A stretch of 45,400 bases of DNA from Promethearchaeota archaeon (GTDB lineage: Archaea; Asgardarchaeota; Lokiarchaeia; Sigyniarchaeales; SOKP01). Under the pieces are notes generated by a model that saw only the letters and a list, made by a program, of their open reading frames with translations, was not told the origin of the DNA and did not search any database. Position numbers and translations under genes: made by a program. The stretch covers positions 1-45,400 of the forward strand of contig JALGVJ010000041.1 in the NCBI GenBank assembly GCA_029838195.1, given 5' to 3'. Below, in pieces: positions 1-45,400 of this stretch; positions within the stretch are counted from its first letter, which is position 1, and the number at the start of each line of letters is the position of its first letter.

Positions 1-409
1 GGACGCAGAAAAGGCGGGGTTAATTTCCGAGAGAAAGTTTCGGAGCACCCCATCTTGTCCTAAAATCGGAATTGATTGCATCACGAGGAGCACTTCTAAA
101 ACGTTTTAGAAAGAAAGAGTGAGAAGTCTACCTCCCGGCGTGTTTATATCGCATGGGTGAGGCAAGACTTCTCATGGGTTAACATGTTACGGAGATATTA
201 TCTTCGACCTTTAATAAACCCGTGTAATATCGGCGTGATACGTGCAGGACATTGTTATTCCTAAGGCGCACCTTCCCTTGGCTTGCGAGCAAGAACGTGA
301 ATTTTCCTTTTTTCCTTCCATTTCCGAGAAGTTGAGATGTTCATTCATCTAAGAGATTTCCCAAATTGCCTCATCATGCCAAGAAAAAAAGTTTTAACTT
401 TAAGGAAAA

Positions 410-1662
410 TTATAAATTTACAAAACTTAAGTTAATTATTTTTTTTAACTCCGAGAAAAAAACACTAATATCTTGTGAAAAATCTGACTCTAAAATGGAG
501 ATAAGTAGATTGATTTTTTTATTTAATTTATTTTGATCAAGTTCCCTTTCTATGATGAACAAGTCTCTATCCTTATAAATTTCGCTAAAGCTTGGTCCAG
601 TAGAACCAAAATATTTTTCTGGTTTAGGAAAATTTTCATTGTGAAAATCACATTTATGAAAAGATATTTGTGCAATCCTTATTCCGGGAAACAAGCTTAT
701 AGGAACTTCTCCAACATTAGTCAGCTCTAATCCAGGATTAATAATAGTATTTTTAATATCTTCAATTAAATATTTTACCCTTAGATAAGTAGGAGAATGT
801 TCTTTACCTCCCGTGGATTGTGTGAGAGAGAAAGCTTCGACAGTAGCAAAGAAAAAAGCTAAACCGAAAATTTTTAAGCCAATTATATCAGATACTATTT
901 CTTTCATCCAAGATATAATTTTATCATACACCCATTTGTGAAATTCTTCTAATAAAAAATCCGTATATTCCAAATCTTTATCATATGTTCTTTCTCTATC
1001 AAATTTTTCTTTAATAAGAGAGTCTATCTTCTCTTTAGTTAAAATTCTCTGTTCAATCATTAAATTTATTAAATCTACGCTTAATTTCAATTTTTCTTCA
1101 ATATAATGCCCAATTTCATGTCCTAAAATTGAGTTATTTAGAATTTCATTCTGATTAAATGAAGGAATTTGCAATAATAAAAAATCTATAACATGTTTCT
1201 CATTAAGAACTTTAGTAAACTTGTTTAAATTAGTAGATATATCCAAATAACCATAATTTACACTAAATTTAGGAAAAATAATAAAACGGGAATCCTCTGA
1301 AACTTTCTTGGTAAACTTTTCAATAATAAGAAAAATTCCTTGGTTTATTTTTATATTTTCTGAAGTTTTTAAAACAGATAAATAATCATTAAAAAGCTTG
1401 AAATAAGGTAAATACCAGGAAATTTTTTTATTAATTTCGTCGTGTAAATTTTTGATTCTTTAATGTTATTTGAGGATAATCTATTAAATAGTTCCTCGCA
1501 TTCATTTAAAATTTTTTTTTGAAACTTCTTATTAAATGTTTTTAATTTAGATATCAATTTATATTGATCTTCAGTAAAATAAGAATAACTCAATAAATCT
1601 TCTATTAAAACTCTTAATTTATAAAAATAAAAATTAATAGAATCAATTATCTGATGAATCAT
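410..1662 (-). pseudogene. Frameshifted HExxH (zincin-like) protein fused in frame to the C-terminal part of a dCTP deaminase
   Basis: ORFs 1369..1662 and 410..1246 join if one A is added to the A7 run at ~1423-1429; the second frame is open from ~1420 (ISWYLPYFKLFNDY...). Motifs HEIGH, E..SD, HSP..LR. The tail LELTNVGEVPISLFPGIRIAQISF...KYFGSTGPSFS resembles the Dcd C-terminus. Confidence 0.6.
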
Positions 1663-1664
1663 TG

Positions 1665-2126
1665 TTAAATTTCAAGGGGAGAATTATCATTATTCAAGAG
1701 GGCTTTTGCTTTTTCAAGTAAAAGAATTCTTATTGAATCATAAAGCTTGATAGATTCTGACACCTCTTGATTGCTGATTTTTCCTTTTTCAAGTAATAAT
1801 TTTTCAAGTTCATTTTTACAATCATTTAGAATTTTAGAAAGTTCATTCAATTTAAAAGATGGTTTTCTATTTTTTAAAGCTTCAAAAGCAATTTTAAAAG
1901 CATTTAAGGAATCTTCAAGATCTTCCACGGGAATTTCTTCTGAGAGAAATTTAAACCCGTCCTGAATTAATCTAAGAAATTTAATGGCATCATTAAGAAT
2001 TTGCTGATCTTTTTTCTCAATCTTCATATCTTCTTTCTTTAATAAGGAAATAATATCATTTACGAAAAATCCATTTGCTACTATCGAATTTAACTCTATA
2101 AAGTTTTTAAAAATCATAAAAATCAT
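1665..2126 (-). CDS. Hypothetical helical protein (153 aa), first gene of a putative operon with the HExxH gene
   Basis: Clean ORF ending 2 nt before the next start at 1662; no recognisable motif. Confidence 0.6.
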   Translation of the reverse strand: MIFMIFKNFIELNSIVANGFFVNDIISLLKKEDMKIEKKDQQILNDAIKFLRLIQDGFKFLSEEIPVEDLEDSLNAFKIAFEALKNRKPSFKLNELSKILNDCKNELEKLLLEKGKISNQEVSESIKLYDSIRILLLEKAKALLNNDNSPLEI

Positions 2127-2339
2127 CTTTCTGGTTTATAGCTTTATTTTTATTATTTTTAAAATGATAATTCTTCAAATCTAAATATTAATATACAATA
2201 CTTCTTATTAAATTATGATTTTATTTACATTAAGTCACTTTTGTAGAATGGATTTGTTTTAATATAATAATTAATAAATGGATATTCTTGAAAATGTGCC
2301 CCTTTTTAATACAAGCATTTTGAGTTTAATTATTGTTTA

Positions 2340-3057
2340 TTATACAACTTGCTTCCACAGTCCATAATCCATTATTTGAAAAGTCGCTTCTTTCATTAAA
2401 ATAGACCCCGGAGACCAAAATAACCCATGCGATTTTAATTTCCTTCCTGCCTCTTTTTCTTCCCAATCTCTTCCTACTACAGGTTCTATGAGTCCTTTCA
2501 TCTTCAGATCTTTATTAACTTTAATATGAGCCCAGACATGATCATTTTCTTTGAAATTAATTCTAGGTTCAAATCATGCTAGAGAATCTCTTTCTCCAAC
2601 TTTAGCATAAACATCGGAGTCGATTTTTTTCTGATTTCTTTTATCTGGAAGTTTTTGCTTGATCGCATGCACACTTGTTAACAACATTATTCTGGAAGGC
2701 ACGTGGCGTATTTCGGAATATGTTCCCAGTCCTCTCGTAAGTTGATCGATTTCTTCTTTGCTTTTTTCTACATTTTTTGTTTCAATCTGAAAACTTGCAT
2801 AAAAATCGTACTTCAATTTATCCCCCCTCACCATTCAAAAGATTTTGAAGATATTTATTAATATCAGATTCACGTGGCGTTATTGTATCTCTTTCTGAAT
2901 CAAATTCTCGCCAAACTTTAAGTTCATAATTACTTGTTTTATTGTCTAAAATTTTTTTCCAAGGAATTTTAAGTTTATTATCTTTGTTGGAGCCTTTTAA
3001 AGCCTGTTTTAAATTATCTAAAAATTTCTCTCTTGGAAATCTTATATTTTGTATCAA
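2340..3057 (-). pseudogene. Disrupted hypothetical protein
   Basis: ORFs 2818..3057 and 2574..2834 join by removing one G from the G6 run near 2825. The frame continues past TGA 2574-2576 for 77 more codons (FEPRINFKENDHVWAH...WKQVV) to TAA at 2340. Confidence 0.5.
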
Positions 3058-3290
3058 TAATCACTTTCTCTTTCTCATTATTAATAATAATGTCCTGTTT
3101 CATCTCATAGAGCTGTTTAGGGAGATCTTCTTTATATATTAGATGACCTATGGTTGCCTGTGGTTTTATATTAATTGCAGAGGGAGCGGGAAATAGTTTT
3201 TCATAAATTTTTATCATATGATTTGCAATAAACTGCTCAAATATCTAACAAGTCCATGGGGAGGAATAATGAAAAAACTCAAATTTCGAC
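3014..3290 (-). pseudogene. mcrC: McrC-family restriction endonuclease remnant
   Basis: SLFLPMDLL / (frameshift) FEQFIANH ... KQDIIINNEKEKVIIDTKYK matches the McrC FPM..LFE and PD...IIDTKYK motifs; truncated at both ends. Confidence 0.6.
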
Positions 3291-3914
3291 TTATTCATGA
3301 AAATCGGACTAATTGTTAAGTTTTTTTATATAATTTGGCCTCATAGTGGGAAAATTATAAATACTTATACTTCCTTCGATTTGAGAATAATGTAAAAAAA
3401 CATCTTTATTTACAAAAAATATAATAATTAATCTTATTTTCATGAAAAACAAAAATAATTCGTTAACGCAATTGCGCTGAAAAATGCGAGAATAAAGAAA
3501 CAGTCTTTTTGGATTAAATAGAAGAAATTATAAGTGGTTCAATAAAAAATAAGTGGAAAATATTAGGCGAATTATCCTCTCTATAAAATATTTTTTCTCT
3601 CAATAATCTAAAATCCTAAAACATAAATTGAGGTGCTACTTCTCTCTATTCGGAATTCTTTTCTAATGTTTAACCGAGCCCGAAATACGATACAGATAAT
3701 TATTATTTTCTAATTTCTATTGCATTCTCTTAAACCCGCCATGAATAATTACCATAATTAATTAGATTCCTCGTCAAAACGTATATTCCTCGTTTACAGC
3801 ACTAAATAAAAAATTTATTATTTTTTGAACCTTTTTTAAACTTAATTTTTAATGAGCTTGATGAAATATCAAATAAAAGAAAAGAAATAAGAAAAAGAAA
3901 ATGAGGATAAAAAC

Positions 3915-5114
3915 ATGACCGAAAAAAAAGAAATCGTAATTTGTTATGCTAAACGAACTGCAATTGGCACGTTTGGAGGGTCCTTACTGCCCTATAACGC
4001 AAGCCAATTACTAAGCTTTGTAATTAAAGATTGCATCCAAGCCACCGGTATTGACCCTTCAATCATCGCTGATGTTAAAGCAGGTTGTTGCATGGAACCT
4101 CAAGAGGAAATGAATGTCGCTCGTGTTGCTGCTCTGCTCGCTGGCATCCCCCACGAAGTACCAGCAATGACCATTAATCGTGTATGCACCTCTGCAATGG
4201 AAGCTGTTCGGTGCGCAATCTTAGACATTCAAATGGGTTATGGCGACGTGATTCTTGCCGGAGGCACTGAAAGCATGAGCAACGTATCTTACTACATTCC
4301 CTCCGCCCGATTTGGCGCCCGACTAAGAAATCAAGAAATGAAATGCGGCATAATGGAAGGACTACATGCAGGAAGTAAAATATTCGCCCCCCCTGGATAT
4401 ATAATGGGCCTTACCGCTGAATATATCGCTGAAAAATACGGTATCACGCGAAAAATGCAAGACGAAGCCGCTCTACGCTCTCATAATAACGCTGAAAAAG
4501 CTACAACCAACGGCAGGTTCAAGGACGAAATCCTGCCCGTCGAAGTAAAAACCCGAAAAAAAACCTATATATTCGATAAAGACGAACATTTTAGACCTGG
4601 CCTTACCATGCAAGACTTAGAAAGATTACCACCCGTCTTTAAAAAAGATGGCACCGTCACGGCCGGAAACTCCTCAGGTATAAACGATGGCGCCTGCATC
4701 CTGCTCCTAACCACATTGGACAAAGCTCAAGACCTCGGCTTGACCCCCCTCGTTAAAATTAAAACCATCTCCAAAATCGGAAATGACCCCAAATTCATGG
4801 GAATGGGGCCCATGTACTCCGCACCCCTCGCCCTCAAACAAGCCAACTTGGAATACAAGGATGTCGACTTGGTAGAATGCAATGAAGCCTTCGCTGCTCA
4901 ATACGTCGCTGTCGCCCAACAACTCAATTGGGACTTCGATAAAACTAACGTTAACGGCTCCGGAATAGGCCTCGGACACCCCGTCGGCTGCACTGGAGCC
5001 CGCATCATCGTGACCCTCATCCACGAGATGAAAAAACGAGACGCCTCCTACGGCCTCGCCACCCTCTGCGGCGGCGGTGGCGTATCTGAAGCCACCATCA
5101 TCGAGAATATTTAA
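3915..5114 (+). CDS. Acetyl-CoA C-acetyltransferase (thiolase)
   Basis: NRVCTSAM catalytic Cys, NEAFA, GHPVGCTG and CGGGG motifs; 399 aa; GAGG RBS upstream. Confidence 0.96.
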   Translation: MTEKKEIVICYAKRTAIGTFGGSLLPYNASQLLSFVIKDCIQATGIDPSIIADVKAGCCMEPQEEMNVARVAALLAGIPHEVPAMTINRVCTSAMEAVRCAILDIQMGYGDVILAGGTESMSNVSYYIPSARFGARLRNQEMKCGIMEGLHAGSKIFAPPGYIMGLTAEYIAEKYGITRKMQDEAALRSHNNAEKATTNGRFKDEILPVEVKTRKKTYIFDKDEHFRPGLTMQDLERLPPVFKKDGTVTAGNSSGINDGACILLLTTLDKAQDLGLTPLVKIKTISKIGNDPKFMGMGPMYSAPLALKQANLEYKDVDLVECNEAFAAQYVAVAQQLNWDFDKTNVNGSGIGLGHPVGCTGARIIVTLIHEMKKRDASYGLATLCGGGGVSEATIIENI

Positions 5115-5306
5115 TTCCCTCTATTTACTATACTTATTTTTCTATTTTTACCCCCCATTCTTCAGCATTTATTCATTTAACTTCTATTTTTTTCCTTTTA
5201 AAGCTCGAAATCACGAACTTTTCTTTACCCTTTTAAATGCCGGAGAGAGATTTAAAAGATTATTATTTTATCAATTTCATCCTTTTTCCCATTCCTCACT
5301 TGAAGC

Positions 5307-5894
5307 AAGCTCCTCAATTCACCTCCCATTATTTAAGAAACATTTATCCCCCATTTCATATTTAAAGCTTTTAAATATTTTCGAGCATCGCTTCTCCCCC
5401 ATTTATAAAGGAAAAAAATCATTAAATAAATCTCCTTGCTACCATTATAAAAATTCGAAAAATCAAAATTAAAGCCTAGTTGATCGAACGATCTTTCGTT
5501 AAATTAATGCCGCACGCCCATCGGGATGCTCATGGTAAATTTCTAAAATGGGCGATTCTCCTCCCTGAATTGATTCCCTTTCAACCTTCTTTCATGAAAA
5601 CAAGGTCCGTGCTCTGTTTTCCACGAGGCAATTTTCGTCGAGCTTCATTTATAAATTAATCGATCGATCGATGATGCTCGACACTCCCATAAAAAAATCA
5701 GGATCGAATATACATGAGATGAGACCAAGTACACCCAAATTAAGTTACGTACTAACAAATCGAGGGAAAGTCCGATATGTTTCCTTGATATGAAGCGTAA
5801 ATAATTAATTTTTACTCGGGAAAAGAGCGATCTTGAGAGATCAAGGGTAAAGTTTATATAGGAGATTTATATTATATATTATAAATATATAATA
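5307..5894 (+). promoter_or_regulatory. CRISPR leader 1, with TATA box TTTATATA at 5853-5860
   Basis: Non-coding, abuts the first repeat, homologous to 44472-45059 upstream of array 2. Confidence 0.88.
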
Positions 5895-8800
5895 GTCGCA
5901 AAGGAACAAGCTTCAAATAGAAGATTGAAACCATTTTATTATTGATTTTAATAATTTTATATTTCGATGTCGCAAAGGAACAAGCTTCAAATAGAAGATT
6001 GAAACTTTGTGGAGGGTCTACTGGTAGTTCAGGAAGTAACGTAATGTCGCAAAGGAACAAGCTTCAAATAGAAGATTGAAACCGAATTTTATGAACATTT
6101 TAAATGTCTCGCGGAAATGTCGCAAAGGAACAAGCTTCAAATAGAAGATTGAAACAGATCATTAAGCCCGCTTATGACATTCAAGAAATAATCGTCGCAA
6201 AGGAACAAGCTTCAAATAGAAGATTGAAACAGGTTAGGTTTATTAGCACTTAGTATTTGCCATTTAAGTCGCAAAGGAACAAGCTTCAAATAGAAGATTG
6301 AAACATGTTTTTGGTTTTGGGGGGACTGTTCCATCTTCATTGTCGCAAAGGAACAAGCTTCAAATAGAAGATTGAAACATTCCTTGATGGTTATTATTCC
6401 TTTTTGTATCCGTAATGTCGCAAAGGAACAAGCTTCAAATAGAAGATTGAAACGCAAGTTTTTCCATGATTATTTTTTTATCTTCTTGAGAGGTCGCAAA
6501 GGAACAAGCTTCAAATAGAAGATTGAAACATTAACTAAAGGGGTTGGGATTATTTAATATTGATTAGTCGCAAAGGAACAAGCTTCAAATAGAAGATTGA
6601 AACATTGCCGAAAAATCATGACCAATTAGATTTTTTTCCGTCGCAAAGGAACAAGCTTCAAATAGAAGATTGAAACAAAATCACGTCCGTGAGGCATGAG
6701 CTAAAGCCCGTGCGGGTCGCAAAGGAACAAGCTTCAAATAGAAGATTGAAACTTTCTTTATCGTTCAATGTAAGGTTAATAAGCCTTACAGTCGCAAAGG
6801 AACAAGCTTCAAATAGAAGATTGAAACCCCTTTATTGGTAAATAATACGATTCCCACGAGCTTGCGTCGCAAAGGAACAAGCTTCAAATAGAAGATTGAA
6901 ACTTAATGATCAGAACATCCCCGTGATTTATCATCATAGAGTCGCAAAGGAACAAGCTTCAAATAGAAGATTGAAACTATAAGGTAATATTTGAATAAAA
7001 TTCGGATCATTTTTTTTGTCGCAAAGGAACAAGCTTCAAATAGAAGATTGAAACAAATTTATTAATACCAATAGTTGAATTATTATAATACCGTCGCAAA
7101 GGAACAAGCTTCAAATAGAAGATTGAAACATTTTCCCGCCATTTCCATCATCGATTTTTATTATTCCTGTCGCAAAGGAACAAGCTTCAAATAGAAGATT
7201 GAAACCGTGAGATCTTATTTGCGGAGTAGAGGCTTTAAGAACGGTCGCAAAGGAACAAGCTTCAAATAGAAGATTGAAACTTGGAACTACTATTTTGATG
7301 AAGGGGAAAAAGATGAATGTCGCAAAGGAACAAGCTTCAAATAGAAGATTGAAACGAACAGTCGACAACACATTTGACGGCTTTAGAAAAATAGTCGCAA
7401 AGGAACAAGCTTCAAATAGAAGATTGAAACCATAGTTCTACTTGTTTTTTCAAATTTTCGATGTTTACGTCGCAAAGGAACAAGCTTCAAATAGAAGATT
7501 GAAACACTACGCTAGAATGACAGTAGTCCAGCCCTACTGTTCGTCGCAAAGGAACAAGCTTCAAATAGAAGATTGAAACACAAAAAAGTACCAAAGCCTA
7601 TCATTATTTTTTTTAGGTGTCGCAAAGGAACAAGCTTCAAATAGAAGATTGAAACCTGGCCATAATCAATAGTAAGAATAATAAGGAATCTAATGTCGCA
7701 AAGGAACAAGCTTCAAATAGAAGATTGAAACGGCTCCTCGTCGCATGACGGGGCACGTGACATTTCGGACGTCGCAAAGGAACAAGCTTCAAATAGAAGA
7801 TTGAAACAATAAATTAGTAAATTAATTTTTTTTTAATTTCTTTTGTCGCAAAGGAACAAGCTTCAAATAGAAGATTGAAACCCTGCTCGGCTGGACGGAA
7901 CGCAGGAAGCAGGTTGCGTCGCAAAGGAACAAGCTTCAAATAGAAGATTGAAACTTTATGATTTTTTCTATTTCTCGTGCTAAAATCAATGGTCGCAAAG
8001 GAACAAGCTTCAAATAGAAGATTGAAACAAGATAGGGTTGAGGAGCTCAAAAAAGAGGAAGAGCGGTCGCAAAGGAACAAGCTTCAAATAGAAGATTGAA
8101 ACCTACTAATATCTGGAACGTTAAATTTTCCTTCCTTATCGTCGCAAAGGAACAAGCTTCAAATAGAAGATTGAAACAATTGCGGACATTACCGAAATGC
8201 CTAGTCCAACGGGAACGTCGCAAAGGAACAAGCTTCAAATAGAAGATTGAAACATGATACTATTTATGATGTAAATGACATAGTCTACATTGTCGCAAAG
8301 GAACAAGCTTCAAATAGAAGATTGAAACAATCGTTTCCTGTAAAATTCGTTATCCTCCGCCATCCGGTCGCAAAGGAACAAGCTTCAAATAGAAGATTGA
8401 AACTTGCTACAACCACTGATGCAATTAACCGAATGATCACTCCGTCGCAAAGGAACAAGCTTCAAATAGAAGATTGAAACCATACCAAAGACAAAAATAT
8501 ATTAAATTTCCATCCTAGTCGCAAAGGAACAAGCTTCAAATAGAAGATTGAAACAGCTCGAAACTCGCTGGGTCAGACATGTCGTCAATTAAAGTCGCAA
8601 AGGAACAAGCTTCAAATAGAAGATTGAAACAACCAAAACCAGCCCATCATCTGGGCTGGGTTGTATCCTGTCGCAAAGGAACAAGCTTCAAATAGAAGAT
8701 TGAAACTGTTTTCTAATGTTCCATAATTTTCTTGGTAACCATGATGTCGCAAAGGAACAAGCTTCAAATAGAAGATTGAAACGTGTCAAATAGTGGGAGA

Positions 8801-11800
8801 TCATCATAAACACTGATTTCCGTCGCAAAGGAACAAGCTTCAAATAGAAGATTGAAACCCGTCTGCGTGTGCTTTCCACCGACGATCTTCCAGAGGTCGC
8901 AAAGGAACAAGCTTCAAATAGAAGATTGAAACAAGAAATTTCAACGGGGAATCTATTATGCCGTTGAGATGTCGCAAAGGAACAAGCTTCAAATAGAAGA
9001 TTGAAACTTCACGTTTCTCGGGAGCTCGTTCCATTATCGCTCGCTTTGTCGCAAAGGAACAAGCTTCAAATAGAAGATTGAAACAAACTCTTTTTCATAA
9101 TTACTCATTCAATCACCTTTTCGTCGCAAAGGAACAAGCTTCAAATAGAAGATTGAAACTTTTTTGTTTAGGCATTATTTACCCTCCTTATCTTAGAGTC
9201 GCAAAGGAACAAGCTTCAAATAGAAGATTGAAACTCGAGGGATTTTACTTCCAATGACCCCTCCCTCCCCCCCGTCGCAAAGGAACAAGCTTCAAATAGA
9301 AGATTGAAACAAAAGCCTTAGAGATTCTCCGACGTGTGAAATGAACTCGTCGCAAAGGAACAAGCTTCAAATAGAAGATTGAAACTGATTAAGTATGAAA
9401 TTCATTATTTTTTCATTTTTAAGTGTCGCAAAGGAACAAGCTTCAAATAGAAGATTGAAACATTATCTCCTTGGTTTTCTCGTCCAGATCCCTCCACATG
9501 TCGCAAAGGAACAAGCTTCAAATAGAAGATTGAAACTAGAAGCATGATATTCCGCTATTTGTGATTCTTGAGTAGTCGCAAAGGAACAAGCTTCAAATAG
9601 AAGATTGAAACAAAATGCAAGGACAGGAATACAAACCGTTTTCCAATGTCGCAAAGGAACAAGCTTCAAATAGAAGATTGAAACCATTTCGAATCCCGAA
9701 AGAAAAGCTAATCGAATTTCTTTTAGAAGTCGCAAAGGAACAAGCTTCAAATAGAAGATTGAAACTTCCAAACCTCAACTTCTATGGGGAGGTCACGTTG
9801 AGCGTCGCAAAGGAACAAGCTTCAAATAGAAGATTGAAACTTTCAATACTATGGGGAGTTGAGTACACGCAAACAATGTCGCAAAGGAACAAGCTTCAAA
9901 TAGAAGATTGAAACAAAAAGGAACTGAAATATTTATATGATAATAATTATTGTCGCAAAGGAACAAGCTTCAAATAGAAGATTGAAACTGTTACATGCAT
10001 TGCCCCCCAGGAAATGGGGATTATAGTGTCGCAAAGGAACAAGCTTCAAATAGAAGATTGAAACCATCCTCCCCTTCAATATCAATCCTTTCATATCCAT
10101 GTCGCAAAGGAACAAGCTTCAAATAGAAGATTGAAACTTTTCTACTTTATTTTTAAAAGACAAATATTTAAATAAACGTCGCAAAGGAACAAGCTTCAAA
10201 TAGAAGATTGAAACCGCTCCGCACGCTCGATGTGCTTGATTAATGTACTCCGCCGTCGCAAAGGAACAAGCTTCAAATAGAAGATTGAAACCATTACTAT
10301 TCCTGGACATTTTAATGACTATGACATGGTAATAGTCGCAAAGGAACAAGCTTCAAATAGAAGATTGAAACATCTATATGAGTATGAATATGAGCCTCCG
10401 CCATTACCAGAGTCGCAAAGGAACAAGCTTCAAATAGAAGATTGAAACAATTTTTCTTTTCGATTCATTTTTACATCATTTTTAATTGTCGCAAAGGAAC
10501 AAGCTTCAAATAGAAGATTGAAACACCGTAAACGCAAATGCTAAACCCTTGTTAAATCGCCTTAGTCGCAAAGGAACAAGCTTCAAATAGAAGATTGAAA
10601 CAAAAATCTAATTATTGATTGATCAAACTTGTTGTTGTGTCGCAAAGGAACAAGCTTCAAATAGAAGATTGAAACAATACGTCGAGATTTTCAGCTGATA
10701 TGCAGGAAATGTGTCGCAAAGGAACAAGCTTCAAATAGAAGATTGAAACTTTTTTTTATGATGTTTTAGCCGTGTTCTTTTCAATCGTCGCAAAGGAACA
10801 AGCTTCAAATAGAAGATTGAAACTTTAGGTGTTTCAGTAAATTTGCTCATGAATTCATCAGTGTCGCAAAGGAACAAGCTTCAAATAGAAGATTGAAACA
10901 CCGTCCATTCCTTTCCGCCAAAAAGCATGGCTTTTGTGTCGCAAAGGAACAAGCTTCAAATAGAAGATTGAAACTAAAGCAATTGAAGGGGTTTGTTTTG
11001 CGTTTCCTCCCAAAGTCGCAAAGGAACAAGCTTCAAATAGAAGATTGAAACAATTGGGCATATTTATCAGTTTCTAAATCGCTAAATAAAGTCGCAAAGG
11101 AACAAGCTTCAAATAGAAGATTGAAACAGACAGGCTCAAGGAATGCGAGCTCTACCTGGCCATGTCGCAAAGGAACAAGCTTCAAATAGAAGATTGAAAC
11201 CACCAAAAACCGCCCTTGGACGTGGAATCCACCCAGGTCGCAAAGGAACAAGCTTCAAATAGAAGATTGAAACATTTGCTCTATATTTCCCGCATAAATA
11301 TCTTTACCGCAGTCGCAAAGGAACAAGCTTCAAATAGAAGATTGAAACAGAAACTTTCCGTCAAGATTATCCTTCCGTTATAATTGTCGCAAAGGAACAA
11401 GCTTCAAATAGAAGATTGAAACATCTCCCACAGTACTCTGTCATTGTATTCCATAGATAAGTCGCAAAGGAACAAGCTTCAAATAGAAGATTGAAACTAA
11501 TGCTGGAATTCAGCGAGAATCGTGTTGGAGCCGATCAACAGTCGCAAAGGAACAAGCTTCAAATAGAAGATTGAAACATTTTTTTTTGAAACTCTTCTTT
11601 TTCCATTTTTAATCGTCGCAAAGGAACAAGCTTCAAATAGAAGATTGAAACATTTTTTTTTGAAACTCTTCTTTTTCCATTTTTAATCGTCGCAAAGGAA
11701 CAAGCTTCAAATAGAAGATTGAAACCGAACATCTTGAACTTCTTGACTTCCAAAATCGTTTTGTCGCAAAGGAACAAGCTTCAAATAGAAGATTGAAATA

Positions 11801-14739
11801 ACATTTCAGTCCCAGATGTGAAAGGACTGATTTTTAGTCGCAAAGGAACAAGCTTCAAATAGAAGATTGAAATTCATCTTCAATTTCTGAAATGTTGTTT
11901 GACGATATTGGTCGCAAAGGAACAAGCTTCAAATAGAAGATTGAAATCATTTAATGTCTCTCCTAGAGATTCATATGTTATTCCATGTCGCAAAGGAACA
12001 AGCTTCAAATAGAAGATTGAAATATATAAGGGGGCTCAACGTGACCTCCCCATAGAAGTTGAGTCGCAAAGGAACAAGCTTCAAATAGAAGATTGAAATG
12101 TTTTATAGAACAAGATTAAGATTTGGAGAAGGAGTAGTGTCGCAAAGGAACAAGCTTCAAATAGAAGATTGAAATGTGGACTCCCTTTCACGGGGAGTCC
12201 CCTTTATGCTCTGGTCGCAAAGGAACAAGCTTCAAATAGAAGATTGAAATTATTCTATCAATGTTGCGGGAACCCAATCCTGGCATTTTTGTCGCAAAGG
12301 AACAAGCTTCAAATAGAAGATTGAAATTGAATATCTTGATTAGTGCCCGGGAAAGACCATGTATCTGTCGCAAAGGAACAAGCTTCAAATAGAAGATTGA
12401 AATGACATTCAATCAACTAAATCTGGTCAAATAAAATGCGAGTCGCAAAGGAACAAGCTTCAAATAGAAGATTGAAATTACATCTCATGTTGAGTCCGAA
12501 GGACTCAGCAGCCAAGTCGCAAAGGAACAAGCTTCAAATAGAAGATTGAAATAAATTATTTGGAAACTCAAATCGATCATCTCTTTTCCTTGTCGCAAAG
12601 GAACAAGCTTCAAATAGAAGATTGAAATTAGGGATTCTGACCTCCTTTTTTAGCCCAAACTCCCTCGTCGCAAAGGAACAAGCTTCAAATAGAAGATTGA
12701 AATATTGCCTCAATGTCCTCAACGTAATTACTGATATCGCCGTCGCAAAGGAACAAGCTTCAAATAGAAGATTGAAATATGCAGCAGGTTTTTTTCCCTT
12801 ACCTTTAAATAATATTAATGTCGCAAAGGAACAAGCTTCAAATAGAAGATTGAAATTTTACAGCAAGTCACGGGTAAGGATATTCGCAGAATGGTCGCAA
12901 AGGAACAAGCTTCAAATAGAAGATTGAAATAATCAGTATCCATTCTTATTCAAAACCTCCCTAATTAAGGTCGCAAAGGAACAAGCTTCAAATAGAAGAT
13001 TGAAATTTTAATATAAATGGAAATAATAGAAATGGAATATTATAGTCGCAAAGGAACAAGCTTCAAATAGAAGATTGAAATAAATTTAGTAATTTTTTTG
13101 TCGTATTTCTTTCCATAAGAGTCGCAAAGGAACAAGCTTCAAATAGAAGATTGAAATTCAATCTCATAGAAATATTGGAATTTTCCAAAGAACATGTCGC
13201 AAAGGAACAAGCTTCAAATAGAAGATTGAAATTTAGGGTGTTAACCAAGAATGGGGCAAGACGAGAACGGTCGCAAAGGAACAAGCTTCAAATAGAAGAT
13301 TGAAATCATAGAGGAATTTTTTTTGCCTTTTTATATCTTTTGTCGCAAAGGAACAAGCTTCAAATAGAAGATTGAAATTGGAGGACGATTTTGACCCCGA
13401 CATGGAGGAATTTAGTCGCAAAGGAACAAGCTTCAAATAGAAGATTGAAATGATAAATGGCAATACCGCCTTTTCCCCACATTTCCGTGTCGCAAAGGAA
13501 CAAGCTTCAAATAGAAGATTGAAATTAGAAGATTGAAATCACCCCGACGGGGTTCATATGGTTCTTCTTCTCTTATAGTCGCAAAGGAACAAGCTTCAAA
13601 TAGAAGATTGAAATTTATTAAATTGTTCTACGTAAATCAGTTCATATACCTCGTCGCAAAGGAACAAGCTTCAAATAGAAGATTGAAATTATTAGTTAAA
13701 CGAAAAAGCCCCTTTCTCACAACGTATCGTCGCAAAGGAACAAGCTTCAAATAGAAGATTGAAATCTACATCAATAGCATTACCGAAAATCGTTTATAGG
13801 ACGTCGCAAAGGAACAAGCTTCAAATAGAAGATTGAAATACGATGAGGAGGCGCAGTCCGCACTGGAGGACACGAGCCGTCGCAAAGGAACAAGCTTCAA
13901 ATAGAAGATTGAAATTAATTAATAATAAACATAGAAGAATGGTGTATGCATATGTCGCAAAGGAACAAGCTTCAAATAGAAGATTGAAATTCATAATCGA
14001 TTATTTTTAACAATTTTTTTTCACTCCGTCGCAAAGGAACAAGCTTCAAATAGAAGATTGAAATTCATAATCGATTATTTTTAACAATTTTTTTTCACTC
14101 CGTCGCAAAGGAACAAGCTTCAAATAGAAGATTGAAACATGTATTTTTTGTTTGCTTTTATTACTCTCACCGCGTGTCGCAAAGGAACAAACTTCAAATA
14201 GAAGATTGAAACTGCTGTACACGGCATTGCTTAGCCCCTCCGTATCGGGGTCGCAAAGGAACAAGCTTCACATAGAAGATTGAAACGTTGATACGTTTTC
14301 CATCAATTCCTTGAGACAATATCCGTCGCAAAGGAACAAGCTTCAAATAGAAGATTGAAACCAGTTCCAGCACCAAACTTCATATATTGCTACATTCGTC
14401 GCAAAGGAACAAGCTTCAAATAGAAGATTGAAATATAATAGTCCTAAACCTATTCCTCCAGCCTTTTGATTTAAAGTCGCAAAGGAACAAGCTTCACATA
14501 GAAGATTGAAATCGATAATACGATTTTAGTGGTTTGTAGAGGCTATAATTCGTCGCAAAGGAACAAGCTTCAAATAGAAGATTGAAATCTCGGTAAGTAT
14601 TTCATATAATTCTTATCGCTCGATGGTCGCAAAGGAACAAGCTTCAAATAGAAGATTGAAATTCTTCAATGTCCTCAAAGAATGTGTTTACATCTTTATA
14701 TTGTCGCAAAGGAACGAGCTTCAAATAGAAGATTAAAAT
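5895..14739 (+). CRISPR. CRISPR array 1: 118 repeats / 117 spacers (manual count); 37-bp repeat GTCGCAAAGGAACAAGCTTCAAATAGAAGATTGAAA(C/T)
   Basis: Regular repeats with ~35-44 nt spacers. The ATTGAAA(C/T) 3' end, the left-side leader and the degenerate last repeat at 14703 fix the orientation. Confidence 0.99.
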
Positions 14740-15084
14740 TCATATATCTCGTCTGGGATTAGCTTTAGTTATTAAAATTCTTATTGATAAGGGTTTATAT
14801 GAGGCAATGCATTAAGAATTAATGATAATAGGATATGAAATACTTGAATGGATTATTCAAATGTAGATAATAAAGGCCCTGAAGTACTTTATAATATTAC
14901 TAAGAAGGGAAGGAATAATTTTAAAAATGGAAAAATAGAAAAGCCCATTAACCAAAGGGAAGGCTATTATATAAGAGGAGGTTTGAAAGGAAAGAAATGA
15001 AGTTAATATAAATTTTAAGCATTTCCATTTGAAAAGGAAAAATGGGCACCAAGAGAGCTTTTTAAATGATTATTAAGAGCATGA

Positions 15085-15600
15085 AGTATAGATAAATAAT
15101 TGAGATGAGGCGTTATTAAAGACTTGGATGAAAAGATCAGCAATGTTATACATTTGATTGGGATTAACCACGTAATTTTTCAAGATATTTGGGATTTCGG
15201 TTTCGATAATGGCATGAGCGTTTTTTCTGCGCGTGTTTTTAATTTTTCCCCATCTTTTCTATTAATCGAGGTCATACCAGGGGCATGTATGGACTGATTT
15301 CATTTTTCGATGACTTGTAGAATTTCAAAAACATATTGGTTTGTCATGGTTTTTTCTCTTAAAATAGAGCGGAGGATGGTTCTTGCGAGAAAGCTAGTCT
15401 TGCGGGGTAAGGTGGACATTTTTTTGAATTCGTTTGCTTTTCCTTGTTTTTGGTAGATAAAACGCCATGTTTTGTTATACTTGTTTGAAACGGCTTGCTC
15501 AAGGTTTAATTATGTGGTTTCGATCGATTTGACGAGTGTTGAAAGAATTGATTTGATTCCTCCAATTTTAGCTGTAAATAGTCAATATCTTGCGTGTTTA
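15085..15600 (-). pseudogene. Degraded coding remnant, possibly a transposase N-terminus
   Basis: Broken reading frames (TNQYVFEILQVIEK*, HAIIETEIPNILKNYVVNPNQMYNIADLFIQVFNNASSQ); no terminal inverted repeats identified. Confidence 0.25.
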
Positions 15601-15823
15601 ATCCATGACGATTAAATTATTTGTACTGATTGATTATTTCAATTGTACGATAATATTTAAGAGCGACGTTATTATTAGCGTGAACAAAAAATTCTCGTTC
15701 CATATTTTTTAAAATATGATGAATTAATAGGAGAGAAATTTTTTCAACCTCTTATATTCCTCCAATTATTTGATCATGAATTTCGGATAAATATTATTCC
15801 CATTTATTGAGAATTTTTAAAAT

Positions 15824-16200
15824 TTAATGGCGAATGTTAGCGATCCTTTCCCCTATTTGGAGGAATGAAGTTCTTATTTTTTTGAGAAAGCTCAATACTT
15901 TGGAATAATCAATCGTATTCCAATGATATAATAAATTTGCCAGATTAGTTAAGAGTTCCGGAAAGAGAGGATTATTCGAGGAAAGTTTGATGGCATTAAA
16001 GGTATCTACCGCAATTTTAAACTTAAAATTCACGAAATACTTTAGCCCCTCAATTAATTTATCATACTGGAAAATATCAAAAGGATTCGGAATGATTACT
16101 AAAATCTCGAACCCTGGTTCAGGCTTTCGTAATATGGGATTATTAATTTTGATTATTAACGTATAGAATATTCAAATTAAATACAGACGCGAATTCTACC
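15824..16200 (-). pseudogene. Possible cas6 remnant
   Basis: NPLFPELLTNLANLLYHWNTI resembles FPLPSLFFGNLANIWNAI of the intact Cas6 at 37643; no G-rich loop; divergent from cas10. Confidence 0.3.
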
Positions 16201-16354
16201 ATCATATTAACCGATAGAATGATAATTAAAAAAATTAACTTAGTGTTAGAGTTAATAAATTATTAAGTAGCAAAAATTTAAATAAGATGAATCTAATTAA
16301 AAAATATAATTAATAATCAATGAGATTATATCCAAAAGAATAAATTATTCATTC

Positions 16355-19150
16355 ATGACTGCTGCGGAAAACTTTTCAGAATTAGTTCCGGAAGAATATC
16401 ATAATGATGTAATTTATGGAGCATTTTTACATGATTTAGGAAAATTTATTTGGAGAGCAGATAAAACTCAACCTAAAAAATACAAGGATTTGAAAGCAGA
16501 AGATTTTGGACGCAATGGGGCTCATGCGAAATGGTCTGCAAATTTTTTTTGCGAGCACCTTAAAGGAAAATTGTTTGAACCGACTAACGATGAAATTATT
16601 GAAAAATTGATACTTTTTCATCATAATCCCGAATCAGACAAATTACAAGTAAATGGCATTGATCTTTTAGATCTAAGAAAAATGGTAAAAATAATCCAGA
16701 TTGCTGATCATGCTTCTTCTGGAGAACGATTACGTAGAGAGACAGAAGAAAAGGAAGAAGAACACCTTGGTGATCCAAGAACAGAATTATTACGTTCAGT
16801 TTTTTGTGATATAGAATTAAAGCATGAATTTAAGAAAGATGGGTATTATTCTTTAAATTCACTAAGTGTAGGCGAAAATATTGATAATTTAGAAGATTCG
16901 CGGGTTTTATTCCCCAAACTAACTAAACAAGAAGCATTTGGGCGATATGCATCTGACACACAACAAGCATATAGAAGATTATATTCTCAATTCATAAAAG
17001 AACTTGAAGAAATAATTAACAATAAAGGAAAAATAACTTTTACCACGCTCTATTTTCTTGCGTTGAAATATTTATTGAATGTCCCATCTGCGACATTTAT
17101 TGATATTCCTGATATATCCCTTTTTGATCACATGAAATCAACAGCAGCTATTGCGTCATGTCTTTTTCAAGATTTAATTATAAAAGCAGGTGGAAATATT
17201 AAAAATATCAAAATGGAAGACCTAACAAATCCGAATGAAAAGCGATATTTACTAATAATGGGAAATATCTCAGGAATTCAAAATTTTATTTATTCAATCT
17301 CTTCAAAAGGAGCAGCAAAAGCACTCAAGGGGCGTTCATTTTTTGTAGAAATAATGGGTAATATCATTTCAAAATTTATTCTTGATCAATTTAACCTTCC
17401 CACGTGTTGTGAAATTTTTTGTGATGGAGGAAATTTTTATTTACTTGCTCCAGCTTCATGTAAAGGGGAATTAGAAAAAACCATAATCCTTATACAAAAC
17501 TATCTTTATAATTTATTCAAGGGAGAATTATTTGTAGATATTGATTGGATCGCTTTTAATAGACATAATTTCCTAATTTCTCCTGAAGAAGAGGGTCAAA
17601 TTGAATTTAAAGAACTTTGGAGTCAAATTAATGCTAAAGTAGGGGCTCTAAAATTTAAAAGATTTAATAAGATTTTATCTCAATCAAATGGATATGATTT
17701 AATATTTAAACCGATAGGTAGAGGAGGAGAGAAGGGGGGGATTTGCAGTATTTGTAAGGAAGAAAAAGAATTATCCGAATTAGATGAGGAAGAAAAATGT
17801 AATTTTTGTCAAGATTTAGAGCAAATCACCCGTAAGATTTCAAGATTAAAATATATTGCGTTAATTAATTTAAAGTCCGTTGAGAATAAAGGATTTAAGA
17901 TCAAAAATGTTAAAGATTTTACCTTACTTTTTAATTACGATATAGATTTGTTAAGGGAAAATGAAATATCCACATTCTTAGCTCAAATAGAAAATAAAAG
18001 AAACAATATTAATCAAGTTTATATCTATTCCATAAATAATACTTCATTAGAAGGGGTATCTAATTCAGTATCCGCTATTTCCACTAATGGTCTGAAATTT
18101 AATTTAGGGTTTGAATTCGTTGGAAATATAATTCCCATGAATGAGAAGAGGAAGGGGGCCATAAAAAGTTTTGATGATATTGCTGAGGACCCGATCACCC
18201 TTGGTACTGATAAAATTGGAATAATTCGAATGGATCTCGATAATCTGGGATTAATATTTTCAAAAGGACTTAAAGTTAATTCATTATCTCGCTTATCAAC
18301 CTTAAGTTTGCGATTAAAATTATTTTTTAAATACTGGATGATTGAAATTTGTAAAGGAAACATAATAGAGGAGGATTTAATTAATCCCGAATATTACAAA
18401 AAAATCAATGAAATCCACGTTAATCAATACGATTGTATTGAGACTTTTAAAAAACGCATTACTAATAATTTTTATCTGCTTTATTCAAGTGGAGATGACC
18501 TATTTCTCATCGGTCATTGGAATGATATTATATTAATTTCAGAAATCATTCAACAAGTGTTCTCCAGATATACCCTACAAAATCCAAATCTAACGATCTC
18601 TGGTGGTGTACTTGTTATTGATTCTAAATTTCCATTATATCAAGCAGCAGATTTAGCTCGTACAGCGGAAGAAAAATCAAAAGCTATTGAAAATAAAAAT
18701 TCCATAACTGTTTTAGGTACTACATATTCTTGGGATGAGTTTAGAGAATTAAGCCTAATAAAAGAAGATTTATTTGAATATTACAAAAATCAAGGCTTAA
18801 GTAAAGCATATATTCACCGATTATTAAGATTTAATGAATTATATAAAAAAGTTCATGATTTTGCCCTTAAATGTCTCAAGTCAAATACTCCCGTATTAAT
18901 TCAAAATAAGAATAAAATTAATCTCTATTATAATGTTGATGATGATCCGGAAAAAACAGCTCATGAAGCTGCTTTTTATAGTGGATGGTATTGGAGATTT
19001 GCGTATTATAATGCAAAAATGAAAAAAAATAAAAAAGCATTACAGTCATATCTTGAACAATTAGAACAAAAAATTGTTCAAGAGAGGAAAATTAAAGATT
19101 TATATTTACCTGCTCGATGGGCAGAATTATTATTAAAAGAAAAAAAATAA
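16355..19150 (+). CDS. cas10: Type III-A Cas10/Csm1
   Basis: HD domain (LHDLGK, ADHASS), DISLFDH, SGIQNFIY, KGRSF, Zn finger CSIC..CNFC, MDLDNLG; cyclase motif reads SSGDD. Confidence 0.97.
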   Translation: MTAAENFSELVPEEYHNDVIYGAFLHDLGKFIWRADKTQPKKYKDLKAEDFGRNGAHAKWSANFFCEHLKGKLFEPTNDEIIEKLILFHHNPESDKLQVNGIDLLDLRKMVKIIQIADHASSGERLRRETEEKEEEHLGDPRTELLRSVFCDIELKHEFKKDGYYSLNSLSVGENIDNLEDSRVLFPKLTKQEAFGRYASDTQQAYRRLYSQFIKELEEIINNKGKITFTTLYFLALKYLLNVPSATFIDIPDISLFDHMKSTAAIASCLFQDLIIKAGGNIKNIKMEDLTNPNEKRYLLIMGNISGIQNFIYSISSKGAAKALKGRSFFVEIMGNIISKFILDQFNLPTCCEIFCDGGNFYLLAPASCKGELEKTIILIQNYLYNLFKGELFVDIDWIAFNRHNFLISPEEEGQIEFKELWSQINAKVGALKFKRFNKILSQSNGYDLIFKPIGRGGEKGGICSICKEEKELSELDEEEKCNFCQDLEQITRKISRLKYIALINLKSVENKGFKIKNVKDFTLLFNYDIDLLRENEISTFLAQIENKRNNINQVYIYSINNTSLEGVSNSVSAISTNGLKFNLGFEFVGNIIPMNEKRKGAIKSFDDIAEDPITLGTDKIGIIRMDLDNLGLIFSKGLKVNSLSRLSTLSLRLKLFFKYWMIEICKGNIIEEDLINPEYYKKINEIHVNQYDCIETFKKRITNNFYLLYSSGDDLFLIGHWNDIILISEIIQQVFSRYTLQNPNLTISGGVLVIDSKFPLYQAADLARTAEEKSKAIENKNSITVLGTTYSWDEFRELSLIKEDLFEYYKNQGLSKAYIHRLLRFNELYKKVHDFALKCLKSNTPVLIQNKNKINLYYNVDDDPEKTAHEAAFYSGWYWRFAYYNAKMKKNKKALQSYLEQLEQKIVQERKIKDLYLPARWAELLLKEKK

Positions 19151-19172
19151 AAAATAAATAAAATGGTGAAAA

Positions 19173-19562
19173 ATGCCAAGAACAGAATATATAATACATA
19201 AAAAAGTAAAGGCCAAACCAAATGATTTCCTAAGTGGCAATGGAAAATTAATCGTAGATGTTTCAATGGACATTGCTAAACAAACTAGTGGCAGATATGG
19301 GGTTACTTCAACTCAAATACGTAGGATTTTTGGAGATCTTAAGCGAAGGCAATACAAAGATTTTAATCTTAATAGAATTCAATTAATTCGTCCAAAATTA
19401 GCTTATACATTTGCTCGTCATGGTACAAAACAAGGTATGGATGTTCTTTTAGGAACTATAGATTTTCTATTAGAAAAAGTAAAAAATAGAGAACATTTTG
19501 ATAATGTCATTAATTTTTTTGAAGCAATTTTAGCATATCATAAAAAATTTGGAGGTAAATAA
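19173..19562 (+). CDS. csm2: Csm2 small subunit
   Basis: TSTQIRRIF, PKLAY, FFEAILAYHKKFGGK. Confidence 0.95.
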   Translation: MPRTEYIIHKKVKAKPNDFLSGNGKLIVDVSMDIAKQTSGRYGVTSTQIRRIFGDLKRRQYKDFNLNRIQLIRPKLAYTFARHGTKQGMDVLLGTIDFLLEKVKNREHFDNVINFFEAILAYHKKFGGK

Positions 19563-19563
19563 A

Positions 19564-20370
19564 ATGACAAAACTTCATTTAAAAGCAAAAATGCAAATTA
19601 TTGGAAAGATACGATTAATAACAGGGCTTAGCATTGGAGGCTCTGGTGGAGGTCTTGAAATAGGGGGTGTTGATAATCCAATAATTCGAAATCCTATAAA
19701 TAATGAACCATACATACCGGGTAGTTCTTTGAAAGGTAAGTTTCGCTCCTTATTAGAAAAACATTTAGGAAAAGAACTGAATAAAGAAGTAATAACGGGG
19801 AAAAATCTAATCCGAATTCACGCGTGTAAAAATGATGGTGATTATAATAATTGTCCCGTATGTCTTTTATTTGGAAGTGCTGAAAAGGAGATTAACAAAC
19901 CAACAAGATTAATTGTAAGGGATTGCCAGTTGATTGATGGGGCTGAATATACTAAAAAGGATTTGGAAGAGAAAGGAGATTTACCATTCTCTGAAATTAA
20001 AACTGAAACGGTCATTGATCGAATTACAGCGCAGGCAATGCCTCGAGAATTAGAACGAGTTCCAGCAGGAGCGGAATTTAATTTAGATTTAATCTATGAT
20101 CTTTATGATGCTAAAGATGTTGAATTTATCGGAGAGGTGTTTAAATGCATGAAACTTTTAGAAGACGATTATTTAGGAGGATCGGGTTCAAGAGGATCAG
20201 GACAAATACAGTTCACCGATTTGAAAATTAATATCAAGGAAGAGGAATATTATAATTCCGGTAAATATAAAGATATCTATGAAAATATAAATAAAGATGC
20301 TAAAACCGTTGAAGAAATTATCCCTAATATTAAAGAGATTCAAGAAAAACTAGTGCCTTTAATTCAATGA
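19564..20370 (+). CDS. csm3: Csm3 (Cas7 group RAMP)
   Basis: IGGVDNP (catalytic Asp), PYIPGSSLKGK, YLGGSGSRGSG; ATG 19564 follows a GGAGGT RBS. Confidence 0.96.
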   Translation: MTKLHLKAKMQIIGKIRLITGLSIGGSGGGLEIGGVDNPIIRNPINNEPYIPGSSLKGKFRSLLEKHLGKELNKEVITGKNLIRIHACKNDGDYNNCPVCLLFGSAEKEINKPTRLIVRDCQLIDGAEYTKKDLEEKGDLPFSEIKTETVIDRITAQAMPRELERVPAGAEFNLDLIYDLYDAKDVEFIGEVFKCMKLLEDDYLGGSGSRGSGQIQFTDLKINIKEEEYYNSGKYKDIYENINKDAKTVEEIIPNIKEIQEKLVPLIQ

Positions 20371-20397
20371 AATAAAAAGATAGAGAGGTTCTTGAAG

Positions 20398-21465
20398 ATG
20401 GTGCTACATCAACTATTAAAGTTAAGACCTAAAACGGCATTTCACATTGGAACTCTAATGGATTTAGAAAATACAGATATAACCATTCATTCAGATACTA
20501 TCTTTAGCGCATTATGCAATATTTCCGGAATATACTTTAATAAGGATGAATATGATAGATTTATTCAACCTTTCATCGAAGGAAATCCTCCATTTCTCCT
20601 AAGTTCGGCTTTTCCATACTATGAGGATAATGAAAATACAATCTTTTTTTTTCCAAAACCATTAATCTTTAAGGATTTCGTTGGTAATGATCCAAAATAT
20701 GTAAAAACCTATAAAAAAATAATATATATTTCGGAAAAATTATTTGATGCCTATCTCACGGGAGATGATGAATTTTTAGAATCAAATTTTAAAGATAAAA
20801 ATAACAATATTATTGAAAATAATTTTATCCAAGGTTTTAATATCTGGATATCCAGCGAAGAAAGAGAATTAATTCCCGAAATTAACGAGTTTTGGAAAAT
20901 AACAAGATTACCGAGAGTTGTAATTGATCGACCAACTAATTTAACAGGAATTTACCATTATTCACGGGTTTTTTTTCACGAAAATGTTGGTTTATTCCTA
21001 TTAATTAATATAATTGATAAAAAAAATGATTCGGCCATTATAAACGACTTATTTTTAAAATTTCGTTATTTAGGTGATACGGGGCTTGGTGGTGAAAGAA
21101 GTATTGGAAATGGATTTTTTGAATTAGATTTTGATGAAAAAGACAAATTATTTTCAATTGAAATTCCTGAACATTCAGAAAATACTGATTTTGGCTTAAC
21201 TCTGTCACTTTATATCCCTACTGAAAATGAGATCAAGCATAGAGTATTAGACAACAACTCGTTTTATCAATTGACAAGGCGAACTGGATGGATATCACAA
21301 AAAACTTACTTTCGAAAAGCTATCAACTTGATAATTGAAGGAAGTGTTTTCAAAAAATTAAATGGATCTATAATGGGAAAAATGGTTGATCTAACTCCAG
21401 AAATTCTGTCCCGAGAAGATCCAACTTTTAAATGCCATCGATATGGCTATGCTTATCTATTATAA
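20398..21465 (+). CDS. csm4: Csm4 (Cas5 group RAMP)
   Basis: IHSDTIFSAL, LSSAFPY, GLGGERSIGNGFF, EGSVF, YGYA. Confidence 0.95.
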   Translation: MVLHQLLKLRPKTAFHIGTLMDLENTDITIHSDTIFSALCNISGIYFNKDEYDRFIQPFIEGNPPFLLSSAFPYYEDNENTIFFFPKPLIFKDFVGNDPKYVKTYKKIIYISEKLFDAYLTGDDEFLESNFKDKNNNIIENNFIQGFNIWISSEERELIPEINEFWKITRLPRVVIDRPTNLTGIYHYSRVFFHENVGLFLLINIIDKKNDSAIINDLFLKFRYLGDTGLGGERSIGNGFFELDFDEKDKLFSIEIPEHSENTDFGLTLSLYIPTENEIKHRVLDNNSFYQLTRRTGWISQKTYFRKAINLIIEGSVFKKLNGSIMGKMVDLTPEILSREDPTFKCHRYGYAYLL

Positions 21466-21481
21466 TTATACATGGAGTTGA

Positions 21482-22792
21482 ATGTTAATGGAAAAAGATT
21501 TAAGAGAAATACATACACTTGAATATGAAATAATAACACCGCTTCATATTGGAAATGGAGAAAAAATCCCAAAAACAGAACTTGCCTTTTTTCCAAATGA
21601 AGGCTTGATTCGAAAAGTAGATTTTGAAAAATTCTTTGCTAATCAACCTCCTCAAAAAATGGGAGAACTTTTAAAATTCATTAAAAGCGCTCAAAATGAT
21701 TATTTCAACGACATTCTTAAATTCGAACATTTAAATTTAAATAATACGCCAAGCGAATATGATTTACAATTTCTATTCCCTTATTCAAAAAATGACCTCT
21801 TGAAACTTAGAGAGATTTCTACGTTTATTAAGAATCCTTTCTTCAAACCTTTTATTCCTGGTTCTTCCATGAAAGGATGGCTTAGAACAGCAATCTTATA
21901 CTATTATTTAACGAAAATCAAAGAAACTAAAGAGAATCTAGAAGAATTCAACCAAGAATTAGATCATTTACCCCGTGGAGGAAGATCGTTGTATGAAAAG
22001 AAAAAAAATATGAGAAAAATTTTAGAAGATAAAATTTTTGGAGCAGACCCCCGCGAGAATATTTTCAGATTTATCATTATAACGGATACCACTCCAATTA
22101 ATCCTCAAGATTTGTTATTAGGATTAATTAATATATATCACCCCACAAAAAGGAGAAATGAAATGCTATTTGAGTCGCTCGGCTTTCCCATTTTCATTGA
22201 ATTGTTAAAAGAGGGAGCTAGAGCATCTAATAGGATTATTTTTGATAGAAGTTTAGACAAGTTTAAAGAAAGGTACCTGAGTTCCAATTCAATATCTTCA
22301 AAAATCAGAGAATTCATTTTAGGAGATTTAATTGAACGAGAAGGAGAAGAAAAAATTCGAAAAATCTGCCAGATTAATAATTTCTTTTCAAAAAACATAA
22401 TTGAATATAATTATAATTATTTGAATAAATTAAATAATGAAATATCTAGTCCTTACCTCGAAAATCTCATGCAATTTTATGAAAATCGCCTCCGAGAGAT
22501 ATTCAAAGAAATAACCTCGTCAAATAATTCATTTTTAATGAGATTAGGTTTTGGAACTGAATGGACTTCAAAAACTATCGGGCATCTATTAATTGATTAT
22601 TTTCTCAATAAAAGACAGCCAACTATGGATTTCAATGTGTTTTTCGACCGCCTTAATAGACTCCAATTATTTAAAGGACAAACCATGCATAAGCATTTTA
22701 AAATGATCCCTATATCCAGAGCATATGTAGTTAATAATTTAAACATTCCCCAATATCCTTTAGGATGGGTAAAAGTAAACATCAATACTTAA
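21482..22792 (+). CDS. csm5: Csm5 RAMP
   Basis: TPLHIGNG, PFIPGSSMKGWLRTA, RLGFG, PLGWV. Confidence 0.95.
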   Translation: MLMEKDLREIHTLEYEIITPLHIGNGEKIPKTELAFFPNEGLIRKVDFEKFFANQPPQKMGELLKFIKSAQNDYFNDILKFEHLNLNNTPSEYDLQFLFPYSKNDLLKLREISTFIKNPFFKPFIPGSSMKGWLRTAILYYYLTKIKETKENLEEFNQELDHLPRGGRSLYEKKKNMRKILEDKIFGADPRENIFRFIIITDTTPINPQDLLLGLINIYHPTKRRNEMLFESLGFPIFIELLKEGARASNRIIFDRSLDKFKERYLSSNSISSKIREFILGDLIEREGEEKIRKICQINNFFSKNIIEYNYNYLNKLNNEISSPYLENLMQFYENRLREIFKEITSSNNSFLMRLGFGTEWTSKTIGHLLIDYFLNKRQPTMDFNVFFDRLNRLQLFKGQTMHKHFKMIPISRAYVVNNLNIPQYPLGWVKVNINT

Positions 22793-22859
22793 ATTACGTT
22801 AGAAATTTAAAAAAAATGAAATTTTTCAATCAATATCAATTAATTTTTTTCCAAAATTC

Positions 22860-24323
22860 ATGTTTCGGACAACTAATAAAATATATGAGAGTAAAGATAT
22901 TATTTTTGATTTAATCTTTAAATTTGGTTCTTTTGATCCCAATGAAAGGGAAAGATTATTACTGAATATCTCTAAAAATAATGAATTTTCGGGTTATATA
23001 GCTAGAGCATTATCAGATAATTTCTTAGATATTTCTATTGAAGTAAGACATACATTAATCTTTAATTTAATAAATTTTGAGAGAGCTATTCCCGAGATTT
23101 TAAAAATTCTGAGAAAATATTATGCCAAATTACCAAAAGAAATTTTTTATTATATAATAATTAATTTAGCAAAATATGAGGATGATCCTTCTGTTGAGGT
23201 TGCTAGATTTATATGGGATAAATTAGAAGATATTAATATCAATATTAGAAATGAATTAATATTAGAATTAGCATCCCATGAAGATTCTTCCATTGAAGTT
23301 CTTAAAATGATTTATGAAAAATTTGAACTTTTCTCTGATGAAGATATAGAAAAAATTCTATTAAAAATTACTGAATTTGAAGAATCTTCCCTTTTTCTTA
23401 TCGGATTGTTAAAAAATTCTGATTTTTTTAGTAGAATTCCCTATCAATTAATTAATAATATTTTAAAAAAGATTGTTGAATATGATAAAGTGAAAGAAAA
23501 ATTAAGTGAAATTATTCTTGTATATTTTGAACAAATCGATTTTAATTTAAATGAAGAATTATTAATAAAAATTTCAAATGAAGATCAAGCTGTAGAACAT
23601 ATTCTAGAAATCCTAAAAGTAAGGTCTCAATTATTCGATATTACTTTTCTTGAAAATGTTTTTAAAAATATAATTAAGACTTTGAGTAATTCAAAAGTAC
23701 AGAATTCTTTTGATGTACTAGCAGATTATTTATCAAATAAATTTGAAGAAATTCCATCTAAAATAAGAAATAATTTATTATTGGAGCTCTCTGAACATAA
23801 AGAAGTTGGATATATAATAGCAGATATATTATATAATTATTATGAAAAAATTCCTGAAAATATAAGGCAAAAAATTATTATAAATCTCCCATTTGATGAA
23901 AAAATTAATAATATACTTAAAGAAATATACGAAATAAATTTCTTAGAAATACAATTAGATAAATATTTAGAAGAAATTAGAAATTATATTTCAATTGATA
24001 TTCAAAAAGATTTATTTCTAAGTTCTGAAGAAACTAATTTTTCTGGAATACTTAGTTCAGTAAGGAAATTTATTGAAAAATTAATAAAAAATATTGCATC
24101 CGAAAAAATAAAAGATTTTAATAGAATTACAAATTACAAAATTATTAAGAGACTACGTGAAATTAATGTTATTTCAGAAAATCAGGAAAAAAATTTACTA
24201 TTTTTAAATGGTTATGGAAATATTGGATCACATAATACTCCAATTTCTTTATCTTTTAGGGAGAGAATCATGTTAGTATTAGCTTTAAGTCAAGTAATTG
24301 ATGAAATTTTATTCACGGATTAA
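22860..24323 (+). CDS. HEAT/ARM-like repeat protein with a C-terminal DUF4145/HEPN-like domain
   Basis: About ten ~33-aa helical repeats (e.g. FEEIPSKIRNNLLLELS, YEKIPENIRQKIIINL); C-terminus VRKFIEKLI...LREINVIS...GYGNIGSH. Confidence 0.65.
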   Translation: MFRTTNKIYESKDIIFDLIFKFGSFDPNERERLLLNISKNNEFSGYIARALSDNFLDISIEVRHTLIFNLINFERAIPEILKILRKYYAKLPKEIFYYIIINLAKYEDDPSVEVARFIWDKLEDININIRNELILELASHEDSSIEVLKMIYEKFELFSDEDIEKILLKITEFEESSLFLIGLLKNSDFFSRIPYQLINNILKKIVEYDKVKEKLSEIILVYFEQIDFNLNEELLIKISNEDQAVEHILEILKVRSQLFDITFLENVFKNIIKTLSNSKVQNSFDVLADYLSNKFEEIPSKIRNNLLLELSEHKEVGYIIADILYNYYEKIPENIRQKIIINLPFDEKINNILKEIYEINFLEIQLDKYLEEIRNYISIDIQKDLFLSSEETNFSGILSSVRKFIEKLIKNIASEKIKDFNRITNYKIIKRLREINVISENQEKNLLFLNGYGNIGSHNTPISLSFRERIMLVLALSQVIDEILFTD

Positions 24324-24390
24324 ACAATTTTTAGTCATTCGAAGTATTTTCAAATTTAAATATATGAAATAATTTAATAATTTATCTCAT

Positions 24391-25173
24391 ATGATTCGAA
24401 TAAAATTAGAACTCAAACCAGAAGAAAAAAATGGAGCGTTTCAATATCCGCCTCTTGGGTATATTTTTCGAGCAATTTTAATGAAGTGGTTGACAGAGTT
24501 AAAACCTGATCTCGTTCAAGAATTACATTCTAGCAATAAAATTCGCCCTTATTCCATTCAAATAATGTGTCGTAGAGAAAAATTAATTTTTTATATCAAT
24601 ATTTTTAATCCTTCTTTAAGCTCTTTACTCATTAATGATTTAATTCAAAAAAAGCAAAAATCTTTTAAAATAATGAAACAAAAATATCTCGTGCGGAAAG
24701 CGTTATTTGAGGATATTTCAATAAATTCTTATCTTAGAAAAGGGCGTCCTGTAAGCAGTTTTAAAATTGATTTTTTGAAGCCAACTTTTTTTAATACTAC
24801 TCGAGGAGATTATTCAATAAAGCTCCCCATTCCTGAGATCATGTTCAGCAATCTCGTGAATCTGTGGAATGAATTTTCAGATGAGAAAGATAAAATCGAA
24901 AAAAATAATTTTCTACAATGGGTTAATCGATATATGTATCCAAGTAGTTTTAAAATTAAAACTCAAGCAAGAGAAATGGGAGAAAATTTACCTGCTTCAG
25001 GGGTTATTGGTTGGATGATCTATTTCTTAACTGAAAATCATCTCATTTATAATAAATATATTGATGGATTATGCAAATTAGGAGAATTAACAAATGTAGG
25101 AGGAGGTCGTACTGCGGGATTTGGCTTGATAAAATATACTCCTTTAGAATTTTTTGAATCTTCTACTAATTAA
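24391..25173 (+). CDS. cas6: Cas6 endoribonuclease (copy 1)
   Basis: LH...RPYSI, F.KPTFF, LPIP...NL..LWN, C-terminal GGGRTAGFG loop. Confidence 0.93.
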   Translation: MIRIKLELKPEEKNGAFQYPPLGYIFRAILMKWLTELKPDLVQELHSSNKIRPYSIQIMCRREKLIFYINIFNPSLSSLLINDLIQKKQKSFKIMKQKYLVRKALFEDISINSYLRKGRPVSSFKIDFLKPTFFNTTRGDYSIKLPIPEIMFSNLVNLWNEFSDEKDKIEKNNFLQWVNRYMYPSSFKIKTQAREMGENLPASGVIGWMIYFLTENHLIYNKYIDGLCKLGELTNVGGGRTAGFGLIKYTPLEFFESSTN

Positions 25174-25274
25174 TAAGTAGAAAACCTTAAAATTCATAAA
25201 ATTTGGTCAGTGTTTAAAATGGCTTATTAAAAAATTGATTAGAATCATTGAGTTATTTATATTCCCATTCATTT

Positions 25275-26735
25275 TTATTTTTCAGGAGTTTTTAACCATT
25301 TCTCTATAGTCTTTAATTTACTTTCATCATATCTTATTAAAATATTACCATCTACCCCTTTTTTTACAAAAATGAAATCATTGAGAAATCCTGAATGAGC
25401 GAAAAAATTACGTTTAATGTCAGAACTTGTTCTTGATTCTTCAAGATCAGGTTTTAACTGTTCCTCCTTTGTAGAAATTCCTTGATACTGAAGAATATTT
25501 AAATCTTTTAAACATATTTCTTCATAATCTTGTAAACTTTTTGATTTAATTTCTATAACTCTTAAATCTCTTTCGAGAAAGCGCTTGTTTACACCCATAT
25601 CAAGCCGAGAATACAAGTCTGTAAATATTTTATTTATATTTTCTATGGAAGGTTCGCTGGTGTTAACATTTTCATCGTAAAATTGTTTCAGGGATTCAAA
25701 TAATCCCAAGGTAAACAAGCAATTTATCACTTCTTTTTTTTTCACGTTCATTCTTGTTAGGGTGAGGCGCTGGATATGCTCTCTTTCGTGGTTTATCACA
25801 TCCTTAGAAATGAGTAAATTACCGTTAATAAAATGCGGTAGTCTTTTAATCTCTTCTAATTGTTTTACCAAGCAATCCATGGATTCCTCGGAAAAAGAAA
25901 TAAGCTCTCTTGTAAATAATGCTAATGGGACATTATTAGTAATTGCCTTAAATGCTATAAGCGTTGGAGCAATAATTTTCGATTTCGTACTTGGTAGAAG
26001 CCGTGGTGCACTTTTATAAATTTCAGGTGGATATGCTCTTCCACCTCCTTTAATAAATGCAGATGGGATTGATGTCGTTGAATAAGGAATAGAAAAAAAT
26101 GCTTTCGATTTTTCTTCAACAAGAGTAATTGGATAAGGGCCCTTGATATTTCTCATTACTGGAGGTACTATAGCAATCTGGACCTTTAATTGAGAATCAC
26201 CGGAGATAATCGCTTTTAAATTATTGTATACTAAAAGATGCCTAGCAGCTTCTAATAGCGCTTTCGCGTAGATATTAAATCCGGTGGAAATATCAAATAT
26301 TAAATCTCCCTTCATGTCAAGTAAATCAGCGACCACTTGAATGATGATATTATCCAAACTGTTTTCAAAATTAATTTGAAAATTTGTATTTTTATTATTA
26401 ATATTATAAAGTCCCAATGATTGAATAGATTTAATTTCATGAGGTATTTTTAAATCCAAATTGAGTTTCTTTTTAACATAATCATCCTTAAAAGCGTGAG
26501 GTGGCTTTAATTTTTGAATTATTTCCTCTTCATTTTCATATAAAAAAGCAACTACGCTCTCAGGAATATAATAAATTATTTTAACGCTTGTATCGGGAAC
26601 CATTACCTTGCTAAGCGCAATTGAACTTAATACTGTTTTAATGGTTTCGCCATTATGGGCAAATTCAACATCATCATAATTTAGATTACCCAATACCTGG
26701 ACAATTGTCATGATTTTTTGATTCTCCATGAGCAT
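25275..26735 (-). CDS. csx1: Csx1 CARF-HEPN ribonuclease (TM1812-like)
   Basis: CARF DISTGFN motif, NVPLAL, HEPN RNFFAHSGF. Confidence 0.92.
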   Translation of the reverse strand: MLMENQKIMTIVQVLGNLNYDDVEFAHNGETIKTVLSSIALSKVMVPDTSVKIIYYIPESVVAFLYENEEEIIQKLKPPHAFKDDYVKKKLNLDLKIPHEIKSIQSLGLYNINNKNTNFQINFENSLDNIIIQVVADLLDMKGDLIFDISTGFNIYAKALLEAARHLLVYNNLKAIISGDSQLKVQIAIVPPVMRNIKGPYPITLVEEKSKAFFSIPYSTTSIPSAFIKGGGRAYPPEIYKSAPRLLPSTKSKIIAPTLIAFKAITNNVPLALFTRELISFSEESMDCLVKQLEEIKRLPHFINGNLLISKDVINHEREHIQRLTLTRMNVKKKEVINCLFTLGLFESLKQFYDENVNTSEPSIENINKIFTDLYSRLDMGVNKRFLERDLRVIEIKSKSLQDYEEICLKDLNILQYQGISTKEEQLKPDLEESRTSSDIKRNFFAHSGFLNDFIFVKKGVDGNILIRYDESKLKTIEKWLKTPEK

Positions 26736-26940
26736 TCATTCTCATCTTAATAGTTTTAATATATTGAATGCATTCGATACTTTTATCTTTTTCACCTCGT
26801 CATGATTTACTTGTTTTATTAAAGATTACTTAAAGGTTCATTTATCTTGCTCGTTTTTCCCGAGAAATAATACTAACCATATTTCTTTTTTTATTTATTG
26901 CTGTTTTTATATTATTATCATTCTAATATAGTTATTTGAT

Positions 26941-27450
26941 TTAAGATTTTTTAAAGCTCCTCAGCAGTTCAAATAATACCTTCCCCCTGGAAGTGATTTC
27001 ATGGGTATCCCACCCTCTTTTTCTTAATAACCCTTGTTTCACCATCTGCTGAATCGAATAATGATCAGAAAATATTTCATTTCTCTGAATTTTAAATGAC
27101 ATGTCCAAGAGAGCATTAAATTCGATGGAATGCAAGATAGGAGTCTCCACTAACACCGCATGAAGTCCCATCGTCCGTGGATGTAAAATTCGCTTGCTCT
27201 CCTCGGAGGATAGTTTTTCTAAATTTAATGGATTATCTGCCCCTAAAAAATTCTTGATATTGCCTTCGCTCTCGATTTCTGAACTAGTAATTAAATGACA
27301 TGCCATGTCCACCGGAAACATGTTCGGTAACGTATTAAAAATCCCTGATATAGTATTCCTTTCTCCCGCAACGTTCCCATAAATAGCCTTCCCCTTACTA
27401 TTTTCTTTTAATCTCATCTCCTCTTTCATGAACGCTACAAGCGTTTTCAT
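26941..27450 (-). CDS. Small protein, possible minimal CARF-like N-terminus plus winged-helix C-terminus
   Basis: MKTLVAF first strand, D...LITS.E; C-terminal QQMVKQGLL...EITSRGK wHTH signature; GGAGGT upstream. Confidence 0.45.
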   Translation of the reverse strand: MKTLVAFMKEEMRLKENSKGKAIYGNVAGERNTISGIFNTLPNMFPVDMACHLITSSEIESEGNIKNFLGADNPLNLEKLSSEESKRILHPRTMGLHAVLVETPILHSIEFNALLDMSFKIQRNEIFSDHYSIQQMVKQGLLRKRGWDTHEITSRGKVLFELLRSFKKS

Positions 27451-27927
27451 TATCTTATAATTATTCTAATGCATGTTAATCGTGCCAACAAGAATAAAGA
27501 TTAGACCTCCTAGATCCAAACCCTCAAGTGAAGATAAGACATTTTGAGGAATTTTGGAGTAAGAACCATGAAAAAATCGGTCTTCAGAAATTCTTTTAAT
27601 ATTTCTAATTTTTTTTGTTTCAAATTATAGTTATATCCTTTCTGTATGAGAAAGCTTAATCTTGTTTTAAAACGGGCACCTCGCTTTTTTACAAAATTCA
27701 AGGCGGGATAGCTATGTTTTTCGTTAAAGAATTATTTGAGATTTTTAAGATTCAGTTAAAAACAAAAATTAAAAAAAAACACTCTTAAATGAGAGTTAAT
27801 GATAAAACAGAAATTTTGTTAAGTCCCCAAGATTTAAATAGAGAGAATATATATTATCAAATATAAGTAATAAAACTTAAAATAAAAGAAATACAAGCCG
27901 AGAGACAATATTAAATTTTGATTTGCA

Positions 27928-29592
27928 ATGTTGCTTAATGCTTTAGTAAATATCGGAAGAGTAATTGAAGGGGAGACTGAATTAGAGGATTTTGCTAAAA
28001 AATATGATCCTGAAATTGTTAAATTTATAAACATGAGGTATAGTTCTCCTCCAAAAATGGATCGAATTGTTAAAATAAACATAGCTCCAGGAATTTTAGA
28101 TGCTTTTGATACTGTGAAATTAGGAATTGAAAGAATTGACCCTGAATTTTGGAAAAATATTATAGATAAATTTAAAAAAAAACTTGATAAAAAGAAAAGA
28201 GATGAAAATAAAAAGGAAGTAATTAATGAAATCATTAAAAAATTAAATCTTGATATCAATGACTTTCAAAGATACATTTCTTTAGAAGTGATTGAATATA
28301 ATAAAGAACATCCCTATCTAATGTTAAGAGGAGAAAAAAAAGGGAATAATGTTTTTTTATCGCCGACGATGTTTACTAAAATTTCTTCAAAAAAAATTGA
28401 ATCTTTCCCCTTATGGAAGATAAATTTAGATATATCGTTAATTTTACCTGAAAAAGAAGATGAGGAAATAATTTTTATTAAAAATTTTTTTCAAAATTTA
28501 CCAAGTTTATCAGAAACTTCAAAAATTAAAGAAATAGATGCCGATCTAATTTTTAAATTTATTATTTCAGAGATTTTTTTAAGAGTATTAAATTCTGACA
28601 TCGAAAGAGAGAATTTAAAAACAGGTTATTATTTTTTTCCCATCTGTTTTAATGGGAAGTGGCCTTATAATATAGAGATATTTAAAGAGTATTATAAAAA
28701 AAAGACATTATCTGATGAAAATGCCCCAATAGGAATATGTTCGGGATGCGGAGAAAGAAAAAATGTAGAGAAGGGCCTAACAAAAGAATTAGGTTTTTTT
28801 AGCATCGATCAAAATAGTTTTACGTATTCTTTTTTCAAGGATTCGAACTACCAATTATGTAATGAATGTAAATACTTAGTCGAAGTTGGATTTAATCATG
28901 TAAAAAAAGATTTAAGAATTTTTTTAGGCGCACGTGGGAGGGGGAAGAGAAAGAATCCATATGAATTATACGTTATTCCGATTGCGGATGACCTTCAAAC
29001 ATTATCTAAAATTTTGAAAGAATTAAAATTTACTAAGGATTATAAGGAAAAGATTATTAAGGCAGGAGAGTTGGCGCAAGAATCGAATAATCAAGAAGAG
29101 GAAGAGGGAGAAGAAGTTTCCGAACAAATTTTACCCGCAAAAGAAGATTTACATAATTTTTTTATTAATTATTATTTTAGTAGGGGAGAAAAGAAAGAGA
29201 AAGATAGATTTGAATTATTATTAATTACATATTATCATCCAGATGGGCAATCAAGTGATTTTCATAATATCATATCTATCGATCTTTTAGATCATGAAAA
29301 AATAATCAAGTTATCCGATGTGCTTTCCGAATTAGAATTAAACGGGGAATTTATTTCTTTAAAAGATATCTTTTTCCTATTTGGAATCCATAAATTTAAA
29401 ACATATATCAGTAAATATCTAAATTTAAAAAGAATTGATTTATCTACATTATGTCGAGACGCTTATTTAAATCTTAAACAAGAATTTTTTAAATTCATGT
29501 CCAATCCATCTAATCCGCCTAATTTTATTAGACTTAATTTATATAGACTGAATATTTATTTCAAATTAATAAATAAATTGAATTTAATATGA
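27928..29592 (+). CDS. cas8b: Type I-B Cas8b (Csh1/TM1802-like) lacking its C-terminal bundle
   Basis: MLLNALVNIG start, GICSGCG and YQLCNEC Zn finger, FFSIDQ, YVIP; first gene of the cas7-cas5-cas3 operon. Confidence 0.82.
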   Translation: MLLNALVNIGRVIEGETELEDFAKKYDPEIVKFINMRYSSPPKMDRIVKINIAPGILDAFDTVKLGIERIDPEFWKNIIDKFKKKLDKKKRDENKKEVINEIIKKLNLDINDFQRYISLEVIEYNKEHPYLMLRGEKKGNNVFLSPTMFTKISSKKIESFPLWKINLDISLILPEKEDEEIIFIKNFFQNLPSLSETSKIKEIDADLIFKFIISEIFLRVLNSDIERENLKTGYYFFPICFNGKWPYNIEIFKEYYKKKTLSDENAPIGICSGCGERKNVEKGLTKELGFFSIDQNSFTYSFFKDSNYQLCNECKYLVEVGFNHVKKDLRIFLGARGRGKRKNPYELYVIPIADDLQTLSKILKELKFTKDYKEKIIKAGELAQESNNQEEEEGEEVSEQILPAKEDLHNFFINYYFSRGEKKEKDRFELLLITYYHPDGQSSDFHNIISIDLLDHEKIIKLSDVLSELELNGEFISLKDIFFLFGIHKFKTYISKYLNLKRIDLSTLCRDAYLNLKQEFFKFMSNPSNPPNFIRLNLYRLNIYFKLINKLNLI

Positions 29593-30974
29593 ATTTGAAT
29601 AAAACTAATAATATCATAGAATTCGAGATAAATCAAGAAGATATTAAGGATCCCTATTTCACATTAGGAGAAATTGCTCGTGAGCTTAATTATTATTTTT
29701 TTATTAGCAATAATAGAGAGGAAAAATATAATATTATAATAAAAAACATTCCTGTTTTTATTAATTGGATTATAAAATCAAGGACCAATTTTGAATATTT
29801 ATTAAAATTATATCAGTTCTTAGATAAAAGATTTAAAGTTTATTTACCACAAAAAAAAATAAGAAATATAAAGAACATTTTAAATAATTATAATAGAAAC
29901 CGTATAGATTTAGATAATGACAAGATCCTTTATTATAAAAAGATCCTTAAGCTATATCAAAGAATAAACAAGAAGTTCAAAAAATTAAAGGTTTTTTTTG
30001 ATAAAAAAGAAAATTATAGGGAGATTAAATATTCTTCTTTAGCTGATTTATATTTTTTACAAGGTTTTGATAATTTTTCCTTAAAAGGAGAAGATACCTT
30101 TTTAAATAAATGGATTGAAGGAACCATTTTAAATGATAATATTTCATATAAAATCGCATTTATTTTGGGAAGATATTATTATAGAGTAGCAGAAAATGAA
30201 ATCAAATTAGTTAAAAATCTTGGCTTATCAAAAAAAATAGTTTCTTGGCTGAAGAAAATTCAAATTGAGAATTTTATAACATTATTCCGAGAGATTACCA
30301 TATCTTATTTTCATTTATTACGGAAAAGGCAAGATTTAAATAATCCTAAAGAAAGTGAAAAATCTAATCCACTTAAATTAGATCATTTGATACGATATAG
30401 AAGAATAATTGAAAAACTCTTAGATGTTTTCTATTTCGAAAGCGAAACAACAATTAACAATAATAATATTAATAATAAAATGATACAATTTTGTTTCATG
30501 AGCGGGTTTTTAGTGAGGAATTCTCCCATAAAAAAATCCATGAGTACTTATAAGAAGCTTAATTTCCCTCAAAAAAATGAATATACTAAATTATTATATG
30601 ATTTAGGTAAAATGGTAAGAATGATTAGTGAATATGAATTAGAAGAATTCCAATCTCATTCTTTTAAAAATATTATTAAAAAATTTCAAGATTTAAATCA
30701 TTCGAATATTTTATACATTTTATTACATGTTTCTAAAATCTTAATAAGAAATTGGTTAAAAAATGTCCAAAATATTCTTGGTAAAGGAACAAATGATGAT
30801 TTAATAAAAATAAAATATATTTATACAAAAAGGTATCATGACATTATTTATAGATTTTTACACTTAGATCAAAATAAAAAGTTTGATAAATATGCTGGAC
30901 CAATCGTTTTCATGATTGGTTTTAGTTCAATTCCAATTAAAAGTAACCAAAATTCAAAGAAGGTGAAAAAATAA
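29589..30974 (+). CDS. Stand-alone protein of three tandem Cas11b-like (Cas8b C-terminal) domains
   Basis: Three units each running from (F/Y)xLG to FxxGF; ATGA overlap with cas8b; stop abuts the cas7 GTG. Confidence 0.65.
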   Translation: MNLNKTNNIIEFEINQEDIKDPYFTLGEIARELNYYFFISNNREEKYNIIIKNIPVFINWIIKSRTNFEYLLKLYQFLDKRFKVYLPQKKIRNIKNILNNYNRNRIDLDNDKILYYKKILKLYQRINKKFKKLKVFFDKKENYREIKYSSLADLYFLQGFDNFSLKGEDTFLNKWIEGTILNDNISYKIAFILGRYYYRVAENEIKLVKNLGLSKKIVSWLKKIQIENFITLFREITISYFHLLRKRQDLNNPKESEKSNPLKLDHLIRYRRIIEKLLDVFYFESETTINNNNINNKMIQFCFMSGFLVRNSPIKKSMSTYKKLNFPQKNEYTKLLYDLGKMVRMISEYELEEFQSHSFKNIIKKFQDLNHSNILYILLHVSKILIRNWLKNVQNILGKGTNDDLIKIKYIYTKRYHDIIYRFLHLDQNKKFDKYAGPIVFMIGFSSIPIKSNQNSKKVKK

Positions 30975-31922
30975 GTGAGCGAAAAAAATGAAATAATTAA
31001 GAAAAGAAGAGAATTAGTTTTTGTCTATTCTGTCAGAGAGGCAAATCCAAATGGTGATCCAGATGATGAGAATCGCCCTCGTACAGATGATGATGGATTC
31101 GCCTTAGTTTCTGATGTGCGGCTTAAAAGGACGATTCGAGATTATTGGTTGTCGAATAACAGTGATGTGCTCGTAAAAAGAGTTTATGATGAGAAGGGGA
31201 ATATTTATGACATGAATAAGAGGATTACTTCTGTTTTAAGTGAAGATGATGCTGCCGATCGAACAAAAATTCTTGAAAAAATTCCAAAACAGTTCATAGA
31301 TGCACGATTATTTGGATTTGTTGGAACCGTGAAAGGAGCTAATTGTTCGCTAACAGGACCAGTCCAATTTAGTATTGGAAAATCTCTTAATAAGCCGAAT
31401 ATAACAACCCATACAATAACATCGGTGATGGCCGGAGCTTCAGAGAAAGGAGGATCTATAGGAGCATTCCATATATTAGATTATGCGTTGATAAGATTTC
31501 AAGGGGTGATTTGCCCTAAATTAGCAGAGATTTCTAAAATGACAAAAAATGACTTGAAAGAGCTATATGCAGGAATTTGGAAAGGAACACAGACATTAAA
31601 CACGCGATCTAAATTTAATCACGTACCCAAATTGTTATTGGCCTTTAGAAGCAAGGATGGCGAGTTCTTATGTGGTGAATTAGCTTATCAATTAGAAATT
31701 GAAGAAACAGAGGATCATAATGAAGAACCGATATTAGTGTTAGATCGTTTAATTGAACGAATTATTAATTTAGCTGATGATAATATTGAAGCAGTCGAGT
31801 ATTTAATGCAAACAGGATTTAAGTTGAAATACAATGGAAACGAATATCTTACCTTTGAAGAGTTATGGAAGCAAACCCCTTTGAAAGACAAAACTAGCTT
31901 AGAATTAATAGAATTATTATGA
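30975..31922 (+). CDS. cas7: Type I-B Cas7/Csh2
   Basis: ANPNGDPDDENRPR, VSDVRLKRTIRDY, DARLFG, TGPVQF, TRSK. Confidence 0.96.
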   Translation: MSEKNEIIKKRRELVFVYSVREANPNGDPDDENRPRTDDDGFALVSDVRLKRTIRDYWLSNNSDVLVKRVYDEKGNIYDMNKRITSVLSEDDAADRTKILEKIPKQFIDARLFGFVGTVKGANCSLTGPVQFSIGKSLNKPNITTHTITSVMAGASEKGGSIGAFHILDYALIRFQGVICPKLAEISKMTKNDLKELYAGIWKGTQTLNTRSKFNHVPKLLLAFRSKDGEFLCGELAYQLEIEETEDHNEEPILVLDRLIERIINLADDNIEAVEYLMQTGFKLKYNGNEYLTFEELWKQTPLKDKTSLELIELL

Positions 31923-32728
31923 GGATGATGCAAGCTCTTTGTTTTGATATTAAATCACCGTTTGCTTCGTTTCGGAACCCAACAACGACGAGAGGGTTTC
32001 TTTCATTTCCGTTTCCTCCTAGAACGACACTAATGGGCCTTATTGGAGCAATTTTAGGTCTACCGAGGAATGAAATTTATTTGAATGATCATCCCTTAAA
32101 TGATATGGAAATTGCTTTAAAAGTATTAAATACACCTTTGACTATGAATTTTAGGACAAATCAACTCCAAACTGCTGAAGTTCTGACATTATATAAAAAA
32201 TTTAAAATTTTCTTACCTAAACTCTATATTAGAGGTAAATTATCTGCTGAACCTTCACCACAAAATCTAGTTTTACTTAAGGATGTTCATTATCGAGTAT
32301 TTATTAAAATCAAAAATCATCAACAAGAATTAATAGAGGAATTAGAGACTAAAATAAAAGAAAGAAAATATAGCTATCCTCCTTATTTAGGGCGGGCAAA
32401 TTACTTAGCATCTATTGATTTTATTGATAAAGTAAATTTAAAAGAATTAATAGTAGAAGATGAGTTGATTGACATTTCTACTTTATGTTCAGCTAAAGAC
32501 GTTAAAAATGTGGAATCAGGAAAATTTAGTATTATAACTAACGTACCCATGTCGTATATGACTGAAAAGATAAAAGGGGAACTCAAATTAGAACCAGGTT
32601 CATTGATAAGTATTATTTATTTTACGGAGAACATTAAAGTAATTCCAGCGAAAGAAATATATGAAATTACTTCTACTGAATGTGAGGATTTAAAAAACTT
32701 GAATATAATTTTCCTGTCTTATCAATAA
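31919..32728 (+). CDS. cas5: Type I-B Cas5
   Basis: FASFRNP, SFPFPPRTTLMGLIGAILG, YPPYLG. Confidence 0.95.
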   Translation: MRMMQALCFDIKSPFASFRNPTTTRGFLSFPFPPRTTLMGLIGAILGLPRNEIYLNDHPLNDMEIALKVLNTPLTMNFRTNQLQTAEVLTLYKKFKIFLPKLYIRGKLSAEPSPQNLVLLKDVHYRVFIKIKNHQQELIEELETKIKERKYSYPPYLGRANYLASIDFIDKVNLKELIVEDELIDISTLCSAKDVKNVESGKFSIITNVPMSYMTEKIKGELKLEPGSLISIIYFTENIKVIPAKEIYEITSTECEDLKNLNIIFLSYQ

Positions 32729-32819
32729 TTTTTATTTTTATCTTTAATAATTTTTAAGATCAACTATAAATTTCTTGAATTAACTGAAAATACCAATAAT
32801 TTAATGGTTTATTTATTAA

Positions 32820-33734
32820 ATGGTGGAAGAAATAAACACGGATTATATTGGTATTATTTTTCGGGATGATACAAGTTATGTTATTTTTAATTTTATAGAT
32901 CTTTGGCATTATTTAGAGTCTATATTTGAAGAAAATAACATTATAATTGAGAAGAATGAATTTGAAAATTTAAAGAAAGAAATTGTCTCTAATATTGATT
33001 CAAGTATTAAATGTTATTACGAGAATAGAGAATTTTATATAGTAAAAGATATCCTTGAGATAAAAACAATAGCATTATATTATGATGAGGATATAAATCT
33101 AGAGGATTATGAAGATGATCTTAGTGATTTTAATTTTGATGATTATTTGTTAGAAGATAATGGCCCAATAATTATTGATTATATTACTTGTTTTAATGAT
33201 AATGTCTTATATATTTATTCGAAAAAAAATAAGTACCAACCAATTGATGATGATTATAATCACTTAATAATTAAATTACCTTCTATTATTTCTTCGGAAT
33301 TTCAAATCCAAAATTATTGCCACATTTTTTGTAAATTAAGTATTTTATTTGTAATTTTTGAATATCTCATGAAGGATAATATGACCACACATATATATCA
33401 ACGATTTAATTTTAAGGACATGAAAATTAATACGATTCTGAAGCGCTTGAAGGGTAGCGTACAAATAAATAAAATTAATGATATAAAAACCGAAAAATCT
33501 CTATATTTTTCGGAAGATTATTCTCAATCGGATGTTTTTATTAATAAGTTATTAGTAAAAATATATAATATTCGTAATAAAATTTTTCATCAAGCTTATC
33601 CTAAAAATTTTACTCGACCTTCTAATTTCTCATATAAAGAGATTATAAAAATGTTTGAGATATTATGTAAAAATTATAAAGCATTTTTTGATTTTTTAGA
33701 AAAATGTGAAATGAGAGAAAATATTACAAATTAA
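32820..33734 (+). CDS. Hypothetical protein with a C-terminal HEPN-like domain
   Basis: 304-aa ORF between cas5 and cas3; IFEY...IRNKIFH (RxxxxH); acidic central tract. Confidence 0.6.
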   Translation: MVEEINTDYIGIIFRDDTSYVIFNFIDLWHYLESIFEENNIIIEKNEFENLKKEIVSNIDSSIKCYYENREFYIVKDILEIKTIALYYDEDINLEDYEDDLSDFNFDDYLLEDNGPIIIDYITCFNDNVLYIYSKKNKYQPIDDDYNHLIIKLPSIISSEFQIQNYCHIFCKLSILFVIFEYLMKDNMTTHIYQRFNFKDMKINTILKRLKGSVQINKINDIKTEKSLYFSEDYSQSDVFINKLLVKIYNIRNKIFHQAYPKNFTRPSNFSYKEIIKMFEILCKNYKAFFDFLEKCEMRENITN

Positions 33735-33777
33735 TTAGACTAAAGAATAAAGGAAATCATAAAAAAGGAAGAAAAGA

Positions 33778-36612
33778 ATGATTGAAATGCAAAATGCTGC
33801 AGATGTATTATTTAGAATTTTTGAAGACAATAATGAATATCCTAGCTTAGCAACCAAAAGATTGGAATGTGAACACCCAGAATTAATATATCATATCAAT
33901 AGGATGTTAGAAATATATTTTAAATTTAAAGATAAATTATGCCCGGCTAGTTCAAATGAGAATTTTCGATTTTTTCTTGACTTAATTATCAAGATCGCAA
34001 TAATTTTTCATGATTTGGGAAAATTGAATTGTTTTTTTCAATGGAAAATGGCAAGGAATACAAACAGGATTGAGGTGAATGCGGGAGAATTTATTGAAAT
34101 TAAGAAAACGTGGAGTTATCATACAGAATTATCCGCTCTGATGGCGTGGTGTTTCATTAATTATTTAAAAGGAAAAGTCGGCATTCTAAAACCTCAAGAT
34201 TCCAAGGACCTTGATGAAAAAATGAATATTTTAATTGAATATTTGGATATTATTATAGTTAATTCTATTTTAACACATCATTCTTCCTTAGGGAATATAG
34301 AAGATTTGAGTCGATTTAAAAACTTAAAGCAAAGCACCTATAAATCTTATTATTCAATTCTCGTAAGGTCTTATTTCATGTATATAAAGAAAAGCTTACC
34401 ACATTTGATTACTCACCTAACTAAAAAATGGCAAAATAATGAGAAGTTCTGTAACAAGAATCATGCATCTTTTAAAAGAAATTTCGATTTCTTAGAGAAT
34501 CTTATTAATTTTGTTAATGAATTTTCATATGCAATAAATTATTTAAGTGCAAATCCCTTAAAAATTTTGGAAGATTTTAAGGGCGCTTTAATAAGAGAAA
34601 AATTTGATAAAATATTAAAAAAAGAAAAGAAGGAAAGGAAAATTATTTTATTTTTCCTTATCATCCATCTCAGTTCTGTTTTAACACACCTTGATAAATG
34701 GGAAGCAACAACATCAAGAACGAATAATGATTATTTTAAAAGCTTAGAATTTGAATCTCCTTTAATAAATACTGATATTAGGGGAAATCCTATTAAGATA
34801 ATTTCAGAATACTTAATGATTAAGAAAAGTAAAAGAGAAGAACCGTACCCATTAGATGCCATACGCGACCTTTTTTCTGATCACATCATAAATGAAGCTC
34901 AACACATTGAATTAAATAAGATTTATACGCTTACAGCACCTTGTGGTATTGGTAAAACGTTAGCCCTCTTAAATCTTGCATTTAATTTAAGGAGGAAATT
35001 TTTTCAAAAATATCAGTATTATCCGAGAATCATTTATGCTCTGCCATTTATCTCTATCTGCGATCAATTAGAAAAAGAAATTCAACAAATCTTTAAATGT
35101 CAATCTCAAACTAATATTTTAACCATTCATCATTATTTATCAGATTTAGACAAAAACACCTCTTTACAAGATGAGGAGGAGTATGTACCAATCCAAGATT
35201 TTAAAACGCTAAATACCTATGAAATAAAGAATTGGTTCTCAGAAATTATCGTAACTACGACCATTAAACTTTTTAACACCTTATTTACCTTTAATAAAAA
35301 AAATCTCATGAGATTTCATAAATTAGCGAATACAATAATTATAATTGATGAATATCATAGTATTCCTAAAAAATATCACGAATTAGTGAGGTGTTGTTTA
35401 TTACTTTTAACACGATTGTTTAATATGACTTTCATATTAGCAACTGCTACTACAGCAGGTTTATTTTTAGAAAAAGATCCATTAATTGAGCTGACATCTG
35501 GTATTTCTGAGAAATTTAATCCTATTAATCGTTATAAATTAAGATTCCATAATTCCAAAAAGATTTCTGATGGAAAGATACAATTTTGTAATGAAATTGG
35601 TTTAGAGGAGGCAAAAGAATTTTGTAGAAAAAGTTGTGAACAAAATCTCGATAAAAGTATTATGATTGTAATGAATACCCGAAAAAATGCGAAAGAAATA
35701 TATGATTACTTGGTTAATCAATGTAATCTTAATAGACCCATTTGCCATCTCTCAGCTAATTTAATTCCTTATCATCGAAAAAAAATTTTAGAAAAAATAG
35801 AGAAAATATTAAATAATTCTTCAAAAAAGAGAGAAGAGAATATAAAAACAAATATCGTTTTGGTCACTACTCAATTAATAGAAGCGGGAATTGATATTAG
35901 TTTTCAAAAAATCATTAGAGACTTAGGACCTCTTTATTCCATAGTACAAGTGGCTGGACGGTGCAATAGAAACATGGAAATAAAAGATATTGATAAGCTT
36001 CCTATTATTGACATTATAAATATTGAAAACAGTTTTAATAAGGTGTATGACCCTATTGATATTGATTCCGTTAAGATATTTCTCGAAAAACTACAAACAA
36101 AATATCATGATGAGTCAATAATGAAACATCCCGAATCAAAACCATCCGATCCTATGCTATCTCAAGGAACTTATATCGAAATTAATGAAAAACAAGTAAG
36201 AGAACAATTTATTGAATATCCTAAGATATTAAATGATAGAAAAATTCGAGAAGATGATTGCTATGAAAATGTTCTAAAAATGAATTTTAAACATCTTACT
36301 AAGAATTTCAAATTAATTAAAGAATTAGTGGACATTCCCATTATAGTGATTCCTGCATTTAAAAATTCTACGGATCCTATGATAAAGGAAATTCCTAAAT
36401 TAATCACTGATTTAAAGCAAGAACGGAGAAATGATTTTCCAAGAAAGCTTTATTCGTTTATGACAGATATTTATAAGAGCCAAAAAAGCAAAATTAAAAC
36501 TCCGCCTTTTGAACGAATTACAAATAATGGAATGGAATATTATATCCTTGATTTAAATAATCCCGCTGCTAAAAAATATTATGATAAAAAATTGGGACTT
36601 ATAATAGAATAA
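33778..36612 (+). CDS. cas3: Cas3 HD nuclease-helicase
   Basis: HDLGK, HH, TAPCGIGKT, DEYH, ATAT, TTQLIEAGIDI, QVAGRCNR. Confidence 0.97.
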   Translation: MIEMQNAADVLFRIFEDNNEYPSLATKRLECEHPELIYHINRMLEIYFKFKDKLCPASSNENFRFFLDLIIKIAIIFHDLGKLNCFFQWKMARNTNRIEVNAGEFIEIKKTWSYHTELSALMAWCFINYLKGKVGILKPQDSKDLDEKMNILIEYLDIIIVNSILTHHSSLGNIEDLSRFKNLKQSTYKSYYSILVRSYFMYIKKSLPHLITHLTKKWQNNEKFCNKNHASFKRNFDFLENLINFVNEFSYAINYLSANPLKILEDFKGALIREKFDKILKKEKKERKIILFFLIIHLSSVLTHLDKWEATTSRTNNDYFKSLEFESPLINTDIRGNPIKIISEYLMIKKSKREEPYPLDAIRDLFSDHIINEAQHIELNKIYTLTAPCGIGKTLALLNLAFNLRRKFFQKYQYYPRIIYALPFISICDQLEKEIQQIFKCQSQTNILTIHHYLSDLDKNTSLQDEEEYVPIQDFKTLNTYEIKNWFSEIIVTTTIKLFNTLFTFNKKNLMRFHKLANTIIIIDEYHSIPKKYHELVRCCLLLLTRLFNMTFILATATTAGLFLEKDPLIELTSGISEKFNPINRYKLRFHNSKKISDGKIQFCNEIGLEEAKEFCRKSCEQNLDKSIMIVMNTRKNAKEIYDYLVNQCNLNRPICHLSANLIPYHRKKILEKIEKILNNSSKKREENIKTNIVLVTTQLIEAGIDISFQKIIRDLGPLYSIVQVAGRCNRNMEIKDIDKLPIIDIINIENSFNKVYDPIDIDSVKIFLEKLQTKYHDESIMKHPESKPSDPMLSQGTYIEINEKQVREQFIEYPKILNDRKIREDDCYENVLKMNFKHLTKNFKLIKELVDIPIIVIPAFKNSTDPMIKEIPKLITDLKQERRNDFPRKLYSFMTDIYKSQKSKIKTPPFERITNNGMEYYILDLNNPAAKKYYDKKLGLIIE

Positions 36613-36630
36613 GTATCCTTGGATAAAGTG

Positions 36631-37458
36631 TTATATTAAATATTTAAAAATTTCCAAAATTATTTTTCCTCTCTCCGTAATATATATTTTTTTATTTCTT
36701 TTTTCCTTAGAAATGCTAATATAACCAAGAAGTTGTTCCAAAGGTTGTAAAAGGGATTGATTGATTTTCATGTAATAGCTTGCACGACGTTTTCTTGGGT
36801 CGGCGTGTTTTTTTTCGAGTTTCAGAATATTTTTTTCGATTAATAAATCGATTAAATTTTTCTTATAGATAAACTTTTGAGGAGGTAAAGTAATTTTATC
36901 CTTATATTTCTCATGGATGGCTTCTTCAATGATCTTGAGTGTTTTGATAAATAATTCTTTGGGTTTTTGTAAGGGGAATAAGTTAGGTTCAATTATTATC
37001 ATTTGCCCTTCATGACGGGGGCCTTCTGGAGTAGGAGAATATTTAGTGGAAAAAACATAAATAATCTTACAATTCCATAATCTTGCTGCCTCAGCGGCGG
37101 CTAATGCCGTTATATTAGAGCCCGTTCCAGCGTTCATGATGATTTCGCAATTTGAATTTAGGGCTCGCTCTTTTTTAATGATTTTAGATAATTCTTGTAA
37201 AATCTCAATGTAATCCGTGTAGTCAAGGGGATTCTGGATAATTTCTAGGGAAGGGAGCTTTTCCTTTAAAATCTTACAATTTTTATGAAAAAAATCCATG
37301 TGTTCATCAGTTTGTCCCGTAGCTTTAATATTGGCTGTAAAATAATAGAATTTTTGAGGAGGGTTATTTAAAATGGGTGCAATAATCCGTTTATCTTCTT
37401 TACAATTAAAAGCGATGTGAATTTTTTCTGAAATGGCATTGGGATTTAATGTGGTCAT
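36631..37458 (-). CDS. CARF-wHTH transcriptional regulator (DUF6293/Csa3-like)
   Basis: KIHIAF...DKRIIAP, NAGTGS, C-terminal LLQPL...YITERGK winged helix. Confidence 0.8.
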   Translation of the reverse strand: MTTLNPNAISEKIHIAFNCKEDKRIIAPILNNPPQKFYYFTANIKATGQTDEHMDFFHKNCKILKEKLPSLEIIQNPLDYTDYIEILQELSKIIKKERALNSNCEIIMNAGTGSNITALAAAEAARLWNCKIIYVFSTKYSPTPEGPRHEGQMIIIEPNLFPLQKPKELFIKTLKIIEEAIHEKYKDKITLPPQKFIYKKNLIDLLIEKNILKLEKKHADPRKRRASYYMKINQSLLQPLEQLLGYISISKEKRNKKIYITERGKIILEIFKYLI

Positions 37459-37642
37459 GGTTCCGATATTTTATCGCAAGGAAGGAATTTTTAATAATTT
37501 TGTCTATAAATTATATTGATAATAAAATTTAAATGAGAGAGAAAAATTAAATTTAAAGGATAAAGTGCAAGTATGAAAAAAATTAATTATGAAATAAAAT
37601 CGATGGTTAATTCATAGATCAAAAAGACAAAAAAAAATAGGT

Positions 37643-38506
37643 GTGTTTATCACGATTGTTCTTACCTTTGAATTATATCCTGAAAATGGGCACATACGTC
37701 CTTATGAAGTGCCTTTTGGATATGTTTTTAGGGGCGTGCTCATGAAATGGTTGAGCGATTGCAAGCCCGAATTAGTACATGAACTTCATGCGCATGAGCA
37801 AATCCGCCCTTATTCCATTAATTTTTTCATTTACCGCAAAATTCCAAAAATCGAGTTCAAGCTCATCACGTATCATGACTTGATTAGTGAGGTGCTTTTA
37901 AAGGATCTCATCTCAAATAATAAGTCGAAATTGTACATGGGAGAAAAATGTTATATTTTGTCTCAAATAGGATTTGAGCGCATTGACATTTCACAATTGT
38001 TGCTTTCCACACAGCCGGTAAAGGCGTTTTCCATTCGGTTCGTAACCCCAGTTTACTTTAATACAAGTTTGGGAGAATATCCCGTTCGGTTTCCCCTTCC
38101 CTCTCTTTTTTTCGGCAACTTGGCTAATATCTGGAACGCTATTAATAGCAAAGTTGCGGAAATTAATCGGGATGAATTAATAAATTGGATCAATGCCCAT
38201 GTCTATATTAGTTATTATAAAATGAAAACGGTTCAAAGAGACATAGGAAAACCAGAAAAAGTAAGTGGAGGATTAGGATCTGCTTCTTTTAATGTGCAAA
38301 AAGTTAATAAAAAATATTATGAAAAATTATTAGAGAATCAAGAATATTCATCGGAGAACTTTTCCATTCAAGAACATTATTTAGATAAGTGTCGCTGGTT
38401 AGACGCCTTATGCAAATTAGGACAATATACGAATGTAGGAGCAAATCGCACGGCAGGACTTGGAGTCATTAATTATTATCCAAGGGAATATTTTAAGGAG
38501 GTTTAA
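37643..38506 (+). CDS. cas6: Cas6 endoribonuclease (copy 2)
   Basis: Clear paralog of 24391..25173; GANRTAGLG loop. Confidence 0.93.
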   Translation: MFITIVLTFELYPENGHIRPYEVPFGYVFRGVLMKWLSDCKPELVHELHAHEQIRPYSINFFIYRKIPKIEFKLITYHDLISEVLLKDLISNNKSKLYMGEKCYILSQIGFERIDISQLLLSTQPVKAFSIRFVTPVYFNTSLGEYPVRFPLPSLFFGNLANIWNAINSKVAEINRDELINWINAHVYISYYKMKTVQRDIGKPEKVSGGLGSASFNVQKVNKKYYEKLLENQEYSSENFSIQEHYLDKCRWLDALCKLGQYTNVGANRTAGLGVINYYPREYFKEV

Positions 38507-38580
38507 TGATGATGGAGTGCTTTAAGTTGCTTTCATGCTAGAAGCGGACTTTTAAAAGGTAATTCTCATGTTTGTCATTA

Positions 38581-39759
38581 TTACGTCCAATAGGGTGTTT
38601 TTAAGAAATTTATTGATTCCAGCCGATCTAAATTCATGTTGGTAAGCGCATGAGAAATTTTCTCAATTTCTCCATGTTCTAAATAAAGTTCTTTAGGATT
38701 GGATTCTAATATACTGGTAATAATTCCTTTAAAATCGGCATGGTCGCTTAAAGGCAGGTAAATATCAGCGGGATTTTCCTTTCGATATGACTCAAAAAGA
38801 ACTCTTCCTGAGGGTACAATGATAAGGGATTCGGGGGTAGCTAATTCATTATAAGGACTTTTATTTATTGCGTGAGGAGGAATGATGAGAACATGATTTC
38901 TCTCTTCTTTCAATTTTCTTTTACCATAGTGTTTATAAGGAGCCCAGTTTGGTAAGGCTCGGCCATTCTTTTCAAGGATTCTAGCGATTGCGGCTATGTC
39001 CCGATCTAAAATGATTTCTTCCTCACATTGGAGCATTTCATGAATGACTTGTGCTTTTCCAAAAATAGTACAGGGAATGATGATTAGTTTACCCAAATCC
39101 AAGTTTTCTTGAACGATTTTATTTAAAAATTTGCGCAGTTCGGCAACGGATGGAAACGAAATCGACGGATCACCGTAAGTGCATTCCGTAATTAAATAAT
39201 CACAAGGAATGGGATTAAAACACCTTATACAAACCACTTTCTCCGAAGAACAGCGTTTTTCTGTGATAAAATCTCCAGTATAAAGAATCTTTTCCTCAGC
39301 CTCAATCATTAAGCCTATAGAGCCCGGCGCATGTCCATTATCAAAAATTGTAAATTTCATGCCTTTATATTCCATAGATTGAGGAAGTTGAGGGGTTTTT
39401 CCCATTAACCATGCGTGCTCTGGAATGATCAATTGATTATTCGTTCTTAATTCTGCAATATCTTTTGAAATTTTCGTACAAATAAATTTAACATCGATTT
39501 TATTCATCCTGATTTTTTCAAGAATTTCCAGAGGTACCCGGGGAATGTGGTCCATGTGCGCATGGGAAATGAAAATGAGCTCGGCTTTGGGAATCCAACA
39601 ATCTAAAGCAATGAAAGTGTTCTTAACTTTTATGAATAAACCATTATTTTTGGTATTTCCTATAATGATATTCGCATTCTTATTTTTAATTCTTTTTTCT
39701 TGCCATTTTTTTATTTCGAAAACATGGTTTTGAAACATTTTCAAGTACCTCTTGGTCAA
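38581..39759 (-). CDS. Metallo-beta-lactamase/beta-CASP nuclease
   Basis: SHAHMDH, GHAPGS, YTGDF, TECTYG, SDHADF, HG motifs all present; 34 nt downstream of cas4. Confidence 0.88.
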   Translation of the reverse strand: MTKRYLKMFQNHVFEIKKWQEKRIKNKNANIIIGNTKNNGLFIKVKNTFIALDCWIPKAELIFISHAHMDHIPRVPLEILEKIRMNKIDVKFICTKISKDIAELRTNNQLIIPEHAWLMGKTPQLPQSMEYKGMKFTIFDNGHAPGSIGLMIEAEEKILYTGDFITEKRCSSEKVVCIRCFNPIPCDYLITECTYGDPSISFPSVAELRKFLNKIVQENLDLGKLIIIPCTIFGKAQVIHEMLQCEEEIILDRDIAAIARILEKNGRALPNWAPYKHYGKRKLKEERNHVLIIPPHAINKSPYNELATPESLIIVPSGRVLFESYRKENPADIYLPLSDHADFKGIITSILESNPKELYLEHGEIEKISHALTNMNLDRLESINFLKTPYWT

Positions 39760-39793
39760 GATTGTATTTCCTTTCCCTCTTACGAGTTTTTTA

Positions 39794-40459
39794 TCAAACT
39801 CTCAAACAATAATTCCGACATTCACAATCCGAACATTTTTTCTCCTCCTTGATGGGATCTGGCATGATTTCTGATTCAAGCATGGCTTTAATTTCCCGAA
39901 GGATCTGCATGACCCGTAATCTCTCTTCCACATCGATATAATAATCCACAAATTTGTCGTACTTAATATAATACACGCGCACTCTATTCACCAAAAAATC
40001 AAAATTTTTTTCTATCAATATTGCTTGAGCTATAGCCTGATATTTGTCGGGATTATCCAGTCCCTCAGAAGGCATGTTTCCCGTTTTAAACTCTACCGGA
40101 TATGCCTCTTTTCCATCATATTCAAAAAAATCAATTAATCCCACCAAACCTAATTCAGGATCATTTAAATAAACATTATAATAGCGATGAGCATACTTCT
40201 CGCTGAAATTTTTCTTGTTTTTAATTTTCTCGATATGCTCATGCTTTTCTTTTCCAAATTCCATTTTATAAGTCGGGGGCATGGGTGCTCTAAGAACATA
40301 TCGAAAATATAGCTTTCTTTTACAATAGAGATATTGCCGAATATCTTCCGTCCCAATGAAAGGGGTGGCGTATAAATATACATTAGGATTCGTATCTCTC
40401 AGTTGCCGCAACTGGTATTCACTCATCTTGTATTTCTTATAAGGTTCTTTTTCCTTCAC
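39794..40459 (-). CDS. cas4: Cas4
   Basis: QYLYCKRK, GLID, PVEFK, CSDCECRNYC Fe-S cysteines. Confidence 0.95.
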   Translation of the reverse strand: MKEKEPYKKYKMSEYQLRQLRDTNPNVYLYATPFIGTEDIRQYLYCKRKLYFRYVLRAPMPPTYKMEFGKEKHEHIEKIKNKKNFSEKYAHRYYNVYLNDPELGLVGLIDFFEYDGKEAYPVEFKTGNMPSEGLDNPDKYQAIAQAILIEKNFDFLVNRVRVYYIKYDKFVDYYIDVEERLRVMQILREIKAMLESEIMPDPIKEEKKCSDCECRNYCLRV

Positions 40460-40503
40460 TCATGGACTCCCTCCAATTTTTTCTATATTTTAACATGAAC
40501 TCT

Positions 40504-40797
40504 TCACATGGAAAGAATATCCTCAATGATTTTATAGCCATCTGCAAATTTCGATTTCACCGTAATGACATTTTGATGACATGAATTGCATACAGGAATA
40601 ACGCGTACATCTGCCTCAATTTTTTTTACCACCCTATCTAATCTCATGGCGATCTCCTCGGCTTTACTCCTCGTTAATTCTCCGTAAAATACGGAATAAT
40701 TTAATCGAACCATGCCGTAAGATAATAAAAGATCGGAAATCTTTTTCCGAACGGGGTCATGTTCCACGGGAATATCGTATATTATTAAATATCGCAT
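40504..40797 (-). CDS. cas2: Cas2
   Basis: YLIIYDI, YSVFYGEL, PVCNSC. Confidence 0.96.
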   Translation of the reverse strand: MRYLIIYDIPVEHDPVRKKISDLLLSYGMVRLNYSVFYGELTRSKAEEIAMRLDRVVKKIEADVRVIPVCNSCHQNVITVKSKFADGYKIIEDILSM

Positions 40798-40884
40798 GTA
40801 CTCACTTCCGTTTTTATTTTTTTTATTTTACTTTCTTGACCTTTTTTTCACGTTTTAATTACAATTCTATTTAGATTTAATTGA

Positions 40885-41976
40885 TTACCAATTCATTATA
40901 AACGGCTCGTACTGCTTGGTTTTCCCCAGCAAGAAATTTGCTACTTTTCTCGCTTGACGAATCATCTGCGCTTTATAATTTATTTTTACCTTTTTCTTCT
41001 GCTTTGAGGAGGAGGGAGACGCATGCTTCTTTTCTCCAAAAATTTCTTGAGCTTGAGAACCCCCAAAAACCTCTTCTTTTAGTTTCTGATAAAAAATCCC
41101 CTTTTTCTCCTTTTTAAGATTATATCCTTGAAAAGACGATTCAAAATCTTCCGGTTTAATTACCTCTTTAAAAATCAGTTTCGCAACTAAACGATCTACA
41201 ACGGGTTGCCTAAATTCTTCTAAAAGATCTAAAGCTAAAGAAGGCTTGCCCGAACGATCGCTGTGCAAATATCCTCCATACAATTCCAATCCCGCCGCTG
41301 CTATTGCCGTTGTCACGTATCCTTGAAGGACAGTATATCCTAACGATAATAAAGAATTAACGGGATCCCGCGGAGGACGGCGCGTTCTCCTTAAAACCTT
41401 GAATCCATCGGGAAACAAATTCCCGTAATTTAGAAAATAAATCGCCGTCGATTTACCTTCCATGCCCATTAAGATGCTCCTTACCTCACTTATCCGCTTT
41501 CCTTTCATTTCATGACGTGAAAACGTCATTAATTTCTCCTCAATTTTTCCTATTTTTTTTGCGGCGGCCCGCAACATGCGATATTTACCCGGATTAGACT
41601 CTCTCCTATTTTTCGCAAAATACAACAATAACCTGCGCTTGTTCTCTATCGTTGAATACACAAATCGAGACGCCAAATGGCAACCCCGCCAATCTTCATA
41701 AGCAAGAATTTGCTGCCGCCGCGTGTGAATGGTCCCCAAATTAACAAAAGGCGTGTAAATGCCAAAAGGCTTCCCCATTGACGTGTAGATAATGTTAATC
41801 GCATGATATGATAATGCATGTAATGCCTGCGTGGATATTTGAATCCCTTGGTTCACGATCAAGCTCTCTATTTCTCTCAATGGGACAAGAATTGGTTTAT
41901 TATTTGGAACCGTGAGCTTTAACATTTCTTTTTCCTTTCCAACTCTCGTACCTGGCGTTTCTAATATCACGTCCAA
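40885..41976 (-). CDS. cas1: Cas1
   Basis: MGMEG, RRPPRDPVNSLLSLGY, GYLH, SLALDLLEEFRQPVVD; TTG start after AGGTGG. Confidence 0.97.
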   Translation of the reverse strand: MDVILETPGTRVGKEKEMLKLTVPNNKPILVPLREIESLIVNQGIQISTQALHALSYHAINIIYTSMGKPFGIYTPFVNLGTIHTRRQQILAYEDWRGCHLASRFVYSTIENKRRLLLYFAKNRRESNPGKYRMLRAAAKKIGKIEEKLMTFSRHEMKGKRISEVRSILMGMEGKSTAIYFLNYGNLFPDGFKVLRRTRRPPRDPVNSLLSLGYTVLQGYVTTAIAAAGLELYGGYLHSDRSGKPSLALDLLEEFRQPVVDRLVAKLIFKEVIKPEDFESSFQGYNLKKEKKGIFYQKLKEEVFGGSQAQEIFGEKKHASPSSSKQKKKVKINYKAQMIRQARKVANFLLGKTKQYEPFIMNW

Positions 41977-42087
41977 TCCAAATCCACCTTATCCTTTCTT
42001 TTCCAATTCATTCAATTTCCAAAGGGCTCCTTTTGCCCGTATTAATTTTTTTAATTTTTTTAATTTTTTTTCGTTAAACATGTCTTT

Positions 42088-43509
42088 CTACCTAAAAGAT
42101 TTTCCGATTAATTCCCATATAGTAAGCATGGTAGGAAATTCCAAATGAACCGGTTTAACTATTAAAAATTGCCCAAATGCCCCCATTATTTCTTCAATTT
42201 CTAAATGGATTGCTTGATTTTTACTTTTGTCAAATGTGCTAAAGAATTTCTCCTGATTAAAAAAACCCAGTTCCGGATGCTCCGCTACATCATTCAAAAC
42301 CTTATCAAAATAATGTACCCATCCCCCTTTCTCCAATACAAGTTCCTCTAATCTCCTAATTACTCGATGATTTTCTAAATAACTTCTCAAATTCTCACTT
42401 AATGGCGTAAAACCATCCATGATATCGTGATAATCCACAATTTCAAGCTCGTGATGCTCCAAAATCCTTCTTATCAACTCTATCAAGAACGTTATTGAAG
42501 GCATTAACCACTCGTGAATCCGCTGTTTTACTACAAATCTCATATCTTGACTCCAATAACTCAATAATATCCATTCATTTACCGTAAATGAAGAAGAACC
42601 TCTCAAAAATCCACACCCATTTAAAATTCGCACTTGTCTTCTTAGCTCCCCCATTGCGCTCCAAGATGACCCGTTAATTGAAGCATTATAACTCTTGACA
42701 TACCGCTCTATCTCCTGTTGAACTTCTGATATTACTCCCGAAAGTAATGGTAAATTTAATATCTGCTTACTTCGCCCTAAAATCACCCCAAATAACCCTC
42801 CATTCCAAATCATTTGATATTTTATACTATCCAATGAGCCTATCAATATCTTCAATCTACAACTATCTTCTATTAATAATCCAATCCCATGATTTTTCAA
42901 ACACGGATTCAAAAGCTCCGGATCTAAAGGAAATTGACAACGCGGATTAAATATGTCCTCACAAAGCCCTTTCCACTGCCGATTAAACCCCTTGCCCCTA
43001 GTATCACTCTCCTCCTCATAATATTCATCAATAAAATCTCCTTGACCAAAAAATTCTTTCACACTACCATGATGACCTCCAGTTTTAGCATCACCATTCA
43101 AAGCCAAACTCCCACGTAACAAGCCCTCCAAACATTCCCAATACCCATGATATACCTTGGAAAAACAGCTGGAACAAAGGGCCACGGGAATGCCACGTGT
43201 CTTGAATAAGTCACCTACTTTTAATTCTTTAAAACAACCAGAACAATATCGTCCCTCAGATAACAACACGCTCACGGGACCAAAAAAAAATGATAACTGC
43301 GATGCCTCCCCCTCCCTAACGACATCTATATACGGATACCAACAACCATCATGCGGTTTATACACGATCCGCTTTATCACGCTCCTCGGATATAAATAAT
43401 CCATCATGCCCTCATGAAATACCCCATCCCACGCACTATACTGTGCTCTTGCCTCCTCGCCTAACTCCCTCTCCAATTCCGCTTTTATTGATAAATTCGA
43501 CTCCAACAT
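42088..43509 (-). CDS. Divergent DUF2797-like Cys-rich (Zn-finger) protein
   Basis: CSGC...CSSCF...C...C..C...CLKNH, LKI, and C-terminal GAFGQFLI...LIG follow the DUF2797 motif order (recognised from memory of the family). Confidence 0.55.
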   Translation of the reverse strand: MLESNLSIKAELERELGEEARAQYSAWDGVFHEGMMDYLYPRSVIKRIVYKPHDGCWYPYIDVVREGEASQLSFFFGPVSVLLSEGRYCSGCFKELKVGDLFKTRGIPVALCSSCFSKVYHGYWECLEGLLRGSLALNGDAKTGGHHGSVKEFFGQGDFIDEYYEEESDTRGKGFNRQWKGLCEDIFNPRCQFPLDPELLNPCLKNHGIGLLIEDSCRLKILIGSLDSIKYQMIWNGGLFGVILGRSKQILNLPLLSGVISEVQQEIERYVKSYNASINGSSWSAMGELRRQVRILNGCGFLRGSSSFTVNEWILLSYWSQDMRFVVKQRIHEWLMPSITFLIELIRRILEHHELEIVDYHDIMDGFTPLSENLRSYLENHRVIRRLEELVLEKGGWVHYFDKVLNDVAEHPELGFFNQEKFFSTFDKSKNQAIHLEIEEIMGAFGQFLIVKPVHLEFPTMLTIWELIGKSFR

Positions 43510-43994
43510 TATTTCTACTCCCTAATCCCTCCTACCATGTTCAAATAACTCCTTTGAATTTTATTTTAAATTCCACCATTTAGAATCTGCCACCTCATCA
43601 ATCTCATATAATGTGACCTCCTTTTCACACACCACATTCCTTCCCTCTCACTTTAATTGAAAAATTTTATTATTTCTCCTAATAATATATACCTAAATAC
43701 GCACACGATTTGCGCCGACAAATCTCTATCATCCTTTATTACCACCCATTCAAATCTTCTTCTTTGCGTCTTCTCCGCCTCCTTCTTGCTACTTCTCGAT
43801 CTTCCTTATTAACCACTTAATAAAAGAATTTATTTTTAAATTTTTTCCTCTTCTTATTCCCCATTAGAATCTCGCTAAAACAAAAATCCTCCCATTAATC
43901 AATAAATCCACATCGAGCAGTAAATATATTAAAGTAAAGCCCATTCTACTTCACTTTAAACCCCCAAAACCAATTCTTGCTCCCTAATTTCCTA

Positions 43995-44225
43995 CTTCCT
44001 CCTTTTTTCCCATTCCCCAATTCGAACAAGCTCTTCTTTTCACTTTCCATTCCTCACCCCCATCCCATCTCCCATTTTTATTTTTAAACTATTTAAATAT
44101 TTCCGAGCACCACCCACCTCCCCCTTTTTAAAAGCGCGAACTTGCTAAAAAAATCTTCACTTCTCGATGAAAAAAATCCTAAAAATTAAAATTGAAGCAA
44201 AGTTGATTAAACGATCTCCTAGGAG
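43995..44225 (+). repeat. Degenerate third copy of the distal leader segment
   Basis: Colinear similarity to 5281-5495 and 44472-44660 (caagctc, tttaaatatt..cgagca, aaaatt.aag, ttgat..aacgatct). Confidence 0.7.
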
Positions 44226-44471
44226 ATAAATGAAAACCATCCATTATGGTACTCACATTAAAATTCGAAAACGGACACATCTCCTTCCCAAAACCAGCCT
44301 GAATTATCCATTCAATCGATTTATATCCTATTATCATTATTATATTCTAAAAATAAATTTCTCCAAATTTAATCTTCCCAAATCATGAATTCTTGATGAA
44401 TTTCCTCATATAACCCCATATCAATAAGAATTTAATAACCATTAAATTTTTTCCAATATCTCCGATGGGAA

Positions 44472-45059
44472 AAGCTCCTCAATTCACCTCCCATTATTCA
44501 CCCTCTTTCAAATCCCCATTTTCATATTTAAAGTATTTAAATATTTTCGAGCAACACCCCACTCCCATTTATAAAGGAAAAAAATCATTAAATAAATCTC
44601 CTTGCTACCATTATAAAAATTCGAAAAATCAAAATTAAAGCCAAATTGATCGAACGATCTTTCGTTAAATCAATGCTACATGCCCATCAGGATGCTCATG
44701 ATAAAATTCTGAAATGGGCGATTCTCCTCCCTGAATTGATTCCCTTTCAACCTTCTTTCATGAAAAAAACCCTTGCTCGCCATTCTCCAAGAAGCACTTT
44801 TTGTCGAGGATCCTTTATTAAGAACTCGATCGATCGGTAATGCTCGACCACTTGATGAAAAAATCGAAATCAAAAATATTAAAGGAAGCTCTAATATCAC
44901 TAAAATATTGCTGGAAACCGACTTAATTAAAATCTATAAATCAAGATTGACCAACTCCAGATGAAAGGATTATTGTTCTTGAAAACGGCGGGATGATCAT
45001 GAAAAAATAGGAAAAAATTTATATAGGAGATTTATATTATATATTATAAATATATAATA
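44472..45059 (+). promoter_or_regulatory. CRISPR leader 2, with TATA box at 45018-45025
   Basis: Homologous to leader 1; last 42 nt identical. Confidence 0.88.
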
Positions 45060-45400
45060 GTCGCAAAGGAATAAGCTTCAAATAGAAGATTGAAATTGTT
45101 CCCATATTAATTCGTCAAGCTCGTTAGCCACTGCGTCGCAAAGGAATAAGCTTCAAATAGAAGATTGAAATGATGAGCAAGACCGAGAGAGAATTGATTT
45201 GGTCTCTTAATGTCGCAAAGGAATAAGCTTCAAATAGAAGATTGAAATCGTATTTGATGATAAAGGGAATTTATTGACTTTAGGCAGTCGCAAAGGAATA
45301 AGCTTCAAATAGAAGATTGAAATTATTATTGATGATGTAATCTGGAATCTCTATCTTGAAGTCGCAAAGGAATAAGCTTCAAATAGAAGATTGAAATTGT
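45060..45400 (+). CRISPR. CRISPR array 2 (5 repeats visible, truncated by window end); repeat GTCGCAAAGGAATAAGCTTCAAATAGAAGATTGAAAT
   Basis: Repeats at 45060, 45135, 45212, 45287, 45361; T at positions 13 and 37. Confidence 0.98.

Follow-up and report, generated by a model that had tools for sequence, protein, structure and literature searches.

An intact, foreign-looking gene was found in the csm6 position of a type III-A CRISPR operon from an Asgard archaeon of the Loki group. It encodes a 487-aa protein (P0001) with an acidic N-terminal alpha-solenoid and a C-terminal domain predicted to be of the DUF4145 type of HEPN domains, in which asparagine stands at the position of the catalytic arginine. 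The reading adopted here, tentatively and with slightly less than even confidence, is that the csm6 slot is filled by a lineage-specific accessory protein that couples a sensor to HEPN and works independently of cOA, its RNase being weakened or dead in this copy.

The window, meaning the whole stretch of DNA analysed, is a complete contig of 45.4 kb (G000:C48) from a genome of 4.5 Mb with 33.5% GC. The closest relatives of its Cas proteins were found in annotated Promethearchaeota and Lokiarchaeota MAGs. The following features were located in it, with positions counted from its first nucleotide:

About 5895-14739: CRISPR array with 37-nt repeats
16355..22792, plus strand: cas10-csm2-csm3-csm4-csm5, the type III-A effector genes 5' of the target gene
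16355-19150, plus strand: cas10 (Pfam and NCBIfam)
19173-19562, plus strand: csm2 (Pfam and NCBIfam)
19549-20370, plus strand: csm3 (Pfam and NCBIfam)
20392-21465, plus strand: csm4 (Pfam and NCBIfam)
21482-22792, plus strand: csm5 (TIGR01899, E 5e-31)
22860-24323, plus strand: target ORF of 487 aa (P0001), read from an ATG start
22896..23945 (aa ~13-362), plus strand: acidic alpha-solenoid of about 10 two-helix repeats of 33-37 aa (AF2, unit HMM, homology)
23946..24041 (aa ~363-394), plus strand: helical linker from the solenoid to the HEPN core (helices in both models, at lower confidence)
24042..24320 (aa ~395-487), plus strand: predicted DUF4145-type HEPN core (PF13643, hhalign, AF2, fold searches)
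24063..24065, plus strand: Arg402 codon in the first-helix R-x2-(I/L)-E motif (R402-K-F-I-E), aligned with the first-helix Arg of most DUF4145 domains
24207..24209, plus strand: Asn450 codon (AAT) at the catalytic-Arg position of R-x2-G-N-x3-H (A5 alignment, DNA reading)
24219..24233, plus strand: Asn454 to His458 (N-I-G-S-H), the portion of the HEPN motif that is kept (A5 alignment)
24391-25173, plus strand: cas6, directly 3' of the target gene (PF10040, E 1e-13)
25275-26735, minus strand: csx1, CARF-HEPN, divergent (PF09455, PF22230, TIGR01897)
26941-27450, minus strand: small CARF-like ORF
Beyond 27928: type I module
38581-43509, minus strand: probable adaptation genes
45135-45397, that is, beyond 38581: second CRISPR array

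The gene pattern csm5-X-cas6 is the classical csm6 slot, and the target gene occupies the X position. As the original prediction had stated, the ORF between csm5 and cas6 is real and very AT-rich. Both neighbours flank it on the same strand, each across a gap of 67 bp (22793-22859 and 24324-24390), and all 487 codons are open. Its GC content is 21.4%, compared with 29-33% in the csm genes and 33.5% genome-wide, a value within the bottom 0.08% of the genome's 1464-nt windows.

No paralogue of the gene was found in a search of its own genome; together with the extreme GC content, this fits a recent foreign insertion. Inspection for mobile-element signs revealed no flanking direct or inverted repeats and no target-site duplication. 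A sigma-70 and terminator scan, which is not applicable to an archaeon, remained at background level. In each 67-bp gap, an oligo-T run precedes a TATA-like box (ATTTAAAAAA; TTTAAATATA, about 27-36 nt 5' of the cas6 ATG). The target gene and cas6 may each have their own archaeal promoter, a weak reading made by eye in very AT-rich DNA.

Cas10 retains its HD motif together with a cyclase-type SGDD motif, and Csx1 its RNFFAH motif; csx1 is the predicted canonical cOA-dependent RNase of the locus. With these motifs retained, a canonical cOA-to-Csx1 route is present even without the target gene. The cyclase motif of Cas10 (18488-18499, aa 712-715) reads SGDD and not GGDD, and the same variant was observed in the related L019 operon.

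The solenoid displayed a regular two-helix pattern with pLDDT of 80-90 in a single-sequence AF2 model, and a 33-aa unit HMM, derived from regular members of the family, matched several of its repeat units. Among 1.84 billion representatives, an exhaustive HMMER search identified 103 relatives at E < 1e-3, nearly all of them aligned to aa 1-390 of the target. The approximately ten helical repeats proposed originally were thus recovered from the helix pattern, the unit HMM and the repeat family alike. The name HEAT given to them held as a generic label for a solenoid, but no Pfam HEAT match was obtained in the protein, and Foldseek returned for the solenoid generic ARM/HEAT/PUF matches alone, at TM 0.2-0.3. 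Assignment to a specific repeat class, or to PUF-like RNA binding, was dropped in view of these low TM values and the acidity of the arm. The net charge of the solenoid is about -18, which would favour binding of protein over RNA.

A Pfam census of the 103 relatives placed the nSTAND3 NTPase domain (PF20720) in 49, with the repeats C-terminal in these proteins. The effector domains encountered included CHAT (3), Trypsin_2 (3), Peptidase_C25 (2), SIR2 (1) and TIR (1), and some repeats of family relatives scored as DUF7070. When aa 1-390 of the target were compared with the C-terminal repeats of nSTAND3 proteins, phmmer E values ranged from 3e-31 to 1e-15. Avs5 has nSTAND3 as its NTPase and requires its variable C-terminal repeats to sense phage (bioRxiv 10.1101/2025.07.08.663546). 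Judged by these alignments, the repeats of this family mostly form the predicted sensor arm at the C-terminus of archaeal nSTAND3 (Avs5-type) NTPases, and the sharing of repeats makes the solenoid homologous to an NLR-type sensor arm. Elsewhere in the phylum (400 genomes), the family was detected in two other genomes only: in G007, where the repeats are fused to a Schlafen AlbA_2 domain and adjoin transposase-like ORFs, and in G064, which has a repeat-family ORF of 993 aa.

For the C-terminus, a DUF4145-like HEPN domain had been proposed, and the profile, model and fold comparisons all pointed the same way. PF13643 was borderline on the target, with 20.1 bits by hmmscan and 22.9 bits, or 23.2 "with neighbours", in the genome scan, against a cut-off of 23.1; on the relatives P0005 and P0093 it scored 39 and 33.9 bits, respectively, both above the cut-off. 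In hhalign, a profile of these three C-termini matched four bona fide DUF4145 domains of Asgard archaea with a probability of 93.4% (E 2.6e-7). AF2 modelling of the domain with a 24-row MSA gave a pLDDT of 82.4 and a pTM of 0.74, with the core at 86-98, and the model shows the all-alpha helical-bundle fold of HEPN domains.

Searches with this model led to the same family. The ten best Foldseek matches were all HEPN toxins of HEPN-MNT systems (prob 0.99-1.0, E 0.015-0.06, TM ~0.5). VIA-align matched the Roquin HEPN domain (Z 10.2), 7ae2 (8.9) and 2hsb (8.6), and its list, ranging over Z 5.5-10.2, also contained HEPN toxins, AF_0298, the sacsin HEPN domain, MtlR/YggD, Csm6, Cas13 and HepS; Csm6 chains scored Z 5.6-7.6. 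The fold was called because the matches were almost exclusively HEPN, single Z values being middling for helical bundles. The profile of the A5 family (24 DUF4145-type rows), and not the target alone, matched PDB entry 9y9c, a "DUF4145 domain-containing protein", at E 2e-25. The number of chains (24) and the labels OA/OM suggest that this entry is the RAZR-Gp77 ring complex. On these profile and model matches, the C-terminal ~95 aa are predicted to form a DUF4145-type HEPN domain, of the same family as that of RAZR.

RAZR is the one DUF4145 RNase that has been characterised; in it, a zinc-finger sensor is joined to the HEPN RNase, and assembly around phage portal or Gp77 rings activates it (PMC13017515). 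Bona fide DUF4145 proteins were present in 22 of the 400 genomes of the phylum. At least two of them (L023 and L024), with ~200-250 aa, carry an N-terminal Cys-rich zinc ribbon followed by DUF4145, and from their sequences they apparently represent the RAZR architecture in Asgard archaea.

Several candidates were examined and set aside. A 508-aa protein with a DUF4145 match (G096:C110) has an unrelated N-terminus, and a HEPN-motif ORF of the target's own genome (G000:C79, 385-1557) showed no significant BLASTP similarity to P0001. The weak relative suggested in G020 proved to be a tRNA methyltransferase gene and was spurious. A weak PADLOC match of the target to "capH" (E 0.0026) was dismissed, as it had no passing stretch. 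A search of the ESM Atlas returned nothing above chance.

One full-length homologue of the target, P0005 (534 aa), was identified among ~15 billion proteins, and no closer orthologue was present in that collection. It aligns with P0001 end to end at 31% identity, and its motif Arg and His are intact. A word-index search of ~5.8 billion 90%-identity clusters, with the whole target and with its C-terminus, recovered the query itself alone. Genome-contig scans with A1 and with P0005 gave no match, and neither did viral-contig scans with P0005 and P0001; the latter collection therefore offers no sign of viral origin. This type of protein, a solenoid joined to a DUF4145 HEPN domain, is known from two sequences only, one of them catalytically compromised.

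The link of P0005 to type III systems was approached through Csm5. According to its record, P0005 comes from a single 123,838-bp contig (sources NCBI and Logan), from a genome outside the phylum set (400 genomes) and the family set (135 genomes). The Csm5 homologue P0112, 54-55% identical to Csm5 of the window (P0109), is likewise assigned to a single contig of that length with the same sources. From this equality of size and sources, P0005 and the Csm5 P0112 appear to lie on one contig, which does not imply adjacency. In the Csm5 tree, the window and P0110, a Csm5 with 82% identity on a 16.8-kb contig, form a clade sister to P0111 and P0112 (support 88/95).

A search for synteny had been suggested originally, and its outcome was mixed. 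In all four readable related Loki operons (G281:C82, L016, L018 and L019), whose Csm5 proteins are 46-49% identical to that of the window, csm5 is followed directly by cas6 and the target gene is absent. Relatives of either domain mostly have other architectures, while P0005 apparently shares its contig with a Csm5. The four operons without the insert belong to other subclades of the Csm5 tree. One subclade of Loki csm operons seems to have acquired the target gene, which does not belong to the conserved operon.

The slot itself has a parallel in the second type III-A locus of the genome (G000:C79), where a Csm6-like gene occupies the same csm5-X-cas6 position. This locus (L047; 3196-11946, minus strand) comprises cas10, csm2-5, a Csm6-like gene of 494 aa with a weak PF09670 match and a Cas6b-type cas6. 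Identity between the Csm5 of this locus and that of the window is only 30%.

Other arrangements were noted among the operons lacking the insert. In L015 (G281:C82, 4163-6418, minus strand), a 751-aa protein with SIR2_2 and TPR domains is encoded beside cas6. It combines an effector with a solenoid, as Avs5 does, but has no NTPase match. In L019 (JABUBN010001275.1, 1-7518), one strand carries csm5, reduced to its C-terminal two thirds, and cas6 broken into two ORFs. The other strand carries a 180-aa N-terminal fragment of csm5, csm4, csm3, csm2 and cas10 in two ORFs. This suggests a rearranged or degenerate operon, with either an inversion within csm5 or a misassembly.

The position inside the operon on the same strand, the parallel of the second III-A locus, the end-to-end alignment with P0005 and its apparent location on the contig of a sister-clade Csm5, and the restriction of the insert-less operons to subclades other than window+P0110 and P0111+P0112 all argue for a type III accessory. 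Its character as a sensor joined to a HEPN domain is supported by the 49 nSTAND3 proteins among the repeat relatives, by the DUF4145 HEPN evidence and by the mechanism of RAZR (PMC13017515). Against a type III accessory stand the four related operons running directly from csm5 to cas6, the extreme GC content and missing paralogues that fit a recent foreign insertion, and a P0005 link resting on equal contig size and sources. No orthologue above 31% was found despite the presence of a Csm5 as close as P0110. Three type III surveys also bear on this point (Shah 2018, PMC6546367; Hoikkala 2024, PMC11229360; the 2025 classification, PMC12669027): DUF4145 is not mentioned in them, no HEAT-type repeat protein is described there as a type III accessory, and none of the catalogues of type III accessories searched mentions a protein of this kind.

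The same observations can be read differently, and the main alternative, rather unlikely but serious and set in the original prediction beside a cOA-independent ancillary effector or sensor, is that the gene encodes an unrelated single-gene innate defence protein. Its sensor solenoid and HEPN domain would then act in abortive infection of the RAZR or HepS kind, without a functional tie to Csm, the gene having landed in the operon through the clustering of defence genes. The domain relatives are indeed mostly non-CRISPR proteins (STAND NTPases, zinc-ribbon-DUF4145 proteins and the AlbA_2 fusion by transposase-like ORFs), the four related operons do without the gene, and its GC content is in the lowest 0.08% of the genome. 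Clustering of this type is shown by the SIR2-TPR gene beside cas6 in the sister operon G281:C82. Such an origin is harder to reconcile with a precise same-strand insertion between operon genes in the csm6 slot, with flanks that show neither mobile-element ends nor a target-site duplication, and with the only full-length homologue apparently sharing a contig with a sister-clade csm5.

Both halves of the C-terminal R..IE...GN..SH signature described originally were found, as R402-K-F-I-E and G453-N-I-G-S-H458. The Arg expected before GN had been reported as apparently replaced, and this was confirmed: Asn450, three positions before G453, is encoded by AAT. All rows of the A5 alignment have the Asn of GN, while the His and the Arg before it are each found in at least 90% of them; the target is the sole row with Asn in the Arg column. 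As AAT is two base changes away from any Arg codon, Asn450 is not explained by one base-call error.

Asn450 aligns with R146 of RAZR, and defence by RAZR is abolished by R146A or H154A (PMC13017515). DUF4145 belongs to the HEPN superfamily, and the motif is conserved in about 80% of its members, whereas about 20% of them, along with whole HEPN families, lack the canonical motif (PMC3710099). Loss of the Arg is therefore compatible with homology, but a canonical active site is excluded. With Asn450 at the place of the catalytic Arg, the RNase is probably dead or strongly weakened in the window copy, which weighs against an active effector.

This substitution raises a further, quite unlikely alternative, namely that the gene is a remnant, either decaying or neutralised. 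An effector with a formerly toxic HEPN domain would have been disarmed by the change from Arg to Asn, leaving little or no function, or a non-catalytic pseudo-enzyme that serves as an RNA- or protein-binding regulator. Disarming is consistent with the replacement of the very residue whose mutation abolishes RAZR defence (PMC13017515), with the extreme composition, and with fast divergence, as the target shares 31% identity with P0005 compared with 54-55% for the Csm5 pair P0109/P0112. A second RNase would also be dispensable beside an intact Csx1. Decay is at odds with the open frame of 487 codons, with the confidently predicted folds of both the solenoid and the HEPN core, and with the retention of Asn454 and His458. 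Members of DUF4145 (about 20%) and whole HEPN families also persist without the canonical motif (PMC3710099).

The absence of CARF and SAVED domains, another element of the original prediction, was upheld, with no match in Pfam, NCBIfam or PADLOC and with both AF2 models of the target all-helical and free of a Rossmann-like fold. A cOA-dependent effector in which a cryptic nucleotide sensor replaces CARF or SAVED would suit the csm6 slot and the SGDD cyclase-type motif kept in Cas10, but it is highly improbable given the lack of either domain in three libraries, the all-helical models and the homology of the solenoid to protein-sensing STAND arms.

If the target is a sensor-HEPN accessory, its solenoid would bind a protein partner, which could be the Csm complex itself or a protein of viral origin. 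On binding, HEPN domains would pair to form a composite RNase site, without any sensing of cOA. Such pairing on binding would follow the logic shown for RAZR and HepS. P0005, which keeps both Arg and His, would be capable of forming a composite-site RNase. The window copy may act as a binder or regulator only, with the neighbouring Csx1 supplying the cOA-dependent RNase.

By its predicted domains, the target is distinct from Csm6/Csx1 (no CARF), from RAZR (no zinc finger) and from Avs (no NTPase). It shares with RAZR (PD-T7-4; ring-activated zinc-finger RNase) a C-terminal HEPN domain, predicted to be of the DUF4145 type, with the R-x2-G-N-x3-H region, a two-part layout of N-terminal sensor and C-terminal HEPN effector, and the lack of a nucleotide second messenger. 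The sensor of RAZR is a Cys4 zinc ribbon, in contrast to a ~360-aa solenoid in a protein with zero cysteines by composition. RAZR has R146 where the target has Asn, and the target is archaeal and embedded in a csm operon.

Csm6 and Csx1 resemble the target in the csm5-X-cas6 slot, as in the second III-A locus of the genome, and in the C-terminal HEPN fold. The target differs in having no CARF domain, a HEPN domain matched to the DUF4145 family and not to those of Csm6/Csx1, and no motif Arg, and its activation by cOA is not expected. With Avs5/nSTAND3 proteins it has in common the logic of effector plus sensor, and its solenoid is homologous to their C-terminal helical-repeat arm (49 nSTAND3 proteins). 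It lacks the NTPase domain (no PF20720 match), carries its effector at the C-terminus, unlike the N-terminal effector of Avs5, and has HEPN as effector instead of SIR2, protease or TIR.

TPR-CHAT (Csx29) of type III-E is likewise a solenoid-plus-effector protein without CARF that is encoded beside a type III effector. Its repeat family and effector are unrelated to those of the target, for which docking on Csm is hypothetical. In a more far-reaching proposal, regarded as decidedly doubtful, Asgard archaea would have a new class of type III-A ancillary proteins that work independently of cOA, represented by P0001 and P0005. The solenoid would dock on Cas10-Csm, as TPR-CHAT does on gRAMP, and binding of target RNA would license the DUF4145 HEPN domain. 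The copy without Arg would then have no catalytic role and would instead regulate the complex, or the handling of crRNA or target RNA.

Cyclic nucleotides, acting through CARF or SAVED domains, activate the known type III ancillary RNases. A HEPN protein in the csm6 slot with an NLR-type repeat arm as sensor would imply a different wiring of an RNase, either to type III or to direct sensing of viruses. With a new sensor module and a possible link to type III, it would also carry the DUF4145/RAZR effector family, characterised only recently, into Asgard archaea. P0005, with R...H intact, and the window copy with Asn constitute a natural experiment on whether such proteins are enzymes or binders. 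Should the gene be merely a hitch-hiking, disarmed defence gene, the case would be an ordinary defence-island insertion.

Other parts of the window also displayed unusual features. At the head of the type I module (27928-30974, plus strand), two large ORFs of 554 and 461 aa had no match in Pfam, NCBIfam or PADLOC. The second of them has a GC content of 21.7%, as extreme as that of the target, and both are probably divergent large-subunit-type genes. A 304-aa ORF between cas5 and cas3 of this module (32820-33734, plus strand) contains an RNKIFH motif and an acidic tract, and its GC content is 22%. It was rejected as a DUF4145-type relative, since the DUF4145-type C-terminal HMMs gave no match to it. 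In the long CRISPR array (5895-14739), the end of the repeat changes from ...ATTGAAAC to ...ATTGAAAT at about 11.7-12.3 kb, and the array at 45135-45397 consists of repeats of the ...GAAAT form with one more change.

Follow-up and report, generated by a model that had tools for sequence, protein, structure and literature searches.

The copy number of the small subunit Cas11 is normally set by assembly, and in type I-B, I-C and I-D systems the subunit is supplied through a hidden internal start codon. In type I-B, the Cas11b made in this way is nested in cas8b, identical to the tail of Cas8b and present as free monomers. The closest described I-B systems are those of Synechocystis PCC 6714 (PDB 8H67, PMC11096372) and Haloferax volcanii (PMC11899642), which have the same Cas7/Csh2, Cas5h, Cas3 and Cas6 components as the locus described here. 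In the solved Synechocystis Cascade, a backbone of seven Cas7 subunits is accompanied by the Cas8b C-terminal domain and three Cas11b subunits (PMC11096372). Elsewhere, the small subunit has a gene of its own: Cse2 (I-E), Csa5 (I-A) and the stand-alone cas11 of Asgard archaea are encoded between cas8 and cas7, with one unit per gene and a copy number that results from assembly. Type I-C Cas11c and the Cas8c C-terminal domain (PDB 8G9S chain H, 8DEJ chain I) are also among the closest known systems. Finally, in Cas7-11 (III-E), Cas7x3 and the multi-Cas7 fusions of types III-D/III-Dv and III-I, repeated backbone subunits are fused, with fixed stoichiometry and position-specific divergence.

Here we analyze a stretch of 45,400 nucleotides from a Promethearchaeota archaeon (the window), in which the gene between cas8b and cas7, termed cas11x3, appears to encode three Cas11 units in a single chain, P0002. 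Like Cse2, Csa5 and the stand-alone Asgard cas11, it is a gene of its own, but with three units per chain instead of one. As in the internal-start Cas11b, the units are related to the Cas8b C-terminal domain, and their number matches that of the Cas11b subunits in the Synechocystis complex. Unlike internal-start Cas11b, P0002 comes from a separate gene, the cas8b beside it is tailless, and its three copies are diverged and joined. It would share fixed stoichiometry and position-specific divergence with the type III fusions. However, those join Cas7 domains, include no more than one Cas11 domain and target RNA, whereas P0002 would be the fused Cas11 minor filament of a DNA-targeting type I Cascade in which Cas7 stays monomeric.

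The locus and its genes

[quoted passage not shown] In Cas3, the helicase core scores 125 bits, above the cut-off of 102.45, and the HD model 41.3 bits, just under its cut-off of 43.45. The genes follow each other in the order cas8b core, cas11x3, cas7 (Csh2), cas5b, x and cas3. With cas7 directly downstream, cas11x3 is a gene of the effector operon that adjoins both cas8 and cas7, as a cas11 gene should. Near this operon are cas4, cas1, cas6 and the arrays; array 1 is common to the I-B locus and an adjoining III-A module, and a second array begins at 45135. No similarity was found between P0005 and the second Cas7-like gene of locus L045.

An earlier note, made from the DNA letters alone, had described a Cas8b reading frame ending in YFKLINKLNLI that overlaps a 461-aa reading frame by the four nucleotides ATGA. 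Both frames and their overlap are present as described, and the overlap is likely to couple the translation of the two genes.

Table 1. Features of the I-B locus, with positions in the window unless residues are given
Feature	Position	Strand	Remarks
cas8b core (P0001)	27928..29592	+	554 aa
ATGA stop/start overlap, cas8b core and cas11x3	29589..29592	+	read in the sequence
cas11x3 (P0002)	29589..30974	+	461 aa, 56 kDa, pI 9.8; putative three tandem five-helix Cas11-like units in a single reading frame
Unit 1 (residues ~17-172)	29637..30104	+	diverged Cas11-like bundle with one helix extra
Unit 2 (residues ~173-318)	30105..30542	+	Cas11 unit by hhalign
Unit 3 (residues ~319-461)	30543..30971	+	Cas11 unit by hhalign; predicted contact site of the Cas8b C-terminal hairpin
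cas7, Csh2 type, I-B	30975..31922	+	TIGR02590, 193.8 bits (cut-off 171.55); PF05107
cas5b (Cas5h)	31919..32728	+	TIGR02592, 109 bits (cut-off 97)
cas3 (HD and helicase)	33778..36612	+	TIGR01587, E 3.6e-36; TIGR01596, E 1.6e-10
cas6	37643..38506	+	PF10040, E 1.3e-11
CRISPR array 1	5895..14739	+	119/123 found repeats; 37-nt repeat, end ATTGAAAC/T; spacers mostly 37-39 nt
C-terminal helical hairpin of P0001	residues 505-554		predicted to dock on unit 3 of P0002

The Cas8b core and the units of P0002

Direct scans of P0001 with Pfam and NCBIfam models found no CRISPR family. In profile comparisons, P0001 matches Csh1-type Cas8b (hhalign 97.1%), and it is colinear with the Cas8 of loci that have a single cas11 (99.6%, E 3.8e-24). 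The homology to the Cas8b core includes the zinc-finger region, with an invariant CxxC...CxxC at C271/C274/C311/C314; in the same test of core homology, P0016 matches TIGR02556 with E 1.4e-7, under the curated cut-off. Among 48,161 chains, the top three structural matches of P0001 are N-terminal regions of Cas8c, and a Foldseek search of the PDB gave Cas8c at no better than E 0.011. The alignment covers only the first ~390-460 residues of the canonical 605-671-aa Cas8b and stops short of the C-terminal domain. Neither the single-unit Cas11 profile nor the unit profiles found a Cas11-like domain in the P0001 family. P0001 is therefore a truncated “core” Cas8b and not a full member of the family, which bears out the proposal that the C-terminal bundle had been detached.

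The AF2 model of P0002 is all helical (pLDDT 80.4, pTM 0.83) and falls into three blocks of about five helices each, most of them at pLDDT 80-95, so that each is predicted to be a small helical bundle within the range of ~100-170 residues. A start motif, [FY]xLG, at residues 24, 191 and 337, and an end motif, F[LMIV]xG[FY], at residues 156, 303 and 441, delimit the units at about 29652-30068, 30153-30509 and 30591-30923, where the earlier note had placed them. The motif that it gave for the Cas8b bundle does occur, as AFLIG...F..G, in the tails of canonical Asgard Cas8b. With a pI of 9.7-9.8, each of the three units is basic, versus 7.5 for P0001. A single sequence does not readily reveal the repeat: BLAST between the thirds of P0002 gave nothing significant, and a four-sequence profile gave only a weak match between units 2 and 3. 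With family profiles, units 2 and 3 match each other over 120 columns, far better than by chance (hhalign 95%, E 2.6e-8). The family comprises 13 sequences of 20-50% identity, all colinear and all with the three units kept.

Homology to Cas11 was seen through stand-alone Asgard proteins of 138-170 aa. These single-unit relatives were detected only when Asgard genomes were searched with a profile; phmmer, run on 1.84 billion representatives, found neither fused nor single-unit forms and only 12 relatives (70-478 aa). The stand-alone proteins match unit 2 (hhalign 98.1%, E 1.4e-13, 104 columns) and unit 3 (97.5%, E 8.2e-12). They also match the C-terminal 190 residues of the canonical Asgard Cas8b of 605-671 aa (97.6%, E 4.6e-12) and alignment columns 518-653 of the full-length proteins. 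Three of eight members match the NCBIfam Csh1 model TIGR02591 at positions 282-347 of 395 (best E 1.8e-6). The direct matches to the canonical Cas8b C-terminal domain are weak (E 3e-3 for unit 2, E 2-4e-4 for unit 3), and the link is therefore mostly transitive through the stand-alone proteins. By these profile comparisons, unit 2 is homologous to unit 3, and both are homologous to the Cas11/Cas8b C-terminal domain.

The case of unit 1 is supported more weakly. It is the most diverged unit, with 156 aa and one extra helix, and its matches to Cas11 and the Cas8b C-terminal domain are partial or at the level of the motif. Its repeat score of 23.05 is above chance, as it was reached by none of 150 column shuffles (null 9.5 +/- 1.7), although the bulk of that score comes from the C-terminal motif. 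Unit 1 was the only unit searched by structure, and its best matches include the Cas8c C-terminal domain and Cas11c. The claim of a triplicated bundle thus stands for units 2 and 3, and in weaker form, as a diverged Cas11 copy, for unit 1.

Other searches returned little. Neither Pfam nor NCBIfam models assigned P0002 or any of the 13 family members to a CRISPR family, curated Cas11 or Cas8 models gave no direct match to P0002, and PDB sequence searches with single sequences and with profiles A2, A3 and A4 gave nothing meaningful. When the complete P0002 model was compared with the PDB by Foldseek, all matches were membrane or helical proteins (E > 0.6); the ESM Atlas gave nothing related by shape (TM <= 0.31) and no usable match by features for unit 1.

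Co-folding of P0001 (residues 95-554) with P0002 scored 0.71 over three runs (0.73, 0.71, 0.71), which share at least 81% of their contacts, with partner pLDDT of at least 77. Of 80 solved complexes, 58 reach the mark applied to such scores, as do 2 of 110 mismatched pairs. The best of three controls, in which chain 1 was replaced, scored 0.37, which indicates that P0002 is somewhat “sticky” in the model. As solved Cas8-Cas11 complexes exist, part of the pass may also reflect likeness to those. The predicted interface lies between residues 505-554 of P0001 and unit 3 (P0002 residues 323-366 and 433-451), and so the co-fold supports a model in which the Cas8b C-terminal hairpin docks on unit 3.

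Relatives among Asgard archaea

Other Asgard loci have a cas8 core (506-544 aa) followed by a 138-170-aa gene, cas7 (Csh2), cas5 and cas3; stand-alone single cas11 genes (profile A4) are found in L005-L012, L015-L017, L021, L022 and L046. A search for a cas8 gene followed by a gene for ~450 aa and cas7, which the earlier note had suggested, found cas8 core, triple cas11, cas7 and cas5 in this order in at least eight loci (recurring in L001, L002, L035, L036/L037, L038, L045 and L019). The junction between the first two genes is a gap of 20 nt in L001, 26 nt in L035 and 1 nt in L038, and a 4-nt overlap in L002 and L036. Because the junctions differ while the two-gene order is kept, a single frameshifted gene was rejected. 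A chimeric assembly was likewise rejected, as independent NCBI, JGI and ENA assemblies have the same order. The split of Cas8b is common to the wider Asgard I-B clade with one separate cas11 and is not special to this locus; only the triplication of Cas11 is rare.

The same synteny bears on whether P0002 is a Cascade subunit at all. Its lack of a direct curated-family match would fit a protein that descends from Cas11 but serves as a helical accessory or regulatory factor, or as a decoy. We consider this very improbable, since P0002 always occupies the slot between cas8 core and cas7 that holds the single cas11 in relatives, all three units are retained down to 20% identity, and co-folding with Cas8b holds up against its controls. 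Moreover, no other source of Cas11 was found in the operon or genome: the single-unit profile matches only unit 2 in the whole genome, and together with TIGR02591 it detected no other Cas11 or Cas8b tail.

Triple proteins also form a sister family, family B, whose three units all match the single-unit profile (97.5-98.6%), the first unit being the closest to stand-alone Cas11 (98.3-98.6%). It is colinear with the P0002 family across units 2-3 (98.6%, E 6.8e-16), and one family-B member alone is colinear with P0002 from residue 49 to 449 (93.6%). Units 2 and 3 are reciprocal best matches of their family-B counterparts (E 6e-10 and E 5.5e-9, respectively), and unit 1 sits where family B has a clearly Cas11-like unit. 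The Cas7 tree is a polytomy and does not separate a single from a separate origin of the two triple families.

This positional orthology over two families, together with the unequal divergence of the units, is expected of a fixed chain rather than of interchangeable monomers. It argues against the idea that P0002 is a precursor, similar to a polycistron, from which separate Cas11 monomers are freed by internal starts or proteolysis. Internal in-frame initiation is an established source of Cas11 in I-B, I-C and I-D (PMC11899642; PMC11096372), and P0002 and P0007 have an in-frame methionine, M322, close to the start of unit 3. However, its equivalent is missing in P0008, P0009 and most other members, and no methionine column is conserved at unit boundaries, the Met-rich columns lying only inside the F-M-x-G motifs. 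As the pTM of 0.83 also implies a defined arrangement of the units, we regard such a precursor as improbable.

Another reading takes only units 2 and 3 as Cas11 subunits and gives unit 1 a different role. It might, for example, bind an accessory protein, or lock the R-loop and recruit Cas3 in place of the C-terminal domain that Cas8b has lost, so that the chain would be a CTD-like adaptor plus two Cas11. The stronger divergence, larger size and extra helix of unit 1 fit this reading, as do the Cas8c C-terminal domain among its structural matches and the belly of canonical complexes, which consists of the Cas8 C-terminal domain and n Cas11 (PMC11096372). We nevertheless find it rather unlikely, because the first unit of family B is the one closest to stand-alone Cas11, which points to three ordinary units as the ancestral state, and because the co-fold docks the Cas8b hairpin on unit 3 and not on unit 1. 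In any case, this reading refines the explanation preferred below and does not contradict it.

A model for a single-chain minor filament

Together, our data suggest, with a probability of roughly 80%, that P0001 and P0002 jointly replace the single cas8b product of I-B Cascade, and that P0002 joins three Cas11 units in tandem. P0001 would be the large subunit on the PAM side, a Cas8b core that has its zinc finger but lacks the Cas11-like tail. P0002 would be translated as one basic chain, probably coupled to cas8b through the ATGA, and we infer that it is incorporated into Cascade in one copy per complex. This copy would follow the inner side (“belly”) of the Cas7-crRNA backbone, with the Cas8b C-terminal hairpin as its anchor at unit 3, and would make up the whole minor filament. 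The spacers of 37-39 nt fit a backbone of about seven Cas7 subunits. There, P0002 may do the work of three separate Cas11b subunits, stabilizing the R-loop and holding the non-target strand for Cas3, a role to which its basic pI and the co-fold lend indirect support. Covalent linkage would fix the number and order of the Cas11 units and thereby allow them to diverge, unit 1 most of all, and possibly to specialize by position. More tentatively, the chain could be a built-in ruler and asymmetric scaffold, in which a single copy anchored at unit 3 sets the length and polarity of the belly and each unit has its own job, with unit 1, for example, now locking the R-loop or gating Cas3 in place of the lost tail.

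The interpretation of the locus as a split Cas8b followed by a covalent Cas11 trimer is thus supported. The note had not recognized the architecture from described I-B systems, and our literature search found no paper describing a triple Cas11. The covalent trimer is apparently undescribed, but it belongs to a known kind of system, and its interest is architectural and evolutionary, with some engineering value. The step by which compact Cascade-Cas3 editors became functional in human cells was the separate supply of Cas11 (Tan et al. 2022, as cited in PMC11096372). If the ruler and scaffold reading is true, Cas11x3 would show how nature solves, with a single gene, the problem of Cas11 dosage, which restricts the heterologous use of compact type I systems. 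It would then also parallel, in type I, the Cas7 fusions from which the single-protein effectors of type III arose.

The triple Cas11 extends the fusion trend of type III (Cas7-11, Cas7x3) to type I and offers a direct handle on the number of small subunits that an I-B Cascade requires, and on whether each position is equivalent to the others. Within one phylum, the Asgard archaea, there is a graded series from Cas8b with fused tail, through split cas8 with a single cas11, to split cas8 with cas11x3. A single-chain Cas11 trimer would mean that the minor filament can be hard-wired.

Cas8b without its tail

The window is a CRISPR supercluster of low GC content (24-41%), whose proteins have their closest database relatives in Asgard archaea (Promethearchaeia and Helarchaeota MAGs). 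Cas7 and Cas5 of the type I-B operon score above the curated cut-offs of the Csh2 model (193.8 vs 171.55 bits) and the Cas5h model (109 vs 97 bits). Cas3 has both its HD and helicase parts, the helicase core above its curated cut-off and the HD match slightly under (41.3 vs 43.45 bits).

Features of the window and of two other loci
Feature	Coordinates	Strand	Remarks
CRISPR array 1	5895-14739		119 repeats; 37-nt repeat ending ATTGAAAC/T; spacers mostly 37-39 nt
III-A module	within window		csm1-csm5 and csx1
487-aa gene	22860-24323	+	III-A operon, 3' of csm5; no NCBIfam match
260-aa gene	24391-25173	+	III-A operon, 3' of csm5; no NCBIfam match
I-B effector operon, then cas6, cas4, cas1	within window		
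P0001 (cas8-core)	27928-29592	+	554 aa
P0002 (cas11x3)	29589-30974	+	461 aa; ATGA overlap with P0001
304-aa gene	32820-33734	+	between cas5 and cas3; without family match
HFX_2341-like/DUF6293 winged-helix gene	36631-37458	-	adjoins I-B operon
Metallo-beta-lactamase-fold gene	38581-39759	-	beside cas4
473-aa gene	42088-43509	-	beside cas1; without assignment
Second CRISPR array	begins at 45135		
Relative locus L036, DUF2797 gene	1203-2120		beside cas1
Locus L018 (G052:C357)	140-1585		single Cas11 unit in same open frame as Cas8 core; 481-527-aa frame

In locus L045 a diverged Cas7/Csh2-like gene (338 aa, E 2.4e-35), the second of its kind there, fills the slot between cas5 and cas3; the 304-aa gene of the window shows no similarity to it. 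Since locus L002 has a member of the same family upstream of cas8-core, the DUF6293-family protein may serve these I-B loci as a conserved regulator.

Both open reading frames are present as the earlier note had described them, and the three motif pairs claimed for P0002 are found at residues 24/156, 191/303 and 337/441. A direct scan with Pfam and NCBIfam models gave no match for either protein. The cas8-core/cas11x3 junction differs from locus to locus, with overlaps or gaps of 1, 20 or 26 nt, and the two are therefore separate genes.

P0001 has six relatives (39-54% identity), and a CxxC...CxxC pattern is invariant across this family. One relative, P0016, matches TIGR02556 cas_TM1802 (E 1.4e-7, model positions 125-397 of 571). 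The family profile matches canonical Asgard Csh1-type Cas8b proteins of 605-671 aa (97.1%), limited to residues 201-393 of 642, and P0001 is colinear with the 506-544-aa Cas8 proteins of related loci (99.6%, E 3.8e-24), which align to canonical residues 9-459. Because the Cas8b core is matched and no Cas11 profile matches P0001, this protein is a Cas8b that lacks the Cas11-like tail, in agreement with the proposed split.

Three Cas11 units in P0002

An exhaustive phmmer search collected only 12 relatives of P0002 (20-51% identity, 70-478 aa), of which those near full length align colinearly and retain the three motif pairs. The AF2 model built with the family alignment (pLDDT 80.4, pTM 0.83) is all-helical, with three blocks of about five helices each, and units 2 and 3 are homologous (95%, E 2.6e-8). 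When the family profile was run against 400 Asgard genomes, several were found to carry a 138-170-aa gene matching unit 2 between the cas8-core gene and cas7(Csh2)-cas5-cas3. This stand-alone family matches unit 2 (98.1%, E 1.4e-13) and unit 3 (97.5%, E 8.2e-12) across the whole unit, and also the final 190 residues of canonical Asgard Cas8b (97.6%, E 4.6e-12); three of eight members match NCBIfam Csh1 in its C-terminal portion (E 1.8e-6 at best). That region of Cas8b yields Cas11b by internal translation in Haloferax (PMC11899642) and Synechocystis (PMC11096372). Judged by sequence, the stand-alone genes are the decisive link between P0002 and the Cas8b tail, and they bear out the Cas11 identity of units 2 and 3.

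Unit 1 is far more diverged, and the evidence for its Cas11 descent is weaker. Its score against a profile pooled from unit 2, unit 3 and the stand-alone proteins, 23.05, was attained in none of 150 column shuffles (9.5 +/- 1.7) and derives mainly from the terminal F-x-x-G-F-D motif. Colinear matches link the N-terminal half of unit 1 to unit 3 (E 4.2e-4) and the C-terminal half to unit 3 of family B (E 3.3e-5). The comparison with family B is the best argument. This sister family (A5; loci L045 and L019, gene order cas8-core, x3, cas7(Csh2), cas5h) consists of triple proteins of 461-477 aa, in which a single-unit profile detects each unit separately (97.5-98.6%). Across units 2-3 this family and that of P0002 align colinearly (98.6%, E 6.8e-16), and the L019 member alone does so with P0002 from residue 49, covering most of unit 1 (93.6%, E 2.1e-7). 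Unit 1 of P0002 thus sits where family B has a genuine Cas11 unit. The reading of P0002 as three Cas11 units is supported; the covalent trimer proposed in the earlier note stands for units 2 and 3 through family-profile homology, and more weakly for unit 1.

Detachment, triplication and the Cascade belly

The single-unit profile matched in 21 of the 400 genomes. About a dozen of them have stand-alone frames (139-171 aa), about five have the unit as the terminal part of a Cas8b frame (527-658 aa), and four have triple frames (the window's genome, G082, G144 and G273). In a Cas7 tree, all split loci, comprising single-cas11 loci, both triple families and one apparently re-fused case, form one clade (100/99) apart from canonical fused-Cas8b loci. 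L018 falls inside this clade, and its joint frame may be a secondary re-fusion or read-through. The separation of Cas11 from Cas8b thus predates the triplication and is more widespread, and the triplication is the rare step. The two triple families each form a clade of their own (99/97 and 100/99), and their branching relative to each other is a polytomy in this tree. The best unit matches between families run position by position (unit 2 with B2, unit 3 with B3), which favours one triplication rather than two. Within a single genus of the family to which the window's genome belongs, G278 has the single cas11 (L046) and G273 the triple form (L045), a contrast that suggests that whole effector modules were exchanged rather than inherited vertically.

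Co-folding of P0001 (residues 95-554) with P0002 scored 0.71 (three runs: 0.73, 0.71, 0.71), against at best 0.37 for three controls. Of 80 solved complexes, 58 attained that mark, as did 2 of 110 mismatched pairs; since the alignments used here were our own, these counts apply only roughly. At least 81% of contacts recur between the runs, partner pLDDT is at least 77, and the interface joins the two C-terminal helices of P0001 (505-554) to the helices at either end of unit 3. The prediction supports binding of P0002 by the Cas8b core, although the pass may owe part to likeness with solved Cas8-Cas11 complexes. The units might instead be freed as monomers by internal initiation, but the lack of any conserved methionine at unit boundaries across the P0002 family argues against this. 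Each of the units has a basic pI (9.7-9.8). The solved I-B Cascade combines seven Cas7, the Cas8b C-terminal domain and three Cas11b on a spacer of ~35 nt (PMC11096372). By analogy, a single three-unit chain, held in place by the Cas8b hairpin, could occupy the Cascade belly for the spacers of 37-39 nt in the window.

In the full-text literature, every case of fused Cas11 that was found is a single domain (in III-E, III-D and III-I effectors, joined to Cas8 or Cas10, or joined to a nuclease) and tandem Cas11 was not found, nor does the 2025 classification update mention it. Whereas the III-E, III-D and III-I effectors have one fused Cas11 domain, P0002 has three units in one chain. P0002 is a variant of the type I-B small subunit, and its architecture is relevant to the structural and evolutionary biology of CRISPR systems.

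Follow-up and report, generated by a model that had tools for sequence, protein, structure and literature searches.

The window analysed here, a stretch of 45,400 nucleotides from contig JALGVJ010000041.1 of a Promethearchaeota archaeon (assembly GCA_029838195.1), encodes on its minus strand a beta-CASP/MBL nuclease (38581..39759) that stands directly behind cas4. We hold with moderate confidence that this nuclease is a dedicated part of a five-gene adaptation cassette, most likely acting on DNA ends during spacer capture. The cassette is confined to one Asgard archaeal family. The enzyme is predicted to be catalytically competent, with the two-metal site of beta-CASP enzymes, and is probably an adaptation accessory nuclease of a fold with no earlier assignment to the adaptation stage. 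We infer a DNA-end-processing role in adaptation from the intactness of the nuclease, its obligate linkage to Cas1-Cas2-Cas4 and its descent from a ligase-tied family; a DNA substrate, a 5′-to-3′ polarity and any particular stage of adaptation for its action are likewise putative.

The nuclease gene and its active site

Positions 38581-39759 form one open reading frame on the minus strand, the maximal translation of which, from a TTG at 39759, is 392 aa. An ATG at 39738 has a Shine-Dalgarno-like AGGT motif 8 nt upstream and agrees with the start of the closest database homologue (P0003), and the real product is probably the 385-aa protein that begins there; residue numbers refer to the 392-aa frame. 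All seven catalytic motifs are present, in the combination of MBL motifs 1-4 with motifs A, B and C by which the beta-CASP subfamily is recognized. The MBL set consists of motif 1 (D53), motif 2 (HAHMDH, H66-A-H68-M-D70-H71, the metal-binding core, at 39547..39564 of the minus strand), motif 3 (G142-H143) and motif 4 (D163), and the beta-CASP set of motif A (E192), motif B (S338-D339-H340, 38740..38748, minus strand) and motif C (H362-G363, with His362 at 38674..38676, minus strand). The metal-binding motifs that an earlier note on this DNA had described as complete are indeed all found, and they are conserved across homologues: in an alignment of 32 family members, H66, H68, D70 and H71 of motif 2 are invariant together with H143, motif B (D339, H340) is kept in at least 90% along with D53, D163 and E192, and H362 is present in most, a few members having N or S instead.

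An AlphaFold2 model built on the homologue alignment (pLDDT 91.5) predicts a complete MBL plus beta-CASP fold over residues 28-389, in the expected two-domain arrangement with the beta-CASP domain inserted in the MBL domain. The only addition beyond this core is an N-terminal helix (residues 3-25). The same note had called the protein compact and without an extra C-terminal domain, a description that holds for a 392-aa product whose model ends with the MBL domain.

The adaptation cassette and its neighbours in the window

The nuclease is the last gene of a minus-strand cassette that reads, 5′ to 3′ and with short gaps, 473-aa Cys-rich gene (42088..43509), cas1 (40885..41976), cas2 (40504..40797), cas4 (39794..40459) and nuclease. 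Both cas1 and cas2 were assigned by family profile searches, and cas4 scores 134 bits on TIGR00372 against a cut-off of 65. The Fe-S cysteines of cas4 (C46 and C209/C212/C218) and its D/ExK motif (D110, E123-x-K125) are intact, and this gene lies 34-55 nt upstream of the nuclease on the same strand; the earlier note had likewise placed the nuclease directly downstream of cas4. With Cas4 intact, no nuclease function is obviously missing from the cassette, an observation that speaks against an adaptation role.

Two CRISPR arrays lie on the plus strand. Array 1 (5895..14739) consists of 118 repeats, each 37 nt long, and of spacers that for the most part measure 36-40 nt; such an array points to an active adaptation system. 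Array 2 (45060..45397) has at least five repeats and runs off the window, and its AT-rich leader (about 45020-45059) is divergent from the adaptation cassette. Because the arrays are large (118 and at least five repeats), adaptation appears to have been active. The plus strand also carries a type III module, to which the arrays are common, and a type I-B effector block followed by cas6 (27928..38506; profile and PADLOC searches). This block comprises a cas8b-like gene, a 461-aa gene, cas7b, cas5b, a 304-aa orphan and cas3b, and a wHTH regulator on the minus strand (36631-37458) lies among them. An Rfam search of the window gave no match. The cas6 gene converges on the nuclease gene, whose end lies 74 nt away. 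The cassette thus runs opposite to the effector block, an inversion in which the nuclease and cas4 moved together.

Linkage to cas1-cas2-cas4 across loci and genomes

The neighbourhood analysis proposed in the earlier note was carried out on homologues from protein, genome and metagenome searches. A search of 5.8 billion proteins returned about 35 close homologues at E 1e-48 or better, and all of those with a taxon name come from Promethearchaeota or Lokiarchaeota MAGs. Beyond these, scores fall sharply to E ~1e-20, for proteins of 320-340 aa, and when 1.84 billion cluster representatives were searched exhaustively, only 10 clusters fell below 1e-30. The arrangement cas1-cas2-cas4-nuclease, on one strand and with gaps of 22-57 nt, was found in nine Promethearchaeota loci (L001-L009), where the order Cys-rich gene, cas1, cas2, cas4, nuclease is constant as far as the contigs reach. 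The linkage also occurs in 11 genome loci (L085-L095) and on a short metagenome contig (L115), the one clade member among the matches listed in the metagenome scan; the distinct loci number 13 in all. In 13 of 13 clade loci with readable context, cas2 and cas4 lie directly upstream on the same strand, and cas1 does so wherever the contig reaches; this count is based on genome and metagenome loci and excludes the database homologues P0003-P0035, among them the deep-branching P0033, P0034 and P0035. By comparison, cas1, cas2 or cas4 was present in 0 of 156 loci (1.8 Mb) with more distant homologues. A scan of viral contigs found no relative of the nuclease.

The distribution across genomes follows the same pattern. 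In a profile search of 400 Asgard genomes, matches above 450 bits were confined to the window's own GTDB family, where they occurred in 10 of 134 other genomes, each with cas1-cas2-cas4 directly upstream. A second search of the phylum, centred on a different genome, drew on the same set of genomes and gave no further members. Of 135 family genomes, 11 carry the nuclease clade, and exactly these 11, at 12 loci, also carry the window's Cas1 type (defined at E 1e-60 or better). In other Asgard families, weaker homologues of ~340 aa (25-28% identity) are near-universal; they lie next to housekeeping genes, among them that for the proteasome alpha subunit, and their neighbours also include an MFS transporter but no ligase. 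The genome of the window itself has one cas-linked copy and, encoded elsewhere, three distant housekeeping beta-CASP paralogues, one of which is a 636-aa aCPSF1-like gene (G000:C54). The occurrence of the clade in 11 of 135 genomes is patchy, unlike that of a housekeeping gene, and the chance placement of a housekeeping aCPSF2 or RNase J beside cas4 is rejected on this distribution, the tree described below and the separate paralogues. The nuclease has the conserved, specific linkage to core cas genes at diverged loci that is the usual comparative-genomic criterion for a cas gene, and by that measure it does qualify as one.

Conserved linkage raises the question of whether the nuclease serves the cassette or merely travels with it. 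A repair-type nuclease might have been captured once beside cas4 and inherited with the cassette without any role in CRISPR immunity. One ancestral event may account for the linkage, since all linked loci belong to the same archaeal family, and one copy is disrupted: genome G163 has the nuclease as two separate ORFs (173 and 195 aa) beside cas1, cas2 and cas4 genes that look intact, so that the nuclease may be dispensable. However, the gene persisted as Cas1 diverged to ~60% identity across linked loci and the nuclease itself to ~37-44%, its catalytic residues are invariant, it has survived cassette inversion and effector-module swaps, and it is never apart from its Cas1 type in the 135 genomes. 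The two closest nuclease pairs give dN/dS values of 0.18 and 0.27 at unsaturated dS (0.57-0.86); by this estimate (dN/dS ~0.2) the nuclease is under purifying selection, and we regard a passenger as very improbable. The Cas1 tree has three well-supported sister pairs, each of which recurs in the nuclease tree. These shared pairs and the dN/dS values thus mark the nuclease as a part of the adaptation cassette that is conserved and under selection.

Adaptation module or effector module

The effector genes beside the cassette differ from locus to locus. Type I-B effectors adjoin the cassette in the window and in four other loci (L001-L003 and L007). In these four the I-B effector operon is co-directional and the nuclease stands between it and cas4, an arrangement that by itself is ambiguous as to module. 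In L009 a reversed cas3b fragment lies beside the nuclease, and in L006 a Csa3-like regulator and then a full type I-D module (Cas10d, Cas11d, Cas7d, Cas5d, Cas3d and Cas6) come after the cassette. Because the nuclease remains behind cas4 despite the inversion in the window, the reversed cas3b in L009 and the I-D module in L006, it belongs to the adaptation module.

Placement beside effector genes nevertheless suggests another function, that of a helper in interference or priming, which would break down target DNA after its nicking by Cas3 or Cas10d and supply the fragments to Cas1-Cas2-Cas4 in primed adaptation, rather than work on prespacer ends at the integrase. In five loci the gene has cas4 on one side and, immediately on the other, the large-subunit gene of an effector operon that runs in the same direction; this position speaks for such a helper, as does the activity of SNM1A and Apollo, beta-CASP DNA enzymes that are processive 5′-3′ exonucleases. 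But two effector types are linked to the nuclease, adaptation genes accompany it in all cases, and in the window it stands apart from the effector block, all of which makes a priming helper distinctly unlikely. This alternative overlaps with the spacer-capture role that we favour, and sequence does not separate the two.

Origin from ligase-associated exonucleases

In an IQ-TREE phylogeny of 71 proteins, a comparison that the earlier note had also proposed, the 31 clade members are monophyletic (SH-aLRT 100, stem 0.84), with cas context confirmed for the subset of the 31 that lies on the genome loci. The clade is nested (SH-aLRT 97) within compact archaeal beta-CASPs from Parvarchaeota, non-cas Asgard archaea, Nitrososphaerota and Methanohalarchaeum; compact bacterial proteins from Planctomycetota and Gemmatimonadota adjoin this archaeal group, in a part of the tree where the forks are not resolved. 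On the far side of the tree are the genome's aCPSF-type paralogues and the Cas14-like standalone proteins, which alone represent Cas14 in the tree; no true Cas14 scored above the cut-off in 400 Asgard genomes. The earlier note had held that grouping with a housekeeping clade without cas linkage would contradict it, and the nuclease instead falls in a clade of its own, apart from Cas14-like and aCPSF types, whose 13 readable loci are all cas-linked.

Family profiles place the protein in the same neighbourhood. The model for the ligase-associated DNA damage response exonuclease (TIGR04122) gives its best NCBIfam score, 117 bits at E 7.5e-34 against a cut-off of 325, and on this model clade members P0033 and P0034 score 95-97 bits and the compact relatives 136-182 bits; Pfam finds only a sub-threshold MBL domain, and PADLOC has no model for the nuclease. 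In the relatives P0108 and P0133, the exonuclease module is fused to an ATP-dependent DNA ligase. At the level of sequence, the nuclease descends from this family of ligase-associated and ligase-fused exonucleases. The N-terminal helix and three inserts (residues ~74-92, 112-127 and 172-180) are gains of the cas-linked clade over these relatives, and all catalytic residues were kept. Kinship with DNA-ligase-fused exonucleases tilts the assignment towards a DNA substrate. The nearest non-cas archaeal relatives are without ligase neighbours, an observation that counts against a DNA reading.

DNA or RNA as substrate

Comparison of the model with solved structures by VIA-align gave Z values of 31.1 for archaeal CPSF (2xr1; rmsd 3.4 over 329 aligned residues), 30.6 for TTHA0252 (3a4y), ~30 for CPSF73, 29.6 for Cas14 (9j9e) and 28.5 for RNase J2, all of these matches spanning model residues ~28-389. 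The top fold matches are thus RNA enzymes (aCPSF1, TTHA0252, CPSF73 and RNase J) and Cas14, and SNM1, Apollo and Artemis are absent from the top 50 by Z. That the best structural matches are RNA enzymes weighs against a DNA reading. Profile E-values were 4e-19 for CPSF73 and 6e-14 for Apollo. For the predicted fold, this search does not separate DNA from RNA specificity, since the beta-CASP classes tie at Z 27-31. A histidine at motif C is the state of RNA-acting beta-CASP members, and it does not discriminate here, as the ligase-type relatives have it too.

These comparisons bear on the possibility that the protein is an RNase whose substrates are CRISPR transcripts (it might, for instance, trim crRNA ends after cleavage by Cas6) or other RNA, and that it is merely co-transcribed with the adaptation genes. 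The closest solved folds (Z 28-31) and the motif C histidine would fit such an enzyme; so would the RMMBL "RNA specificity" domain (PF07521) among the precomputed Pfam hits of some homologues, the proximity of the window gene to cas6 and the use of the same arrays by the type III module. A beta-CASP RNase J has also been tied to crRNA maturation in a cyanobacterium (PMC12464536). Against this, the gene stands behind cas4 and not behind cas6 in every arrangement, inversion, cas3b fragment (L009) and I-D swap (L006) included; its sequence is nearest to ligase-associated and ligase-fused exonucleases rather than to aCPSF or RNase J; and the ligase-type relatives likewise have both the motif C histidine and the RMMBL region. 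We therefore judge an RNase acting on CRISPR or other transcripts to be unlikely.

The first gene of the cassette

The 473-aa Cys-rich protein is an orphan with eight invariant cysteines, and its gene is kept upstream of cas1 in L001-L003 and L005-L009. It has no match in Pfam, NCBIfam or PADLOC; HMMER searches of Pfam at E values up to 5 gave just a chance RdRP hit and did not reproduce DUF2797, and a search of the whole genome with PF10977 did not match the window. The model of this protein (pLDDT 68) has no fold match in the PDB (Foldseek E above 1; VIA Z at most 5.5), and the protein has no usable match in the ESM Atlas. In the catalogue of Altae-Tran et al. (2023; supplement of PMC10910872), system UAS-44 is entered as "Acquisition (DUF2797 large zinc finger protein)". 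Its representative (JAEOTA010000034:18467-19766) maps onto the Cys-rich orthologue in L007, on the same contig. UAS-44 is thus the same cassette, and L007 also has cas1-cas2-cas4-nuclease. The catalogue entry names the zinc-finger gene only and not the nuclease; in the main text and the supplementary text consulted (PMC10910872), "lactamase" and "CASP" are confined to Cas14/type VII and to one list in the methods. The cassette is therefore partly catalogued already, by way of its zinc-finger gene, in an entry that does not name the nuclease.

Proposed role in spacer capture

Prespacer sizing and the repair of integration intermediates are partly understood and are thought to need Cas4, DnaQ-type 3′-5′ exonucleases and host enzymes. 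Within this framework, the nuclease could act at either of two points. It may resect or trim DNA fragments in the 5′-to-3′ direction, which would give 3′-overhang duplexes for Cas1-Cas2-Cas4; this would be analogous to the presumed role of host 5′-3′ exonucleases in other systems. Alternatively, it may clear 5′ ends or flaps at a newly integrated spacer so that the gaps could be filled and sealed, and such removal of flaps or 5′ ends would fit the ligase-associated ancestry of the enzyme.

We speculate further, at somewhat less than even confidence, that the nuclease and the Cys-rich protein are obligate partners of Cas1-Cas2-Cas4, that together they define a new route of prespacer maturation or post-integration repair, and that the nuclease represents a new adaptation Cas family. 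If this is true, the cassette would have built in a 5′-end processing step that is elsewhere borrowed from host repair enzymes, by recruiting a DNA-ligase-associated repair nuclease. A nuclease of the 5′-3′ type within the cassette would give an experimental handle on the 5′-end and repair side of spacer capture, and it would be a case of a DNA-repair module, the ligase-associated exonuclease, turned to immunity within those archaea that stand nearest to eukaryotes.

Comparison with known systems

Among characterized families, the best-scoring one is the TIGR04122 exonuclease, with which the window protein shares a compact, single-module MBL plus beta-CASP architecture and the histidine at motif C. 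TIGR04122 (Xnuc_lig_assoc) is the MBL member of a bacterial LigB/Lhr/phosphoesterase/MBL cluster (Ejaz & Shuman 2018, cited in PMC10140301); PMC10140301 calls the MBL protein of the LigB/Lhr/phosphodiesterase cluster a putative nuclease and mentions ligase-nuclease fusions. The two differ in several respects. The window protein lies below the family cut-off and is not an equivalog by score, and there is no ligase, Lhr or phosphoesterase near its gene, the neighbours of which are cas4, cas2, cas1 and cas6/effector genes. Conversely, the TIGR04122 relatives are never cas-linked and are without the N-terminal helix and the three inserts of the clade.

Cas14, which serves type VII CRISPR-Cas as its effector (Altae-Tran et al. 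2023, PMC10910872; PMC12669027), is likewise a beta-CASP nuclease of archaeal CRISPR-cas loci, and its fold is close to that of the model. Cas14 has a Cas10-like C-terminal domain, whereas the window nuclease has none, and it is found in operons with type VII cas7 and cas5, whereas the window nuclease follows cas1-cas2-cas4 and lies beside I-B or I-D effectors. Type VII loci are without adaptation modules (Makarova et al. 2025, PMC12669027). Identity with Cas14 is rejected on the NCBIfam score (NF045584, 43 bits against a cut-off of 800, over residues 61-247 only), the missing Cas10-like domain, the operon partners and the tree position. The earlier proposal of a CRISPR association distinct from that of Cas14 is thus upheld, as the protein departs from Cas14 in every diagnostic feature compared and co-occurs perfectly with its Cas1 type over 135 genomes.

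The fold and the metal site are also common to aCPSF1/FttA, aCPSF2, RNase J, CPSF73, SNM1A, Apollo and Artemis, the RNA-acting members among them scoring Z 27-31 against the model. The window protein is not aCPSF1/FttA, on which it scores 40 bits against a cut-off of 580 (TIGR03675), as it lacks KH domains and the genome encodes the separate 636-aa paralogue. Nor is it RNase J, a family recognized by score and C-terminal domain, neither of which places the protein there (17.5 bits on RNase J1, NF047419, against a cut-off of 820).

In the literature surveyed, no beta-CASP/MBL nuclease was described in adaptation modules, and a study of Asgard CRISPR systems (Makarova et al. 2020) might mention the gene. 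If confirmed, the association would be a second, independent recruitment of a beta-CASP enzyme by CRISPR systems, after Cas14. The closest functional counterparts would then be found among the nucleases of the adaptation stage itself. These include Cas4 and the DnaQ/DEDDh exonucleases, the latter fused to or recruited by Cas1-Cas2, which are the known prespacer-trimming nucleases. All of them, like the window enzyme, either have their genes in the adaptation module or are recruited to it, and by analogy processing of prespacer ends would be common to all. Cas4 is a PD-(D/E)xK enzyme with an Fe-S cluster and DnaQ has the DEDDh fold, whereas the window nuclease has the unrelated MBL/beta-CASP fold; because Cas4 is present and intact beside it, the nuclease would act as an addition to these known enzymes and not as a replacement.

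Discussion

The adaptation cassette, which comprises a 473-aa Cys-rich gene, cas1, cas2, cas4 and the beta-CASP nuclease gene (38581-39759, minus strand), is distinct in composition and also inverted. Across 38001-44000 of the window, its G+C content is 0.35-0.38 versus 0.25-0.30 in the adjoining effector genes, and the GC skew falls to -0.49 at 42-44 kb. Taken together, the composition and the inversion give the cassette the look of a segment that was relocated or separately acquired. In a genome of the same GTDB family, G153, the same five genes are joined to a type I-D effector module, complete and accompanied by a Csa3-like regulator (L006:10861-19791), and the cassette thus exchanges I-B and I-D partners within one archaeal family. 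The 1.5-kb non-coding stretch separating the cassette from CRISPR array 2 carries a direct duplication of ~440 nt (44003-44640 and 44999-45029), in which 129-nt cores at 44003 and 44447 share 73% identity and are accompanied by shorter copies, with a third, partial copy adjoining the array 2 leader. These copies may be degenerate duplicated leaders. The plus strand is strongly pyrimidine-rich at 43510-44130.

The first gene of the cassette (42088-43509, minus strand) is kept upstream of cas1 in eight further loci, at 26-33% identity. Its product has eight invariant cysteines (C89, C92, C112, C115, C126, C183, C191 and C203) and an invariant PCL motif inside a conserved NPCLKNHGIGL-like stretch; it matched nothing in Pfam, NCBIfam or PADLOC, no fold in the PDB and no entry in the ESM Atlas. 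The gene is an orthologue of UAS-44, catalogued as "Acquisition (DUF2797 large zinc finger protein)" (Altae-Tran 2023), and HMMER did not reproduce the DUF2797 label. Two genes of the type I-B effector operon likewise lacked matches in Pfam, NCBIfam and PADLOC, one encoding 461 aa, located after the cas8b-like gene (29589-30974, plus strand), and one encoding 304 aa, located between cas5 and cas3 (32820-33734, plus strand). Elsewhere in the same genome, a second cas4 (G000:C29:10-477; 96.6 bits on the cas4 model TIGR00372) lies at the extreme end of another contig, and a further cas locus may therefore have been split there by assembly.

The cas-linked nuclease is disrupted in G163, also of the window's family, where it is divided between a 173-aa and a 195-aa ORF (L009:3978-5104, the same locus as L095) downstream of apparently intact cas1, cas2 and cas4. 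The split copy suggests that loss of the nuclease is possible, and it may be either a pseudogene or an assembly frameshift. Outside the cassette, P0108 (885 aa) and P0133 (941 aa) are natural fusions of an N-terminal compact beta-CASP exonuclease module to a C-terminal ATP-dependent DNA ligase, as are other hits of about 680-940 aa from a search of cluster representatives. No true Cas14, the type VII beta-CASP effector, was found among 400 Asgard genomes. Standalone proteins of roughly 430-470 aa from Asgard families f18 and f21 (L195-L200) reach 440-483 bits against the Cas14 model, aligning only to its beta-CASP part (positions 1-437), and may lie near the stock that gave rise to the recruited Cas14.
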